Virus record (IMG/VR): IMGVR_UViG_3300023708_001015
Length of the DNA stretch: 64,000 nucleotides
Source of the DNA: a virus
Reading direction: 5' to 3' (one strand)
Positions 1 to 64,000 of the stretch are shown here, piece after piece. The notes under the pieces were generated by a model that saw only the letters and a list, made by a program, of their open reading frames with translations, was not told where the DNA came from and made no database searches. Made by a program: the position numbers and the translations under genes. Position 1 is the first letter of the stretch, and each line of letters starts with the position of its first letter.

Positions 1-1004
1 TAGCCACCATTGGTTACAATATCACCATACAAGTATGATGTGTTTTGTAGCCAAGCACCACGATCGTTGTTACGGTGTTCACGAACATCTAATGCAAACT
101 CGCGTACAGTGTAATCACCAGACTCATCCATTGTACGACGAGCAAGCTCCTCACCCAATAGAGAGTAATCTGTTTTTTCTACGATAGTTTTAATGTTACC
201 GTCAACAACACGAATCAATTCGATGAAGTTAGTATCAGTTACAGAATCCACTGACAACTTTGTCAATGTTAGATCCATATAGTAACGATGAGCACCTGGA
301 GCAGCATAGTTGTAGCTGTTCTGTGCGTTATCCAATAGTGTCTCGTCTGATTCTGGAGTTACCAGTGACTCAGTGACAACTAAACCAACACGATATGTTG
401 GTGTGTTAGAGTATTTCTCTAGAACGATAGACTGTTCTTCGACTAAACAGAAATGTTTGTTGATGTAGTAAACACCACGAGCGATAGTAGCTAAAGAACC
501 TTTACCTACAGAAGCAGAAGAAGCTGCTTGGAATGAGTACGCGCCATCTTCAGTAGTGATAACTTCTGAATCAGAGAAAGTTTTAGTAGTGTTGTTAGAA
601 CCAGTTGTAGTGTAACGAACATACAGTGTAGTTGGATCTGTACCTTCAGCATCTTGAATCTTAAAGACTTGTGCTGTTACGCCAGAAGAACCAACAATAG
701 TTTTACCTTGCAGAGCAGTCAGAAATGTTTGAACTGCAACGCCATTATAGATTGGTTGCAGTTTAACATAATCAGAACCTTTGTTCGGTTGTGTCAGTGT
801 CTCTACGCTTGCCTGTCCAGGGATAACCATTGCACCTTGCTTGAAGATGGCATCACCATGTCGAGAAATCTGATTCTGCAGAATGGTCTGCATCTGAGTA
901 AGTTCACGAGCCTGAACAGCAAACGACGGACGATACAAGATACGATAGAACTTCTTGTTCTCGTCGTAGTCATCATTATACGGTTCGGTATTGAAATCAA
1001 TCAT
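1..1004 (-). CDS. Virion/baseplate structural protein, DUF4815-type N-terminus (runs off the window edge; absent from the ORF track)
   Basis: Manual translation from ATG at 1004: MIDFNTEPYNDDYDENKKFYRILYRPSFAVQARELTQMQTILQNQI...PGAHRY...ARRTMDESGDY; frame open to position 1. Confidence 0.8.
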   Translation of the reverse strand, partial: MIDFNTEPYNDDYDENKKFYRILYRPSFAVQARELTQMQTILQNQISRHGDAIFKQGAMVIPGQASVETLTQPNKGSDYVKLQPIYNGVAVQTFLTALQGKTIVGSSGVTAQVFKIQDAEGTDPTTLYVRYTTTGSNNTTKTFSDSEVITTEDGAYSFQAASSASVGKGSLATIARGVYYINKHFCLVEEQSIVLEKYSNTPTYRVGLVVTESLVTPESDETLLDNAQNSYNYAAPGAHRYYMDLTLTKLSVDSVTDTNFIELIRVVDGNIKTIVEKTDYSLLGEELARRTMDESGDYTVREFALDVREHRNNDRGAWLQNTSYLYGDIVTNGG

Positions 1005-1038
1005 TCTTATACTCTTCTTTAATGTTATTCTTTATTTA

Positions 1039-3621
1039 TTAGAATTTGATAACAGTTCTTAGCGTAACTGTTTGGTCAGCGGTCGGTGTGAACGCCTGTT
1101 TATTATCGATAAACAGAATATGACCAGAATATTTATCTGCAGTTGGAGCAGTAACCCCAGAGGCAGTGAACCCTTCTGAACTAGGGTTTAAGAATGTAGC
1201 ACCAACAGTAGGTACTGCATTTTCTAGTGACTGTAAAAGCACAGCAGTTGTAGTAGCAGAAACAATACGGAATTTGCGACCAGTAGATGAACCTAGTGTC
1301 AATTCCATATCTGGCTTGAATTTAGAAGTATCGATAGATCCAGTAACAACGTAACAAGCAGATGCCAATGCACTCTTTAAGTTACCATAAGAAGCAAACT
1401 GACGTGGATTCTTAATGATGCCTAGTTGACGGAAATCGTTATTGACGTTAAATCCTTGGTTGGTATCCTTAGAGATGTTAGTATAGAACATAAGAGTTCT
1501 AGCAAATACACCTGATATTGGATCTTTACCGTGACCACCAAATGGAGCACGAACTGGACGAACCTTAGCGCCGAATCCAGAACCCTGATCAAAAGATGCA
1601 GTAGCCCAGTGATAACCTAGACCATAGCTGTCTACTTGAATCTTCTTGATTGCACCACCCTCAACAATAGCAGTTGCAGCAGCACCAGTACCGTCACCAT
1701 CAATAGTGATCGGGAAATTAGATCCGTAACCATAACCGCCAGAGATAACTGGCCATGCCATAATACGACCATCTGGTGTAAGTAGCTCAGTATTGGCTTG
1801 TAGCGTATTGATATCACCTGGACTCAAGTCTGCTGTAATTTTAGCCTCAGTACCGTCACCAGCAACAGTCAAGTTCGCGTATGTATATCCAACGCCGCCA
1901 TTATCAATCTGGACGCCGATAATTTGACCATTCGAAAGGATAGGAACAAGTTTAGCTTCTGACTTAACGCCAACAAAGTAACCTGTCGCGCCAGCACCAC
2001 CAGAAACTGGTTGAATTTGAATATTTGGTAATGTAGAATAACCAGATCCATATTTTAGCACAACAGTGCCTGTGGCTGGAGATCCAACGTACGTAAGTAT
2101 CGCAGTACCGTTAGCTGCTGCGCCAGATGTATGAGTAGGGGCAACACTGCTAGAAGTACCCGCAGTTGTTACTGTATACAAACGGTTAGAATAGAAAATC
2201 TGAGTTCCTACTGTATATGCAGTAGAAGCAGCCCACTGTCTTCCAAAAACTGCAGTAGGAATAGAAGTATAAGAGTCACCAGAGTCTGAAACGTAGACTT
2301 TAGATACGCCAGTTCCACTCATAACAGCAGAACCAACAAAACCAGAACCGCCACCACCGACTAATGATACTGATGGAGCAGATGTATAACCAGAACCTGC
2401 AGATGTAATATCAACTTCTAAGATACTACCATTTAAAACTACTCCAGTAACAACACCACCAGAAACTGCAACAGATCCAGTTGCGCGTGTACCGATATAT
2501 TTTAGAGAAGCTGTACCATTAGATACGATACCAGACTTATGTGTTGGTGCTGGTGTAGCAGTTACGCCTGTAACTGTAGCTTCATAGATGTTGTTATTAT
2601 ATTCTACACGTTGACCCAATAAGATACCGATGTTGGCAACCCAAGTATTGGCACCAGAGAAAGGAGGATCGATCTGAATAGTTGCACCAGAATTGTATCC
2701 AGTGCCACCTGCAGAAATATTAACGTTCTGTAACAGTAGCGGATCAGACTCACGATATCCGTCGCCTGCAACAGAGATTGAGGCAAATGTATAATTCTTA
2801 CCGTTATTTTCTAGAATAACGTTTAAGATCTCTCCGTTAGAGTAAAACTGTGAACGGATAGAGTTAACGACTGGCATATATGCATCAGTCAAGAATTTGT
2901 TGCGCAGAGCGATTGGAATACTATACATGTATTTCCACATATATCCGTCTGGCATTGTAACTGGATCTACAACAGTACCGATTGGTTTGTATGTAGAAAT
3001 TGCATTGTTATTATTATCAAGACATTTGTAAACGTTGTACTCGTCTGTTATAACAACAGAGTTAATGTCTTCTAAACGCTGCGCGCCAGAGTAAGCAATG
3101 GTAACTTTAGCTTCTGCAGCTGCTCCATCACCACCTCCACCAGAAATAGTAACTGTTGGAACAGAAGTATATCCTCGTCCCTTAGAAACCATTTCGATAG
3201 AAACGATAACACCATCCACGATATATGGCACAGCAACTGCGCCAGAACCGCCACCACCAGTGATTGTGATAGAAGGTGGATCTGAATATCCATAACCACC
3301 TGAGATTAGGTTGATACCTTGAACTTCATCGCTGTACTGATCATCGTACATATCCCAAACCTGATTAGCTACCCAGTCTACACGTGGGATAACGAATGAT
3401 ACGTCTGTGCTCTTGATTTCTTTTAGAGTGATCATTTCGTTACGTGTTTGTAACTCATAATCGAAACTGTCAATTGGGTATGGAGGAGTTGTGTCGTCCA
3501 CCCAACTAACAGTCTTTCCTAAGAAATAGTAGTAACGTGCATTTCGGTTCTGGATCTCATCGTACAACGCCTCTGCAATAGAGTTATGTAGAGGAGACTT
3601 CAGTAAAGAAGATGAGCTCAT
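1039..3621 (-). CDS. gp8: Baseplate wedge subunit gp8-like, enlarged by Gly-rich and CBM5/12-like repeats
   Basis: YYYFLGK, PRVDW...DMYDD, VITDEYNVYKCLDNNN and DGYMWKYMY at the N-terminus; DFRQLGIIKNP and SGHILFIDN at the C-terminus. Confidence 0.8.
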   Translation of the reverse strand: MSSSSLLKSPLHNSIAEALYDEIQNRNARYYYFLGKTVSWVDDTTPPYPIDSFDYELQTRNEMITLKEIKSTDVSFVIPRVDWVANQVWDMYDDQYSDEVQGINLISGGYGYSDPPSITITGGGGSGAVAVPYIVDGVIVSIEMVSKGRGYTSVPTVTISGGGGDGAAAEAKVTIAYSGAQRLEDINSVVITDEYNVYKCLDNNNNAISTYKPIGTVVDPVTMPDGYMWKYMYSIPIALRNKFLTDAYMPVVNSIRSQFYSNGEILNVILENNGKNYTFASISVAGDGYRESDPLLLQNVNISAGGTGYNSGATIQIDPPFSGANTWVANIGILLGQRVEYNNNIYEATVTGVTATPAPTHKSGIVSNGTASLKYIGTRATGSVAVSGGVVTGVVLNGSILEVDITSAGSGYTSAPSVSLVGGGGSGFVGSAVMSGTGVSKVYVSDSGDSYTSIPTAVFGRQWAASTAYTVGTQIFYSNRLYTVTTAGTSSSVAPTHTSGAAANGTAILTYVGSPATGTVVLKYGSGYSTLPNIQIQPVSGGAGATGYFVGVKSEAKLVPILSNGQIIGVQIDNGGVGYTYANLTVAGDGTEAKITADLSPGDINTLQANTELLTPDGRIMAWPVISGGYGYGSNFPITIDGDGTGAAATAIVEGGAIKKIQVDSYGLGYHWATASFDQGSGFGAKVRPVRAPFGGHGKDPISGVFARTLMFYTNISKDTNQGFNVNNDFRQLGIIKNPRQFASYGNLKSALASACYVVTGSIDTSKFKPDMELTLGSSTGRKFRIVSATTTAVLLQSLENAVPTVGATFLNPSSEGFTASGVTAPTADKYSGHILFIDNKQAFTPTADQTVTLRTVIKF

Positions 3622-3637
3622 TGAATTTACCTAAAAA

Positions 3638-4090
3638 TTAGCTTACTGTAACAACCCAAGTGATAGCGATAGAGTCGCCAGCAGCCTTGTTAACAACTGG
3701 GAAAGTTGTACGGCAAAGCATTGTACCGCCAGTATTAGCATTGAAAATACCTGCTTCAGTGATAGCACCAGTACCAGTACCTGCTGGGAAAGTAGCAGTA
3801 GCAGTAACTTGGTTAGCAGAAGATGAGAAAGAAGCCAATGCTACTCGACCAGCTTCAACGCCTAGTGTAGTGTTTGCTACAGCTGGGGTTGCAGTACCTG
3901 TACCAATTGCCATGAAACCCATAACTGTTGGCACAGAAGTGCCCTGCATACGCGCAGCGATATAAGTCTTACCTGTTGTAACAACTAGGTTTTTAACCTT
4001 GTGTGTTTCTTTAACTTTACCAGAAGCGTCCAGAAGTTGAATCTGTACTTCGCCTGTAGCTTTAAGTTCTTCTTGTTGTTGAAATTCCAT
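3638..4090 (-). CDS. Tail-collar/fibre-type structural protein
   Basis: KNLVVTTG, MAIGTG and TFPAGTGTGAITEAGIFNA are typical of tail-collar fibre proteins; baseplate context. Confidence 0.6.
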   Translation of the reverse strand: MEFQQQEELKATGEVQIQLLDASGKVKETHKVKNLVVTTGKTYIAARMQGTSVPTVMGFMAIGTGTATPAVANTTLGVEAGRVALASFSSSANQVTATATFPAGTGTGAITEAGIFNANTGGTMLCRTTFPVVNKAAGDSIAITWVVTVS

Positions 4091-4115
4091 AAAATTCTCC
4101 TATTGAGTAATTGTG

Positions 4116-6338
4116 TTAGCCTGTGAATACGATCGGATTGCCAACATATAATCCACCATCATTTAAGAAGAAGCCAGCTTCTCCATAAGGGTTAATGTCG
4201 ATAACGCCTCCAGAATCAGTAGGCGCAGCATTATCATCTCCACCATAGTATGATGGGTCGATAGTAGTTGTGTAAACAAATGCTGGTGTCGTTCTATTTA
4301 GGTCGGTCGAGCTAGTAGCATCTGTATCAGACATAACTACTTGCTCAGAATCTGCTGTAACACCATCATTAATATAGTGACCAGCAACTAAAGACTTAGT
4401 TACATCGATAATGTCTGCGCCAGTTCTAGTGCCTAATACGTATAATATAGCGTTTTCAGCCATTAACACTGTTTCATCATCATAAACTAGGTCATAGTTA
4501 AGGTGATTATCTAGTGCTTTAAACAATGTTAGATACGGCATCGTTCTTGTAGAATCAGTGCCAGTTGTATCTATCATATACACAGACTCTGCGTCTTGTG
4601 TAGTGCCATCGTTGATATAGTGGTTTAATGTCAGAGACTTAGAAACTGCAAAATATGGCATTGTTCTTGTAGAGTCTTCTACATCTCCACCGTCTGCCAG
4701 AGAAATAGACTGTGACTCAACATCACCATTGTAATTTAGATTAGTTCCATCGATAGGTTTAGACAGTGTTAAGTATGGCATTGTTCTGGTGCTGTCTAAA
4801 GCTAATCCAGTTTCAACCATAGTTACATAGTGACCTTCTACGAAGTCATCGTAATTTGATGTCTGATCATCGAAATACTTGCTAAAATCTAGATATGGCA
4901 TTGTTCTACCTAGATCTAGCTCTTCTCCGATAGTAGTTGTTGTTACTTCATCTTGAACTGTAACTGCTAAAATCTTAACCAAAGATTCTAATGTTTCACT
5001 AATATCAAATTCATTACGAATATCATACTCGCCGAAGATAGCCATACCTGAAGGGTGGATCAAGTTCTTAACGACTGTCTTATATGAGTTCAATGCCTCA
5101 TCGATCTTAATAACATAAGAGAAGGCTTGGTAGTAGCGACTGTCTTGAATAAAGATTGCATCGTCCAAGAAGCCATCATTGTTAACGTAGTAGCCTGGAT
5201 ATTTTGCCAATGGTCCAAGAGTACATTTAAGAATAGCAGGATCGTTACCTGTTGTTGTAGAGTCAACACTAGAGATACCAAACTCTCGTAATACTAGACC
5301 AACGTATGTTCCGTCAAATGCTGGGATTCCAGATTCATCAATGTTATAATCAGAAGTGTTAATCGTACCACTCTCGGCGAAACCATCTAACTTTTCAGAG
5401 ATTGTGAGTTGAGTTACAACGTTACTGCCAACTACTGTGTCAACACGTTGTATAATTGTACCCGCTGTGCCAGAAACGTCTTGTCCCGATTTAGCAGAAA
5501 TTGTTGTAGTGAAGTCAGTTGTGTAACCAACACCATACTTAATAAACTGAGCCTGTGCGATACCACCATTGGAATCTACACGAGCAACCTTCATAATGGA
5601 TCCGTATCCATCGAAGTTTCTAATATTGTATAAGTCGCCAATCTTGAAACCAGTTCCAGGTTTTTGGATCTCTAATGTAGAAGTCGTGGCTAGAATCTCA
5701 CCAGTAAAGTAGATGCCCGCAACGTCATCGCGATATCGCAGTCTATCGCCAACAGAGATGTTACCGAAGAAACGACGATCGATGTAATATTCATAAACGT
5801 TGTCTGCAATTTTAACAACACGGTCTACTTCAACTTCAACATATTGGCGACGATCAACTAGAACACGAATAATCTTGTTTGGTGTAACAACGTCAACTAA
5901 CTTACCGATTGGATCGTTTGGATGGCCAGTAAGAATCTTGATGAATACTGAAACGTCTTGGTTCCATTTACCATCAGAAGCACGAAGCATCTGCTTGGCT
6001 GGATACTCTACAGAAACGTCTTTATTGAATAAAATTCTGAACAATAACTTGTAAGAAGCCTCAGAACCTTTCGCTCCATAATGTTCCTTGATATGTTCCA
6101 TCAAGAATCGAGGTTCTACCGTAGTGTAAGGTAACTTTGATGCTAGTTCATCTTTGAAGTAGCGAATGAAAGAGTCTAGTGTTTTATCCAGATCTCTAAG
6201 ATTACCTAAGTCTTGTTGTGTTGTTTCAAGATAATCATAATACGCTTGTAAGAATGCAACAAACGTACCGTAATCATCTCGAACAAACTCTGGTAACTGA
6301 GACGCTACCAGAGATGATAGCTTTGGTTTAGTAATCAT
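4116..6338 (-). CDS. Baseplate wedge initiator gp7-like with a repetitive acidic C-terminus
   Basis: LVASQLPEFVRDDYGTFVAFLQAYYDYLE, YGAKGSEASYKLLFRILF and IQDSRYYQAFSYVIK...HPSG; lies directly downstream of gp6. Confidence 0.65.
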   Translation of the reverse strand: MITKPKLSSLVASQLPEFVRDDYGTFVAFLQAYYDYLETTQQDLGNLRDLDKTLDSFIRYFKDELASKLPYTTVEPRFLMEHIKEHYGAKGSEASYKLLFRILFNKDVSVEYPAKQMLRASDGKWNQDVSVFIKILTGHPNDPIGKLVDVVTPNKIIRVLVDRRQYVEVEVDRVVKIADNVYEYYIDRRFFGNISVGDRLRYRDDVAGIYFTGEILATTSTLEIQKPGTGFKIGDLYNIRNFDGYGSIMKVARVDSNGGIAQAQFIKYGVGYTTDFTTTISAKSGQDVSGTAGTIIQRVDTVVGSNVVTQLTISEKLDGFAESGTINTSDYNIDESGIPAFDGTYVGLVLREFGISSVDSTTTGNDPAILKCTLGPLAKYPGYYVNNDGFLDDAIFIQDSRYYQAFSYVIKIDEALNSYKTVVKNLIHPSGMAIFGEYDIRNEFDISETLESLVKILAVTVQDEVTTTTIGEELDLGRTMPYLDFSKYFDDQTSNYDDFVEGHYVTMVETGLALDSTRTMPYLTLSKPIDGTNLNYNGDVESQSISLADGGDVEDSTRTMPYFAVSKSLTLNHYINDGTTQDAESVYMIDTTGTDSTRTMPYLTLFKALDNHLNYDLVYDDETVLMAENAILYVLGTRTGADIIDVTKSLVAGHYINDGVTADSEQVVMSDTDATSSTDLNRTTPAFVYTTTIDPSYYGGDDNAAPTDSGGVIDINPYGEAGFFLNDGGLYVGNPIVFTG

Positions 6339-8167
6339 TATGAACGACTAGAAGTGAACTGATAGTTGTATCCACCACGTAGGTCACCAGAAGCTGTTTT
6401 ATCAGCGATAGCGGTAATCTTCAAGTGGTCTGTGGCAATTTCTGCAACTTGAGTAAGAGCAGAAACTACGTCGTTAGATTGTGGAGCGATAGAAATTTCA
6501 AAGTCAACATCTGCCAAAGCAGTGATGTTTAGGTTCTTAATATCAACGATACCATTGGCATAGTCAATAGTACCGATCTGATTGTCTACATAAATCTTAG
6601 CAGCGTTTTGTCCATAACGGAACATACGAACATACTTAGAACCATCATCATCAAGATAGTGGATCTGGTCAGAACCAGCAATATAGAAACCAGTGCTAGA
6701 GAAAGATTCCTCAGCAACACCAGAGTAGTAAATAGGGTTAATAATATTTAACAGATACTGAGCAGACACGTTATAACGTGGTGTCAATTTACGACGAAGC
6801 ATCACAGTTGTGATATTATTTACGATAGAAGGATCTGTCTCATCGATAAGTTTACTTAGCTTAGAGAAACGGAATACACCATCGAATGTTTGAAGGTCGG
6901 AATCGTTATAAGAAATAACTGTCTGAACAAGGGTAGCGATTTCTGAAGCAGTTTTTGTAGTTTCTTGTTCGTTGTAGTACACAGCAATATTCAATGCAAT
7001 ATTGATATACTCTGGATCTACAATCTCTGGGATAACAGAAACAACGTTACGTTTACTCAAAACAGAAGAAGTGATAGCAGCCTTCTGAACAGAAGTTAGC
7101 TTAGTCGCATCTTTTGGTTTGATGCAGATAAATGTCTTACCGTATACTGGAGGATTGTTATCCTCACCACCCCAAACAGAAACAGATTTTGCTTCTGGTA
7201 CGTTAGCGTAAATTAGAGCCTTGTAGTCATCTGGAGTAACTGCACGGTTTTGAGCAGCATAGAACTTTGGAGCATTGAAACGAATACTGTCATTTGATTC
7301 TTTATCTGAACCATTAGAAGCGATACCAGTAGTAATAACGTTAACAGTACCACCACCGAGCAGTGTCGCACCATTATAGCTAAATGTCTTAGCGCCATTT
7401 GCAGCGTCTAAGCTAGAAACGAAATATTCTAGGTGAACTACGTTACCAGAATTTAATGCACGACCAATATTACCATCACCGAATGTGATTTCATAAAGAC
7501 CATCGTCGATTTCTTTAACCCAGAAAGATTTTGATGTAGGTGTCGCATTTACAACTGTGTCTGAATTAGACCATGTTTCGTACAAACTAGAAGTTGGATT
7601 CTCTTGAACCTGCACCTTCAGTGTAGATAAGTCTACGTTAGCATTTGGAATCAGATAACGTGTACCAGAGCCAACAACATACTTATATGTCAATGGCTTA
7701 CCTTCTACAATTTCAACATCAGTGAATGTATAAGCGTTATTGGATTTAGAAGATGTAACAGATCCTGTATTAAAGAAAGTATATTGAGCACCATCTACGT
7801 TTGTAGTGAACTCTGAGAATGCAGGTAGTGTAATCGCAGAAGGAGAATTAGTTCCACCAGAAACAGTTACTGTTACGATAGCTCTTGCACAAGCGGCAGA
7901 ACGTGGAGTGTAACCAAGCATCTTGGCAAGTGACACGACGCTATTGCGTTTACGCGCAGACTCCAAGAACATCTCATTGATAGCCATGTTGTTATACAGA
8001 GCATTATAGTGAGTGTTATAAGCAAGAACGTCTAACAAAACGGACATTGCAGAACCTTCAAAATCATAATCTTGAAACTGCTCTTGTCCCTTTAGGAATT
8101 CTTTTAAGTTAGACTTGATGTTATCGAAGTCTAATTCTGTTACGTTAATTTTCTTATTCGTTGCCAT
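6338..8167 (-). CDS. gp6: Baseplate wedge subunit gp6
   Basis: TELDFDNIKSNLKEFL...DYDFEGSAMSVLLDVLAYNTHY; QNRAVTPDDY; VWGGEDNNPPVYGK. Confidence 0.92.
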   Translation of the reverse strand: MATNKKINVTELDFDNIKSNLKEFLKGQEQFQDYDFEGSAMSVLLDVLAYNTHYNALYNNMAINEMFLESARKRNSVVSLAKMLGYTPRSAACARAIVTVTVSGGTNSPSAITLPAFSEFTTNVDGAQYTFFNTGSVTSSKSNNAYTFTDVEIVEGKPLTYKYVVGSGTRYLIPNANVDLSTLKVQVQENPTSSLYETWSNSDTVVNATPTSKSFWVKEIDDGLYEITFGDGNIGRALNSGNVVHLEYFVSSLDAANGAKTFSYNGATLLGGGTVNVITTGIASNGSDKESNDSIRFNAPKFYAAQNRAVTPDDYKALIYANVPEAKSVSVWGGEDNNPPVYGKTFICIKPKDATKLTSVQKAAITSSVLSKRNVVSVIPEIVDPEYINIALNIAVYYNEQETTKTASEIATLVQTVISYNDSDLQTFDGVFRFSKLSKLIDETDPSIVNNITTVMLRRKLTPRYNVSAQYLLNIINPIYYSGVAEESFSSTGFYIAGSDQIHYLDDDGSKYVRMFRYGQNAAKIYVDNQIGTIDYANGIVDIKNLNITALADVDFEISIAPQSNDVVSALTQVAEIATDHLKITAIADKTASGDLRGGYNYQFTSSRS

Positions 8168-8560
8168 TTATCGTGTTCTCTCTAGCGTTAAGTCAAGAGT
8201 AAGTGGTAGGTTGGTATTTACAATTTTGAACTCAATAGTGACACCAACTGTATATTCATCTGGATTGACAACCACAATTACGTCCATAACCTGAACACGT
8301 GGTTCAAAGTTGTCGATAGTATCCAAGATTCCTCGACGAAGCATAACCTCAAGCATTGGTGTTGATGGTTCGAACAACATCTTCTTGATCGGACTGCCGA
8401 TTTCGCTGTGGAAAGGTCTTTCGTAGTTGCTTGTTAGAATCAGATTTTTCAGACTAGTTTTGATAGCGTTTTCATCAAATCTGCGTGATACGTCACCAGT
8501 CACAGGATGAGCGGTGAAGTTAAAGTCTAAATCTGAGAAGATTCTTGTATTGCGTGCCAT
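8168..8560 (-). CDS. gp25: Baseplate wedge protein gp25
   Basis: FSDLDFNF...AIKTSLKNLILT...ERPFHSEIGS...FEPRV. Confidence 0.92.
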   Translation of the reverse strand: MARNTRIFSDLDFNFTAHPVTGDVSRRFDENAIKTSLKNLILTSNYERPFHSEIGSPIKKMLFEPSTPMLEVMLRRGILDTIDNFEPRVQVMDVIVVVNPDEYTVGVTIEFKIVNTNLPLTLDLTLERTR

Positions 8561-8573
8561 ATTCTTATTTAGG

Positions 8574-8885
8574 TTATTCTATGAAAGTCTTTGCATCTCC
8601 GTCTGCAACTTGATCGCCGTCAGCGACTGGATCATCAACTCTTGCAGCGAGATTACCTTCAAAGTATGTTTTTGAAGCACCAGAAGTTATCTGTCTTAGT
8701 GCGTCTTGATGTAAAGTACCAACTATGTTAGTGTGGTCTTCGAACTGATCACCAACTACACCGATTAGCTTACCACCAACATAACTCTTAGAACATTGAA
8801 TCTTTTTTGTTAGTGGGGTGGGTGGAGCAGTAGGAGTTTCTACAGAACCCTTACTCATCGCACCCTTGTAAGTTACCGCTGTCAT
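8574..8885 (-). CDS. PAAR-like spike-tip protein (gp5.4-like)
   Basis: 103 aa between gp5 and gp25; VGDQFEDH, H...ITSGASKTYFEG..AARVDDP and GDAKTFI. Confidence 0.75.
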   Translation of the reverse strand: MTAVTYKGAMSKGSVETPTAPPTPLTKKIQCSKSYVGGKLIGVVGDQFEDHTNIVGTLHQDALRQITSGASKTYFEGNLAARVDDPVADGDQVADGDAKTFIE

Positions 8886-11800
8886 ACCTTCTTAGCTTTC
8901 GGTGGAATAGAATCCAACAGAACAAACCCAGATGGGATACCTTTAGAATCACGTTTGTATACAGCGTCGTTTACCATAGTGAATGCCATCTTACGGTTTC
9001 CTTGTGGTTTGTAACCAGTGTGGATCCAAACAGACTCTGGATAACGATACTCTAGAATCAATTGATCGTATGTGATCAACTTCTCTAGTTGCTGAACTAA
9101 CTGATATGTCTTATTGTAACGATCTGGTAACAACAATGCGATATCGAAACAATGACCCTTACAGTGATCAGAGAATGGAGACTCAGTTGGCACAACACCC
9201 TTTAGGCGATAACCAGAAGAAATCTTCCATTGTTTGTTGTATCCACCAATACCACCTGGAAGTGCTTCTAGGTATGGTTCGAGAATGTTCTGAGCAGACA
9301 TAGCTAAGTTACACACAATCTCTTGGACAGTGTAAATACGTTCAGCAGAGTTTGCAGATTCTTTAAGCATCTGGTCGACCAGTTTATGCTTACCATTAAC
9401 ACCACCATCCATACACATACCAAGAGTGAAGTTCTTAGAAAGGGTGTAGTCGTTCGTAAAGTTCTTAGTACCGTAGATAATCTTACAATCTACTGGAATC
9501 TGCTTGCCAGAACCGCCTGATGGTGTACCAGCTTCTTCAGAAGCAACTGGAGCAGGAGCACCTGGAATTCCAGCTTGTGTCTGAGCATTAGAAGCTGCGC
9601 GTCCTTCTGGAGTTGAGTAGTCCTCTGGAGTCTCATTAGCTGCAAGTTCTTCAGTCTGGCGCTCAGGTGGAATCAGATATGGCACAGAAGGGCTAACTGG
9701 AGAACCAGCTGGAGGTGGAGTAAGTTCAACAACTGTGGCACCGTCAGCACCGTTGCCGAATTGACCTTCAGCATAGTCGGCGTGCAATGTACCTCCAGCA
9801 AGAATACTCATATCTGCTGCGGATTCAGTATTTACTGTTTCACCTTTATGGCTAATAGAGTTTGCTTCTACAGCAAAAGACCCACCCGCTTTAACTAGAA
9901 TGTCTCCACCAGCAGCGATGTACATATCATTGGCAACACCAAGATCTACGTTATTGCCAACTCTGATGTTTGCGTTCTGAGAAACTTCAATATTGGCATC
10001 AGTTCTGGCAAACACGTTTAAGTTACCATCAACAGTAATGTTGCACTCTCCACCAACGTGGATGCATCCATTACGTTCCATCAAAGTGAACTTGTCGCCG
10101 ACAATGTAATTTGTTACAGAACCATTAGCATCAATCTCTTGGAATGTTCCTGCGCGATGGTATGTGTGAATACGTTCTTGGCCAGGAGTATCATCAAACT
10201 CTTGTACGTGACCAGACTCAGTCTCGAATACTTTATTATATGGATACTTTGCGCCAAATGGTGGAGCAGGTTGATCCCACGATCCACTATCAAGCGCCTT
10301 TGGAATTCCTTTAACTATGTTGGAGTCTTTCTTCTCAACGATAGTTCCATCTATGATACCACGTGCCAGACGGTTAGTGTCTGGTTCATTCAAATATTCT
10401 TGAAGTGGATATTTGTTGTTAGGGTCACGGAAACCAGTATTGTCTGTGCCACGTTTGATCGACTCAGCAGAAGGTCCAGGTGTTCCATTAAAATCTGCAG
10501 GAGGTGCTGCTGGTGGAGCACCAGCATCTTTATCTACAGAACCAGTCGATTGAGATCCATAGAAATATTCATAGTATGCAGTTTTCTTAGCAGTGATGTC
10601 TGGTGAGTTTACACCGACAGCTTTCTTAGCTGCATAAAAATATCCAGGGTGGTCTGTAGGTTTAGTGCCCTTTGCTACACGATCCTTAATATAGAGAGCA
10701 GCAACCAAAGCTGACACGTTAATATCAGAATCTAATGAATCTGGATTGTTAATCAAGTCGATGTTTATGCCTTCAGCTTGAGCAAGTTTCTGATATCGAG
10801 CATAGTTTGCGCGTCCAGTTAACTGAATGAAACCACGACCGTAATACTTACCACCATCTTCATCTGTTAAGTTTCCAAGGAAACCTTTACCACGTTTAGT
10901 TGGACCATATGCCCAAGAGAAGAACTGCTCACGTGTGATGCCTTTCTTAGAAGCATCAGAGTATCTTGCGATATCTTCATCAGTGGCAAATGAGTAGATC
11001 TGCTTCATACGAGAAGCTGAGTAGTTATATGATTCTAGCTGTGGAATCCAACGTGTTTCACCACCAGCGATACCCAATAATGCACACTTTTGTTCTTTAG
11101 TGGTTAGTCCAACTTTATCACAAGCAGCAATAAGTGCTTTGATACCTGCAGATGACTTAGAAGTATCTGGAGATTCTTTAGGTGGTGGAATAGTTGGAAT
11201 AGAAACGTTTGTGTCTGTTCTTGCTGGAGCACCAGCTTCAGGAGCAGCTACAACAGGAGTGCCATTACTTGTAGTTACAGGCAGTCCAGTTGCAGTTGTT
11301 AATACACCTTCTAGCTTGCTTTTGTTAACCGCATCAATGTTAGTTGCAGCTGGTTTAAAGGTAATGATGTTCTCACCATAACCTGTGACAATCTCGCTAA
11401 TTGTAATCTGAGTAGAATTATCTACAGTGACGATAAAACAGTTATCTGATAATCCAAACCCAACAACTTTCATATTAGCAGTTAAGCCAGTTGTTAGATC
11501 AGTTCTTCCTGTTTCTCTATCAATGAATGTTAGTTTGGTGCCGTTGGTTGGTCCATCTACTGTTCTAAGAACAATATCTTTTAGTTTTGTAGAACCTTCA
11601 ATAGCTGTTCCACTATCGTCGTCTTCAATAGCTTTAGGTGCTTGTGGAATGCCACCGATAGTACCGAACATAATTGGTTGTTGCTGAGCATCATCCATAA
11701 ATCCAATAATGACAGTAGTACCTTCAACTGGACCGATTGGGGTAGCACCAATACCGTTCATCGCAGCAGATGTAACTGATTGGACTGGCACAGACCATGG

Positions 11801-11917
11801 TAATTGTTCAGTTGGTAACTGAGCCTTGTCGTGTGTATGAAGTCCTACAATACGAACTTGGCAACGACCAAGTTGTAGTGGATCTTGTCTATTTTCAACT
11901 ACGCCTGTATAAAACAT
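8882..11917 (-). CDS. gp5: Baseplate spike gp5: OB fold, GH19 lysozyme, beta-helix and C-terminal M15-type peptidase
   Basis: GVVENRQDPLQLGRCQVRIVGLH (OB fold); YYGRGFIQLTGRANY (GH19); YPYNKVFETESGHVQEFDDTPG (gp5 C-terminal); ISSGYR...SDHCKGHCFD...WIH (M15). Confidence 0.9.
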   Translation of the reverse strand: MFYTGVVENRQDPLQLGRCQVRIVGLHTHDKAQLPTEQLPWSVPVQSVTSAAMNGIGATPIGPVEGTTVIIGFMDDAQQQPIMFGTIGGIPQAPKAIEDDDSGTAIEGSTKLKDIVLRTVDGPTNGTKLTFIDRETGRTDLTTGLTANMKVVGFGLSDNCFIVTVDNSTQITISEIVTGYGENIITFKPAATNIDAVNKSKLEGVLTTATGLPVTTSNGTPVVAAPEAGAPARTDTNVSIPTIPPPKESPDTSKSSAGIKALIAACDKVGLTTKEQKCALLGIAGGETRWIPQLESYNYSASRMKQIYSFATDEDIARYSDASKKGITREQFFSWAYGPTKRGKGFLGNLTDEDGGKYYGRGFIQLTGRANYARYQKLAQAEGINIDLINNPDSLDSDINVSALVAALYIKDRVAKGTKPTDHPGYFYAAKKAVGVNSPDITAKKTAYYEYFYGSQSTGSVDKDAGAPPAAPPADFNGTPGPSAESIKRGTDNTGFRDPNNKYPLQEYLNEPDTNRLARGIIDGTIVEKKDSNIVKGIPKALDSGSWDQPAPPFGAKYPYNKVFETESGHVQEFDDTPGQERIHTYHRAGTFQEIDANGSVTNYIVGDKFTLMERNGCIHVGGECNITVDGNLNVFARTDANIEVSQNANIRVGNNVDLGVANDMYIAAGGDILVKAGGSFAVEANSISHKGETVNTESAADMSILAGGTLHADYAEGQFGNGADGATVVELTPPPAGSPVSPSVPYLIPPERQTEELAANETPEDYSTPEGRAASNAQTQAGIPGAPAPVASEEAGTPSGGSGKQIPVDCKIIYGTKNFTNDYTLSKNFTLGMCMDGGVNGKHKLVDQMLKESANSAERIYTVQEIVCNLAMSAQNILEPYLEALPGGIGGYNKQWKISSGYRLKGVVPTESPFSDHCKGHCFDIALLLPDRYNKTYQLVQQLEKLITYDQLILEYRYPESVWIHTGYKPQGNRKMAFTMVNDAVYKRDSKGIPSGFVLLDSIPPKAKKV

Positions 11918-13200
11918 TATTTTGTATTCCTGTCAACGCTCATCATTAATGAGTCCTTAATTAGTTCCATATTACACTCGTGTTTTTCTCTATTGATATC
12001 GTGGTTGATAGCAGAGATTAGATAATAGCCAGAGAACATCTTATCAGTAATATCTGAATCATTCGCAGAAATCGGTTCCATCTTGTTTAAGGTAACTTTA
12101 ACCTTTTGACCAACAGTATAGTCGCAACGACCTGGAACAATAATCTGAATCTTATTAGATTCTGCAGCCTTCAATAGTGAAAGACGTTGTTGAGTATTTC
12201 TGTAGTTCGTGGCATCCCCAAAACCAGAAAAGTTTGCATTGGCTCTTGGATAATTCATAATTCTAGAATTGGATCTGAAGATAGCTTTACTAGAAGCAAC
12301 GTTAAACTCATTCAAATGTTTCTGCTTGGAGAAATCATCGAACATATTGTAGTTCTTAACGTTGTACGCCTTCTTAGTTAGGTCATATGAAATCAACTTA
12401 GATGAAAACATACCACTACGAATACGATCCATATAATCAAAACCAGTAGGTATACTGATGGAGTTAATACGTTTGTAATCTTCTTGAACGTTCTTAGCGT
12501 CACCACCATTTTGTTTACTATCACGCATGTACTTGTCTAACACAAACTCTTGATATGGTAATGATTCGTATAAACTCTCAAGACTCTTAAAATAGAATCC
12601 ATCTCTGTTCTCATAGAATACAAAATTTGGAGATCCTGTTTTACTTTCAGCTAGTTGCGTAACATAGTTGATAGCTTCAACTGGTGACCAGAAGTTAGAT
12701 ATAAACTTAGCGATTTTAGCAGTCGAATCTGCAGTTAGAGTTTTCTCGCTTTGTAGTCCATTGACCTGATCTTCCAGTAAACTCTTAATGATAGATTCAG
12801 GCTTATCACCATAAACTTTACTGATCTTTTTGTTCAAGTCGACGATAGCTTCATTAGAGATAAAGTGTAGCTGATACACCATACTTCTGTCGCCAAGTAG
12901 TTCTCTATCAGTCATCTTGTAGATATAGAACTTAGACTTGATGTTACCATTTTGTAGAGATGGTGTATTGATCTCGATCTCGACTTCTTCCTCACCTTGG
13001 AATGGAAATAAGTTGATAAGGTCTAGAGATTCTTTGAGAATCAAACTGCCTGTGATAAATGGAGAGAACAAGTCTTCAAAAATTTGGATGTTAATAACCT
13101 GCGCTGTTACGTCTTGCGCTAATCCATTTCGTGTTACGATTTTAATTTTGCCGATGTTTACATCACCAGCAAATCTAACTGCTTGTTCTGACGATTGCAT
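11917..13200 (-). CDS. Baseplate hub protein (gp27-like)
   Basis: IFEDLFSPFITGSLIL, FVFYENRDGFYFKSL and VPGRCDYTVGQ...SGYYLISAINH; lies between gp53 and gp5. Confidence 0.65.
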   Translation of the reverse strand: MQSSEQAVRFAGDVNIGKIKIVTRNGLAQDVTAQVINIQIFEDLFSPFITGSLILKESLDLINLFPFQGEEEVEIEINTPSLQNGNIKSKFYIYKMTDRELLGDRSMVYQLHFISNEAIVDLNKKISKVYGDKPESIIKSLLEDQVNGLQSEKTLTADSTAKIAKFISNFWSPVEAINYVTQLAESKTGSPNFVFYENRDGFYFKSLESLYESLPYQEFVLDKYMRDSKQNGGDAKNVQEDYKRINSISIPTGFDYMDRIRSGMFSSKLISYDLTKKAYNVKNYNMFDDFSKQKHLNEFNVASSKAIFRSNSRIMNYPRANANFSGFGDATNYRNTQQRLSLLKAAESNKIQIIVPGRCDYTVGQKVKVTLNKMEPISANDSDITDKMFSGYYLISAINHDINREKHECNMELIKDSLMMSVDRNTK

Positions 13201-13955
13201 TATAGTTGATCTTTAAAGTTTTTCAAAACAACAGAAATTAGATCTTTAGAGATTAACTTGATTCTGCGTTTAGATTCATTGATAATCTCTTCGTACTGTC
13301 TATTTGATAGTGGCACAGCACCAGCAGAATCTGCATTTACTACATAACCTTCTGCATTTACATAGTGTTTAGTTGCATCAGCATCCTGCCCGTACTTGTC
13401 AGATACAAACTTCTCTAATGCCAACTGAGTTAAAGGAAAGTCTGCACGATAGTCATAAATGTCATTCGCTAACATCACAATCCAGTGATACTGTGGATTA
13501 CCATATACTTTCTCTGCAATAATCTCTGGTGTTTCACCATCAACAATGTCATACTCATCGTATACTGAGATGTTTGCCAGAATGTCTCTTCTAAAACGAA
13601 TGTTTCTAGAGATATCTGTCATCACGAATGCCTTGGTCTCTTTCTTAATGATACCGTAAGGTGCAGTGATAACTACTGTTGGTGTTTGCGTGTAACCAGT
13701 TCCAGTAGTCAGCATAATAATGTTAGTGATAACACCATTAGAAATAACAGCCTTTGCAGAAGCAGTGACACCTGCAGTGTCTGGTTCAGAGAATGTAACA
13801 GAAGCTGAGGTATAACCAGATCCTGGGTTAACGATAGTTACTGAACCAACACCACCTGCAGCTAAGTTAGCGATAGCAGTGGCTTGTGTTCCTTCTGACT
13901 TTTTAGTATTGATGTCGAAGTCATATAAGACTTTCGGAAAATCCTTAAAGTACAT
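13200..13955 (-). CDS. gp53: Baseplate wedge protein gp53 with an inserted repeat module
   Basis: MYFKDFPKVLYD...YDIVDGETPEIIAEKVYGNPQYHWIVMLAN...YEEIINESKRRIKL. Confidence 0.88.
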   Translation of the reverse strand: MYFKDFPKVLYDFDINTKKSEGTQATAIANLAAGGVGSVTIVNPGSGYTSASVTFSEPDTAGVTASAKAVISNGVITNIIMLTTGTGYTQTPTVVITAPYGIIKKETKAFVMTDISRNIRFRRDILANISVYDEYDIVDGETPEIIAEKVYGNPQYHWIVMLANDIYDYRADFPLTQLALEKFVSDKYGQDADATKHYVNAEGYVVNADSAGAVPLSNRQYEEIINESKRRIKLISKDLISVVLKNFKDQL

Positions 13956-13956
13956 T

Positions 13957-15105
13957 TTATAGACCGTCCTTAATTTTATCTTTTGTCAACAGAGCCAATT
14001 CACGGAAATTCAATGTGACATTGATTTGAGTAGGCATACCATTTGCAAATGTGGTGAACATACCGTTAGGTGTATAGTTGATATTCACATCAGTCAATAC
14101 ACAAGATGTATGACGATGGATAGCTCTGTTTTCTACACCACCTGAATAGTACATAATGTCAAACTCAGAAGGGTAAATGTAAACGAAATTGTTGGCATCC
14201 TTAAATTCTGGATGCATATGATACTTGAACTCTTCGATGATTCTAAGAACATTCTTAGCTTCTGGTTCATTTCTTGGGAAGAACTGATAATCGAAAGAGA
14301 ATGTTCTAAAGTCTACGCCTTTGAACACTTGTTCTTTTTTAGGGTTTGCTGCTAGACCAAGTGCTGCAGAGTTAGCAGAAGCATTTGGACCTTTTGACAG
14401 AGCGATATTGGCAATAACAGCTTGGGCAACGCCACTAATGTTACTGTCTTTAGATCCAGGTGTCACAGCCTTCATAATTTCAGTACCAGCAGCATTAGCC
14501 ATAGCAAGCATGCTGGTGTCGTCGTCGGACCACTGAACACCATAGTGAATAGACAATTGATTCGGAATATGAAGAGCGATGGCAGTCTTCAATCTACGCT
14601 GAGAACGTTTAGCATCTGGAGCCATAGTAGCAGCAACACCAACACCGACTGTGGCAGCTGCTGCAACTTTTGCATTAATATCTGCTGAACCAATACCAAG
14701 TTTCTTAGCTGCGTATGCTTCGACACCGATAACAGCTGCATTAGAACCAACCAAGCCAGCTCTTGTCATAGACTGACCAATTAAATCACCACGATCTCTA
14801 GGAGAATAATTCTCAACAGTCTCTACTGTACCACTTTTGAATAACTTAGAATCTGTCGCTACGTTGATGTAGAACATTGCATAGTGTCCACCATAACGTC
14901 CATCAGAAGCCATAAGATCAGATGGGTAACAATGGCTTTTAACGTCGTAAGTTCTATCTTCGAAGGGCGTTGGACCACCTCTAGCTGTCCATAGATTTTC
15001 TGGATTCTCTAATGATTTAGCATAGCTATTGATCCCTTCTTTGACAGAAGAAACTCCGTTTTTGATAGCGTCTGCAGCTGCTTTTGCGTCTGAGATGAGT
15101 GACAT
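13957..15105 (-). CDS. gp48: Baseplate tail-tube cap gp48
   Basis: ANPKKEQVFKGVDFRTFSFDYQFFPRN; CVLTDVNINYTPNG...PTQINVTLNFREL. Confidence 0.88.
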   Translation of the reverse strand: MSLISDAKAAADAIKNGVSSVKEGINSYAKSLENPENLWTARGGPTPFEDRTYDVKSHCYPSDLMASDGRYGGHYAMFYINVATDSKLFKSGTVETVENYSPRDRGDLIGQSMTRAGLVGSNAAVIGVEAYAAKKLGIGSADINAKVAAAATVGVGVAATMAPDAKRSQRRLKTAIALHIPNQLSIHYGVQWSDDDTSMLAMANAAGTEIMKAVTPGSKDSNISGVAQAVIANIALSKGPNASANSAALGLAANPKKEQVFKGVDFRTFSFDYQFFPRNEPEAKNVLRIIEEFKYHMHPEFKDANNFVYIYPSEFDIMYYSGGVENRAIHRHTSCVLTDVNINYTPNGMFTTFANGMPTQINVTLNFRELALLTKDKIKDGL

Positions 15106-15112
15106 ATTTTCT

Positions 15113-15156
15113 CTAAATAAAGGTGGTGTTATTTATTCCCTAATTAGTTATTTATG
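15113..15156. promoter_or_regulatory. Divergent T4-type late promoters
   Basis: CTAAATA on + (15113-15119) facing gp4; AATAAATA and CATAAATA on - (15130-15137, 15149-15156) facing gp48; similar to T4 TATAAATA. Confidence 0.6.
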
Positions 15157-15600
15157 TTCCATAAAAGAAAGTTCGTTCCAGTCTTTGCAGAAAAGTACAC
15201 TGGAGACCCATCAAACATCATTATGAGGTCTTCGTGGGAAACACAATTTGCAAATTGGTGTGATAAGAACCCTAAAGTAATTAAGTGGAGTTCAGAAGAG
15301 ACAGTCATACCATATCGCTGTCCAACAGATAACAAGATCCATCGCTATTTCGTGGACTTTAAGATTCAGGTAGCAACTACAGGCGATACGCTAAAGACCT
15401 ATCTCGTTGAGGTTAAACCAGCCCAGCAGTGCCAACCACCTGTGTATCCAGGTCGAAATACTAAGAAGTATCTCACAGAATCCTATACATACATCAAAAA
15501 CCAAGCGAAGTGGGAGGCTGCTAAACAGTACTGTCTCGATCGTAAGTGGGAATTTAAGATTATCACTGAGTATGAACTTGGGCTGAAGAAGCCTAAATAA
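15154..15600 (+). CDS. gp4: Head completion nuclease gp4
   Basis: KYTGDPSNIIMRSSWE...WSSEE..IPY...HRYFVDF...EVKP...NQAKWEAA. Confidence 0.92.
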   Translation: MFHKRKFVPVFAEKYTGDPSNIIMRSSWETQFANWCDKNPKVIKWSSEETVIPYRCPTDNKIHRYFVDFKIQVATTGDTLKTYLVEVKPAQQCQPPVYPGRNTKKYLTESYTYIKNQAKWEAAKQYCLDRKWEFKIITEYELGLKKPK

Positions 15601-15604
15601 GATT

Positions 15605-16207
15605 ATGGCTAAAAAACCACCAATGCAAGACGTCTTCGAACGCAACCAATACGATCTACTAACAGCTGTTAAGAGATCTAGAGGTTGGTTTGACAAACAA
15701 GTCGCCGAAATGGCGAAGCAACAGTACACCCCAAAGAAAGTGCTTAACGGTGATGTGAGTAAACTCACCACTACACTAATCCCAGGAAATTTGTACATGT
15801 ACGCATATGATGCGAAGACTAAAGAAGATCTTCCATACTATGACAGATTCCCTCTAGTATTCCCATTCAGAAAAACAGCTGATGGGTTTTATGGACTGAA
15901 TATGCACTACTTGCCATACGTTCTTCGTATGCAGCTTCTAGATAATCTTCTAATGTTCAAGAACAACTCTAGACTAGATGAAACTACTAGACTAAAATAT
16001 TCTTGGGCTATGATTGATGGTATCTCCAAATTCAAAGCAGCCCAACCATGCGTTAAACAATATCTGAATGGACACATAAGAAGCCAATTTAGAAAAGTCG
16101 ATTCCAGCGACTGGGCTACTGCTATGCTACTACCTGTCGAACAATTCGTTGGTGCAAGCAAGCAGAAAGTCTGGGAAGACTCTAGAAAAAAGATTAGAAA
16201 AGTATAA
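15605..16207 (+). CDS. gp2: DNA end protector gp2
   Basis: YAYDAKTKEDLPYYDRFPLVFP...GLNMHYLP...KQYL. Confidence 0.9.
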   Translation: MAKKPPMQDVFERNQYDLLTAVKRSRGWFDKQVAEMAKQQYTPKKVLNGDVSKLTTTLIPGNLYMYAYDAKTKEDLPYYDRFPLVFPFRKTADGFYGLNMHYLPYVLRMQLLDNLLMFKNNSRLDETTRLKYSWAMIDGISKFKAAQPCVKQYLNGHIRSQFRKVDSSDWATAMLLPVEQFVGASKQKVWEDSRKKIRKV

Positions 16208-16878
16208 TGGCAACTATCAAAGAATTTACAGCAGCTGTAAAGAGTAACGGATTAGCTAGATCTAACCGTTATGCAGTCGTATTCTCTCTACCAAAAGGAT
16301 TGACGTTTAATCCTAATGCGGTTCAGACTGCTCTAATGTTTTGTGACCAGATACAGCTTCCAGGTACTAATTTCTCTACAGCACAGAACAGGTCATTCGG
16401 TGAATTCAGAGAAACGCCATATGAGAAATTGTACGAACACATCAACCTGTCTTTCTATCTTGATAAAGACATGCAGGTTAAACAACTGTTCGATGCGTGG
16501 AACAATTCAATCTACAATCCAGAGACTCGCTCATTCAACTATTATGATGAGTATGTAACAGATATTTCTATCGAGATACATGACCTTCAGGATAAGAAAA
16601 CATATTGGGTAAAACTCCACGAGTGCTATCCAAAGAGCATCGGTGCAGTTCAACTAGATTATGCGTCTAAAGACATTATGAAATTATCAGTTTCTATGGC
16701 GTACAAGTGGTTCGAGACTTCTATTATTCCTCCAACGGAATTAGCTCAAGGCTTACCAAATGCATTTACAGATAAGCTGATGAACTTCGCTATTGGCACT
16801 GCTGGTGCCTATGCAGTGACAAAGTTGCCTGCACTGCAATCAAAAATTTCAGGCTTTACATCAAAACTAAAATTCTAA
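16207..16878 (+). CDS. gp54: Tail-tube initiator gp54 (gp19 fold)
   Basis: GLARSNRYAV...CDQIQLPG...LSFYLD...FDAW...YPKSIGAVQLDY. Confidence 0.75.
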   Translation: MATIKEFTAAVKSNGLARSNRYAVVFSLPKGLTFNPNAVQTALMFCDQIQLPGTNFSTAQNRSFGEFRETPYEKLYEHINLSFYLDKDMQVKQLFDAWNNSIYNPETRSFNYYDEYVTDISIEIHDLQDKKTYWVKLHECYPKSIGAVQLDYASKDIMKLSVSMAYKWFETSIIPPTELAQGLPNAFTDKLMNFAIGTAGAYAVTKLPALQSKISGFTSKLKF

Positions 16879-16889
16879 AGGTGGCATCT

Positions 16890-17339
16890 ATGGCAGAAGA
16901 AACAAAACTAAGCGACAGCGAACAGAAAAAAGAAGATTGGATGAACTCCAAGTGGCGTCCAATGATGGGTTGGATGTACATGGCTATTTGTACAGCTGAC
17001 TTTATGTTGTTCCCTATTCTATGGAGTCTTGCACAGACGATTTTGAAGCAGCCAATCACACAATGGCAACCACTAACTCTACAAGGTGCAGGTTTGTTCC
17101 ACGTAGCAATGGGTGCTGTTCTAGGTATCGCAGCAATGGGTCGTACTCAAGAAAAACTAGCAGGAGCAAATAATGGCGGAGCCAACACACCAACAAGCAT
17201 CTCTCCAGTTCCTAGCTTTGCGCCAGCAGCACCAAGCCCGATTCCAAAACCAGTACTTTCAACCCCAACCCCAGTTGCAGCAGCGCCACTCGGACTTGAT
17301 CCAAGTGACCCACCAACTAGAAACACTAGAAACGACTAA
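16890..17339 (+). CDS. Holin, 3TM (GTA-type) family, with a Pro-rich tail
   Basis: KWRPMMGWMY...DF...QWQPLTLQGAGLFHVAMGAVLGIAAMGRTQEK; ATG at 16890 follows an AGGTGG Shine-Dalgarno. Confidence 0.7.
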   Translation: MAEETKLSDSEQKKEDWMNSKWRPMMGWMYMAICTADFMLFPILWSLAQTILKQPITQWQPLTLQGAGLFHVAMGAVLGIAAMGRTQEKLAGANNGGANTPTSISPVPSFAPAAPSPIPKPVLSTPTPVAAAPLGLDPSDPPTRNTRND

Positions 17340-17344
17340 ACAAT

Positions 17345-17761
17345 ATGAAACTTGATGATTCTTTGTCAGAAATCTTCGATGTCGCTCCGATGTCGAAGAC
17401 TGAAGTGATTACGAAAGACGGCGAGGTTATTCCTGAGTCTAATGATAGAATTGAGAATGACTACGATGTCACTCGAAACAATCTTCGTGAGTTATTGTCT
17501 ACTGGACAGGCTGCGTTAACGCATGCGTTAGAGGTAGCGAAACAATCTGAACACCCACGTGCCTTCGAGGTGGTGGGTAACTTAATGAAACAACTAGCTG
17601 ATGTGAACCAACAATTGATGGACATCCACCAGCAAAAAGCCAAGCTAGACGCACCAAAGGGTGTTACTAAAACTGGCGGTGATAAAGTGACCAACAATGC
17701 TATCTTCGTGGGTAGCACTGCTGAATTAAACAAAATGATCAAGAAGATGCAAGGAGAATAA
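17345..17761 (+). CDS. gp16: Terminase small subunit gp16-like
   Basis: DYDVTRNNL...SEHPRAFEV...L.DIHQQK...TNNAIFVGSTAELNKM. Confidence 0.8.
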   Translation: MKLDDSLSEIFDVAPMSKTEVITKDGEVIPESNDRIENDYDVTRNNLRELLSTGQAALTHALEVAKQSEHPRAFEVVGNLMKQLADVNQQLMDIHQQKAKLDAPKGVTKTGGDKVTNNAIFVGSTAELNKMIKKMQGE

Positions 17762-17763
17762 TC

Positions 17764-18486
17764 ATGGCTTTACCAGTAGCAGCAACACCAACATATAATT
17801 TGAAGGTGCCATCTAGCGGAGTGAATGTAAAATATCGACCATTCCTAGTGAAAGAAGAGAAGGCTCTTCTTATCGCTCAACAATCAGAAGACCTAAACGT
17901 TATGGTCGATACTCTTAAGAATGTTATTAAGGGATGTGTTCTCGATAAGATTGATGTAGAGAAATTAGCAATGTTCGACATTGAGTATATCTTTACTCAG
18001 ATTCGCGCTAAGTCAGTCGGTGAGGTCGTTGAACTTTTGTTCCCATGCGATGTTGACCATGGGGCTGAGAACGATAAAGCTAAGGTAAAGATCTCGATTG
18101 ATATCTCTAAACTAGAAGTAGAGTTTCCAGAAGGTCATACTAACAAAATCCAATTGTTTGATGATGTTGGTATTGTGATGAGATATCCTTCTATGCGAGT
18201 TCTTGCGCGTCTAGAAGAATTAGATACAGAAAACATTGATGCTATTTTCGATGTTATCGCTGAGTGTGTTGAACTGATCTATCAAGGTGATGATCTTCAC
18301 TATGCATCTGAACAAAGTAAAGAAGACATTCTCCAGTTTCTTGGTAATCTGACTTCTGACCAATTTAAGAATCTACAAACATTCTTTACCACTATGCCTA
18401 AGATTAAAAAAGTGGTTGAGTATGATTGTCCTATTTGTGGCAAACACCACACAGCAGCCCTGGAGGGCATGCAAAGTTTTTTTTAA
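17764..18486 (+). CDS. gp26: Baseplate hub/assembly protein gp26
   Basis: MALP..ATPTY.L.VPS...YRPFLVKEEKALL...IRAKSVGE...TMPK...CPICG...LEGMQSFF. Confidence 0.88.
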   Translation: MALPVAATPTYNLKVPSSGVNVKYRPFLVKEEKALLIAQQSEDLNVMVDTLKNVIKGCVLDKIDVEKLAMFDIEYIFTQIRAKSVGEVVELLFPCDVDHGAENDKAKVKISIDISKLEVEFPEGHTNKIQLFDDVGIVMRYPSMRVLARLEELDTENIDAIFDVIAECVELIYQGDDLHYASEQSKEDILQFLGNLTSDQFKNLQTFFTTMPKIKKVVEYDCPICGKHHTAALEGMQSFF

Positions 18487-18524
18487 TAAACCTGTGTCAT
18501 GAGAGTTTAGTAAATTTCTATAAG

Positions 18525-26949: not shown

Positions 26950-27221
26950 TGTTCCAATACGGCTACAATGTTTTCTTGTTTGATGATAACACGTTGAGCA
27001 TCACCAATCTTAACAACTGCTGCTTTATTCCACTCAAGATAAATCACATCGCCAACTTTAACATCTGTGACTTCTGGACCAATGGCTAAAACAGTGCCAG
27101 ATTTTGATTGATCGAATCCTGCGCCTTGTAAAACAATACCAGATTCAGTAGTGTTCTCACGTTTGTTCTCTGCAACAAGAACTCTATCTTTTAACGGTGT
27201 AACGTTCATAATTATCCTCAA
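26946..27221 (-). CDS. groES: Co-chaperonin GroES
   Basis: PLKDRVLV...TTESGIVL...G.VLAIGPEV..VKVGDVI. Confidence 0.88.
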   Translation of the reverse strand: MRIIMNVTPLKDRVLVAENKRENTTESGIVLQGAGFDQSKSGTVLAIGPEVTDVKVGDVIYLEWNKAAVVKIGDAQRVIIKQENIVAVLEQ

Positions 27222-27277
27222 TTAACGCAAACCTAAAAGTTTGCTTTTACTAAATAATTACATATCTTGGAGAAAAT

Positions 27278-27673
27278 ATGCAATACTTTACTTACCTATG
27301 GTTCGATAAGAACCGAAAAATGTTCTATATTGGAATGCACGAAGGTTCCGATGAAGATGGTTATGTGTCTTCATCTAGATGGTTTAATGGCGAACAACAA
27401 TATAGACCAAATGATTTTACTCGTAAAATACTCAAAATGTTTGATAATAGAGCCTTAGCTAGAAAAGAAGAAGCTAGACTGTTAGCTATGATCAAAGATT
27501 CTGAATATGGTAAACGATACTACAATCTTAAAAATGGTCGAAAGAAGGGTACTCCAGCTTCCAACAAAGGTAAACCGATGTCAATGGAACAGCGAGAAAA
27601 ACTAAGGTTAGCTAAACTCGGTAAACCATCGGCACGTAAAGGTATACCGAATAAAATTAAAAGTGCTGACTGA
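27278..27673 (+). mobile_element. Free-standing Seg-like GIY-YIG homing endonuclease with NUMOD3-like tail
   Basis: YFTYLWFD...FYIGMH...YYNLK; NKGKPMSMEQREKL; opposite strand to neighbours; own CTAAATA (27250) and GGAG. Confidence 0.75.
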
Positions 27674-27980
27674 TTGGGTAATAAGGACAGTCAGCGAAAC
27701 CTCAGGTCAAGTCAGCTTACGCTGCAAGAGCCCAAACATTATCGTTTGCATTTACTTAGTTTGCTTGATTTACGGTCATCGCCTACCGTGCTGTCCACTT
27801 GTTTACTTGTTGCCCTGTCGAAACCATGGCATCCCCATCAAAAGTATACTAGCCGAACTCCCGAACGTCTTCAGGCTTTGTTTAACAGGTACACTCTGCA
27901 CTAATACACTTTTGGTGGAGATGGCGGGAGTCGAACCCGCGTCCAGAACACTTTTCTCTTTGCTTCATACAGCAATAACT
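27663..27980 (-). ncRNA. ssrA: Circularly permuted (two-piece) tmRNA
   Basis: Acceptor piece with T-arm and CATCTCCACCA ends at 27913; intervening hairpin 27912-27837; coding piece begins GGGGATG at 27836 (G3.U70 pair); tag ANDNVWALAA* at 27749-27717; outer ends approximate. Confidence 0.9.
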
Positions 27981-27983
27981 CTA

Positions 27984-28012
27984 ATTATACTCTACAATTT
28001 CTTGCAAGGCAA
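27984..28012 (-). promoter_or_regulatory. Sigma70-like promoter of the tmRNA
   Basis: TTGCCT-17-TATAAT. Confidence 0.75.
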
Positions 28013-28013
28013 A

Positions 28014-28688
28014 TCAGATATTGTATTTATTCTTATAGTCTAGTCGTAACTTACGGAATGGACCAATCCAGTTATCACGTTTCTCGATAAACCATCGTGG
28101 ATCGTCATTCTCAACTGCCATCAAAATTGCAAGACGACCAATAGGAATTCCAGTACGTTCTTCAAATGCAACAGCATAAGCTGCACATTGCATAAAGTAG
28201 TGGTAAATGTCTTCTCGATCTTTAGGCTTGCTTGCTGTCTTGAAGTCAATAACAGTCAGCTTACCTTGAAACTCAGCGATACAGTCAACCGTTCCAGCAA
28301 CCTGTAAGTGATCAGAGTACAGTGGAGTTTCTAAGCAGTGGATGTTATCAATCTGATCGAGTAAGAACTTGATAGAGTTGAACATCTCCAAGTCAAACAT
28401 ATCAGCTTCGAATACATTTCCACGAAGATAATCCTCACAATACTGGTGAATCCGAGTGCCACGTGCTGATGCTCGTCCAGAGATTCGATTAGCTTCTTCA
28501 GCACCAACTCTCTGTCGCCATTTGGCAATTCCTTCTGCAGTTGCTTGTCCTGTGATTGTTGTTACGCTTGGATACGAAAAACCCGATGGAGTCAGATATG
28601 TTCTTTTTCCATCGGGTCTTGTGTCACGTACTAGTTTCGCAAAATCATGATGTATAAAGTTTTTCATTAAGTCAGTAGGTGAATACAC
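28014..28688 (-). CDS. PD-(D/E)XK (Cas4/RecB-like) exonuclease
   Basis: PSVTTI...RGTRIH...E..L...AGTVD...IDFKT...Q..AYA. Confidence 0.85.
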   Translation of the reverse strand: MYSPTDLMKNFIHHDFAKLVRDTRPDGKRTYLTPSGFSYPSVTTITGQATAEGIAKWRQRVGAEEANRISGRASARGTRIHQYCEDYLRGNVFEADMFDLEMFNSIKFLLDQIDNIHCLETPLYSDHLQVAGTVDCIAEFQGKLTVIDFKTASKPKDREDIYHYFMQCAAYAVAFEERTGIPIGRLAILMAVENDDPRWFIEKRDNWIGPFRKLRLDYKNKYNI

Positions 28689-29287
28689 TCATTGTAATGT
28701 TTAATTCTGTCTTCTAGACCAATGTATCCACCATTGATTTTCTTGGTCATAGTTTTAATGTCACCGATATCTGCTTCATTATTCAGCTTGTTCTTATTCC
28801 AGAACCAAATAGCTGACATCAAAGCAAAGTCACGATCCGCTGTAACCCAGTCTGGGTTGTTTACTACGTTCTCCCAGTCTTCGAACATTTCTTTGGCAAA
28901 TGCCGTATAGTTCGCACGTCCAGTCAACTGAATTGGACCACGTCCACGGAAACGATATCCGTCTCCTGATTCTGGACCGCCATTACCCATGCGGTTAGCA
29001 TAGATTTTGTTCGCAATCATTTCTGGCTTGCGAGCGTATGGTGTAGCTTCTTCAATTGTTGGGAAATACTTTCTGAAGATGCTATTCAATCCTTGTGCAG
29101 AATAGTTTAGGTTCTCTTCAAAAACAGTCCAACCACCAGACTCATGACCACATTGAGCTAAGAAAGCAGCAACACGTTGTGGTGTATTAATATCGTAAGT
29201 TGGAAATACTTCGTTCATCGAAGCTGCCCAAGATTCTGGATCTTGAGCGCGAGGAAATAATTGCTTAAATTGTTCTGCAGTTATCAT
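28667..29287 (-). CDS. GH19 endolysin
   Basis: AAFLAQCGHES...EENLNYS...YRFRGRGPIQLTGRANY...TKKINGG.IGLEDR. Confidence 0.92.
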   Translation of the reverse strand: MITAEQFKQLFPRAQDPESWAASMNEVFPTYDINTPQRVAAFLAQCGHESGGWTVFEENLNYSAQGLNSIFRKYFPTIEEATPYARKPEMIANKIYANRMGNGGPESGDGYRFRGRGPIQLTGRANYTAFAKEMFEDWENVVNNPDWVTADRDFALMSAIWFWNKNKLNNEADIGDIKTMTKKINGGYIGLEDRIKHYNECIHLLT

Positions 29288-30057
29288 TGTTTCTTCTCAT
29301 AGAAATCCTCATATTTAAGTTTAGCCAAAATATAGTCTTTCACGAGAGAAGATCTCACGATATCGTCAACAGTAAACTCGATACGAGTAAAAGCACTCAT
29401 GTGGTGAGCAATGTCAAAGAATTTTAAAATTCCAGTAACGTCGCTTTTTCTTTTTGTCAAGTCTGTCTGGCGATAATCACCACACCACATAATTTTAGAG
29501 CGATAACCGACACGAGTCATAACGGTATCAATCTCTTCATAAGTCAAGTTCTGCATCTCGTCAACGATAATGATAGCATCATCGAATGACATACCACGAA
29601 TAAACGAGGTAGAGATAAACTGAATATGTCCCTGCTCTTCTAATCTATCCCATGCGTCTTTGCGACCGAATAAAGTCTCGCAGATTTGACGATATGGTTG
29701 CTCATAAATTTCCATCTTCTCATTAACATCACCTGGAAGATGTCCAATCTCTCGACCTTGTACTGCTGAACGCACTACAATAATCTTATCGAATGGATTT
29801 GATTTATCTAATACTTCTTCAATCGCTTTATACAAAGCACAGAAGGTCTTTCCTGTTCCTGCAACACCATGGAGTGCTACAAAATAATCACCACGTTTGT
29901 ATGAGTCAAAGAATAATTTCTGATTCTGTGTTAGAGGGTCAAACGTTTTTAAGTCATCAATCCTTAATTTTAAGTGGTTATTTATTGGTTTGTCTTTCGT
30001 CTTAGGCTCACTTTGTACATTATCTAAAGGTCTTGTTTTTGCTGCTGCACGAGCCAT
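29284..30057 (-). CDS. phoH: PhoH-like ATPase
   Basis: GVAGTGKT...RSAV...IGHLPG...FIRGMSF...IVDEMQN...GDYRQTD. Confidence 0.93.
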   Translation of the reverse strand: MARAAAKTRPLDNVQSEPKTKDKPINNHLKLRIDDLKTFDPLTQNQKLFFDSYKRGDYFVALHGVAGTGKTFCALYKAIEEVLDKSNPFDKIIVVRSAVQGREIGHLPGDVNEKMEIYEQPYRQICETLFGRKDAWDRLEEQGHIQFISTSFIRGMSFDDAIIIVDEMQNLTYEEIDTVMTRVGYRSKIMWCGDYRQTDLTKRKSDVTGILKFFDIAHHMSAFTRIEFTVDDIVRSSLVKDYILAKLKYEDFYEKKQ

Positions 30058-30066
30058 CAGGTTTCC

Positions 30067-30168
30067 TTATTTCGGTTTTCGTTTTTTAATAATATGACGA
30101 CCGATAGTAACCCCACGACGTTTCGTTGGAGCAGTAGTAGGTTTTGGTTTCTTCGGTTTAGTTGCCAT
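30067..30168 (-). CDS. Very basic 33-aa peptide (absent from the ORF track)
   Basis: Manual translation MATKPKKPKPTTAPTKRRGVTIGRHIIKKRKPK. Confidence 0.5.
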   Translation of the reverse strand: MATKPKKPKPTTAPTKRRGVTIGRHIIKKRKPK

Positions 30169-30170
30169 AA

Positions 30171-30419
30171 TTATAATTGAGATGATGATTTTTCTAATTG
30201 ACTTCCAGGTGTTTTCTCATGGATTCTTTGTAAGACCTCCTTGAACCCACTATCGAATTTCCTTGTTGATGAAAGTTTGGTTGGGTCACCAAACGCTACA
30301 GCTTGGATAACAGTTTCCAACTGTGGATTCTCTGCTCTGAACGTATCAAGTTCAGAGATCTTCATAATCTTCTCAAATTGTTCGCCTGTTTCTTTATTGC
30401 GAAATACATATGTTGGCAT
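30171..30419 (-). CDS. FmdB-like small regulatory protein
   Basis: MPTYVFRNKETGEQFEKIMKISE...GFKEVLQRI. Confidence 0.7.
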   Translation of the reverse strand: MPTYVFRNKETGEQFEKIMKISELDTFRAENPQLETVIQAVAFGDPTKLSSTRKFDSGFKEVLQRIHEKTPGSQLEKSSSQL

Positions 30420-30438
30420 AAAGTCTCCTCGTTTTTAT

Positions 30439-30972
30439 TTAGCGGATCCACGAGGGCGTTTCACGTTTTTTCCAAGAAAACATTCTTTTCTTGTCGCCAT
30501 TGTAGTAATTGTGATATGACTGAATAGAGTCTCCAGCAACCTTATATTCATCTGGCATGGCTGGAGTTGGCTCAGTGAAAGCACCAACAGGAATTTTCTT
30601 GGGTGTAGATGAAAGGACTTCTACTAGTCTTTCGGTTGCGTGAACACGTTGATAACGATGGGTGTATTCAGCACACAACTCTCTGAAGAGGTTCCAGAGG
30701 TAGATGTAGTTTTCGGTTGACTGTCTGGTCCAAATAGCACTAGGATGATTGTTATGAGTAGCAGAATAAAGTACGTTATCGCGACTGTCTGGTAAAGTCC
30801 AGGTCTTTTTCTTTCGTCCAGAAACAGACAAACCAACAGACTCAGTGCCATCAAGGATACGGTGAGCAGTAGACAAGAGTTGAGCATATTCGAGGATCAT
30901 TTTGACGCAGTGCTTATCAACGTGTTGTTGAGCGCAGATGCGAGGGTCATTGTGTAGATAAAAGATGTTCAT
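30439..30972 (-). CDS. Pyrimidine-dimer DNA glycosylase (DenV-like) family protein
   Basis: MNIFYL..DP..CAQQHVDKHCVKMILEYAQLLSTAH...THNNHPSAIW...EYTHRY...PAMPDEY. Confidence 0.7.
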   Translation of the reverse strand: MNIFYLHNDPRICAQQHVDKHCVKMILEYAQLLSTAHRILDGTESVGLSVSGRKKKTWTLPDSRDNVLYSATHNNHPSAIWTRQSTENYIYLWNLFRELCAEYTHRYQRVHATERLVEVLSSTPKKIPVGAFTEPTPAMPDEYKVAGDSIQSYHNYYNGDKKRMFSWKKRETPSWIR

Positions 30973-30978
30973 AGTATA

Positions 30979-31007
30979 ATTATACTACAACTCTGCAAAA
31001 AAGTCAA
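30979..31007 (-). promoter_or_regulatory. Sigma70-like promoter
   Basis: TTGACT-17-TATAAT. Confidence 0.7.
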
Positions 31008-31294
31008 GGGGTTGTACCTAAGTCTGTTACAGGTGGAATCCAGATGACACTATTTTTCAATTTAACACGAGGTACATCTACCCATCCTATACGCAGAATA
31101 GGTACTCCATATTCATCATGTTCGTGAATTTGAACTTGCAGACCAACACGTTCAACATTATTATTATCGTCTAAATGTTCTGCAACACGAAATTCATAAG
31201 ACAAAGGTTTAACAAACTGCACAGGCATTGCAGGTGGAACTGCAGGAGTTGGGGGTGTTACAAAAATTTGTTTAGTGTTTAAAGATAATTGCAT
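31004..31294 (-). CDS. Hypothetical protein
   Basis: Co-oriented ORF. Confidence 0.55.
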   Translation of the reverse strand: MQLSLNTKQIFVTPPTPAVPPAMPVQFVKPLSYEFRVAEHLDDNNNVERVGLQVQIHEHDEYGVPILRIGWVDVPRVKLKNSVIWIPPVTDLGTTP

Positions 31295-31581
31295 TATAAA
31301 ACCATTCTCAATAATCCGATTGTGTCAATACTTGTTAGCAAGATGTAGTTAGCCAACATCCCAAATGATTTCCTAGTGTAAGCAGCCCAAGCATAAAGAG
31401 CACAGCCACTAATCCAGATAGGATATAGTACAAGAAGAGGAGGATTGGGGACTGTGACTGCCATCGTGATACTGCAGCCAATGCTAATAGCCCAAGCAAG
31501 CAACTCAATAATAAATCGAACAGGGTGGCTTTTATAATCATCTTTGATCCAAGCTAAAGTGTTTATGAAAATATCGTTCAT
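31294..31581 (-). CDS. Hypothetical multi-TM membrane protein
   Basis: Three hydrophobic segments. Confidence 0.65.
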   Translation of the reverse strand: MNDIFINTLAWIKDDYKSHPVRFIIELLAWAISIGCSITMAVTVPNPPLLVLYPIWISGCALYAWAAYTRKSFGMLANYILLTSIDTIGLLRMVL

Positions 31582-32081
31582 GAGTGTTTACGCAATACTT
31601 CTAACGTAAGAATTTGCTTCAATATAGAGTTTAATTGATCGATGGTATCTTTAGCATTCGTATGAAGAATACCATAACCACCAGCTTCTTTAAAAGGAGT
31701 AATACAACCAATTGAATCGTCAATAAGAATAGAAGTTGGAGTGGCGTATTGAGCCTTTTCTTCTTTACTGCGAACGAAATTTGCTTTGTATGGGATGTTT
31801 TTAGCGTTGAGCCACTTCAATTTTTGCATTTTAGCAGCATCACCTTGAAATGGGTCATGTGTGCCCATTGATGTTAGAATCTCAATGTTGATTCCTTGCA
31901 GTTTTGACACGTGATTCAACAATTCTTGAGTGTCTGGCATAAAATCCAGCTTCTCAAAGATGTGATGATCCAGAACAGAGGCTCGAAATTTCTTTCGATC
32001 ATCACGATTCGGGTCAAATTTGTCATATTCCTTGTGAAAATCGGCAAGGACACCGTCCATATCAAGATAAAGTGTAATCAT
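31578..32081 (-). CDS. HAD-family 5'(3')-deoxyribonucleotidase-like protein
   Basis: YLDMDGVLADF...ILTS...K...ILIDD. Confidence 0.82.
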   Translation of the reverse strand: MITLYLDMDGVLADFHKEYDKFDPNRDDRKKFRASVLDHHIFEKLDFMPDTQELLNHVSKLQGINIEILTSMGTHDPFQGDAAKMQKLKWLNAKNIPYKANFVRSKEEKAQYATPTSILIDDSIGCITPFKEAGGYGILHTNAKDTIDQLNSILKQILTLEVLRKHS

Positions 32082-32117
32082 AATGTTATTTTACTTCAAA
32101 TTTCACAAAAATTCAAC

Positions 32118-32510
32118 TTATTTCACGAATTTTGTAAAATCTGGTGGTTTCCAACCTTCTGGTTTCAGAATTTTACCGTCTTCACGACGACGAACAAGCC
32201 CAGTAACAGGGTCAATCTTGGATAAATTGGATTTTGCACCTTCGTCCCAGATATTTTCACAATCCCAACCACGTGATTTCATATATCCGATGATAACCCA
32301 CATCATATCGAAGCAAGCATCAATTTCTTCAACAGTATCATCAGTGTAGAAGGCTTCTAAGAACTCATGATACTCTTCATCGATGAGTTTTTTGTATAAT
32401 TTTGATTGATCAGTCTCACCGATAGGTTTTACTGGCACTTGTTGGCCAACTGCAGAGAGAAATACTGATACGTCTGTGAATGTTTTGCTCATAATTTTAA
32501 TCCTGTTCAA
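32118..32510 (-). CDS. MazG/PRA-PH-like NTP pyrophosphohydrolase
   Basis: LIDEEYHEF...EEIDACFD...SNLSK...REDGKILKP. Confidence 0.82.
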   Translation of the reverse strand: MNRIKIMSKTFTDVSVFLSAVGQQVPVKPIGETDQSKLYKKLIDEEYHEFLEAFYTDDTVEEIDACFDMMWVIIGYMKSRGWDCENIWDEGAKSNLSKIDPVTGLVRRREDGKILKPEGWKPPDFTKFVK

Positions 32511-32640
32511 TTAGTCGCCATCGCAACTCTTTGTTTTCTTGCCTTAGGTTTTCGTTTTCGTGTTCTAGTCGGTTAATACGAATCATCAAAGCAAGAACGG
32601 CTTCTTCGATGTCGTCGAGTTTTAACTCAAGTTGTTTCAT
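32497..32640 (-). CDS. Small coiled-coil protein (47 aa; absent from the ORF track)
   Basis: Manual translation MKQLELKLDDIEEAVLALMIRINRLEHENENLRQENKELRWRLIEQD. Confidence 0.55.
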   Translation of the reverse strand: MKQLELKLDDIEEAVLALMIRINRLEHENENLRQENKELRWRLIEQD

Positions 32641-32674
32641 AGTGGCTTCCAAGTGAATGATACTTTCTTATCTA

Positions 32675-33007
32675 TCATTCATATGGTAACTCTAAGAAGT
32701 CTGTGTCTTCCTCAAGAATCTGAATAAGAGCACCCTCATCTGCAGCGCGTTTAATCATACCATCGAGAATACCCCAAGTATAACCAGTGGCTCCATAAGA
32801 ACGCTCACGGCATTCATATACAGAACCAGAACTACCCTCGAAATGATATACACCATCAACGAGAGTAGCCTTAGTAATACCTGAGTTTAATTTCCATGAG
32901 TCGCCATTGAGATATCCACCACCCCAAGAACCAAAAACACGATAGTGAGTTTTAGCATTATTGGTAATAGATACAACCATCCAACGATCTGGATTATATG
33001 TACTCAT
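32675..33007 (-). CDS. Hypothetical protein
   Basis: YNPDRW.VV...YRVFGSW.GGYL.GDSWKLNSGI. Confidence 0.65.
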   Translation of the reverse strand: MSTYNPDRWMVVSITNNAKTHYRVFGSWGGGYLNGDSWKLNSGITKATLVDGVYHFEGSSGSVYECRERSYGATGYTWGILDGMIKRAADEGALIQILEEDTDFLELPYE

Positions 33008-33195
33008 TTTCCAAGTACCCAGTTCTCTGCATAATCTTCAGCGTCATCAATCACATCAAATGTTGCAGTAAAATAAGTACCAGCTTCATTTCGAATAGAG
33101 ACTTTATATTCTTTAGTCTCCAAGTCTTTATAAACGCTGGCGCTACGATTGTTTTCTTCTCCGATATACTCAGAGACTAGTTTGATTGCACTCAT
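33004..33195 (-). CDS. Hypothetical protein
   Basis: ATGA-coupled ORF. Confidence 0.6.
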   Translation of the reverse strand: MSAIKLVSEYIGEENNRSASVYKDLETKEYKVSIRNEAGTYFTATFDVIDDAEDYAENWVLGK

Positions 33196-34124
33196 ACTTC
33201 TACTACTTTCAATTTAAAGTTATCAGCGATCTCTTCGTGTCCGATGTATCCACGAGGATTACACACGATACGAGTATCACCAATCATATAATCAAATGCT
33301 TCATGGGTGTGGCCATGAGTCCACAACTTGATAGCTGGACGATCCAAGATAAACTCAGACAAGTCGCTATGGTATCCACCATTCATTACTTGGTCATCCT
33401 TATAGCGAGGATGGCAAGACGTATGAGATGGAGTGTGATGACCAACGACCACAACAGACTTCCAAGGTGGAGTCTCAGAAACCATAAAGCTGATGTAATC
33501 CAAACACTTCTTGTGTTCTTCAACTGCATCTTCTGGACAGAAGGTTGCAGTGCGAGTTTTGAACACAGTTTTTAGTCTCTGTTCTGCAGGTAAGGCTTGG
33601 AATTCTTCGTCAGTCATTCCAACTGGTTTGTCTTTGAGAACTTCTGTACGATAGCTGACTTCACGATTGCTGTTTTCCACGCAACGGAAATCATTCATCA
33701 TACGCTTCATCGCATGCAACGTGAGTGGGTCTTCTTTGTTCATATCAGTCCACAGAGTAGAACCGATGAAACGAACATCGCCAAGATCAAACACTTCACG
33801 ATCCAAGATGTGAAGATTAGTGTGATGCGCCAGCTTACGCTTCAATTCATTTAGAGTGAATTTAAAGTCGCCATGATAATGTTCGTGATTACCTGCAACG
33901 TAGACTACGTGAGGGAACTGGAAACAAACACGATTGAAAAAGTCATGGAAACGTTGAGAACGTGCGCGCGCAAAACCCATCTCTTCTTGACGACGATCGT
34001 ACATATCCAAATCACGTTCGACAAGGATATCCCCAGACAAGATGAGTACATCCACGTTGTCTTCGTTCTTGATGTTAAGGTCACCAAACTCTAGATGTAG
34101 GTCTGAACACACACCGATTTTCAT
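33192..34124 (-). CDS. Calcineurin-like metallophosphoesterase
   Basis: SDLHLE...LSGD...AGNHEHY...GHH...HGHTH. Confidence 0.9.
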   Translation of the reverse strand: MKIGVCSDLHLEFGDLNIKNEDNVDVLILSGDILVERDLDMYDRRQEEMGFARARSQRFHDFFNRVCFQFPHVVYVAGNHEHYHGDFKFTLNELKRKLAHHTNLHILDREVFDLGDVRFIGSTLWTDMNKEDPLTLHAMKRMMNDFRCVENSNREVSYRTEVLKDKPVGMTDEEFQALPAEQRLKTVFKTRTATFCPEDAVEEHKKCLDYISFMVSETPPWKSVVVVGHHTPSHTSCHPRYKDDQVMNGGYHSDLSEFILDRPAIKLWTHGHTHEAFDYMIGDTRIVCNPRGYIGHEEIADNFKLKVVEV

Positions 34125-34519
34125 TCTGTTTCTTTCCTGTTGTAATAGTCGAACATGCGCACATAGTACGCAAATTGTCGAGGATGATGTTCGAAGTTTG
34201 GCAGTTCACCAAAGTATTCTTCCATAGCCTCATACTTGGCCAATGCTTCTTCGTCAGTCATATGTATATTTTAGTCTAAAAGAAGAATAAAGGCAAGTAT
34301 TAATGCCAGACCTGGATTGCCTGTGGCTACAAGAGCCAATGCAACTACCCAGCCCATAAAGTTAGCTTCACTCACACAGTATCTCCACAGCTTCGATCAA
34401 CAGTTCTAGTAATTCGGAATTGGACAATTCATCCAACTCGTTAGGAGAGATATCCAACTCCACCATTAGATCTGGATACTCTCGCATCAATTCACTGATA
34501 CGTTCAATTACTAAATTTC

Positions 34520-35083
34520 TCATCGAATTAGACTCCGCGCAACAACTAGATCTTTACCTTTCATCCAGACACATTCGTCGAGGATGACACCATTTCGTAC
34601 AGTACCTTCTTGCAGCAAATGGAACAACGACTGCACTGTAATCTCGAACTCTACACCACGAGGATCCAAAACCTTGAACAGCTTATTACCACGATAGCGA
34701 TTCACTGTATCAATAATCTTGAAACCTTCCACTGGAACGTTATCCCAAATCTTGGGTGCATACAACTTATCGATGGGACGATCGTAGTTTACAACAGTGT
34801 AGGGATGACCATTGGCATTAGGTGTGTTTGGAGTATATTTCCACTCAGAACCCTTCTCCCATGGCTCACCATTCTTCTCATAGTACCCATCATAAGCCCA
34901 ACTATGCTGAGTGCTCTTACGCTTGGCATCCGTAGCCTTGTTAGGCTCATGTGGATGGAGGAAACCGAAATTATGCTCGATCTCGTTTTTGATCGCCCAA
35001 TTTCCAGGTACAGGATATTCGTTTTCAACCCTCTTCTGAGAAACCACGTAAATTTGATCAGGAACTTTTTTAGACATCGACAT
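34520..35083 (-). CDS. Hypothetical protein
   Basis: Long ORF; start trimmed to the ATG after a GGAG. Confidence 0.6.
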   Translation of the reverse strand: MSMSKKVPDQIYVVSQKRVENEYPVPGNWAIKNEIEHNFGFLHPHEPNKATDAKRKSTQHSWAYDGYYEKNGEPWEKGSEWKYTPNTPNANGHPYTVVNYDRPIDKLYAPKIWDNVPVEGFKIIDTVNRYRGNKLFKVLDPRGVEFEITVQSLFHLLQEGTVRNGVILDECVWMKGKDLVVARSLIR

Positions 35084-35715
35084 CTCCAATACAACCGCAA
35101 AAGGGTAGACCCCACACAACTGCAAGACCAATCCAACAATCTGGACTTACAGAACCATTATCAAGATAGACTCCAACAAGAGAGCCCACGAACATACCCA
35201 GAACTCCGATGAAGAGCCAGAATAATACAGTCATCCCATCGTTACTCATTACTCATCCTCTGGATACTCATAGTACCCTACAACATTACCAATATCTGCC
35301 ACTAGGTTAGGAGCCTCTTCATAGACTCGATCTTCACAACAGCACTCTTCACAGGACACTTGTTGAGTCTCAATAAAGTCTTTACAAACTTTCCAGAGAG
35401 CCATCAATTCAGCATGGGTGGGATTCATAATGTAGTTCTTTCATCAATTTTCTTACAGATCCAATAGGTCAAGAGAGCGATACCTTCCCAGTACGATCGT
35501 TCTAGTGCAACTCATATCTCTCCGAGGTAAAAAATTGGGCGAACAGGTTTGACGCCATCAAAATCAGGAATACGTTTAATTCTCTCATTTTCCAACTATC
35601 CCTTCAATTATAGCTGTGAGCATACACATAGCACCAAAGAACAACCATCCATACACAGCACCATAGATGATACCGAGACAGAAAGCCACAATAATTACTC
35701 CAATAGCCCAGTCCA

Positions 35716-35892
35716 TTATTTCTTACCTTTCAACTTTAAATATTGCTCATCATCTAGATCTCGAGCACCATCACAACCCTTGTTAATCGCCTTCGCAGTG
35801 GCTTTATTACCAAGTCGAACTAATCCACACTTACCGCAGTAGAGAAACATCCCCACTGTATGCAGCTTGCGGTTAAAGTTATGTCCTTGCAT
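35716..35892 (-). CDS. Small Cys-containing hypothetical protein
   Basis: YCGKCG motif. Confidence 0.5.
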   Translation of the reverse strand: MQGHNFNRKLHTVGMFLYCGKCGLVRLGNKATAKAINKGCDGARDLDDEQYLKLKGKK

Positions 35893-35900
35893 ATTATATC

Positions 35901-36140
35901 CTAGGGATAAAAAATTACCACAGGAGTCGAAGCCTTTATAGCTTCCCACTCATCCTCTTCCATATCCACATCATCGGCAGTCCAGTCTCGAGGATACGCT
36001 TCACGATTATTCCTATCATAGACTGCATCAAAGTCTGCACCACGGAATTCATTGAATCCATTAGCCTCAGCATCCTTCTGAAGTACAATCTCCATATCTG
36101 GACGGGAGAGCAAAATTTTAGCTAGTTCATGTGTATTCAT
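35901..36140 (-). CDS. Hypothetical protein
   Basis: Co-oriented ORF. Confidence 0.55.
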   Translation of the reverse strand: MNTHELAKILLSRPDMEIVLQKDAEANGFNEFRGADFDAVYDRNNREAYPRDWTADDVDMEEDEWEAIKASTPVVIFYP

Positions 36141-36141
36141 A

Positions 36142-36414
36142 TTAACCCTTAATGCCCAAAGCAACCTTTTCCAGATCCGTCAGTTTAGCCAGACCACTCT
36201 TACGAAGATTCTCCTGAGAATACTCGATTACATCTTGCATACTCTCGAAGATAACGAAATTTTTACGAATACGAGTCTTACCGAAGTAGTTCTTATTCTT
36301 GTGAGAACTAATGAACTGATTAGCCAGAACCTCAGTGTCAAAGTATCCCACATGAGTAGAGTCTCGATCGTAAGACTCATACACTTCAAAACAATCAATA
36401 TGAACTTGCTTCAT
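36142..36414 (-). CDS. Hypothetical protein
   Basis: Co-oriented ORF ending KLTDLEKVALG. Confidence 0.6.
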   Translation of the reverse strand: MKQVHIDCFEVYESYDRDSTHVGYFDTEVLANQFISSHKNKNYFGKTRIRKNFVIFESMQDVIEYSQENLRKSGLAKLTDLEKVALGIKG

Positions 36415-36619
36415 TTCTTCTCCAGTAATTCAATGAGTTTAGCAACCTTCTGGATTAGTTCGATATTAGCCTGTAACAGCATTAACTCGATCTGCTCTTT
36501 GGGTATAGTGACCTCAACATCTTCGTCGTTCATTTTAATACCACCAAGAAAAACATTAGATTAACACCAACGAATACGCCAAGAACAAAGCAATGAATAT
36601 AGTGAATCATAGTGAATCC

Positions 36620-36793
36620 TTAGACCATTTTATTGAAGAGAGCCTGAAATTCCTTAGAATTCAGTCGAGGAGATGCAGCTTTAAGAGCAGTAAGTATCTC
36701 CAAGGATTCCTTGCGTGCGCTACGACGGGCACGACGACGAGCCAGTTTAGCCTGATGAATATATTCGGCTTGGATCAGAGAGAAGGTTGACAT
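36620..36793 (-). CDS. Small Arg-rich protein (57 aa; absent from the ORF track)
   Basis: Manual translation MSTFSLIQAEYIHQAKLARRRARRSARKES...; AAGGA Shine-Dalgarno. Confidence 0.55.
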   Translation of the reverse strand: MSTFSLIQAEYIHQAKLARRRARRSARKESLEILTALKAASPRLNSKEFQALFNKMV

Positions 36794-36942
36794 AGTTAAT
36801 TCCTTAGTACAAAAGGGTTTTCACACAAAAAATTTCTCGGGCGCATTTTTTCGAGCAACTGAAACCAATACGCTTAGAAAAAGAGGGGAGGGGTTGTATC
36901 GGGTTTTAGGCAGAAGGGGAGGAGTCCCTTCAATACAGATTT

Positions 36943-37104
36943 TCATCCTCGCATCGTGATTTTATTCACACCAGCAGCCATAATCATCAATCCACCAATA
37001 GCCACCAAGACCAATCCTAGCAGCTGTTCGTCGCTACCATTGTCCATGCCACCAACTGCACCAAAAACCATCATAAATCCAACAATCGCACGAATCATCA
37101 TCAT
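36943..37104 (-). CDS. Small two-TM membrane protein
   Basis: IRAIVGFMMVFGAVGGMD...LLGLVLVAIGGL. Confidence 0.6.
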   Translation of the reverse strand: MMMIRAIVGFMMVFGAVGGMDNGSDEQLLGLVLVAIGGLMIMAAGVNKITMRG

Positions 37105-37239
37105 TCTCCAGTAATTACAGCAATTATACCACAAATAACAGCTTCACCAAGACCAAACGCAATAGCACACAAAGTATTCATGAATCCACTCTTTTCTTTG
37201 TCGTAGTCGTATTGCATCATTCTCTCCTAGTATGGCTCT

Positions 37240-37267
37240 ATTATACAGCAATTTACAATCTCGACAA
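37240..37267 (-). promoter_or_regulatory. Sigma70-like early promoter
   Basis: TTGTCG-16-TATAAT. Confidence 0.6.
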
Positions 37268-37301
37268 GCACTATATGGATAACCATACGTGCCTGAGGGG
37301 A

Positions 37302-38192
37302 TTATGCAGTAAGCATGTATGTAGCAAGGTCTTTCCAGTCTTTGTTACTAGCACGAACCTTAGTAACAGAGATAAGGGTACGGAGCGACACTTCCTTGCA
37401 GTCGTCCTTGATCTCACGAATCAGAGCCAGAGCATCAGTCTTGGTCTTAGCATCGTACTCAGGCAAGAACTCAGCAGAGAGAGCGATGTGCTCCATACGA
37501 TCGATCTTCTGATCCAGAGTCATAGACAGGTCGATCATCATCGAACGACTACGAATGGCTTGGTCGATACGAGACTGGTCCATATTAGAGATGAAGATAA
37601 CACGACCTTCGAAGTTGAAAGAACGAGGCAGATCGTCATCACGCATATCGGCATTCCAGCTAATAACACGTTTACCGTAAGAGTCCAAAGCACCTTTCAA
37701 CAGGTTCAGAGCCACTGGGTCTTTCAACACAGCATCACAGTCATCGAACACAATGATAGACTTGTTGTTCTCGAACAGAGTGCGGTAGAGACCTTTGGCA
37801 GTGCTATAGCCTTTAACCATCGTGAAACACTTGCGAGTATTGATGATTGAACCAACTTCAAACTCAGCCAGATCAGTGATGTCTTTGTAACCATTAGTCT
37901 CAAGAGTCTTAGTCACAGTGTAAGTCTTACCGAGACCGCCTTCACCAGTGATCACAGCGGATGGCTGAACACCAGTAGCAACCATCGTCACCAGTTTCTC
38001 AACGAAACCGAATCGTGTGTTAATGTCGAAACGATTAGACTTCTCAGTGGCCACGACGATGGCTTGTTCCATGTCACCAGCGAGGGCTTTTACTTTGCGC
38101 TCCACGTATGCCTTAGAATAAGACTTAATAGTCTTCGAACCCACTTTAGCCACGTAGTTACCACTCACTGCGTCAAAACTCACTGTAGTCAT
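37302..38192 (-). CDS. AAA-type P-loop ATPase
   Basis: GEGGLGKT (Walker A); IIVFDDCD (Walker B); FEGRVIFISN. Confidence 0.85.
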   Translation of the reverse strand: MTTVSFDAVSGNYVAKVGSKTIKSYSKAYVERKVKALAGDMEQAIVVATEKSNRFDINTRFGFVEKLVTMVATGVQPSAVITGEGGLGKTYTVTKTLETNGYKDITDLAEFEVGSIINTRKCFTMVKGYSTAKGLYRTLFENNKSIIVFDDCDAVLKDPVALNLLKGALDSYGKRVISWNADMRDDDLPRSFNFEGRVIFISNMDQSRIDQAIRSRSMMIDLSMTLDQKIDRMEHIALSAEFLPEYDAKTKTDALALIREIKDDCKEVSLRTLISVTKVRASNKDWKDLATYMLTA

Positions 38193-38197
38193 CTCAA

Positions 38198-38290
38198 ATC
38201 CTTTTCCTAATCAACTGTAGTAATTATTACCGATTGCAACATTAAAGGCAAGGTCTTTTTGAAAGACCCCACAATCTGTAAGGTTATCGA
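38198..38290 (-). promoter_or_regulatory. Terminator-promoter cassette
   Basis: TTGCCT-17-AATAAT (38251-38223); leader ACTACAGTTGATTAGGAAAAGGA identical to that of the 23.8 kb copy. Confidence 0.75.
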
Positions 38291-38418
38291 CTCGGAAAAT
38301 AGTAATCCATAAGTTTTACTTGAAGGCTCAAAGCGGATCGGGCGGTCTCAAAATCGGGGGCGTCCAGTGTGAGGTCGGCCAAAAACTCTAAAAGTTCTGA
38401 AAGTTCGATATAGTCCAT
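38284..38418 (-). CDS. Small hypothetical protein (44 aa; absent from the ORF track)
   Basis: Manual translation MDYIELSELLEFLADLTLDAPDFETARSALSLQVKLMDYYFPSR; GGAG Shine-Dalgarno; promoter TTGTCT-17-TATAAT at 38465-38437. Confidence 0.55.
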   Translation of the reverse strand: MDYIELSELLEFLADLTLDAPDFETARSALSLQVKLMDYYFPSR

Positions 38419-38469
38419 AATCACTCCAAAAGAGAGATTATACACCACTCGCAAGACTAAGACAACACC

Positions 38470-38670
38470 TTATTGATTATGGATACAGACACACTCGTAC
38501 TGGAATACTTCTTCCTCGAACTCATCGATGGACTCGTCGTCTCCTACAGCTTGGACCACTAGTCCATCACCGATCACCTCTAGTCGAGTAAGAGTAACAC
38601 CCATCGCTTCTGCGATCGAAACCACTACAGCTGGGTCTACCAGAGTAAGAGTACATTCAAAATTAGTCAT
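38470..38670 (-). CDS. Acidic hypothetical protein
   Basis: ORF downstream of TTGACT-17-TATACT (38731-38703). Confidence 0.55.
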   Translation of the reverse strand: MTNFECTLTLVDPAVVVSIAEAMGVTLTRLEVIGDGLVVQAVGDDESIDEFEEEVFQYECVCIHNQ

Positions 38671-38754
38671 CAGTCCAGTCCTTATCATCCACTCACACAG
38701 TGAGTATACCATAAAGTCAACTGTTAGTCAACTCTTTTTTGCAACTATAGTCCG

Positions 38755-39042
38755 CTATACTTCAGACCATAGATCACCATCTTGCACGAATTGGTTGACT
38801 TCTAAGTTATTCTGTGTACGTATAGGTGCGACTGGCTCAGGCTCTTCGTGGTTGTTGATACGCCATCGGGCTTCTTCGGCAGTGTCGGAATCACCAGTAA
38901 TGAACTCAGTTTGCTTCTGGCGAAACACTTCACGCATAGCATCAGTCCACACACGACCATTACCACAGCTGCGACTGCAATATTCCCCGCGCTTTTTATG
39001 CTTGACGCCACATTTCTTGCAGTCTTTTTCTTTATATGCCAT
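38755..39042 (-). CDS. Hypothetical Zn-finger-like protein
   Basis: CKKC...YCSRSCGN. Confidence 0.6.
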   Translation of the reverse strand: MAYKEKDCKKCGVKHKKRGEYCSRSCGNGRVWTDAMREVFRQKQTEFITGDSDTAEEARWRINNHEEPEPVAPIRTQNNLEVNQFVQDGDLWSEV

Positions 39043-39122
39043 ATACTTTTAGCTTATTAACACTGAATCACCCTATTTAGCCGTGCTCGTCCACCACATC
39101 CTAGACACTGCCTATATAAGCA

Positions 39123-39566
39123 TCAATGCAGCTGGGCTGTGTCTCTCTCGTATTCCTCACTCCATTCTTCTTGATATAACTCCCAGCAATGGCTAATGAT
39201 ATCATCGTAGACTCCATAGTAATAATCTCTCTCGGTCATCATTGACTCTGGGTCTAATAGAATCAAGAATCGAACGGCACTGGATACTGCAATTCTTTCG
39301 TACTGAAGAATCTCTGTCTTAGCATATAGAGCATCGTACACGTCCTTACGCATTGGATTGTTCTTATAGTACTCTGCCTTCTCTATATCGAATTGCTTGG
39401 TTGATTCTTCTAGGTAAGCTGAATATTCTGCTCGAGTCATACTTACTCTTAGTTCTTGTTGTTCGATTAGTTCTCTTGGAGCATTGGTTTGCTTCATCTG
39501 GATTAGAATTTTTTCTTGTTTTTCTTTCCAGTTCTTCTCTCGAGTGATTGTGTCTTCCAGTATCAT
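39123..39566 (-). CDS. Hypothetical protein
   Basis: Co-oriented ORF. Confidence 0.55.
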   Translation of the reverse strand: MILEDTITREKNWKEKQEKILIQMKQTNAPRELIEQQELRVSMTRAEYSAYLEESTKQFDIEKAEYYKNNPMRKDVYDALYAKTEILQYERIAVSSAVRFLILLDPESMMTERDYYYGVYDDIISHCWELYQEEWSEEYERDTAQLH

Positions 39567-39577
39567 TTCATTTTCTT

Positions 39578-39814
39578 TTAAATAGCAGCATTCAACGCCA
39601 TTGCCACACTCTCTGCATACTCTAGCTTCTCGGCATCGCTAGAGAAGTCTCCATCGATATACATCCTTGCATCATAGGTAAAGTTATCATCCTCTACCCA
39701 TGTGCGACCATTGGTATCTTGCTGAGCACTGAATTGCTTATAGTCCGACCAGCCTTGTTTCTCTCTGTACTCTCGTTTCTTCTCGGAGTTTGGATCACGT
39801 AGGTTCATTGTCAT
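39578..39814 (-). CDS. Hypothetical protein
   Basis: DARMYIDGDF motif; co-oriented. Confidence 0.55.
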   Translation of the reverse strand: MTMNLRDPNSEKKREYREKQGWSDYKQFSAQQDTNGRTWVEDDNFTYDARMYIDGDFSSDAEKLEYAESVAMALNAAI

Positions 39815-40055
39815 CTTGTTTCTTCCTCTCTACTCTCTCTGTTAGTAGTCGTTTCTTAGTCTTCCCATCGGTGCATCTCCAACAGCCACATACCCAGAGC
39901 TTCTTCCTTGTATTCTTTATACCTTTGTCTCTGTTCTTTCTGTCACTCATTGCATCTCCATTGAGAGAACGGTCTACCTTCTCTAATTGCTTCTGCCATA
40001 TACGCAGAGTATTGTCTACGGTACTGGGTGAACCAATATGGATGAGGATAGTCAA
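39795..40055 (-). CDS. Hypothetical basic protein
   Basis: CGCWRC; true start probably at the internal MSDRK. Confidence 0.45.
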   Translation of the reverse strand: MTILIHIGSPSTVDNTLRIWQKQLEKVDRSLNGDAMSDRKNRDKGIKNTRKKLWVCGCWRCTDGKTKKRLLTERVERKKQDDNEPT

Positions 40056-40252
40056 TCATTGGATTCTCTCTGTATCTGCTCTAATTGGATTAGTTTGCTC
40101 TCCCAGCGATCCATCATAGTTCTAAACTCGATTCGATTCTTCTCTAACATAAACATATCACCAGAGAATACAGCTGCATCGATCTCGTCAATAGCGGTAT
40201 CGGACAGACGATTATAAGCATTTACATAACGCCATTCATCTAGTTTATCCAT
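40052..40252 (-). CDS. Hypothetical protein
   Basis: EIDAAVFSGD motif; overlap-coupled. Confidence 0.55.
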   Translation of the reverse strand: MDKLDEWRYVNAYNRLSDTAIDEIDAAVFSGDMFMLEKNRIEFRTMMDRWESKLIQLEQIQRESND

Positions 40253-40445
40253 TGTTATTCCTCATTTTCTTTAGTTCAGCCACTGATTCTATTGGCGCTT
40301 TCCCATGATAGAAGTTAGCTCTTAGACGAGTCCATTCCTCTTGGGTGGGATTCGGTATCTTGTCCCATCCACATACTACGCAGACCCACTCTGACCAGAG
40401 ACTAGACTCAAGAGCTGGATTATCTCTTAGGTAATCATCGGTCAT
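40245..40445 (-). CDS. Hypothetical protein
   Basis: ATGA-coupled ORF. Confidence 0.5.
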   Translation of the reverse strand: MTDDYLRDNPALESSLWSEWVCVVCGWDKIPNPTQEEWTRLRANFYHGKAPIESVAELKKMRNNNG

Positions 40446-40738
40446 ACGTTGTTTGCTCCTATTCGTGCATAGCCACTGGTTGGTTTATTACTCTCTGGAT
40501 GGGTTGGCCAGCTTCTTGGATCTACCATTTCTCCAGTTAATTCATAGCGAAAGTCTGGATCATACACCATATGACCACATGTCTTATAAGAGATACGTTC
40601 TGGATTATAGACGAATATCACTCCACGTTGCATACAGAAGGAGAATCCTTTCCTCCAGACTGGTCCATTGATAGTGCCGATGTATTGGACTACGTTTCCC
40701 TTATGCATCTCTAGTATGGCTTGGTGGTAGTCGATCAT
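40442..40738 (-). CDS. Hypothetical protein
   Basis: ATGA-coupled ORF. Confidence 0.55.
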   Translation of the reverse strand: MIDYHQAILEMHKGNVVQYIGTINGPVWRKGFSFCMQRGVIFVYNPERISYKTCGHMVYDPDFRYELTGEMVDPRSWPTHPESNKPTSGYARIGANNV

Positions 40739-40862
40739 CGCTTTCTCCCATAGATCCTATCCAGTTCTTTCTCGTATCGTTCATCTGATGCCTTATTAGC
40801 CAATACGAACCAGACGGCTATGGCGCAGAGAGGGATTATTAGTATTGCAAAGAGTAAGTATA

Positions 40863-41024
40863 TCATTTGAACGACTTGATCCACTCTATTAGAACGATAT
40901 TGGCTTCTGCTCGAGTCAGATCGAATTGGGCTTCGAGATATGGACCAGCACCCCACATATTAGTTACTCCACTGTCTCTTAGAGCAATTAGGTATTCTTT
41001 GTGTTCTTCAGTTAGTTTCATCAT
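40863..41024 (-). CDS. Small hypothetical protein (53 aa; absent from the ORF track)
   Basis: Manual translation MMKLTEEHKEYLIALRDSGVTNMWGAGPYL...; ATGA-coupled to the paralog array. Confidence 0.65.
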   Translation of the reverse strand: MMKLTEEHKEYLIALRDSGVTNMWGAGPYLEAQFDLTRAEANIVLIEWIKSFK

Positions 41025-41227
41025 TCAACTCCGAAGTGTTCTTGAATATTATCTACAATCTGTTGATATGGTTCTGGCCGCAACAGTTTCTTACTGCCGT
41101 GGGTGGTATCAATCACATCAATACATTCTTTGATAACTAGGGCCGCATAGAGTTCTTTGCTAAAAATCAACTCGCCATTGTGTTCTACAAGACTTTTTAC
41201 AGCCAGACTTTCTAATAGTTTAGTCAT
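41021..41227 (-). CDS. HFGVE paralog family member A (divergent)
   Basis: YAALVIKECI...IQEHFGVE. Confidence 0.75.
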   Translation of the reverse strand: MTKLLESLAVKSLVEHNGELIFSKELYAALVIKECIDVIDTTHGSKKLLRPEPYQQIVDNIQEHFGVE

Positions 41228-41492
41228 TCTTTACTCCTAGTAATTCTTTGATTAGGGTCTTTTTATCTTCCGTGGTCATCCCAAATTCAAATCGTTCTCG
41301 TATATCACTAACACAATGTAGCCTGCCAGTATTGTAATCGCTGTTACCTACACGGCTTTTACAAACTTCAATACAATCGTCCACAATTCGTTCAGCCAAT
41401 GCTTCAATCAATGCCCACTGCTTGGTATTGTTTAGATATTCAACACTGATGCCAACTTCCGTTGCTAACTGTTTAATTCGTTCGTTCATCAT
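41220..41492 (-). CDS. HFGVE paralog family member B
   Basis: MNERIKQLA...LAERIVDDCI...IKELLGVK. Confidence 0.75.
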   Translation of the reverse strand: MMNERIKQLATEVGISVEYLNNTKQWALIEALAERIVDDCIEVCKSRVGNSDYNTGRLHCVSDIRERFEFGMTTEDKKTLIKELLGVKND

Positions 41493-41722
41493 TCAACTCC
41501 AAAGTGCTGTTTAATCTCATTCATACAATGAATGCCACCTTGTTCAAAAGTATCAACTGATTTAGGAACAGGATCACTAATAACTTGTTCACAACATCCG
41601 ATACATTCTCTCACAATCAACTCGGCGAACTCGACCAAATTCTTTTCTTCGCACCAATACATTGATTCTCTGCCATCATAGATGTTTGCCTGTAACAAGA
41701 GTTTTTTAATTCGTTCGTTCAT
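41489..41722 (-). CDS. HFGVE paralog family member C
   Basis: MNERIKKL...EFAELIVRECI...IKQHFGVE. Confidence 0.8.
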   Translation of the reverse strand: MNERIKKLLLQANIYDGRESMYWCEEKNLVEFAELIVRECIGCCEQVISDPVPKSVDTFEQGGIHCMNEIKQHFGVE

Positions 41723-41934
41723 TCTTCAACTCCGAAATGTTGTTTAATCCTGTCCTTGATAACTTGAGAAACATTGCCATTGATACCATCTTCACGAGTA
41801 TACCAAACCTGCTCCATACATTCCCTGACCATCAACTCGGCGAACTTTTTGTAATCAAATTCTTCGCTGGCGTGGTCAACATAAAACTTACGGGCCACGC
41901 ATTGTTCAGCAAGTTGTTGAATTCGTTTGTTCAT
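41719..41934 (-). CDS. HFGVE paralog family member D
   Basis: MNKRIQQLA...KFAELMVRECM...IKQHFGVEE. Confidence 0.8.
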   Translation of the reverse strand: MNKRIQQLAEQCVARKFYVDHASEEFDYKKFAELMVRECMEQVWYTREDGINGNVSQVIKDRIKQHFGVEE

Positions 41935-42215
41935 TCTTCAACTCCAAAGTGTTCTTTGATCGACTGAGCACAATCTCTTGGACCGCTGGACGAATCAGGT
42001 TCATTATCCCATCTCCAAGTATGGTGTCGATCTAGGCAAATACCGACACATTCCTTAATAAGTAACTCTGCGAACTTTTCTGGATCAAATGAACTGAATT
42101 CAAAATTACCATCACCGACATTCTTCTGATAAGCAGGAAAGTAGGTCAATTTCCCATCATACATACGAACAAGTCCACCAGATTGGTTGTAAAGTTCTTT
42201 GATTCGTGCGTTCAT
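41931..42215 (-). CDS. HFGVE paralog family member E
   Basis: MNARIKELY...KFAELLIKECV...IKEHFGVEE. Confidence 0.8.
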   Translation of the reverse strand: MNARIKELYNQSGGLVRMYDGKLTYFPAYQKNVGDGNFEFSSFDPEKFAELLIKECVGICLDRHHTWRWDNEPDSSSGPRDCAQSIKEHFGVEE

Positions 42216-42415
42216 TCTTTAACCCCGAAATGTTCTTTATACAAGTTGTGCAAGTTTTTACAAGTATTATGGCCCAATAATGTTGAGTTGATTTCCATAC
42301 ATTCCCAAACAATCAACTCGGCAAACTTTTCCAGCATCTTGCTCTGCGAATCATTCAAGAGTTCTACATCAATAATGCCAGTTTGCCCAGCAAGTTCTTT
42401 AATTCGTTCACTCAT
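42212..42415 (-). CDS. HFGVE paralog family member F
   Basis: MSERIKELA...KFAELIVWECM...YKEHFGVKE. Confidence 0.8.
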   Translation of the reverse strand: MSERIKELAGQTGIIDVELLNDSQSKMLEKFAELIVWECMEINSTLLGHNTCKNLHNLYKEHFGVKE

Positions 42416-42720
42416 TTTTCAACTCCAAAATGATTCGCAATAGCAGAACCACAATTCATAGCTCCACCCCAAACACCATTATACAACTGCTTACCGTCTT
42501 GAGTTAGGAAAGAACTGCTCTTTAGCTTATGTGCATCCTCAGCAACTTGACCACAGCAACCCATACACTCTTTGACAATCAACTCGGCGAACTTTTTGTT
42601 AAACCCTGCCAAGTCTTTCATAATGATATTAGTATTTTCCGATCTCTTATATCTTGGATTACGCTCCACGCTATCAGCAATAAATGCCTGCATAGCAAGT
42701 TCTTGAATTCGTTTGTTCAT
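42412..42720 (-). CDS. HFGVE paralog family member G
   Basis: MNKRIQELA...KFAELIVKECM...IANHFGVEK. Confidence 0.8.
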   Translation of the reverse strand: MNKRIQELAMQAFIADSVERNPRYKRSENTNIIMKDLAGFNKKFAELIVKECMGCCGQVAEDAHKLKSSSFLTQDGKQLYNGVWGGAMNCGSAIANHFGVEK

Positions 42721-42905
42721 ACTGGCTCCACTTGGATGTTACCCTTGACTACCTTTAATAGTGTAGCATACAACGGGTGAAACTTTTTCTTTCCCTCGAC
42801 TGCAGCTTCAACTGTGCGGAATGGACCAGCGTGGATGCCTTCTGCATTGGCGAGATAATATACTTGGTAGTTTGTCATGCTTTCTTCCTTAGTGCTTTCA
42901 TCCAT
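42717..42905 (-). CDS. Hypothetical protein
   Basis: ATGA-coupled to family member G. Confidence 0.5.
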   Translation of the reverse strand: MDESTKEESMTNYQVYYLANAEGIHAGPFRTVEAAVEGKKKFHPLYATLLKVVKGNIQVEPV

Positions 42906-43041
42906 CGAATCTCTGCGTTCAGGATCTGTATTGCTTCCTTCTGTCGTTGCTTGGTTCCTTCATAGGCTGGACCGAAGTCGATAGTTGGATCTGGCACTAG
43001 CTCTTGTAGCAGTTCTTTAATCTTTAGTGCATTCTCTAGAG

Positions 43042-43269
43042 TCATAGCTTCTTCAGTGATGGATAGTCGTTCTCTAGTTCTTGCAGGCGACTCTTTAGAT
43101 TGAGATATTCTTTTGATGCTTCGTTCTCTGCTTTCACTCGATCTTGGCGACGTTCTGCCTTAACCTTTAGAGTTGCCAGTTGTTCACTATCTGGTAGAGA
43201 TAGTACGACTAGATCGAGTGCAATCTCCACCTGCTTTAGACGGATGAATAATTCAGTTATTTGGTCCAT
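43042..43269 (-). CDS. Hypothetical coiled-coil protein
   Basis: Co-oriented ORF. Confidence 0.55.
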   Translation of the reverse strand: MDQITELFIRLKQVEIALDLVVLSLPDSEQLATLKVKAERRQDRVKAENEASKEYLNLKSRLQELENDYPSLKKL

Positions 43270-43477
43270 TTTTCTTCCTTAATAGAGAATATCGATATTC
43301 TCCCAGTTCCACGCATCGTTTTCTTAGTTGATATGCCAGTTGTCTCTCTTCGGGAGTCCAGTTCTTTTCAACTGTATTATGTAGAGAGACGAATGCCTGC
43401 TGGATCTGGCTTAGTTCTTCAGTTGTCTCTTCCCACGTCATCGTCGGTTCATCCATGCTAGTATGTTTGCAGGTCAT
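43253..43477 (-). CDS. Hypothetical protein
   Basis: ATGA-coupled to family member H. Confidence 0.55.
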   Translation of the reverse strand: MTCKHTSMDEPTMTWEETTEELSQIQQAFVSLHNTVEKNWTPEERQLAYQLRKRCVELGEYRYSLLRKKNGPNN

Positions 43478-43713
43478 TGGTCCACTCCAAAGTGTTGTTT
43501 AATCAATTCAACTGCACGACCACGAGAGACCATATCACGTAGCATAGGATTCAATGCCACACTACACTCTTGGATGATCAACTCGACGAACTTTTCAGGA
43601 TTGAACTTATTAGGTTGCTCCCATAAAATGTCTTTAGTTAGCGTTCCTGTTCCTCTAGTCGGAGGTTGTGGTTCATGCGCCTGTTGGTAAAGTTGTTGAA
43701 TTCGTTCGTTCAT
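43474..43713 (-). CDS. HFGVE paralog family member H
   Basis: MNERIQQLY...KFVELIIQECS...IKQHFGVDQ. Confidence 0.8.
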   Translation of the reverse strand: MNERIQQLYQQAHEPQPPTRGTGTLTKDILWEQPNKFNPEKFVELIIQECSVALNPMLRDMVSRGRAVELIKQHFGVDQ

Positions 43714-43825
43714 TTTGAAATCCTATATCCAACGCACCACAGATCGATTCGAGCGAACCAGTTACCCCGATTCTTACCGAAGCCGATACGTAGCATTCGA
43801 TCGTCCTTGTCCAGTAAAATTTTAG

Positions 43826-44017
43826 TTAGCATTCGTATTTCCTTACAATCTCATCAGCGCAGTGGTGTCCATCTAGACCAGCATCACCTGCATTTTCACA
43901 GATGATTAGAACGTCCGAGATAAGCAACTTGGCGAACTTCTTAGAATCGAACCATGGTGGACCATACGGTTTAGCTTCCCAGCACTGTGACTCAAGTTCT
44001 CGAAGTCGAGCATTCAT
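43826..44017 (-). CDS. HFGVE paralog family member I (divergent C-terminus)
   Basis: MNARLREL...KKFAKLLISDV. Confidence 0.7.
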   Translation of the reverse strand: MNARLRELESQCWEAKPYGPPWFDSKKFAKLLISDVLIICENAGDAGLDGHHCADEIVRKYEC

Positions 44018-44189
44018 TCTTCACCACCATGATAAATGTGTTCAGTGACTTCCCATTCCATACGATCAGAATAATGGACTCGTTCCTTCTCGATAAACTT
44101 ACCAGCTTTCTCGAGGGTTTCAAATAGGCCACAGTCGATTCGTTCAGAAGGACAATGTGGATCAATCATATCTACAGCGTATGCTACTT

Positions 44190-44396
44190 TCATTGTGTTA
44201 CTCCATTCATTGGTCGTGGACCAGTTTCCTCACCGATAATGACTGTACTTGATTGTTTGGCAGCAGCTTCCAGTTGAGCCAGAAAGTTTCGATTAGTCCG
44301 TTCTTCGTCCTTCATGGCACACTCAAAGCAGATGTATGCTCCATTATGTCCATATGGTCGGCAGTCTTCGTCTTGTTTACATTCAGTGCAAATCAT
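44190..44396 (-). CDS. Small Zn-finger-like hypothetical protein
   Basis: CTEC...CRPYG...ICFEC. Confidence 0.6.
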   Translation of the reverse strand: MICTECKQDEDCRPYGHNGAYICFECAMKDEERTNRNFLAQLEAAAKQSSTVIIGEETGPRPMNGVTQ

Positions 44397-44587
44397 CGTG
44401 GGTCCAGTGGCATCAGTGTACCGTTTTGCGTTATAAAATACTTACCAGACTTGCGGATCTCTTCCTGTCTGATATCAAACTTTGCTCGTTGGTAGCCTTC
44501 AGTGTAACCAGTGCAGTACATCCATCGTGTAACAGCCACTGATGCAATGAAGAGTAGTAGTACGTCTTGCCAAATCATTAGTAACAC
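44393..44587 (-). CDS. Small membrane-anchored hypothetical protein
   Basis: N-terminal TM segment; GYTEGYQRA. Confidence 0.5.
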   Translation of the reverse strand: MLLMIWQDVLLLFIASVAVTRWMYCTGYTEGYQRAKFDIRQEEIRKSGKYFITQNGTLMPLDPR

Positions 44588-44735
44588 TCCTCGACTGTGA
44601 CTGTGTGACCAAGATGTTCCAGTAGCTTCTTGATGCCTTCTGTTCCCATATCTTCGTCGTTATGATCCCAACGGAAACGCTTCCCATCTACTTCAACAGA
44701 CCAGCCATCGCAGTATTGTTCAATTGTAATATCTT

Positions 44736-44921
44736 TCATTCGTCAACTCCGAAATGTTCTTTGATAATGTTAGCCCAGAAGCCAGTGTCAGAATCATCCC
44801 TTGAATTTACAGCACTGGCACATTCTCGAACAATCAACTCGGCGAACTTTTTTGCAAATTCTGGATGATAGTCATAATTTTCAGATGCCTGTAGAGCAAG
44901 TTGTTCAATTCGTTCGTTCAT
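44736..44921 (-). CDS. HFGVE paralog family member J
   Basis: MNERIEQLA...KFAELIVRECA...IKEHFGVDE. Confidence 0.8.
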   Translation of the reverse strand: MNERIEQLALQASENYDYHPEFAKKFAELIVRECASAVNSRDDSDTGFWANIIKEHFGVDE

Positions 44922-45196
44922 TCTCTATACTCCGTAACGTAAGGTACAGTGACCCATTCCATCAGATGACCATCCCAGTATTGTAGATTAGTGGACGACT
45001 TGTTCTCCAGTCGTCGCTTGGCGTCCATGAGCGACAGATCATTGGCTCTGGCATATTCCTTCACCGTCTCAGCTGTGACTCTATTTTGGATAGTGAAATA
45101 TCGTAGTTTAACCATGGCGATAGATCTCATTAATTGTCTTGTTGGCAACCACTTCCACGTCAGCGAGGATACGCTTGAGTTCGTCAATGTTGACAT
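44918..45196 (-). CDS. Hypothetical protein
   Basis: ATGA-coupled; true start probably MVKLRYF. Confidence 0.5.
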   Translation of the reverse strand: MSTLTNSSVSSLTWKWLPTRQLMRSIAMVKLRYFTIQNRVTAETVKEYARANDLSLMDAKRRLENKSSTNLQYWDGHLMEWVTVPYVTEYRE

Positions 45197-45347
45197 CCAA
45201 CATCTTTACTACAATATACGCTACCATACGTTCGTGGGCATCTTCGGAGTTTAGCTTTTCTCGTTCCGAAACAAGAAACATCTCCTTGCCAGCGATCGTA
45301 TTCTCGAGGTTTGATTTAATTTTGAAGATATCCATGATTACTCGCAA
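45108..45347 (-). CDS. Hypothetical protein
   Basis: KSNLENTIAGKE...NIDELKRILADVE. Confidence 0.6.
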   Translation of the reverse strand: MRVIMDIFKIKSNLENTIAGKEMFLVSEREKLNSEDAHERMVAYIVVKMLDVNIDELKRILADVEVVANKTINEIYRHG

Positions 45348-45613
45348 CGGGTGTTAGTGAATGTACCGAAGACTGGACCAGTGTGTTCAACCTTCTTACA
45401 GGTAGCTGGCACTGACTTGTAGCCCATACATTGGGTTTGCTTCAGGGAGTTATTATACTGATAATGAGTACAAACTGATTTCTGACCTTCGAACGTATCC
45501 AAGACTTTATCGCTACCAAAACCTTGATCAATAGCACACACCACGAGCAGCAGAGGCATAGCGATAATGCAGCCAAGGATCAAGTGGGGGATGTAGTCAA
45601 GAGGGTTTCGCAT
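45338..45613 (-). CDS. Membrane/exported Cys-containing hypothetical protein
   Basis: N-terminal TM segment plus four Cys; first gene after the 45.6 kb promoter. Confidence 0.6.
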   Translation of the reverse strand: MRNPLDYIPHLILGCIIAMPLLLVVCAIDQGFGSDKVLDTFEGQKSVCTHYQYNNSLKQTQCMGYKSVPATCKKVEHTGPVFGTFTNTRCE

Positions 45614-45617
45614 TTCG

Positions 45618-45721
45618 TTCTTCCTTATCAGATGAATCTATTATACACCAATCCACGAGAAAGACAACAACTTTCTGCTAATAACCCTCAAATAAAAAGT
45701 AATACTTTCGGTTTACTTTTA
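45618..45721 (-). promoter_or_regulatory. Terminator-promoter cassette
   Basis: AAAAGTAA...TTACTTTT hairpin; TGAGGGTTATT half-site; TTGTCT-16-TATAAT (45667-45640). Confidence 0.7.
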
Positions 45722-46027
45722 GTCGTAGTAAGACCTACGTTGTGCTTGCTCTTCGTAGCCCTTACGACACTCGTCCCAGTCCTCTTTCTCGACTGCACCG
45801 ATAACGTCGCTCAGACCCTTGCCATCGTCGAATAGCTTCTGCCCGATAGCGTATGGATCGTAGTATTGCTTCCAAGCACGTTCAGCGCAGAACCGAGCAT
45901 CCTCGACTGGTTGGTGGTCGTATGGTTCGTTTGGATGACCTTCAGCGCAGTCACGTTCATAGTTCCCAGCCATGTAGCTAGCCAGAAACGTGCACACGTA
46001 GTGGTCTATGAATTGTTGCTTGGTCAC
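45719..46027 (-). CDS. Hypothetical protein
   Basis: ATGA-coupled ORF. Confidence 0.6.
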   Translation of the reverse strand: MTKQQFIDHYVCTFLASYMAGNYERDCAEGHPNEPYDHQPVEDARFCAERAWKQYYDPYAIGQKLFDDGKGLSDVIGAVEKEDWDECRKGYEEQAQRRSYYD

Positions 46028-46500
46028 TGGAATTGCTCCGATACGTTAATGCACTCCAATGGAATCAAGAACACTTCATGGCTTGAATAGACTCGACAGA
46101 ATCGTTCGTAGTCATAGCGATAGAATTCTTCCACTGGATAGCCCAGCAGCGTCTCAGTCAGCCATTCATAGACATAGAATCCATTGGTGTCATCTTCGTC
46201 TTCCTCATCTTTGATTGTATAGAAAGCATCGATCTGATCTTGGAGTTTCTGGTTTGGTTTGCATACTGTCAGAGCAGATGTAATAGCAGCAATCAACTCA
46301 TCACGAGTGGTTGCTCCATTACCAAGACCATTGCTACTATTGCGTGACTTAAATTGCTTGGCGAGAGCCACGAGGAATGTGACATCGTTGATGCCAAGAC
46401 CATTCAGGATCTTTGTCTGATATGCATCAGCATCGTTCTCCCAAGTGGTGACGTGCAACTGATAACCTGCAGGAATATTACTCATTATCTTCAACTCCAA
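46024..46500 (-). CDS. Hypothetical protein
   Basis: GYQLHVTTWENDADAY. Confidence 0.6.
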   Translation of the reverse strand: MELKIMSNIPAGYQLHVTTWENDADAYQTKILNGLGINDVTFLVALAKQFKSRNSSNGLGNGATTRDELIAAITSALTVCKPNQKLQDQIDAFYTIKDEEDEDDTNGFYVYEWLTETLLGYPVEEFYRYDYERFCRVYSSHEVFLIPLECINVSEQFQ

Positions 46501-46678
46501 AATATGCCTTTACGACTCGAGGCTTAATGTTACCGTGTCGGTTCTGTAATGTCAAAACTTCTTCACCAATCAGTCGTGCGAACTCAGCCAGCAGCAATTC
46601 TTGAGTGAAGTACGAGCCTTGTTTCTTGAATGGCTCATACGCTTTATCCATTAGACATTTGACTCTTTTGGGGTTCAT
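46478..46678 (-). CDS. HFGVE paralog family member K (divergent)
   Basis: MNPKRVKCL...EFARLIGEEV...VKAYFGVED. Confidence 0.65.
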   Translation of the reverse strand: MNPKRVKCLMDKAYEPFKKQGSYFTQELLLAEFARLIGEEVLTLQNRHGNIKPRVVKAYFGVEDNE

Positions 46679-46899
46679 ACGTCCAATCCAAACTTCTCTT
46701 GTAGATGGGCTTCGATCTCTTCGATAGGTACACAGTCGTCTGGTGGATACGAGTTACGCAGTCCACGGATAACCTCAAAGATCAAATTCTCAGCGAAACA
46801 GTGCATGTCATCCATAGAGAGCAGAGCAATGGGCACACCAGCGACTGCCTCTTCGAATACGATGTCAGACTCTCTCATCACTTCATTAACGATACTCAT
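46675..46899 (-). CDS. HFGVE paralog family member L (highly divergent)
   Basis: CFAENLIFEV...LQEKFGLD. Confidence 0.55.
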   Translation of the reverse strand: MSIVNEVMRESDIVFEEAVAGVPIALLSMDDMHCFAENLIFEVIRGLRNSYPPDDCVPIEEIEAHLQEKFGLDV

Positions 46900-46902
46900 T
46901 CT

Positions 46903-47133
46903 TCAACTCCGAAATGTTCTTGGATCAATATCCCAATGTTCAATAAGCATATCACAACTTTCGTCATATCCATTCTCAGCAAACATTTGGACACATTCTT
47001 TTACAATTAACTCAGCATGTTTACCACAGGCAGTTGCATAGTAGATGTCATTGTATCGTCGTTCAGCAGGAATTACACTGTTAGTATATTGGATAGCCTG
47101 TTTATACAGTTCTTGAATTCGTTCTACGTTCAT
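46903..47133 (-). CDS. HFGVE paralog family member M
   Basis: MNVERIQELY...KHAELIVKECV; out-of-frame IQEHFGVEE relic at its 3' end. Confidence 0.7.
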   Translation of the reverse strand: MNVERIQELYKQAIQYTNSVIPAERRYNDIYYATACGKHAELIVKECVQMFAENGYDESCDMLIEHWDIDPRTFRS

Positions 47134-47321
47134 TTTGATTCCTCAAAGTTCACTAAGTCTTTCTCAAGCACTTCACACCAAATTTTCGTAGGTTCAGAAA
47201 TCAACGCAAATTGAAACCATGAGCCGACTTGACGCAAGTATTCCAATCGTTCAGGTTGCCATTTCCAATTGTACTTGCCACCACGAACTAAGGTATCTTT
47301 GGTTACAGGATTAGTCATCAT
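47130..47321 (-). CDS. Hypothetical protein
   Basis: GGKYNWKWQPERLEYL...W.QF...WCEV. Confidence 0.6.
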   Translation of the reverse strand: MMTNPVTKDTLVRGGKYNWKWQPERLEYLRQVGSWFQFALISEPTKIWCEVLEKDLVNFEESK

Positions 47322-47557
47322 TTACCCCACAACAATAAAAATTTCCATATGACGATCTCATACATCGTTTGGCCATTCATATTACGAACCTTGCCAACGT
47401 GGATGTAATCAGTCTTTTCTTTCTCACGATCAGTGATATGTGTCCAGCAGTCGTCAGCCCAGTTGGCAGAGAACAGATAGCCGAACATTGTGAAATATCG
47501 TGGCTCATTAGGGCAAGGATACGTATTGAAATATTCTCGTGCTCTTTGACTCATCAT
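47318..47557 (-). CDS. Hypothetical protein
   Basis: ATGA-coupled ORF. Confidence 0.55.
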   Translation of the reverse strand: MMSQRAREYFNTYPCPNEPRYFTMFGYLFSANWADDCWTHITDREKEKTDYIHVGKVRNMNGQTMYEIVIWKFLLLWGK

Positions 47558-47742
47558 TTACTTTCTGGTAGTTTACAATCAGCATCTTTACCGCACCAGA
47601 CGGATTCGATAACTCCCTTGACACCATGTTCATTCACAGCGTCAATACTCTTGTATGCGATAACACCCATAGTGATCCAACTGGCGAAGATGAATACAAA
47701 CACCATTCCAATAAACCAAGGTACGATTTTATGTACGTTCAT
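47554..47742 (-). CDS. Small single-TM protein
   Basis: Hydrophobic N-terminal segment. Confidence 0.6.
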   Translation of the reverse strand: MNVHKIVPWFIGMVFVFIFASWITMGVIAYKSIDAVNEHGVKGVIESVWCGKDADCKLPESK

Positions 47743-47751
47743 TTTGTTTCC

Positions 47752-48081
47752 TTACCAGCTAATTTGAATGCCGTAGTTTATATGCTTTGGACCATTACCG
47801 TCATCGTCTGCTAAGCCGCGAGGCACATACCAGTCACCGTCGAGTTTAATCTCTGCACGATATCCCAACTCTTTGAGTTTCCAAACCACAGCCTTTTGCA
47901 AGGGAGTAATTATCTGATCAAGATGGTCGTATGAGCCCATACTACCCAAGTGGATGATAGTTTCACGTTTGCCACCTTCTGCGGCTTTAACGACTTCTTT
48001 CTCTACTGTATGCTTCAAATAGTCAGCAACTTCTTGACCACTTTGGTCATACAGTTCTTTGGCTTCCTTTGCGGTAATCAT
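47752..48081 (-). CDS. Hypothetical protein
   Basis: Start trimmed to MITAKEAK (AAGGA Shine-Dalgarno). Confidence 0.6.
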   Translation of the reverse strand: MITAKEAKELYDQSGQEVADYLKHTVEKEVVKAAEGGKRETIIHLGSMGSYDHLDQIITPLQKAVVWKLKELGYRAEIKLDGDWYVPRGLADDDGNGPKHINYGIQISW

Positions 48082-48091
48082 TTTGTTTTCC

Positions 48092-48355
48092 TTAAATGCT
48101 GCTGCCGAATTGGATAGTGAAGTATGGACGAACAGTCTCGCCATCTTTGTAGATGCAGTCAAAGTCCACGTCGATACCTTCAACGTAGCTGGCATAACCA
48201 CTGGTGTTCTCACGAACAGAGAATTCTACCTTATACTTCTCGCACATGGCAGCAAACTCTTCCTGAAACTCGATGGCAACTTGTTCTGCCACAGTGCGTT
48301 GTCGAGCATTTTCTTCGTTGCTCACGTATGTGCTTGGGTATACTTTGATAGTCAT
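48092..48355 (-). CDS. Hypothetical protein
   Basis: Co-oriented ORF. Confidence 0.55.
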   Translation of the reverse strand: MTIKVYPSTYVSNEENARQRTVAEQVAIEFQEEFAAMCEKYKVEFSVRENTSGYASYVEGIDVDFDCIYKDGETVRPYFTIQFGSSI

Positions 48356-48437
48356 TCTTCACTCCATGCTTCTTCTTGGCAAAACAACCAAAACCATTCC
48401 AATTGTTCCTGAAATTCTTTAGCGTTCAACATTTTGA

Positions 48438-48490
48438 TCTCCTAAGCAGATGACTCTATTATACATCAATTTGCAATAAAGTCAACAACT
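48438..48490 (-). promoter_or_regulatory. Sigma70-like early promoter and leader
   Basis: TTGACT-16-TATAAT (48485-48458); AGAGTCATCTGCTTAGGAG leader. Confidence 0.7.
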
Positions 48491-48756
48491 CACATAAATT
48501 CTTCTGGCTCACCTGCCCAAAGTTCTTTCAAGTACAATTGCTGGCGCACAGCTGCTTTACGAAACGCTTCGGGAGTCACTTTGCTAACATCGACTTCGAT
48601 GTACTGATTGTGCCACATTTGCTCAGCAAAGTCTTTCAGATCAGCGATAATCTTTTCATCCGACCAAGTTGTTCGCACAAGAGCCTCGCTTGGCCAAGAA
48701 CAGTCGTTCATAATGTTCTTCAAGATTGTCGAGGGTTGGTTCATTTTGCGTGGCAT
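48490..48756 (-). CDS. Hypothetical protein
   Basis: First gene after the 48.8 kb cassette. Confidence 0.6.
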   Translation of the reverse strand: MPRKMNQPSTILKNIMNDCSWPSEALVRTTWSDEKIIADLKDFAEQMWHNQYIEVDVSKVTPEAFRKAAVRQQLYLKELWAGEPEEFM

Positions 48757-48760
48757 TTTG

Positions 48761-48846
48761 TTTCCTAATCAACTGTAGTTATTATACATCAATCTGCAAT
48801 TTGGACAACAACTTTCTGGAATAACCCTCAGAAGTATGGGGTTTTA
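48761..48846 (-). promoter_or_regulatory. Terminator-promoter cassette
   Basis: AAAACCCCA...TGAGGGTTATT hairpin; TTGTCC-16-TATAAT (48808-48781); ACTACAGTTGATTAGGA leader. Confidence 0.7.
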
Positions 48847-49025
48847 TCTGTCAGGATTCGGTCGTGACCGACGATAGCCTTAGCCTTCCACTTCAGAGCA
48901 CGGCGAGTATAGTGTCCTTCTTCAGCCCTATGGGACGCTGTAGAGGCGTATTCCTTGTATGCTGCTACCTTAGCGTAAGTGCTCCACAAGTAATTGAGGG
49001 CTTTACCGACTTTGATTAGATCCAT
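48828..49025 (-). CDS. Hypothetical protein
   Basis: Co-oriented ORF with AAGGA Shine-Dalgarno. Confidence 0.5.
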   Translation of the reverse strand: MDLIKVGKALNYLWSTYAKVAAYKEYASTASHRAEEGHYTRRALKWKAKAIVGHDRILTDKTPYF

Positions 49026-49220
49026 TTTGATTCCTTACTTGTGAAGACGATCGATCTCAGCGTTGATCTTCATTTGCTTGATTATACTACGATTGTAGAA
49101 ATAAATTCCAACCATACCCAACAGAAGCCACACACCAGCCACGATAACTGCTATTTTAAGCAGAGTGATCAGGAATGTAGGGATAGCGAAGGTAGTTATT
49201 TCGATGTACATTTTATATCC

Positions 49221-49367
49221 TTAGATGGTGCAGTCGTCAGTCTGGCTGAAGTAGAACGTATGGGGAGCAGAGAGCATCAGCGCAGTCCGAGTGGACTTCT
49301 TTACATAAGTGTTACCATTACAGTTAAACACTTCACCGATACGAACAAGACGAAAAGTAACACGCAT
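49221..49367 (-). CDS. Small hypothetical protein
   Basis: MRVTFRLVRIGEVFNCNGNTYVKKSTRTA; start trimmed to the ATG after AAGGAG. Confidence 0.55.
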   Translation of the reverse strand: MRVTFRLVRIGEVFNCNGNTYVKKSTRTALMLSAPHTFYFSQTDDCTI

Positions 49368-49526
49368 TTTGATCTCCTTAGATGGCGTCTTCAAATTTCT
49401 CGAGGATGGCACCCAGTTCAGAATCACTGCTACCACGCAGACGATCCATAAACATTTCAGAGTAAGTACCAGTCTGGATAGCATGGTCAAGAATCAATTC
49501 AATCAGATCATTTCGGTTCATTTCGT

Positions 49527-49611
49527 TCTCCTAATCAACTGTAGTTATTATACAGCCATCTTGCAACTACGACAACAAGTATCTGGATAACCTACAATTC
49601 TGAGGGTTATT
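49527..49611 (-). promoter_or_regulatory. Terminator-promoter cassette
   Basis: AATAACCCTCA...TGTAGGTTAT hairpin; TTGTCG-17-TATAAT (49575-49547); ACTACAGTTGATTAGGAG leader. Confidence 0.7.
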
Positions 49612-49840
49612 ATCGAGCCTCGAAACGACCTTTAGCGTCCCGAGCAGGGTGACGATTGATCTGGCGATAACCCTCTGTACGAGGCTGATAAACGGCTATA
49701 TCGACCTTCTCGGAGTCCCAACGCTTGGATGAGTAGGTGATAGCCTGAGCCAAACAGTCGGATTCGAAGAGGATGGGAGCATCGTCCTCGTGAGCGCATT
49801 TGTAGTTAGGCGAGAGGTGGACTACGACGTATTCAGACAT
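49610..49840 (-). CDS. Hypothetical protein
   Basis: Co-oriented ORF. Confidence 0.55.
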   Translation of the reverse strand: MSEYVVVHLSPNYKCAHEDDAPILFESDCLAQAITYSSKRWDSEKVDIAVYQPRTEGYRQINRHPARDAKGRFEAR

Positions 49841-49990
49841 GTTCTTTCACCATTGCTTGAGTGTAATAGATGCTACCGCTATAGTGGCAGGCAACGCTGA
49901 TTCCACCTTGTGGCGTGTAGCCTTCACCAATAAAATCGTTTACACGAACCATTAGCTCTTTAGGGTTTGTTGCTTCAACTAGGATATACT

Positions 49991-50170
49991 TCATTTTGTT
50001 GGCTCCATTGAGTTCAGGGTCTGTTTAATGGCTTCGGCTAACTCTCGGCTAGCAGCTTCAGCGACGTTCTTACCAGTGGCGTCCTCGACCCAATAACCAT
50101 GAACACGGAAAGGCATCGTGAACCAAGTGTTAGCGTAGTAGAGGCGAGAGGTTTTGTTTTTCGTTTCCAT
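49991..50170 (-). CDS. Small hypothetical protein
   Basis: METKNK...MPFRVHGYWVEDATGKNVAE. Confidence 0.55.
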   Translation of the reverse strand: METKNKTSRLYYANTWFTMPFRVHGYWVEDATGKNVAEAASRELAEAIKQTLNSMEPTK

Positions 50171-50262
50171 GTAGTTATTATACATCAATTTGCAATAACG
50201 ACAAGGGATAAATGACAAAACCCCACGCAAGGTGGGGTTATTAAAAGTAAACCTAAAGGATT
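50171..50262 (-). promoter_or_regulatory. Terminator-promoter cassette
   Basis: AATAACCCCAC-CTTGC-GTGGGGTTTT hairpin followed by a U-tract; TTGTCG-16-TATAAT (50204-50177). Confidence 0.7.
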
Positions 50263-50512
50263 ACCCGTACCAGCTATGGTCTTTCACGATCTCTTCGCTC
50301 TTCTTACCGCAGACAGTGCATTCATTCCAGTACGTAGTGTGGGCTGTATCGTTGTAAGAACCACTAAAGTATCGACTCTTCCGTTCCAATGTACCTTCGT
50401 GGGTGCACTGGTCGTATATCTCCTGAAGTTCTTTCTGGTGCTTACGAATCAGTTTGACCTTAGCGTTTGCACGACGATTGATTTCTTTGATTACGTCAGA
50501 CTCGTTTAACAT
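50261..50512 (-). CDS. Small Zn-finger-like hypothetical protein
   Basis: CTH...ECTVCGK. Confidence 0.6.
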   Translation of the reverse strand: MLNESDVIKEINRRANAKVKLIRKHQKELQEIYDQCTHEGTLERKSRYFSGSYNDTAHTTYWNECTVCGKKSEEIVKDHSWYG

Positions 50513-50837
50513 ATACTAACAATCCTTTTTTAGTGGCAGTCTCGATCATATTCTTAGTGCCACGTGACTGTCCATCCCAGATAGCAATGAGTGCTTCTGC
50601 ATTCTCTGCCATCTTACGATTACGAATTGGACCAGCAGCACGACCATGCGTAGCCCAGTCAGCTTCGTACACGTTGAGAGTTTTATTCATCTCTTCAGCG
50701 TATCGTTCTCCAAGAGCATCAACACCATTGGCTCCACCAGACACTACAGTAGTAATATCGAATTGTGCTTCCTTGATTGCTTCTAGGAGAGTTTCGTAGT
50801 TATGGTAGTCACGACCACCAGCAATGATTACCTTCAT
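50496..50837 (-). CDS. SLOG-superfamily protein (DUF2493/YspA-like)
   Basis: MKVIIAGGRDY...VVSGGANGVDALGERYA...GRAAGPIRNRKMA...WDGQSRGTKNMI. Confidence 0.85.
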   Translation of the reverse strand: MKVIIAGGRDYHNYETLLEAIKEAQFDITTVVSGGANGVDALGERYAEEMNKTLNVYEADWATHGRAAGPIRNRKMAENAEALIAIWDGQSRGTKNMIETATKKGLLVYVKRV

Positions 50838-51049
50838 CGAATCCAGCCCATATCAGTGGCAACAGTGAATGGAAATACCCAGAATGCGAATATCAATAGT
50901 AGAGCCACACCAGCCTCGTCCCAGTAGAACTTACGGCGACAGAAATTAGCAAAAGCCATGCTAGCATAAGTTGTGGCAGCGATGTATGCGATTGTCAGTA
51001 CTGCGAATAGTGTCATCATTTTGCGGTGAGCCTTTGAATTTCTTTCCAT
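50834..51049 (-). CDS. Small membrane protein
   Basis: Two hydrophobic segments. Confidence 0.55.
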   Translation of the reverse strand: MERNSKAHRKMMTLFAVLTIAYIAATTYASMAFANFCRRKFYWDEAGVALLLIFAFWVFPFTVATDMGWIR

Positions 51050-51172
51050 ACATCGTCTGCAGCACGAGCAGCTGCAGTACCAGAGAAGTCCTCACGGAAT
51101 GCTGCACGAGTCAACACCCACTGTTGTAAGAATTCTTCCTTGGTTAGTTTCTTTTGTCGAACTGGAATTGGT

Positions 51173-51433
51173 TTAGTTTTTGGTTGCATTGATTTTCTCC
51201 AAAATAGCAATCATCTCAGGAATAGCTTTCTTGTCAATATGCAAGAAGATTCCACGTTGGTAGATATCGTCGTAGTGATGCAGACGCATACTGATTGTAG
51301 TATCACGATCAGCGATAGACATGTATGGACGACCATTTCCACCAGTGATAGTGTGTAATGGAATCTCTTCGTAGCCCTTGTCATCGTCGCCTTGTTGTTC
51401 AGCGCCAGCACGTATATTGTCTAATAGGTTCAT
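51173..51433 (-). CDS. Hypothetical protein
   Basis: ATGA-coupled ORF. Confidence 0.55.
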   Translation of the reverse strand: MNLLDNIRAGAEQQGDDDKGYEEIPLHTITGGNGRPYMSIADRDTTISMRLHHYDDIYQRGIFLHIDKKAIPEMIAILEKINATKN

Positions 51434-51729
51434 ACTTTAAGAACAGATCTAATAATTTTAACTTGAGAGTCTGGAGCCAGATAAGCACGACAAGCAACCA
51501 TCTTATCACCAGTAGCGATATCGTCTTGGTAAGTAAACTCAACCAGCTTGTGCGTTAGCATGTAGTCTGCCATCTGATGGATCAATTCAGCCTTTAACTT
51601 ATCTCTGGCGTCTTGATCACCATCTTCCAATAGAGTTTTCCATTCATAAGACATTCGAGCACGACCAACCACCATCTTACCACCGATGGCATATTCGTAT
51701 ACATCGAACCTCACATCACTTGTCAGCAT
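51430..51729 (-). CDS. Hypothetical protein
   Basis: IGGKMVVGR...CRAYLAP. Confidence 0.6.
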   Translation of the reverse strand: MLTSDVRFDVYEYAIGGKMVVGRARMSYEWKTLLEDGDQDARDKLKAELIHQMADYMLTHKLVEFTYQDDIATGDKMVACRAYLAPDSQVKIIRSVLKV

Positions 51730-51933
51730 CTACTTTGTACCAGTAAGAGTAAGAATCAGGTTCATCTTCGAAGTCTGATTGTTTCTCCGCATGTCGTTCG
51801 CAGTATGGGTGATCACCAGCAAATTGTGTAGATCGAACCCATACAGCAGGTTCATTGCATTCCATGCACGTTAGTGTTATTGTCATTTTTCATCTCCTCG
51901 AGATAGCCTCTGATAATCTCAGAGAGTAATTGT

Positions 51934-52212
51934 CTAAACATTAGTGTCTCCTGTGGTCTGTGCAACAATTGGACTGGTCAGAGTCATCTCTTGCACTGTA
52001 CCGTCTGCAGTCTTGCACCAGATAGTGTATGGTGGCTCCCAAGGATACGTTGGACCATATGGATTCTTTGGTTGAATCGGTTGGTATGGCATCGATGGAT
52101 TCCAAGGTGTATATGGCACTGGTGGATTCACTGGTGTCAAAGATGGAGTCGATTCATCGAATGTACCATCATCATAGAACGTAACGATTTTAGTAATTTT
52201 CTTCATAGCCAT
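51934..52212 (-). CDS. Pro-rich hypothetical protein
   Basis: PVNPPVPYTPWNPSMPYQP. Confidence 0.55.
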   Translation of the reverse strand: MAMKKITKIVTFYDDGTFDESTPSLTPVNPPVPYTPWNPSMPYQPIQPKNPYGPTYPWEPPYTIWCKTADGTVQEMTLTSPIVAQTTGDTNV

Positions 52213-52529
52213 TCATCATCCTTATCCCAACGGCGATTGATATAATATTCCTGCACTGCAAGAATTGCTTGAGTTAGAAACCATACACGTTCTTCACGAT
52301 CGAAGATACCATCACCTTGTGGTTCTGCTTCATAAACTACATCACCACCATAATCTGGTACTGATGCAGTGAACCCACCATGACGCAGACGGAAATATGC
52401 AACCTGTTCTTCACCAGCATATACGTCATATTGCTCTGGACATGCAGAGCAAGTTTGTTGAAGGCGATAGCCGTGAATCATCACTGGCTTCTTCCACATC
52501 TTTACGGTTTCAGGGGTAACATTGTCCAT
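52203..52529 (-). CDS. Hypothetical protein
   Basis: QTCSACPEQYDVY...YFRLRHG. Confidence 0.65.
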   Translation of the reverse strand: MDNVTPETVKMWKKPVMIHGYRLQQTCSACPEQYDVYAGEEQVAYFRLRHGGFTASVPDYGGDVVYEAEPQGDGIFDREERVWFLTQAILAVQEYYINRRWDKDDEWL

Positions 52530-52963
52530 GCGCTTGTATCTTTCATTACATATTCGTTAATATAATCTGGGGTGTTACTTATCAATTGTTTAAGAACCTG
52601 AGCATCAATCTCTTTAGCGAGCAATTCAGCAGCTGATTGTACCACATCATCTGGTTTTAGTTTCGGAGTTGGTCTCTTTTTAGGAAATAGTCCATCGTAG
52701 ACATCAACCAATGCTTTGTTTGGCACATCAGAAGCCAACATCAATGTCTCGAGTATTTCGACAATGTCTGGTCGTTCTCTCCACGTACCAATCAATACAC
52801 CCTTTGGATTACGAATACCCTTAAGATGCATCACATTGGTCACTGCCAGATAGTTTGGCATCAATAATGGTGGTGCGCCAGATATCGCATAGTTTGATCT
52901 CTTTTTAGCGATGTATTCTTTTGCTTGGTCAAACGTACCAGCAACTACGTAGATGTGAGTCAT
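52502..52963 (-). CDS. Hypothetical protein
   Basis: MTHIYVVAGTFDQA...GVLIGTWRER; start trimmed to the ATGA overlap. Confidence 0.6.
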   Translation of the reverse strand: MTHIYVVAGTFDQAKEYIAKKRSNYAISGAPPLLMPNYLAVTNVMHLKGIRNPKGVLIGTWRERPDIVEILETLMLASDVPNKALVDVYDGLFPKKRPTPKLKPDDVVQSAAELLAKEIDAQVLKQLISNTPDYINEYVMKDTSAWTMLPLKP

Positions 52964-53325
52964 TTTGTAACAAGAGCAACCAAGCCAACATAAGTCATTG
53001 CATGCAGGAATTGATCCATGCCAAGCAACCACCAGAACTGTTCATGAGTGTTTGGACCCCAACCCATCTTGGCATTGAGATTCATCTTAGCCCAGTCGAT
53101 GTTGTAATGAATCGCAGCATCCAAGAACGAGAGATAAACAGCAGCCTCTGGAGCATACCAAGCGAAACAACACCAAGTACCCATGCCATGGAATGCAGCA
53201 TGCAGGATTCCACCCACATGGCCATACGTACCTTTGTTACTCCACTGGAACTTAGTCTGCAGTGGAAAGTCCACTACAAAGTGTTTAGTGAATAACAGAG
53301 CAATGAGTATTAGTGTATCGTTCAT
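52960..53325 (-). CDS. DUF3307-family membrane protein
   Basis: KHFVVDFPLQ...K...HAAFH...HYNIDWAK...DQFLH. Confidence 0.85.
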   Translation of the reverse strand: MNDTLILIALLFTKHFVVDFPLQTKFQWSNKGTYGHVGGILHAAFHGMGTWCCFAWYAPEAAVYLSFLDAAIHYNIDWAKMNLNAKMGWGPNTHEQFWWLLGMDQFLHAMTYVGLVALVTK

Positions 53326-53816
53326 TTGTTTGCTGGAGTAAAGAGTGGATCTAACGGAGCAACATGCAGGTGATCAAAGACCAATTGGAACTTTGGTAGT
53401 GGCAGAGTAGCAGGATCGATATCCTGAGTGATATTGTATGCCAATGTCACATGTGGTTTGTACGAATCGTAGTCAGATGTAGCACCCATTGCACCAAGAG
53501 TATTATTCAACGCACGAGCCTCAGCAGACTCAACACGGAGCACCAAACACTTACCACCATCCTTAGTGTCGAACATTTCATAACCAACAGCATCAGCCTT
53601 CACTGAGTATTCACGAGAGAGTTTCTCTGCATCAGGCACTGGTGTGCGAGAGTAGATTACAGTGATGTGATACGAATTCTTAGTGACACGTTCATCAAGA
53701 CCAAGATTAGCCTCAACAAAGTGGTCCAACAGATCCATTGACGATTCACTCATTTCCAGAGCAACGTAAGTGCCATCCTTATGCTTGGCGTATTCTGATA
53801 ATGTGGCTAACTTCAT
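53322..53816 (-). CDS. 2H phosphodiesterase, Acb1 (T4 57B)-like anti-CBASS protein
   Basis: GTYVA...HITVIYS...DYDSYKPHVTLAY (two HxT motifs). Confidence 0.75.
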   Translation of the reverse strand: MKLATLSEYAKHKDGTYVALEMSESSMDLLDHFVEANLGLDERVTKNSYHITVIYSRTPVPDAEKLSREYSVKADAVGYEMFDTKDGGKCLVLRVESAEARALNNTLGAMGATSDYDSYKPHVTLAYNITQDIDPATLPLPKFQLVFDHLHVAPLDPLFTPANK

Positions 53817-54217
53817 TTAGTCTTCTTCCTTGTTGTGGAGCCAGTCGAACTCTTCGGCTTCGCTGGAGAGGATGGCGTCGTTTTTCTTGTACTCTTCGTA
53901 GCAGTCTTTGCAGACACTTTTGAAGGCAACGGCTTTTTGCCAACCGTCTTCGTTGATCTCCCACTCTTTGGTGGCGATGTTGTAGGTGTCTTCGATTTCT
54001 TGGACTTGGTGTCCGCAACTGGCGATGATAGACATTCGTCTGGGTCTCCTAACATTAGATGGTTGTAAATACGTTCATTGATTTCTTCAACATCGTATTT
54101 AGAACCGAGTCTATCCTCGAATGCTTTCCACGATTTTAAATTGTATCCACGACACGGAACCTTTAACTCAAAGCCAGAAGGTAACGTGACGTGAAGAACA
54201 AAGAACTTGTCTCTCAT
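53813..54217 (-). CDS. Hypothetical protein whose C-terminal half overprints the next gene
   Basis: Globular-looking first 61 aa, then a K/S/T/P-rich extension overlapping 53817-54035. Confidence 0.5.
   Translation of the reverse strand: MRDKFFVLHVTLPSGFELKVPCRGYNLKSWKAFEDRLGSKYDVEEINERIYNHLMLGDPDECLSSPVADTKSKKSKTPTTSPPKSGRSTKTVGKKPLPSKVSAKTATKSTRKTTPSSPAKPKSSTGSTTRKKTK
53817..54035 (-). CDS. Small Zn-binding hypothetical protein
   Basis: SCGH...CKDC. Confidence 0.6.
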   Translation of the reverse strand: MSIIASCGHQVQEIEDTYNIATKEWEINEDGWQKAVAFKSVCKDCYEEYKKNDAILSSEAEEFDWLHNKEED

Positions 54218-54221
54218 TTAA

Positions 54222-54542
54222 TTACTGCAGACCCCACCACTTACCAGCACCATCTTCATAGATGTCGTCTTTGGTATTCAGGTACATCTTGTCACCGTCC
54301 ACTGGATCGATAACGAATGGAGTAGAACCATCGAACTGTCGAGTCAGCATGCCAACGATAGGTACACCGTTGATATTCAGACCAGTCGTTGCTGGTGCAT
54401 CAGTCGTAGTTGTAGTAGTGGTAGTTGTAGTCGTTACAACTTCCTCATCATAATCCCATGGACCCACGGCATAACTCCTCATAATAGAAACAGTGATAAT
54501 AAGAAAGAACAGAATCAGGACGATAAAAAGAAGTGCGCTCAT
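54222..54542 (-). CDS. Membrane-anchored protein with a poly-Thr linker
   Basis: N-terminal TM segment; TTTTTTTTTT. Confidence 0.65.
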   Translation of the reverse strand: MSALLFIVLILFFLIITVSIMRSYAVGPWDYDEEVVTTTTTTTTTTTDAPATTGLNINGVPIVGMLTRQFDGSTPFVIDPVDGDKMYLNTKDDIYEDGAGKWWGLQ

Positions 54543-55213
54543 GCTAAAATTCCAATCAAGATAATAAACAAAATAATTGCCAAGAAACCAAGCAATACCA
54601 TACCAACAATGTCACCAGCAGATGGACCAGATTGAATCACAACTGGTTGTGGTTGTACTTGTGTGGCACCAGCATCAGCAGGAACAGGTTGTGCAACCAT
54701 ACCACCATTCATTGCAGTGAACTGACCATTTTGGTAGACACCGACTTGGTAGCCTTGTTGGTTCACAACACGACCATCTGGATACAAGAGTGCGTTGTTA
54801 CTGTATTGACCTGGACCAACGTACATAACTGTGTTGTGTGGGTGCATCATATTCGCAATGATCATACCAGTCAACAGTCCGTTATTGTAGCCGTAACCCA
54901 TACCCCAACCACCGTACATCATGCCACCGCCGATATATGGAGAGTTGTAGTGGTAATAGTTACCAGTTGAACTACGTGATGCAGTGGTAGTAGTTGTAGT
55001 TGTGGTAGTCGTGCGAGGTGCAGCTACTGGAGCAGATGGGCGAGATCCAACACCAGCAGAAGACGAGAAGCCACCACGACTGCCAGCAGAAGATGATGCA
55101 TGACCACCGCCACCACCGTGTCCGCCACCACCAGATGAGCCTCCACCTTTAGCGTCGGCAACGTTGGCTACCAACATCAAACTAACAGCGAGGACAGCGA
55201 GAAATTTCTTCAT
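54539..55213 (-). CDS. Exported Gly/Ser/Thr-rich membrane protein
   Basis: Signal peptide, GGGGHGGGGGH, poly-Thr, C-terminal TM segment. Confidence 0.7.
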   Translation of the reverse strand: MKKFLAVLAVSLMLVANVADAKGGGSSGGGGHGGGGGHASSSAGSRGGFSSSAGVGSRPSAPVAAPRTTTTTTTTTTASRSSTGNYYHYNSPYIGGGMMYGGWGMGYGYNNGLLTGMIIANMMHPHNTVMYVGPGQYSNNALLYPDGRVVNQQGYQVGVYQNGQFTAMNGGMVAQPVPADAGATQVQPQPVVIQSGPSAGDIVGMVLLGFLAIILFIILIGILA

Positions 55214-55240
55214 GATAATTTTCCAAGTTTCGATAAGTTA

Positions 55241-55269
55241 ATTATACCCCAAGTCTTATTGCAAGACAA
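55241..55269 (-). promoter_or_regulatory. Sigma70-like promoter
   Basis: TTGTCT-17-TATAAT. Confidence 0.7.
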
Positions 55270-55279
55270 GGGGAACTGA

Positions 55280-56326
55280 TCACAGAGCCAAGTAGTTGTA
55301 ACCAGTGCTCTTGGCACGAGTCAAGATACAAACAGCGTTGTCCACTTGGTAGACGAATCGACCTTCTGTTGCGTCGACTTTGATGATGTTGTTTGGTGTG
55401 AATGTCACATCCTTGTACTCAGCGTCATCGTTCTCTGGTTCTGGATCCCATTCACAGTAGATGATACCAACCAATGGATTGCCAGACCACTTCTTGCGAG
55501 CATCGACTTCAACACCATCAACCAACACTTTGCATTCAAACTCACCATTGTTGTTGAACTCTGGTTTAGCGTTCAGCATAGATAATGCATCTTGTGGTGT
55601 TTCACCGTAGCGATTCATTTCTTCAACCAATGCTTTCAGCATGTCGAAGTTGAATTGTTCGAACAAAGAAGCGATCTCCACGATCTTATCGATGTAGCCT
55701 TTGTTGTCCAAACGTTCATCGCAGTACTCACGAATGAAGTCAGAGTCCAAACCTTTAAAGTCGATCATGTAGTAGATACGACCTGGACGGTTGCGCATGT
55801 GCTCATTGACACGCCACTTATCATTACAAGTCAAGATGAACAATTTGCGAGAAGGGAACACGCCATCCAACAGAGTCAGAGCAGCTTCTTGTTCAGAAGC
55901 ATCATAAACTTTCTCGAACTCATCAAACAAGATGATACATGGTTGTTCGATATCCTGCATAAACTTGTTGAAGGCATCACCAGTCCAAGCAGCGTTGATG
56001 ATGATAGTTGGAACACCTTGCTTTGCAGCTTCGATGGACAGAGTCTTGGCCAACAGAGTCTTGCCAGAACCCTTCTCACCATTCAGCATAATGCCAGTAG
56101 AGTTAGGGCGATCGAAGAATGTATTCAAGATACGATCTGCGTGTCGAGTTGTATTTCCATACAACTTTGGAACTTGAGGGAACGAGTCCACCATTTCCAA
56201 GAAGAACTGACCAGTCATCTCGTTGCGTTTGACGGTGTAATTACCGACAGGCAACGTTGGCTGCAGATCCATTGCTTCCTCTGACACGACAGAGTACATA
56301 TTACCATTACGAATAAAGTGAGACAT
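55280..56326 (-). CDS. AAA+ ATPase
   Basis: GEKGSGKT; ILFDEFEK; LLDG...FILTCN...NRPGRIYY. Confidence 0.88.
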   Translation of the reverse strand: MSHFIRNGNMYSVVSEEAMDLQPTLPVGNYTVKRNEMTGQFFLEMVDSFPQVPKLYGNTTRHADRILNTFFDRPNSTGIMLNGEKGSGKTLLAKTLSIEAAKQGVPTIIINAAWTGDAFNKFMQDIEQPCIILFDEFEKVYDASEQEAALTLLDGVFPSRKLFILTCNDKWRVNEHMRNRPGRIYYMIDFKGLDSDFIREYCDERLDNKGYIDKIVEIASLFEQFNFDMLKALVEEMNRYGETPQDALSMLNAKPEFNNNGEFECKVLVDGVEVDARKKWSGNPLVGIIYCEWDPEPENDDAEYKDVTFTPNNIIKVDATEGRFVYQVDNAVCILTRAKSTGYNYLAL

Positions 56327-56351
56327 TCAATTTCCTTAAAACAATACCAAA

Positions 56352-56380
56352 ATTATACTACAAGATTCACTGCAAGACAA
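56352..56380 (-). promoter_or_regulatory. Sigma70-like promoter
   Basis: TTGTCT-17-TATAAT. Confidence 0.7.
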
Positions 56381-57433
56381 TCATTTTTCACCAAGCAGAT
56401 ACTTGTTAGAGATAGCTTTCATGCTCATGCCACCATCGACTTGCTTGAATACAACACCTTCACGTTCAACATCTGCAAGAGTAGACTTACCTTCAGCAAA
56501 CGCCAGCATCTGTGGGATGTCGGTTAGACCAAGAGTATCGTACATGTCAGCAGAAGCTGCAAGAACAGGCGCATGCTTCAGACCCATCTGTTCGATCAGA
56601 CGACGACGAGCCTGTGGCAGCATGTATTCACCAGCTTGGATGTTGTATACATCGAACACACGGAACTCACATTCTTTCAGATTGTAGATGTTGCCTTGAA
56701 TTCCTGGTCCAATCAATTCACCTTGGATAGCGAAGTCCCAGTACTCATCAACAGCCATCATCTTTTCTTGGATACCTTCCTTGCGAGCAGTAGCCCAGAA
56801 AGAGTTACCTTCGGTTTCTTTCAGATCCATGTTACGAGAGCAGACACCAAATTCACCTTTGATCTGGTACACAGTCATTGAAGAGCCTTCCAGCTTCTCA
56901 GTCACCTCGAACTTCAGACCAGCTTCATTGGCAGCAACGATTTCTTTCTTCAGGTTCTGGCAACGCTCTTGATCAGTCTTTGGAATCAGAGATGGAAAGT
57001 TACCTTTACACACACCAGCAAGTTGGGCGTTCATTGGCTTTTCCCACTTCTTGATGCCAAGCAATTCAGTCAGGTCAGCACCTTCTTCAGCGCAAATTTC
57101 TCCAAAAATCTGACCACCAACATGATCATAGATTTCAGAAAGTGGCATCAGCAGACCTTGAGACAGTTGGCCACGCAGTTTGATAGTGCGCAGACGTTCA
57201 CCCTTGACACCTTCGAACTCACGTGGCTCTTTACCTTTAGACAGGAATGGAGCAAGTTCAGTCGGGATCCAAGAATCGATCTCAAAGTACACAGCAAAGT
57301 TACCGACATTGTAGAGACCCTTCTGAGCCACTACCTTCCAACCACCGATGACAGCACACTCAATGGCATCTGCACCTTCGATGGGGTTCAGTTCATCAAT
57401 ACGACGAATAGTAGCAAGTTTACGCATTTTCAA
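56381..57433 (-). CDS. RNA ligase (Rnl2/DRB0094 type)
   Basis: MRKLATIRRI..PIEGADAIE...TEKLEGSS (motif I)...QGELIG...EREGVVFK...KAISNKYL. Confidence 0.9.
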   Translation of the reverse strand: MKMRKLATIRRIDELNPIEGADAIECAVIGGWKVVAQKGLYNVGNFAVYFEIDSWIPTELAPFLSKGKEPREFEGVKGERLRTIKLRGQLSQGLLMPLSEIYDHVGGQIFGEICAEEGADLTELLGIKKWEKPMNAQLAGVCKGNFPSLIPKTDQERCQNLKKEIVAANEAGLKFEVTEKLEGSSMTVYQIKGEFGVCSRNMDLKETEGNSFWATARKEGIQEKMMAVDEYWDFAIQGELIGPGIQGNIYNLKECEFRVFDVYNIQAGEYMLPQARRRLIEQMGLKHAPVLAASADMYDTLGLTDIPQMLAFAEGKSTLADVEREGVVFKQVDGGMSMKAISNKYLLGEK

Positions 57434-57776
57434 TTTCCTTCATAACAAATAAATTTTGTGGTACTGGACCAAACAACGAATACAATTGTCTACTTGATGT
57501 AGACGCCACAGCGAGTTTCATACTCTTCTTGGCAGCTTGTGTCTTGTAATAATCACGGGCAATTCTGTTGCGAACGGCACCACGACTATTGTTACACTGA
57601 TAACAAGCAGCGACTAGGTTAGACGAACATTCAATCTTACGATGTTTCGGGCTAGACCATTTATCAACCAAGTGCTCAATGGTCGCTTGGTTTGGAGACT
57701 TATTAGTCTGGTTCATTTCGCAGTTACAGTAATAGCACTTATTACTCTGCCGTGAAATTAAACTAGAGAGAGTCAT
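57420..57776 (-). CDS. HNH endonuclease
   Basis: CYYC...TIEHLV...NLVAACYQCNNSRG. Confidence 0.85.
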   Translation of the reverse strand: MTLSSLISRQSNKCYYCNCEMNQTNKSPNQATIEHLVDKWSSPKHRKIECSSNLVAACYQCNNSRGAVRNRIARDYYKTQAAKKSMKLAVASTSSRQLYSLFGPVPQNLFVMKEIENA

Positions 57777-58000
57777 CAGTACGCCACTCCGTAAGCATAG
57801 AACTTACCATTATCGTACTGACCAGTTTCCCAGCTAACACGACGATTACCGCAGTCGCAGCGACGATCCACTCCATCCCAACCATCGCAGACTACATCTT
57901 CATCGTAGTCCATACAGTTTTGACCTTCAAACTCATCCACACCACCAGCATCAATGCCAGCTTGGATGGCTTCCTCAGCAGTATTATATCCTTGGCTCAT
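57776..58000 (-). CDS. Small Cys-rich hypothetical protein
   Basis: CDGWDGVDRRCDCGNRRVSW. Confidence 0.65.
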   Translation of the reverse strand: MSQGYNTAEEAIQAGIDAGGVDEFEGQNCMDYDEDVVCDGWDGVDRRCDCGNRRVSWETGQYDNGKFYAYGVAY

Positions 58001-58009
58001 GATAACTCC

Positions 58010-58399
58010 TTAGTTCTTGTACAAGATTGCAGTTTGTGGATAAGTCACACCAGTGGTAGCAGGGAGCAGAACATTACTACCATTTACATTATACACTACA
58101 TAAGTGAAGTGTTTGTCAACGTAACTCTTACCAGACCTTTCCTTGTAGCCTTCAGCTTCGAAACCGACGAATGTAGCAGTCACCTTCTCATTTACGAACG
58201 TCTTTGGTGTCTGATCAGTCCAGCTATACGAAACGAAATAAGCAAGGACACAAGTCACAGTAGCCACGAAGAACCACTGAAAGAACAACTCAGCTTCATT
58301 CATCAACACAACGAGGGTGATAAAGATGCAGAGACCGACGATGATACCGAATCCAGTATGGTCAGCAGGGATAGTGGCGAGAGGGTTAAAGCTATACAT
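58010..58399 (-). CDS. Two-TM membrane protein
   Basis: Two hydrophobic segments; first gene after the 58.4 kb cassette. Confidence 0.6.
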   Translation of the reverse strand: MYSFNPLATIPADHTGFGIIVGLCIFITLVVLMNEAELFFQWFFVATVTCVLAYFVSYSWTDQTPKTFVNEKVTATFVGFEAEGYKERSGKSYVDKHFTYVVYNVNGSNVLLPATTGVTYPQTAILYKN

Positions 58400-58410
58400 T
58401 TGGGTCTTTC

Positions 58411-58516
58411 TTTCCTAATCAACTGTAGTTATTATACAGTAACTATGCAAGATGTCAACAACTAAATGAAATAACCCCACACGAAGTGGGGTCATTAAAG
58501 TAATACCTAAGGTTTA
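58411..58516 (-). promoter_or_regulatory. Terminator-promoter cassette
   Basis: AAAAGTAAACC-TTA-GGTATTACTTT hairpin; AATGACCCCAC...GTGGGGTTATT hairpin; TTGACA-16-TATAAT (58458-58431); ACTACAGTTGATTAGGA leader. Confidence 0.75.
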
Positions 58517-59914
58517 CTTTTTAGCGTTGGCTCGAACCTCTGCGAAGTCGTATTCACGGATGATCTGACCATCACGGAACACGGTCTGCATAGCCTCTGT
58601 CCAGCCTCCGAAGCCTCGATCAGTCCAACCAGCAGGTGGTTTAACACCAGAGGCGAACTCACCTCCAGAATTGGTCCAGAGGGTCACTCGACCGCCTTTA
58701 GAACGCTTTCCAGAGTCGGTTACAGGGTCTTTTACAACGTCCTGCCACACGCCATTGATCTGGATAGACGAACACTTCATAGCGAATCGTTGTGTATCTC
58801 GGTTGACGATCTGGAGCAATGCACCACCCATACCGAACGCAATGTTATCAGCAGACCAACCCATTGCCATGAAGGCACCAAGGATGGAACGGATGGACAA
58901 TTCGTTCACACCGTCACCTTGGATCAAGCGAACATTGTTCAACACTTTGAATCCTTTGGCGTTGGTTGTGTAACCGAACTTCTGACCAAGAATCTCGATC
59001 AATTGACGGTTAACAGCAACAGGGTCACCAGAGTCAGGACGAATCACAACAGTGGCACCAGAAGCAATCACTTCGTCACGCAGTTCTTCACCCCACAGTT
59101 TTGATGCAGCATTGAACACGTCATAGCTATCAGACACAACAGCGAGGATGGAACCTTCACGACCGAATTGCTTCAGCATGTTACGGTATGCATCTACTTC
59201 ACCATCACGACCCCAAGATGTTACAGTGCTGTGCTCAGCTGCAGGAATTGAGAACCCTGCGATACCAGCGTTATAATACTCACGAGCATAGAGCAAACCA
59301 GTAATAGTATCAGTGCCCATGAAGTTGACCAAGTGAGCCGCACCCCCAATTCCAGCAGACTCAAGGCTAGATACACCACGAGCACCAAAATCGTGCAACT
59401 TAAAATCAATGAGAGCAGGGTCACCAGTTTTCTCCAAGTATTCAGCAATCACTTGCTTGATAGTATAAGACTGGGTTGCCACAGTTGTACCATACCATAC
59501 GGCACGGAGCAATGCAGTTTCCAGATAAGTTGTCAGCCAGAAACATTCTGGGTCTGTGTTTTCGACAGTCGCCAGTACATTCGAGACAGGCACCACAGTA
59601 CCTTCAGGTACAGCACGAATGACCAGAGGCAAGTAGCCTTTGTGCGTATCAAGGATGTATTGCCACCCCTCACGATTAAATGGCTCGCCGTGGGCTGTAA
59701 GAATCTCATCTGCAACATCAATGTCGGCTTGTGTGATGGGGTCAAGTAAATACTCCTTAATGAACGCTTGAAGACCGAACATCAGTGTGCGATCGTATTG
59801 ACCACCACGAGATTCGATATAAGAATAAACGCCAGTTGTACCAGCAGGATATTGTTTGAACATGCTAACTTTGTAGCTGTCTGTGTTCAAGAGGATGTTT
59901 TTTGCGAGTTTCAT
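58514..59914 (-). CDS. nadV: Nicotinamide phosphoribosyltransferase (NAMPT)
   Basis: LNTDSYKVS...KLHDFGARG...SIPAAEHS...VVSDSYD...VIRPDSGDP...IQGDG...FGMGGALLQ. Confidence 0.93.
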   Translation of the reverse strand: MKLAKNILLNTDSYKVSMFKQYPAGTTGVYSYIESRGGQYDRTLMFGLQAFIKEYLLDPITQADIDVADEILTAHGEPFNREGWQYILDTHKGYLPLVIRAVPEGTVVPVSNVLATVENTDPECFWLTTYLETALLRAVWYGTTVATQSYTIKQVIAEYLEKTGDPALIDFKLHDFGARGVSSLESAGIGGAAHLVNFMGTDTITGLLYAREYYNAGIAGFSIPAAEHSTVTSWGRDGEVDAYRNMLKQFGREGSILAVVSDSYDVFNAASKLWGEELRDEVIASGATVVIRPDSGDPVAVNRQLIEILGQKFGYTTNAKGFKVLNNVRLIQGDGVNELSIRSILGAFMAMGWSADNIAFGMGGALLQIVNRDTQRFAMKCSSIQINGVWQDVVKDPVTDSGKRSKGGRVTLWTNSGGEFASGVKPPAGWTDRGFGGWTEAMQTVFRDGQIIREYDFAEVRANAKK

Positions 59915-59930
59915 GATTAGCTCCTAATCT

Positions 59931-60905
59931 TTACAGTTTTGAAAATGCTGGCATTGGAACAACACCAGTTACTTTTGACAAGATGTCTTTGTGGTCGTCA
60001 TACATCTGAATTGTATTCAGTGCATCAGTGAGTGGCACCCACTTACACAAAGCAGCATCGTCGGCACCATTGGCACGTGGCAACGAGAAATCAGGATTTG
60101 GATTGATTCTCATATACACAGCCATAGTGTTTCGGGGAATACCGAATGAACGACTTGGATCATCGAACAATTCAGTCTTCACGATAGAGCCACGGAGAAC
60201 TTTCTCTGGAACTCTAACATTGGTTTCTTCGATCAATTCACGAATGGCACAATCGAGGAATGTCTCACGTTGATTACGAAAACCACCTGGAAGAGCCCAT
60301 GCTCCAGCACCTGGTGCGAACTTGCGTTGGATAAGCAACACATGTCCTTGGCATTCCAGAATCGCATCAGAGCAGTTGAAGTTCAAAGTCTCTGGGAATG
60401 GATAGTTGGCGAAAGTTGTTTTCTCTTTTTGGTAGAATGCGTAGTCAGCTTGAACAGTTGCAGGCATGTCTGGATCTTTCAGATCGAACATACGCTGGCG
60501 AACCATCGTAGCGTTCACGTTGTACTGTGACTCAATACTCTTGAATGGCCAGTCAGGGAACCATGTCAGATAGTTGTTACCTTCTTTCATGTGACCGAAC
60601 AGAGTTGGAACGCCCATGTCATAGTGTTCAACAGTGGCACGAACGTCCGACATCCATTGTGAGTCAGAGTAGCGATAGTCGTTTAGTGGGAGAATCTCAT
60701 AATTCGAGATGTTGACATTACGCAGTTTGCTACGTAACATTGATACACGCTCTTGGAATGTCCAAGGGTTTTTGATTGATCGACATTGATTCGCAGAACC
60801 AACGAGGATGTAGAGTTTATCTACTTGAGAAGCGGCAATGCCCAGTGCGTGGACATGACCAGTGTGAACGGGTTGAAAACGTCCGATAAAAATTCCATTT
60901 TTCAT
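59931..60905 (-). CDS. natV: Bifunctional NMN adenylyltransferase / Nudix ADP-ribose pyrophosphatase (NadM-Nudix, NatV-like)
   Basis: GRFQPVHTGH (HxGH); WALPGGF...E...CAIRELIEET (Nudix box); GADDA. Confidence 0.9.
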   Translation of the reverse strand: MKNGIFIGRFQPVHTGHVHALGIAASQVDKLYILVGSANQCRSIKNPWTFQERVSMLRSKLRNVNISNYEILPLNDYRYSDSQWMSDVRATVEHYDMGVPTLFGHMKEGNNYLTWFPDWPFKSIESQYNVNATMVRQRMFDLKDPDMPATVQADYAFYQKEKTTFANYPFPETLNFNCSDAILECQGHVLLIQRKFAPGAGAWALPGGFRNQRETFLDCAIRELIEETNVRVPEKVLRGSIVKTELFDDPSRSFGIPRNTMAVYMRINPNPDFSLPRANGADDAALCKWVPLTDALNTIQMYDDHKDILSKVTGVVPMPAFSKL

Positions 60906-60962
60906 TTTCTTAGCTCCTAAGAATTCATTCTAGAGTCTGACTACCAGACTCTTTGTTTATAT

Positions 60963-60991
60963 ATCTTACTCCAAAACTATCTGCAAGTCAA
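60963..60991 (-). promoter_or_regulatory. Sigma70-like promoter of the NAD salvage pair
   Basis: TTGACT-17-TAAGAT. Confidence 0.55.
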
Positions 60992-61452
60992 GTAGTAATT
61001 TTCTCAAAAGAGGCAACACGAGCCTTGATTTCCATGTAGAAGGTTTGGTACTTAGCGATTCGAGCGATATCCTTCTCAGTCACACCCTTCAACCGACGGA
61101 TATCGGTATTGTGTCGCAAGTCAGCCATCTTAACACGCATGGCGTCGTAGTTGGAGAACACGCCAGTCTTGTACTCTTCGTAAGTCTGGCCACGTTGCTT
61201 TGTCAAGCACTGTAGACCTTTGATTACTCGCTCAGAGATGCCAGCATCACGTAGATCTTGGTAAGTCACATCAGTGTCTTCAATCACGTCATGACCAAGA
61301 GCCATGCACATCAGTTCTTCGTCGTCAGACTTCAGGTAGTGCATCACTTTCAAAGGATGGAGAATGTAGGGATTTCCACCCTTGTCGAATTGACCGTGAT
61401 GAGCATTAACAGCGATGTTAAGCATTTTGTCGAGCATCTCACCTTTTCTCAT
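60988..61452 (-). CDS. HD-domain (p)ppGpp-hydrolase-like protein
   Basis: AHHGQFDKGGNPYILHP...LGHDVIEDT...VKMADLRHN. Confidence 0.85.
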   Translation of the reverse strand: MRKGEMLDKMLNIAVNAHHGQFDKGGNPYILHPLKVMHYLKSDDEELMCMALGHDVIEDTDVTYQDLRDAGISERVIKGLQCLTKQRGQTYEEYKTGVFSNYDAMRVKMADLRHNTDIRRLKGVTEKDIARIAKYQTFYMEIKARVASFEKITT

Positions 61453-61478
61453 AACCTTCTCTCCTAATCAGTAACTTT

Positions 61479-61507
61479 ATTATACAACAAATATCATAAG
61501 AAGACAA
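61479..61507 (-). promoter_or_regulatory. Sigma70-like promoter
   Basis: TTGTCT-17-TATAAT. Confidence 0.7.
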
Positions 61508-61764
61508 CCAAGCAGACTAATCCCATGACGACAATAAGGGCAATAGAGTCAGCCAGATCCTCTCCAGAACTAATACTTTTGGTTGACTTTAGGTAATCGT
61601 ACCACTTCATTCTGGAACTCCAATAACTTTACAATGTTGGTCTCTCGGGAGACTTTTCTCGCACTGTTGCACAGCTTCTCGGTACTTAGTGTTATTGCTC
61701 CAAGGGCTGTTGAACAACCAAATTGCGATCATAAAGCCCATTAACATCGACCAAAGAACGTCTC

Positions 61765-62259
61765 TCATTCCCACTCTCCTACAGGCACTACGATGCCACC
61801 AGTTGTTACGATACCATTGACCACTTGAGTAGACTCTTCAGAGTCGTAAGTCAAGCCGAGAACCTTCATCATCTTGTGCTTGACAAGCATGTTCGGGATT
61901 CGTAGGCGCTCAGTGGCAGTAAAGCCCATCATTGTAGCCACTTCAGTAACCGCACCTGAGCGACAGATTCCAGCGTGACAGTGGACCACTACGTTCATAG
62001 AATTGTCCAATGCGTATTGGAGCAAGTCAACCAGTTCTTGGGCGTCTGCGTCACTGATGAGACATTCCTCTGGGAAAGTACCATCGTTCTCAGCATCGAG
62101 GAACTCAAAGTGGCGAGACACTACTTTGAATGGGAACTTCGGTGTAGGAAACGTAGATGCAGGATCTCCAATTTGGATCAGCATGGCATTTGGACCAGCA
62201 TCAAAGTGATGGCCATTACGCACAGCGTCCTTGCTTACATTCTCGATCCAGCGAGTCAT
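61765..62259 (-). CDS. Cx5R (tyrosine/dual-specificity) phosphatase-like protein
   Basis: FEFLD...VVVHCHAGICRSGAV...PN. Confidence 0.85.
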   Translation of the reverse strand: MTRWIENVSKDAVRNGHHFDAGPNAMLIQIGDPASTFPTPKFPFKVVSRHFEFLDAENDGTFPEECLISDADAQELVDLLQYALDNSMNVVVHCHAGICRSGAVTEVATMMGFTATERLRIPNMLVKHKMMKVLGLTYDSEESTQVVNGIVTTGGIVVPVGEWE

Positions 62260-62471
62260 TTTGTTACCTTTGATAGTTGTACTTCGAATGAAGACTTGTT
62301 CATTTTGTTGTCGTAGAAGACGAAGGTCTTACCAAGTCCAAGGCTGTTACCCATTTCCTCAGCACAGAGACGCACAGCTGCATTCACAGCGATAGAGTCA
62401 CCCACGCCACGCTTGATGGCAGTAGCTGTTGAATAGAACGAAACTCCATTCACAATCACACGATATTTCAT
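62256..62471 (-). CDS. Hypothetical protein
   Basis: ATGA-coupled ORF. Confidence 0.6.
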   Translation of the reverse strand: MKYRVIVNGVSFYSTATAIKRGVGDSIAVNAAVRLCAEEMGNSLGLGKTFVFYDNKMNKSSFEVQLSKVTK

Positions 62472-62597
62472 ACCATTTCCTCGATTTCTTCACAACAGAT
62501 TACACCACCATTGATAGTGAGATACAACTCAGCTACCGACTTTATATAGAAACACATTACTCGACCAGTCTTTGTAATCAGCACGTATTTCATTCGT

Positions 62598-64000: not shown

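What the first reader, a model, noticed from the sequence alone, without database searches (positions are those of the whole stretch)
27663..28012. Circularly permuted two-piece tmRNA encoded by a T4-like phage
Seen: after a TTGCCT-17-TATAAT promoter the tRNA-like 3' half comes first (GGACGCGGGTTCGACTCCCGC-CATCTCCACCA, ending 27913). A 76-nt spacer closed by AAAAGTGTATTAG/CTAGTATACTTTT follows, then the 5' half GGGGATGCCATGGTTTCGACAGGGC (from 27836) and the tag GCA AAC GAT AAT GTT TGG GCT CTT GCA GCG TAA (ANDNVWALAA). The acceptor stem GGGGATG/CATCTCC has the G3.U70 alanine determinant. Known: permuted ssrA occurs in Alphaproteobacteria and in some cyanobacterial and betaproteobacterial lineages; tRNA scanners and standard annotation often miss it. 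Inference: either captured from such a host, which gives a host clue, or an independent permutation. The Trp in the tag looks atypical to me.
Basis: partly seen in the sequence, partly recalled or inferred. Interest (0 to 1): 0.85.

Follow-up and report, generated by a model that had tools for sequence, protein, structure and literature searches.

The report
Phage-encoded two-piece tmRNA, beta type
An uncultivated T4-like phage carries an intact, circularly permuted gene for the ribosome-rescue RNA (tmRNA); such genes are already documented in related aquatic phages, so this is a well-supported new example, not a new kind of thing.

Summary
On the minus strand there is a sigma-70 promoter, an acceptor piece ending in CCA at 27913, a 76-nt hairpin spacer, and a coding piece from 27836 with tag ANDNVWALAA, then a terminator. 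ARAGORN calls it permuted. Rfam tmRNA_permuted scores 146 bits and beta_tmRNA 118 bits.

The window is a T4-like myovirus. Its nearest cultured relatives are Melnitz and the Pelagibacter myophages, at only about 42% identity in gp6.

At least 73 of 80 related IMG/VR contigs carry the gene directly after the same exonuclease gene. Stems show compensatory changes, G3.U70 is invariant, and tag codons vary synonymously. Complete relatives lack SmpB and carry 26-33 tRNAs.

Phage two-piece tmRNAs are already published (Buchholz 2022). This scan followed up an identical sequence on other DNA (e1-3411664) with the same verdict.

Added here:
- Melnitz and HTVC008M hold an alpha-type tmRNA at the same PhoH-exonuclease-tmRNA locus, while this clade holds a beta-type one.
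- Phage copies encode CCA and have long spacers, unlike Rhodocyclales genes.
- The closest bacterial genes lie in an unnamed small-genome, low-GC Burkholderiales subgroup. The host clue is weak.

The parts
27984..28012 (-). Sigma-70-type promoter, -35 TTGCCT (28012-28007), 17-nt spacer, -10 TATAAT (27989-27984)
   Evidence: A TTGnnn-17/18-TATAAT promoter is found at the same distance (-10 end about 70-72 nt before the CCA end) in 59 of 70 related phage genes.
27913..27977 (-). Acceptor piece of the precursor: P2b strand UGCUG (27974-27970), P2a strand UGUUCUG (27950-27944), T arm (27940-27924), 3' acceptor strand CAUCUCC (27923-27917), discriminator A plus encoded CCA (27916-27913). The 5' end near 27977 is inferred from the promoter.
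   Evidence: T-arm pair 2 occurs as GC/AU/UA/CG and is paired in 56 of 56 unique relatives.
27837..27912 (-). Intervening segment (76 nt) to be excised. A 12-13 bp closing helix stacks on the acceptor stem, two small internal hairpins follow, and UGAU lies just 5' of the coding piece.
   Evidence: MFE -25 kcal/mol, z -2.4. Helix position is conserved in 38 of 51 phage and 36 of 57 bacterial spacers. Length in relatives is 26-200 nt.
27655..27836 (-). Coding piece: 5' acceptor strand GGGGAUG (27836-27830), D-loop analogue with GGUUUCGAC, P2a strand CAGGGCA (27817-27811), P2b strand CAGCA (27793-27789), hairpin at the PK1 position (27788-27773), tag frame, 3' hairpin. The 3' end is approximate.
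   Evidence: The acceptor stem covaries (GGGGAUG/CAUCUCC, GGGGGUG/CACCUCC, GGGGCAG/CUGCUCC) with G3.U70 invariant.
27717..27749 (-). Tag reading frame: resume codon GCA at 27749, ANDNVWALAA, stop UAA at 27719-27717
   Evidence: In relatives the amino acids are kept while codons vary synonymously, for example Leu8 as TTG/TTA/CTT/CTA.
27650..27695 (-). Intrinsic terminator: 8-bp stem GCUGACUG/CAGUCAGC (27695-27688 and 27672-27665) with a 15-nt loop, then a U-rich tail
   Evidence: fold. It matches the first 3' hairpin of the beta_tmRNA model. The simple terminator scan missed it because of the long loop.
28014..28688 (-). Upstream neighbour: PD-(D/E)XK exonuclease gene, the conserved anchor of the locus
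   Evidence: Pfam PF12705 and phrog_298 at E 9e-72. It has 38% identity (E 2e-44) to the Melnitz PDDEXK nuclease, which also lies just upstream of that phage's tmRNA.
27278..27673 (+). Convergent 131-aa ORF, a homing-endonuclease fragment. Its last 9 nt overlap the 3' arm of the tmRNA terminator. It is not part of the tmRNA.
   Evidence: phrog_314 homing endonuclease at E 2.6e-13, matching only profile positions 177-305 of 574.

Best explanation
This is a functional, phage-encoded, circularly permuted ssrA gene of the beta type. Shown: gene order, intact tRNA-like and tag elements, and purifying selection across a large phage clade. Inferred from established tmRNA biology: host RNA polymerase transcribes a precursor of about 320 nt from a sigma-70 (early-type) promoter. 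The two acceptor strands pair, with the spacer hairpin stacked on them. RNase P cuts 5' of G27836 and 3' trimming exposes the encoded CCA at 27913, which releases the 76-nt spacer. The acceptor piece (about 65 nt) and the coding piece (about 180 nt) stay joined by the acceptor stem and helices P2a and P2b. Host AlaRS charges the RNA through G3.U70 and A73. Host SmpB, which the phage does not encode, and EF-Tu deliver it to ribosomes stalled on broken mRNAs. Translation resumes at GCA 27749 and appends ANDNVWALAA, an ...ALAA degron for ClpXP-type proteases. The likely benefit is to keep ribosomes free during infection, when host transcription stops and mRNAs are cleaved. The gene would act as part of a broad phage translation kit, since complete relatives carry 26-33 tRNAs.
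For: ARAGORN calls a permuted tmRNA with a tag. RF04321 scores 146 bits and RF01850 117.6 bits against a gathering score of 84. The promoter is present and conserved in 59 of 70 relatives. The MFE fold recovers the T arm, the acceptor stem and the stacked spacer helix, z -2.65. The gene is present after the same exonuclease gene in 70 of 80 related contigs by ARAGORN, plus L061 by Rfam, plus L032 and L047 cut by contig ends. It is also present in three complete terminal-repeat genomes. Compensatory changes occur in the T arm, acceptor stem, P2a and P2b, with G3.U70 invariant. Tag codons vary synonymously while the amino acids stay the same. SmpB is not found in three complete relatives, Melnitz or HTVC008M. 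Complete relatives carry 26-33 tRNAs.
Against: There is no expression, processing, charging or tagging data, and the host is unknown. I found no convincing second stem for pseudoknot PK1, only a hairpin. The beta_tmRNA score is far below bacterial members (169-313 bits), and the model's last hairpin is absent in the window. SmpB was checked in relatives, not across the whole of this window's own genome. Four related contigs with enough flank lack the gene (L026, L031, L035, L060), so it is dispensable for some relatives.
Confidence: 0.8

Rival explanations
1. The gene serves mainly as counter-defence. The phage brings its own tmRNA because host abortive-infection nucleases or toxins (mRNA interferases, or nucleases that hit stable RNAs) flood the cell with non-stop ribosome complexes or destroy host tmRNA. 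The phage copy restores rescue capacity in the way phage tRNAs replace cleaved host tRNAs.
For: The gene has an early-type promoter. It occurs together with very large tRNA sets in complete relatives. It is conserved but not universal in the clade, as is typical of accessory arms-race genes. The phage sequences are much more diverse than the bacterial ones.
Against: No defence or anti-defence gene is demonstrably linked to the locus. No tool result addresses cleavage of host tmRNA. This is a refinement of the main explanation with the same molecular mechanism, not a different molecule.
Confidence: 0.2
2. The RNA is a decoy that inhibits host trans-translation. It would titrate SmpB or AlaRS without productive tagging, as reported for the TLD-only RNA of mycobacteriophage DS6A.
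For: A TLD-only phage RNA was reported to inhibit tmRNA (PMC4131195). The phage lacks SmpB, so it competes for the host protein.
Against: The tag frame is complete, starts with Ala, ends ALAA-stop and evolves under coding constraint with synonymous codon changes. A decoy would not need this. All helices that join the two pieces are kept.
Confidence: 0.05
3. The gene is a non-functional passenger: a relic of host DNA capture, an attachment-site fragment, or an assembly chimera.
For: ssrA fragments are common at prophage ends (PMC9004378). A homing-endonuclease fragment lies next to the gene, which marks a recombination-prone spot.
Against: The gene is full length with its own promoter and terminator. 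It sits in the same place in more than 70 independent contigs and 3 complete genomes. Covariation and synonymous change show selection. A T4-like backbone is not known to integrate.
Confidence: 0.03

Closest known systems
Bacterial beta-type two-piece tmRNA (Rfam RF01850), as in Rhodocyclales such as Azonexus/Dechloromonas, Thauera, Azoarcus and Accumulibacter
   Same: The gene order is permuted. The T loop is canonical (UUCGAnU). The P2a strands are GUUCUGGAC and GACAGGGC. The tag is 10 aa of the form ANDxxFAxAA. The spacer hairpin starts right after ACC and ends 4 nt before GGGG. RF01850 is the best-scoring model of its clan.
   Different: The window scores 118 bits against 169-313 for bacteria. 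CCA is fully encoded in 67 of 68 phage genes but in only 7 of 76 Rhodocyclales-type genes. The phage spacer is 26-200 nt (median 77) against 4-44 nt (median 28). The resume codon is GCA, not GCC. The second 3' hairpin of the model is missing.
Native ssrA of an unnamed small-genome (1.6-3.0 Mb), low-GC (36-45% locally) Burkholderiales subgroup (loci L212, L271-L275)
   Same: CCA is encoded in 6 of 6. UGAU precedes GGGG in 3 of 6. The resume codon is GCA or GCU. Tags are ANDENFALAA, ANDESYALAA and ANDDKFALAA. A 29-nt stretch in the PK1-position hairpin matches the window exactly. Identity to the window tmRNA is 71-74%, the highest of any bacterial group sampled.
   Different: These are chromosomal single-copy genes with short 30-35 nt spacers. 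Over the whole phage clade this subgroup is no closer than the Rhodocyclales type (25 of 54). The taxon is not named by the tools.
tmRNA of Methylophilales phage Melnitz and Pelagibacter phage HTVC008M (Buchholz et al. 2022, PMC9004378)
   Same: Both are related T4-like myoviruses (gp6 about 42% identical). Both genes are permuted, encode CCA and have UGAU before GGGG. Both sit at the same locus, PhoH then one or two small genes then an orthologous PD-(D/E)XK exonuclease then the tmRNA.
   Different: They are alpha type. RF01849 is their best model (107 and 84 bits), their T loops are GGCAGUA and UGCAAUA, and they group with alphaproteobacterial genes at 100/99 support. Melnitz also has a glutamine riboswitch after the gene, which the window lacks.
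tmRNA of Stenotrophomonas T4-like phages (Menderavirus: Marzo, Mendera, Moby)
   Same: It is a permuted beta-type gene in a T4-like phage, with CCA encoded and UGAU before GGGG. These phages are listed as 'Permuted' in Buchholz Table S1.
   Different: The gene lies inside the tRNA array, not after the exonuclease gene. The tag is VAANDDSYTVRIAA or ANDDSYTVRIAA. Identity to the window tmRNA is only about 62%.
One-piece tmRNAs of mycobacteriophages (Bxz1 group) and Bacillus phage G, and the TLD-only RNA of DS6A
   Same: All are phage-borne ssrA-derived RNAs (PMC4131195).
   Different: They have the standard unpermuted gene order or lack a tag altogether, and their phages and hosts are unrelated.

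Membership tests
tmRNA (SsrA) | tRNA-like domain: 7-bp acceptor stem with G3.U70, discriminator A73 and a 3' CCA | tested here: met
   GGGGAUG pairs with CAUCUCC, followed by ACCA. G3.U70 is invariant in 56 unique relatives, and pair 5 covaries as GC/AU/CG.
tmRNA (SsrA) | T arm with a canonical T loop, plus the D-loop analogue GGUUUCGAC | tested here: met
   GCGGG-UUCGACU-CCCGC. Pair 2 occurs as four pair types and is always paired. GGUUUCGAC is invariant in the clade.
tmRNA (SsrA) | Internal tag reading frame that starts at an Ala resume codon without a start codon and ends in a hydrophobic ...LAA degron plus stop | tested here: met
   ANDNVWALAA-stop. The clade pattern is ANDxx[F/Y/W]ALAA with synonymous codon variation.
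tmRNA (SsrA) | Pseudoknot PK1 between helix 2 and the resume codon | tested here: inconclusive
   A 4-5 bp hairpin is present at 27788-27773. By inspection I found no complementary partner for its loop downstream. The alignment of this region was poor. The Rfam models annotate only a hairpin here.
tmRNA (SsrA) | Alanylation, SmpB binding and trans-translation activity | not testable with these tools
   These need biochemistry or genetics. Only the identity elements are seen.
Permuted (two-piece) tmRNA, RF04321 | Gene order: 3' tRNA-like half, then intervening segment, then 5' half with the tag. The score must exceed the gathering threshold. | tested here: met
   146 bits against a gathering score of 47, full model 1-213. 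ARAGORN flags the gene as tmRNA*.
Permuted (two-piece) tmRNA, RF04321 | Inter-piece helices (P2a, P2b) that hold the two pieces together | tested here: met
   P2a UGUUCUG/CAGGGCA is paired in 55-56 of 56 sequences with covariation. A P2b helix of at least 6 bp occurs in 51 of 51 unique relatives, with compensatory variants UGCUGU/ACAGCA and GGUUGU/ACAACU.
Permuted (two-piece) tmRNA, RF04321 | The precursor is processed into two RNA molecules | not testable with these tools
   Only the substrate-like fold is seen: a conserved closing helix and a 4-nt leader ending in U.
Beta-type permuted tmRNA, RF01850 | Score over the family gathering threshold and the best score among clan members | tested here: met
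   117.6 bits against a gathering score of 84. Complete relatives score 95-118 on the beta model and 53-70 on the alpha model.
Beta-type permuted tmRNA, RF01850 | Typical traits of bacterial members: CCA not fully encoded, 24-42 nt spacer, two 3' hairpins | tested here: not met
   In the window CCA is encoded, the spacer is 76 nt and the second hairpin is absent. These are habits of the Rhodocyclales members, not formal criteria. The small-genome bacterial subgroup also encodes CCA.
Alpha-type permuted tmRNA, RF01849 | Non-canonical T loop GGCRGUA, and the alpha model scoring best | tested here: not met
   The window T loop is UUCGACU. All 29 alphaproteobacterial genes sampled have GGCGGUA, GGCAGUA or GGCAGUG. 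The alpha model is out-scored by the beta model.

The most novel reading that the evidence does not exclude
Phages, not only vertical descent, link the 'independent' lineages of permuted ssrA. One conserved phage locus (PhoH-exonuclease-tmRNA) holds an alpha-type gene in Melnitz and HTVC008M and a beta-type gene in this clade. The clade mixes alpha-like characters (encoded CCA, UGAU leader, AACAGAA loop in the 3' hairpin) with beta-like ones (canonical T loop, P2a sequence, 10-aa tag). Phage sequences are more diverse than the bacterial beta-type genes. The beta-type gene occurs in only a few patches of Burkholderiales, and as extra copies in Herbaspirillum and Cupriavidus. So T4-like phages may have carried a permuted ssrA between bacterial classes and seeded the patchy beta-type distribution, or they repeatedly swap the gene with host copies in situ.
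Probability: 0.12. Interest if true: 0.7.

Novelty: new member of a known kind. Interest (0 to 1): 0.35.

Why it matters
No phage tmRNA has been tested for function. A gene kept at one locus across a large, abundant, uncultivated T4-like clade, together with near-complete tRNA sets and no SmpB, argues that ribosome rescue is a resource these phages need to supply for themselves. The comparative data give concrete handles for experiments: phage-specific encoded CCA, long variable spacers, and a lineage swap at a fixed locus. They also caution against using tmRNA type as a host predictor.

Tried and rejected
- **Close relatives in GenBank phages.** Megablast of 20 kb of the window against the INPHARED phage collection found none. 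No whole genome is held for the window.
- **Glutamine riboswitch.** It is present after the Melnitz gene but not in the window at the gathering threshold.
- **SmpB.** Not found in three complete relatives, Melnitz or HTVC008M. I did not scan every ORF of the window.
- **PK1.** I found no convincing second stem by inspection.
- **Bacterial donor or host from the tree.** AU tests did not reject any grouping tried. The p-values were 0.40 for the window clade alone, 0.22 for all beta bacteria, 0.17 for all phages together, 0.56 for the small-genome subgroup plus the clade, and 0.63 for all beta bacteria including the subgroup. The direction of transfer is therefore unresolved on this short RNA.
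- **Bacterial scan motif.** It missed the small-genome subgroup (...ACAGGGA), which only surfaced through even sampling of the order.
- **Sampling around G073.** The genus and 'relatives' samples were uninformative.
- **Sharkady and Williams 2004** (PMC516066) is not held, so statements about that paper rest on how PMC9004378 and PMC11915505 cite it.
- **Simple terminator scan.** It missed the terminator because the loop is 15 nt. Folding shows it.
- **P2b shuffle control.** It was weak (mean helix 6.6 bp against 5.6 bp). The support for P2b is its compensatory variants, not helix length.

Full report
**Observation.**
- ARAGORN finds a single RNA gene in the 64-kb window. It is a permuted tmRNA (tmRNA*, 27626-28005) with tag ANDNVWALAA.
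- Rfam gives two matches over threshold. tmRNA_permuted RF04321 scores 146 bits (gathering score 47, E 8e-29, 27717-27974). beta_tmRNA RF01850 scores 117.6 bits (gathering score 84, E 4e-35, 27658-28026) and is the best model of its clan.
CCA ends at 27913, the 5' G of the coding piece is at 27836, and the spacer is 76 nt.

**Anatomy, read 5' to 3' on the minus strand.**
- The promoter is TTGCCT-17-TATAAT at 28012-27984.
- The acceptor piece runs from about 27977 to 27913. It holds the distal helix-2 strand UGCUG, the proximal strand UGUUCUG, the T arm GCGGG/UUCGACU/CCCGC, the 3' acceptor strand CAUCUCC and ACCA.
- The spacer spans 27912-27837. Its ends form a 12-13 bp helix that stacks on the acceptor stem, and UGAU is left before the coding piece.
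- The coding piece starts at 27836 with GGGGAUG. It continues with the D-loop analogue GGUUUCGAC, the partner strands CAGGGCA and CAGCA, a small hairpin where PK1 normally lies, and the tag frame at 27749-27717.
- An 8-bp terminator hairpin with a 15-nt loop and a U-rich tail closes the gene (27695-27650).
- The MFE fold of the whole precursor recovers the T arm, acceptor stem and spacer helix, with z -2.65.

**What the window is.** It is a T4-like myovirus.
- It encodes gp6- and gp5-type baseplate proteins, a gp32 SSB, RNA ligase and NAMPT.
- It also encodes PhoH, Cpn10 and a PD-(D/E)XK exonuclease.
- Nothing similar at the DNA level is in the GenBank phage collection.
- By gp6 protein, the nearest cultured phages are Methylophilales phage Melnitz and the Pelagibacter phages Mosig and HTVC008M, at about 42% identity.

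**Conservation.** I searched IMG/VR with the exonuclease encoded just upstream. That gave 80 related loci, including complete 162-171 kb genomes with terminal repeats.
- ARAGORN finds a permuted tmRNA just downstream in 70 of them.
- Rfam adds L061, and L032 and L047 have the gene cut by the contig end.
- Three loci end too early to tell.
- Four loci with enough flank lack it: L026, L031, L035 and L060.

Across 56 unique genes the evidence for selection is strong.
- T-arm pair 2 occurs as GC, AU, UA and CG and is always paired.
- Acceptor pair 5 occurs as GC, AU and CG.
- G3.U70 never changes, and P2a covaries.
- P2b is a helix of at least 6 bp in all 51 unique cases, with compensatory variants.
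- Tags follow ANDxx[F/Y/W]ALAA. Conserved residues use several synonymous codons, for example Leu8 as TTG, TTA, CTT and CTA. This shows that the frame is read.
- A near-consensus sigma-70 promoter sits at a fixed distance in 59 of 70 genes.
- The Trp variant is rare (the window, L049 and L028) and occupies the always-aromatic position.

**Lineage and the locus.**
- The window, its complete relatives and Stenotrophomonas phage Marzo score best with the beta model. Melnitz and HTVC008M score best with the alpha model, and Melnitz also carries the published glutamine riboswitch.
- Scored on both models, the clade gets 95-118 bits (beta) against 53-70 (alpha). Melnitz gets 25 against 107, and HTVC008M 56 against 84.
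- A discrete character agrees with this. All 29 sampled alphaproteobacterial genes, Melnitz and HTVC008M have a non-canonical T loop (GGCRGUA or UGCAAUA). The clade has UUCGAYU.
- In a joint tree the alpha bacteria plus Melnitz plus HTVC008M form one side of a branch at 100/99 support.
- Yet the gene sits at the same place in all three phage lineages: PhoH, one or two small genes, an orthologous PD-(D/E)XK exonuclease (38% identity, E 2e-44), then the tmRNA.
- So a permuted tmRNA at this locus probably predates the split of these phages, and its type has been exchanged at least once. Alternatively, the locus captured such a gene repeatedly.

**Comparison with bacteria.**
It returned 72 permuted genes, mostly from Rhodocyclales, with tags ANDE[RQH]FA[LIVM]AA.
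- Even sampling showed the beta form over threshold in only 4 of 151 genomes of that order, at 169-313 bits. It reached threshold in 6 of 81 genomes of one family.
- Rhodocyclales-type genes encode the full CCA in 7 of 76 cases and have spacers of 4-44 nt. The phage clade encodes CCA in 67 of 68 and has spacers of 26-200 nt.
- All four phage groups (this clade, Marzo, Melnitz, HTVC008M) share an encoded CCA and UGAU before GGGG.
- The precursor plan is common to phage and bacteria. The helix starts right after ACC(A) and ends 4 nt before GGGG. This argues against an independent permutation.
- The six family hits come from small genomes (1.6-3.0 Mb, local GC 36-45%). Their single native ssrA looks most like the phage genes. 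CCA is encoded, the resume codon is GCA or GCU, and the tags are ANDENFALAA, ANDESYALAA and ANDDKFALAA. They share a 29-nt exact match with the window and are 71-74% identical to it, against 58-72% for the Rhodocyclales type.
- This hints at the host lineage, and the phage GC of about 41% fits. But across the whole clade the two bacterial groups are equally distant, and AU tests reject none of the alternative groupings.

**Mechanism.** The sequence has every element needed for a two-piece tmRNA. The steps beyond that are inferred from established tmRNA biology as summarised in PMC11915505 and PMC9004378: processing by tRNA-end enzymes, alanylation, SmpB and EF-Tu delivery, tagging and proteolysis.
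- Complete relatives lack SmpB, so the RNA must use the host protein.
- They carry 26-33 tRNA genes, against 4 in Melnitz and 1 in HTVC008M. The tmRNA is therefore part of a large translation-RNA repertoire.
- The early-type promoter fits a role in keeping ribosomes free once host transcription stops and mRNAs are degraded. A more specific counter-defence role is possible but untested.

**Known or new.**
- Phage two-piece tmRNAs are published. Buchholz et al. 2022 describe the Melnitz gene. They count 53 unique two-piece forms among 18,146 phage genomes and list the Stenotrophomonas phages as permuted.
- The 2025 tmRNA database holds 79 unique phage sequences.
- I found no functional study of any phage tmRNA.
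- This scan already followed up an identical sequence on other DNA (e1-3411664) and called it a clean new example of the beta type. Several other first-reader notes describe genes of the same clade. My results agree.

**Caveats.**
- The trees rest on about 166 aligned columns with long branches.
- The bacterial sampling is sparse.
- The tally of 60 of 61 alphaproteobacterial genomes with an alpha-type gene includes one unpublished genome (G199). No locus from it was used.

Noticed in passing
window 27278-27673 (+): A 131-aa ORF on the opposite strand matches only the middle of a homing-endonuclease profile (phrog_314, positions 177-305 of 574). It ends inside the 3' arm of the tmRNA terminator. 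It is probably a decayed homing-endonuclease gene next to the tmRNA.
   Followed up: partly
L183, L201, L208 (Herbaspirillum spp. genomes): These genomes carry a permuted tmRNA with an encoded CCA and odd tags ANEPQFVAYGT, ANQPQYIAYGT and ANESQYLAFGT, which do not end in the usual Ala-Ala degron. A weaker second tmRNA hit lies elsewhere in the two genomes searched (L183, L201). In trees these copies fall near the phage clade, not the Rhodocyclales.
   Followed up: partly
L108, L192, L195 (Cupriavidus); L196 (record titled Pseudomonas indica): Rhodocyclales-type permuted tmRNAs occur in genera outside Rhodocyclales. Cupriavidus pinatubonensis has a second, weak tmRNA hit as well, which suggests an extra, horizontally acquired copy.
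   Followed up: no
3' hairpin of the coding piece: window 27695-27665; relatives L002-L081; L084, L085, L212, L241-L270: The loop of the 3'-terminal hairpin carries AACAGAA in 29 of 29 alphaproteobacterial genes, Melnitz, HTVC008M, 53 of 55 window-clade genes, L212 (the only gene of the small-genome subgroup that was scored) and the Herbaspirillum copies. It is in only 2 of 71 Rhodocyclales genes, which have CCUUGUUACCAAAG. The window itself is an exception in its clade, with a Rhodocyclales-like CCUUAUUACCCAAU. Its function is unknown. The motif cuts across the alpha/beta division.
   Followed up: partly
relatives, e.g. L048 (200 nt), L018 and L069 (about 177-184 nt), L004-L006 (142 nt): The intervening segment varies from 26 to 200 nt within one phage clade. 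Some members also have an insertion of about 70 columns at the PK1-position hairpin. I did not examine what the long inserts contain.
   Followed up: no
G001, G002, G003 (complete relatives; loci L086-L088): Complete genomes of this clade carry 26-33 tRNA genes in arrays. The 64-kb window has none. Melnitz has 4 and HTVC008M has 1.
   Followed up: partly
L130 (Candidatus Accumulibacter adjunctus): In this bacterial permuted gene the segment between ACCA and GGGG is only 4 nt (CUGC), so there is essentially no spacer hairpin.
   Followed up: no

Follow-up and report, generated by a model that had tools for sequence, protein, structure and literature searches.

A multi-copy family of small phage proteins whose two variable cassettes are reshuffled at three conserved DNA blocks

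The described phage systems closest to the gene family reported here are the gp38 adhesin, the PeSL cassettes and the Ip proteins. The gp38 tail-fibre adhesin of T2/T6-type phages carries hypervariable segments parted by conserved glycine-rich motifs and, according to Trojet et al. (2011, PMC3157838), these motifs are the structural core, the segments are exchangeable and specificity determinants are readily swapped. PeSL (promoter-early stem-loop) cassettes take part in modular shuffling in the hyperplastic regions of T4-like phages (Arbiol 2010, PMC2839356; Comeau 2014, PMC4122927). T-even Ip1-3 are diverse small phage proteins, several per genome, that have no more than a short conserved segment in common (PMC3012670, PMC12373910).

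The present family resembles each of these in part. As with gp38, T4-type phages are involved and short conserved motifs serve as a core between independently exchangeable variable segments. However, the two are related neither in sequence nor in fold, and gp38 is a single-copy virion adhesin, whereas the family here consists of multi-copy, cytoplasmic-type, predicted helical proteins of 60-100 aa encoded in an accessory region, with two cassettes of about 245 sampled types each and DNA blocks that double as the ribosome-binding site of the neighbouring gene. As with the PeSLs, short repeated stretches of conserved DNA lie among small accessory genes and homologous recombination swaps unrelated sequences (PMC2839356, PMC4122927), but PeSLs sit between genes as promoter/terminator elements and relocate entire ORFs, whereas the blocks here are coding sequence, one of them in mid-gene, and their exchange yields chimeric proteins. 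We rejected identity with PeSLs: the genes share ATGA overlaps that leave no room between them, and no promoter or stem-loop element is present at the junctions. Each Ip has its own defence target, and the set is a model for the role that a repertoire of this kind could have (PMC3012670, PMC12373910). The Ips are not homologous to this family, and they have only an N-terminal capsid-targeting leader in common, whereas the proteins described here share three motifs within the predicted fold.

The window, which is the whole stretch of DNA analysed, comprises 64,000 nucleotides of a virus (IMG/VR record IMGVR_UViG_3300023708_001015), and the phage bearing the array is a T4-like freshwater phage. 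Between 41021 and 47133 lie 13 minus-strand ORFs of 61-102 aa with three motifs in common. They are listed here, together with a remnant of one DNA block, with E values from an HMM built from homologs outside the window (the non-window HMM).

41021..41227, minus strand: member 1, 68 aa, weak N-terminal motif; E=8.9e-12
41220..41492, minus strand: member 2, 90 aa; E=1.1e-20
41489..41722, minus strand: member 3, 77 aa; E=2.5e-24
41719..41934, minus strand: member 4, 71 aa; E=3.3e-23
41931..42215, minus strand: member 5, 94 aa; E=1.8e-22
42212..42415, minus strand: member 6, 67 aa; E=4.5e-16
42412..42720, minus strand: member 7, 102 aa, head of the seven-gene run; E=1.8e-20
43474..43713, minus strand: member 8, 79 aa; E=4.3e-19
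43826..44017, minus strand: member 9, 63 aa, without C45 and the HFGV ending; E=2.8e-13
44736..44921, minus strand: member 10, 61 aa; E=3.5e-18
46478..46678, minus strand: probable divergent member 11, 66 aa; E=2.2e-4, 17.4 bits
46675..46899, minus strand: doubtful member 12, 74 aa; E=0.38, no better than controls
46899..46940, minus strand: out-of-frame copy of DNA block 3; the other frame reads ..QEHFGVEE followed by a stop
46903..47133, minus strand: member 13, 76 aa, divergent in-frame ending; E=2.9e-12

When the 1,067 six-frame ORFs of the window were searched with an HMM of the 13-member alignment, exactly those 13 were recovered. The sequence-only reading had proposed a 13-member family with three motifs, and its ORFs, coordinates, sizes and alignment hold. 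Membership was also tested with the HMM from non-window homologs only, using reversed and shuffled sequences as controls. In this test E is <=1e-11 for 11 members and 2e-4 for 46478-46678, while 46675-46899, at E=0.38, falls inside the score range of the controls. Thus, the window holds 11 solid members, one backed weakly and therefore probable, and one that this HMM does not back and that is doubtful. All that speaks for the doubtful gene is where it sits in the array and an ending similar to motif 3; its start is served by a canonical block-3 remnant. This out-of-frame remnant (frame 46899-47000) is also the best non-member match of the 13-member HMM (E=0.023), and its DNA has been retained as GGAG plus ATGA for the following gene. 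The seven genes of 41021-42720 are adjacent in a row, as had been proposed, and are joined by 4-nt ATGA stop/start overlaps with one exception, an 8-nt overlap at 41220/41227; member 1 is in turn ATGA-coupled with the gene downstream. No region-1 or region-2 type is common to two of the 13, in agreement with the initial impression that the variable regions in the window are mutually dissimilar.

The family is not special to this phage, since metagenomes contain thousands of clusters: at least 7,964 at 90% identity and at least 7,461 at 50%. We sampled 84 loci on uncultured freshwater phage contigs with 341 members in arrays, which reach up to 17 members per 20 kb and lie on a single strand throughout. 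Because a single peptide pattern and a single query were used to collect the loci, the commonest cassette types are over-represented in the sample. Cellular genomes yielded 17 loci, all on freshwater MAG contigs from unrelated phyla and none in isolates, for which mis-binning of phage contigs is the simplest explanation. Against 50,697 cultured phage genomes, neither megablast with the region nor tblastn with four members/homologs gave a match, even at E<=10.

This very large family is unnamed, and has no Pfam, PHROG, structural relative or cultured representative. Nothing in Pfam exceeded the gathering threshold and nothing in PHROGs matched at E<=0.01; NCBIfam and PADLOC gave scattered single-member matches, all at E>0.002. 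The best hit of a PDB sequence profile search was a Pumilio repeat over 30 residues (E=0.0015). All Foldseek matches against PDB and AFDB had E>1, with no informative fold match, and the ESM Atlas, limited to named clusters, gave no usable match. The proposed absence of any characterised domain is supported by this lack of a family match in Pfam, PHROGs, NCBIfam, PADLOC and PDB. A small Tim or CHCH-like twin CX3C hairpin was considered and rejected: the match (zf-Tim10_DDP, E=0.062) is sub-threshold and confined to one member, C45 is present in 90% of members and C49 and C65 in about a quarter, and the expected position of the C45 partner is Ile69. A helix-turn-helix DNA binder was likewise rejected, one member reaching 19.4 bits with HTH_22 against a cutoff of 29.6. 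The family is acidic (median pI 4.9, median net charge -5.4), which counts against a basic DNA-binding surface.

AF2 models were obtained for member 3 (pLDDT 85.8; helices 3-11, 26-49 and 57-74) and member 7 (pLDDT 87.0; helices 3-16, 37-67 and 74-98, with the long region 2 as an extended hairpin). Both predict the same topology, a short N-terminal helix clamped onto a helical hairpin, and the structural neighbours in the ESM Atlas are clusters of the same family (TM 0.75-0.91). A common small helical scaffold, as first proposed, is thus what the two models (pLDDT 86-87) predict, with one three-helix topology. In these models the three motifs make up the N-terminal helix together with the hairpin base. 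Region 1 is a linker leading into helix 2, and region 2 accounts for the outer half of the hairpin of helices H2 and H3, a part that lengthens in long members; the two regions would lie at opposite ends of a rod. The proposal of two loops therefore agrees with the predicted linker of region 1 but not with region 2, which is modelled as half of a hairpin. Two residues, Cys45 and His72, are conserved in 90% and 81% of the family.

Conservation along the proteins is bimodal, at 80-95% in the motifs and 10-25% in the variable regions. Region 1 spans 11-28 aa and region 2 spans 13-37 aa (5th-95th percentile), and each falls into about 245 types in the sample that are not alignable to each other. 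The same cassette type recurs in different phages at 85-100% identity, and within types dN/dS is 0.10 and 0.155 at dS 0.7-1.0, showing that each type is under purifying selection. Hypervariability by mutation, as originally suggested, is thus not what we see; the variable regions are discrete cassettes with dN/dS of 0.10-0.15. Nor do they resemble targets of a diversity-generating retroelement, whose variable region would be of constant length and depart from a template repeat at adenines: they differ in length, do not align across types and have a dN/dS of about 0.1 within types.

Each gene combines a region-1 with a region-2 cassette, for both of which hundreds of types exist, and the two assort independently. 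Where region 1 is at least 60% identical (183 pairs), region 2 is below 30% in 146; reciprocally, region 1 is below 30% in 186 of the 221 pairs whose region 2 is at least 60% identical. This assortment was reproduced in 252 independent database proteins. The window members provide individual cases. Member 2 and a gene of locus L008 are 100% identical in region 1 and unrelated in region 2, and the C-terminal extension module of member 2, which bears its own GGAG and ATGA, is also present in L006 and L008 genes. Member 6 is 94% identical in region 1 to an L006 gene whose region 2 is of the member-3 type, and both it and member 2 form mosaics at the DNA level with these related loci. The 33-aa region 1 of member 5 is 97% identical (88% in nucleotides, 192 bp) to that of an L049 gene with an unrelated region 2; conversely, member 4 shares region 2 at 91-96% identity with genes of L005 and L023 whose region 1 is unrelated. 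The region-2 type of member 3, the commonest, occurs at 16 loci with 15 different region-1 types, and that of member 8 at 6 loci with 6. The region-1 type of member 9 is also found in L035, L011 and P0006/P0010/P0016/P0045, with a different region 2 in each. One genome contains an exact chimera, with the crossover inside block 2, and none of 969 within-genome pairs shares both cassettes. Homologous recombination reassorts the cassettes, both inside a genome and from one phage to another, and its crossovers fall in three DNA blocks. The diversified multi-copy repertoire that had been postulated is real, and reassortment at conserved DNA blocks is the source of its diversity. Contigs carrying member 5 are all 99.95-100% identical to the window with zero indels, and are for that reason uninformative about strain-level turnover.

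The three blocks are about 20-25 nt long. If 2 mismatches are allowed over 20-23 nt, each is present in 205-228 of about 340 members, and none occurs on the opposite strand. Codon bias falls well short of explaining their conservation at synonymous sites: Arg7 is CGA in 88% (background 13%), Gly74 is GGA in 94% (22%) and Glu39 is GAG in 84% (25%), and codon identity given an equal residue is 0.66-0.78 where 0.40-0.46 is expected. Some synonymous positions within the blocks are free (Val42, Phe37/73 and Gln14), so site-specific selection fits better than simple homogenisation. Gene conversion within a genome was rejected as well, because block codon sharing is equal within (0.66-0.76) and between (0.67-0.78) loci, indicating that genome-specific homogenisation is absent. 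Block 3 and block 1 together also supply the following gene with its ribosome-binding site and opening codons and contain the ATGA in which stop and start overlap, so that translation is coupled along the arrays; 75% of members have the ATGA overlap and 85% an SD-like sequence in the final 22 nt. As regards the early expression first suggested, sigma-70-like promoters are not enriched (24 against 22.5 expected), and terminator-like sites are also at chance level.

On the strand of the array the phage encodes Acb1 (E=2e-26), NAMPT and NMNAT (NAD+ salvage) and an RNA ligase, and in L001 an array is adjoined by Tad3 and Acb3. A beta-type tmRNA points to Burkholderiales as the host group. No neighbour is an obligate partner: the commonest clusters, an RNase H-like exonuclease, a MazG-like protein and a DSP phosphatase, each occur at no more than 13 of 83 loci, the top one at 13.

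Several other explanations bear on these observations. An ordinary fast-diverging family, in which the motifs are a hydrophobic core, the remainder is weakly constrained filler and no special diversification mechanism operates, would accord with the position of the conserved residues on three predicted helices and with the frequent divergence of small phage proteins past recognition. It is largely refuted, and we rate it as very improbable, by the recurrence of cassettes across phages at 85-100% identity with dN/dS of 0.10-0.15, by discordant histories of regions 1 and 2 with exact chimeras, and by synonymous-site conservation in the motifs far above codon bias. Still less credible, to the point of being nearly negligible, is that the mosaics are assembly chimeras made at repeated blocks, even though the related sequences come without exception from metagenomes and each genome contains many copies of the blocks. 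The blocks, at about 20-25 nt, are shorter than the reads and than the k=141 given in several contig ids; the window array is found at 99.95-100% identity in independent samples and assemblers, identical cassette combinations occur in different samples (L001/L002, L056/L059), and between loci the cassettes of one type have diverged to dS 0.7-1.0, a sign that the combinations are old and inherited.

The remaining alternatives concern what the proteins do. They could be virion-packaged relatives in kind of the T-even Ips, with termini acting as capsid-targeting or processing signals and a variable body injected as an anti-restriction effector; T-even Ips are diverse, conserve only an N-terminal targeting sequence and each block a different GmrSD (PMC3012670, PMC12373910). 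The phage bearing the array is T4-like. An [LI]xE tripeptide, a site of the kind that T4 prohead protease cuts, lies within the N-terminal 12 residues in 230 of 354 members (65%), but it is missing in the other 35% and its Glu is just 55% conserved. Since, moreover, the N-terminal helix (pLDDT ~91) is integral to the predicted fold and no detachable leader, the family has conserved internal and C-terminal motifs that Ips do not, and no cultured T-even phage has a sequence match, we regard this explanation as improbable. Somewhat less so, though still unlikely, is that the blocks are selected mainly as expression signals of semi-selfish recombining genes, whose proteins are interchangeable oligomerising subunits with a structural or regulatory role rather than target-specific binders. 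Block 3 works as a ribosome-binding site even out of frame, 11 orphan copies of it precede non-family genes, 75% of members have ATGA overlaps, no partner gene is fixed, and the conserved Cys45/His72 (90%/81%) in so tiny a protein might form an inter-subunit metal site. However, block 2, which lies inside the gene and plays no part in starting translation, is equally codon-conserved, and the strong purifying selection on hundreds of cassettes argues that each has its own function. There is also no conserved mRNA pairing between blocks; in partition-function folding of 347 members, mRNA structure was rejected as the cause of block-2 codon conservation (block 1 pairing 0.08, block 3 pairing 0.04), and block 2 pairs mainly with neighbouring variable sequence.

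We therefore favour, as the probable explanation overall, a modular three-helix family whose cassettes are reshuffled at three blocks and which provides a repertoire for host takeover or counter-defence. The conserved base would supply the fold and perhaps an interface for a common partner or for oligomerisation, the two cassettes would act as independent specificity modules, and each copy might serve host takeover or counter-defence against a different target. The nearby Acb1 and NAD+ salvage genes suggest such a modular counter-defence or host-targeting role. A more tentative extension, which we hold to be possible but on the doubtful side, is that freshwater T4-like and jumbo phages keep a shared combinatorial library of two-module inhibitors or adaptors. 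In such a library, new pairings of specificity modules would arise continually because codon-frozen blocks in the genes themselves would be the recombination sites, a logic comparable to that of antigenic-variation cassette systems.

With more than 7,000 clusters at 50% identity, this is among the larger unannotated phage protein families, and it offers an unusually clean case of intragenic modular evolution, with hundreds of conserved cassettes, three codon-frozen blocks and chimeras in single genomes. It also shows that protein motifs can stay fixed partly through DNA or RNA roles, as ribosome-binding site and recombination homology, which bears on how such motifs are interpreted. Should the cassettes prove to be specificity modules, the family would provide a natural collection of small binders as well as a tractable system for studying how lytic phages diversify a repertoire without hypermutation.

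All 13 minus-strand ORFs of 61-102 aa that the sequence-only reading had placed at 41021-47133 are present, and all 13 align on its three shared motifs: MNxRIxxL (motif 1), (K/E)FAELI(V/I)xEC (motif 2) and IKxHFG(V/L)(E/D) (motif 3). Region 1 denotes the stretch between motifs 1 and 2, and region 2 that between motifs 2 and 3. The seven ORFs at 41021-42720 are adjacent in series, as had been described, and are linked by ATGA stop/start overlaps. When the window's six-frame ORFs are all scanned with an HMM built from the 13-member alignment, exactly those 13 are picked out. As a fairer membership test, we used a profile built from non-window homologs only, with reversed and shuffled sequences as controls. 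Eleven members were recovered at E<=1e-11. The ORF at 46478-46678 (E=2e-4) is a probable member, and the one at 46675-46899 (E=0.38, within the range of the controls) is doubtful. A 68-aa cysteine-rich ORF with a zinc-ribbon-like CxxC ... CxxC pattern and no assignment to any family also lies within the array region (44190-44396, minus strand).

The variable regions had been taken for hypervariable loops. Instead, they are recurring discrete cassettes with no hypermutation. Conservation across 354 members falls into two distinct levels, 80-95% for the motifs and 10-25% elsewhere. Region 1 of member 2 (41220-41492) matches that of a gene at L008, a locus on another contig, at 100% identity, and the 33-residue region 1 of member 5 (41931-42215) is 97% identical to that of an L049 gene, with region 2 unrelated in both cases. 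Likewise, region 2 of member 4 (41719-41934) is 96% identical to that of an L005 gene, with region 1 unrelated. Region 1 identity reaches 60% or more in 183 pairs, and in 146 of them region 2 falls short of 30%, both regions being shared in only 32; region 1 is unrelated in 186 of the 221 pairs that share region 2, and in 3,886 of 4,067 such pairs in a database replicate of 252 proteins independent of the loci. Single-linkage clustering of the 354 members gave about 246 cassette types for region 1 and about 243 for region 2, the commonest region-2 type being paired with 15 different region-1 types over 16 loci. Between loci, cassettes of one type show a dS of 0.7-1.0, and dN/dS within a type is 0.10 for region 1 and 0.155 for region 2, indicating that every cassette is an old, selected protein module.

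An optional third module, a C-terminal extension of ~19 aa (..TEDKKTLIKELLGVKND), is found in the window at 41220-41290 (minus strand), in loci L006 and L008 near 10230-10290, and in the database protein P0003. It opens with its own ATG past a motif-3 block, closes with another GGAG + ATGA, and resembles a very small downstream ORF that has been joined on in frame. The database proteins P0022, P0157, P0167 and P0262 (154-163 aa) hold two family units in tandem and are presumably neighbouring genes fused or read through.

The evolutionary mechanism is very probably a reshuffling of cassettes by recombination at blocks 1-3, the conserved DNA of the three motifs. In three-way DNA alignments, the L008 gene matches member 2 as far as motif 2, switches to member 3 (41489-41722) between motifs 2 and 3, and returns to member 2 in the C-terminal extension; an L006 gene joins a member 6 (42212-42415) front to a member-3-type back. 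Within the locus L001, the chimeric gene at 7231-7449 equals the gene at 6404-6643 before block 2 and is identical to the gene at 9998-10237 from block 2 on, with the crossover falling within about 24 nt common to all three; a comparable triad occurs in L059 and L056. None of 969 within-genome pairs has both cassettes in common, which excludes plain tandem duplicates. Codons within the blocks are constant beyond background: Arg7 is CGA in 88% (background 13%), Gly74 GGA in 94% (22%), Val75 GTT in 91% (37%) and Glu39 GAG in 84% (25%), and Leu40 is TTG in 81%. Where the residue is the same, codon identity is 0.66-0.78 in the blocks, against 0.45 for variable columns and the 0.40-0.46 that codon usage predicts. 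Across 1.22 Mb, each 20-23-nt block is carried at <=2 mismatches by 205-228 of some 340 members, and the opposite strand holds no copy of any block at that threshold. The DNA identity of core genes common to these phages is only 66-76%.

Blocks 3 and 1 have a clear second role as a signal for translation of the next gene. The GGAG inside the HFGVE codons sits about 8 nt upstream of the following gene's ATG; stop and start share an ATGA in 75% of the family, and 85% of members carry a Shine-Dalgarno-like sequence within their last 22 nt. Member 13 (46903-47133) serves as a natural test of block 3's extra role: its own ending has diverged, and a canonical block 3 follows in another frame, still supplying GGAG + ATGA to the next gene. 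Eleven copies of an orphan block 3 (..TTYGGAGTTGAAGAATGA) occur at the ends of ORFs missed by the family HMM (loci L021, L023, L024, L031, L042, L046, L048, L055, L065 and L074), each being a family member that has decayed or an instance of the block put to use again for ribosome binding. Block 2, inside the gene, plays no part in translational coupling. We found no conserved pairing of block 2 with blocks 1 or 3 and no within-genome homogenisation of block codons, and synonymous positions at Val42 and Phe37 within block 2 are free. The best reading, we infer, is that direct or second-order selection acts on block 2 as a source of homology for recombination.

Structure prediction agrees with the small helical fold that had been proposed for the family. 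AlphaFold2 was run on member 3 with a 148-sequence alignment. The models of member 3 (77 aa; pLDDT 85.8, pTM 0.73; helices 3-11, 26-49 and 57-74) and member 7 (42412-42720; 102 aa; pLDDT 87.0; helices 3-16, 37-67 and 74-98) have the same predicted topology, a short N-terminal helix followed by a long helical hairpin. Motif 1 would form helix 1, motif 2 would start helix 2 and motif 3 would finish helix 3, a topology in which the three motifs would come together at the hairpin base. Region 1 is modelled as a low-confidence linker from helix 1 to helix 2 (pLDDT 61-77), and region 2 as the distal half of the hairpin, its 41 residues in member 7 forming longer helices (pLDDT 94-97). The idea of two loops is thus just half right, holding for the region 1 linker and failing for the helical region 2. 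Foldseek returned no match in the PDB or AFDB clusters (E>1), and in BFVD only uncharacterised "uncultured Caudovirales phage" proteins, themselves family members. The family is acidic (median pI 4.9), with conserved Cys45 (90%) and His72 (81%); an additional cysteine pair at positions 49 and 65 co-occurs in about a fifth of members.

As the sequence-only reading had it, the family is not a recognised one: no member scored above threshold in Pfam, PHROGs, NCBIfam or PADLOC, and PDB sequences searched with the family profile gave nothing meaningful. A word-seeded search reached its ceiling of 8,000 scored candidates, of which 7,964 matched, so that figure is a lower bound; searching all 1.84 billion representatives exhaustively with HMMER gave 7,461 clusters at E<=0.001, of which 524 reached E<=1e-10. 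All matched clusters are unnamed, and those in the ESM Atlas are 100% viral. Relaxing the threshold to E<=10 still gave no match in the 50,697 genomes of cultured phages. The 185,579 prokaryote species genomes held only 17 family loci, all on freshwater-lake MAG contigs from unrelated phyla (Actinomycetota, Bacteroidota, Verrucomicrobiota, Burkholderiales and Bacillota), among them a 183-kb contig of a Haliscomenobacter MAG (L103, NZ_JBBAKG010000001.1). On the simplest reading, the loci are probably phage DNA that was wrongly binned with bacterial genomes. Multi-copy occurrence across metagenomic phages was borne out, and arrays of several copies are usual for the family: the 84 fetched loci contain 341 members, always on a single strand, at 3 (median) and up to 17 per <=20 kb, on contigs of about 90 kb to 355 kb.

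The window phage is a divergent T4-like myovirus (~41% GC), with baseplate gp5, gp6, gp7 and tail genes at 1-13 kb and just 31-35% amino-acid identity to its best cultured relatives. It was recovered also as a 173-kb contig and fragments in several samples, at 99.95-100% identity. It encodes a tmRNA (27658-28026, minus strand; Rfam beta_tmRNA 117.6 bits, permuted-tmRNA model 146 bits) with the ARAGORN tag peptide ANDNVWALAA, a betaproteobacterial type that hints at a Burkholderiales-like host. Around the array, small unannotated genes form a long run on the same strand, which also includes a metallophosphoesterase gene and the following features:

53322-53816, minus strand: Acb1 homolog (anti-CBASS; PF23474, E=2.1e-26, 92.8 bits), about 6 kb from the array
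56381-57433, same strand as the array: RNA ligase with PHA02142 OB domain
58514-60905, minus strand: NAMPT (phrog_448, E=4e-162) and adjacent NMNAT/Nudix (phrog_395), an NAD+ salvage pair

In L001 the array adjoins Tad3 and Acb3; no gene is a constant neighbour of the arrays among the fetched loci. Since each genome holds many copies with different cassettes, selection on each cassette is strong, both cassettes reassort freely, and the two appear in the models at opposite ends of a rod, a modular host-directed or counter-defence role is the likeliest reading, though one that we hold tentatively. The free reassortment also suggests that region-1 and region-2 cassettes work independently. A precedent for a repertoire of this sort is that of the T-even Ip proteins, every one of which blocks a different GmrSD variant (PMC12373910). 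Identity as Ip proteins was considered and is unlikely, as the family lacks their defining cleavable N-terminal leader on otherwise unrelated bodies.

The closest known mechanisms, both from T4-type phages, are that of gp38, in which conserved glycine-rich motifs separate hypervariable segments (PMC3157838), and PeSL-mediated shuffling (PMC2839356, PMC4122927). The family differs from both in that its crossover sites are coding blocks, one of them mid-gene, two of which double as a translational coupling signal; its recombination products are chimeric proteins, and its module pool is very large and common to uncultured freshwater phages. Motif-based exchange and shuffling in T4-type phages were already known, and what is new is the protein family that carries them, with crossovers at coding blocks.
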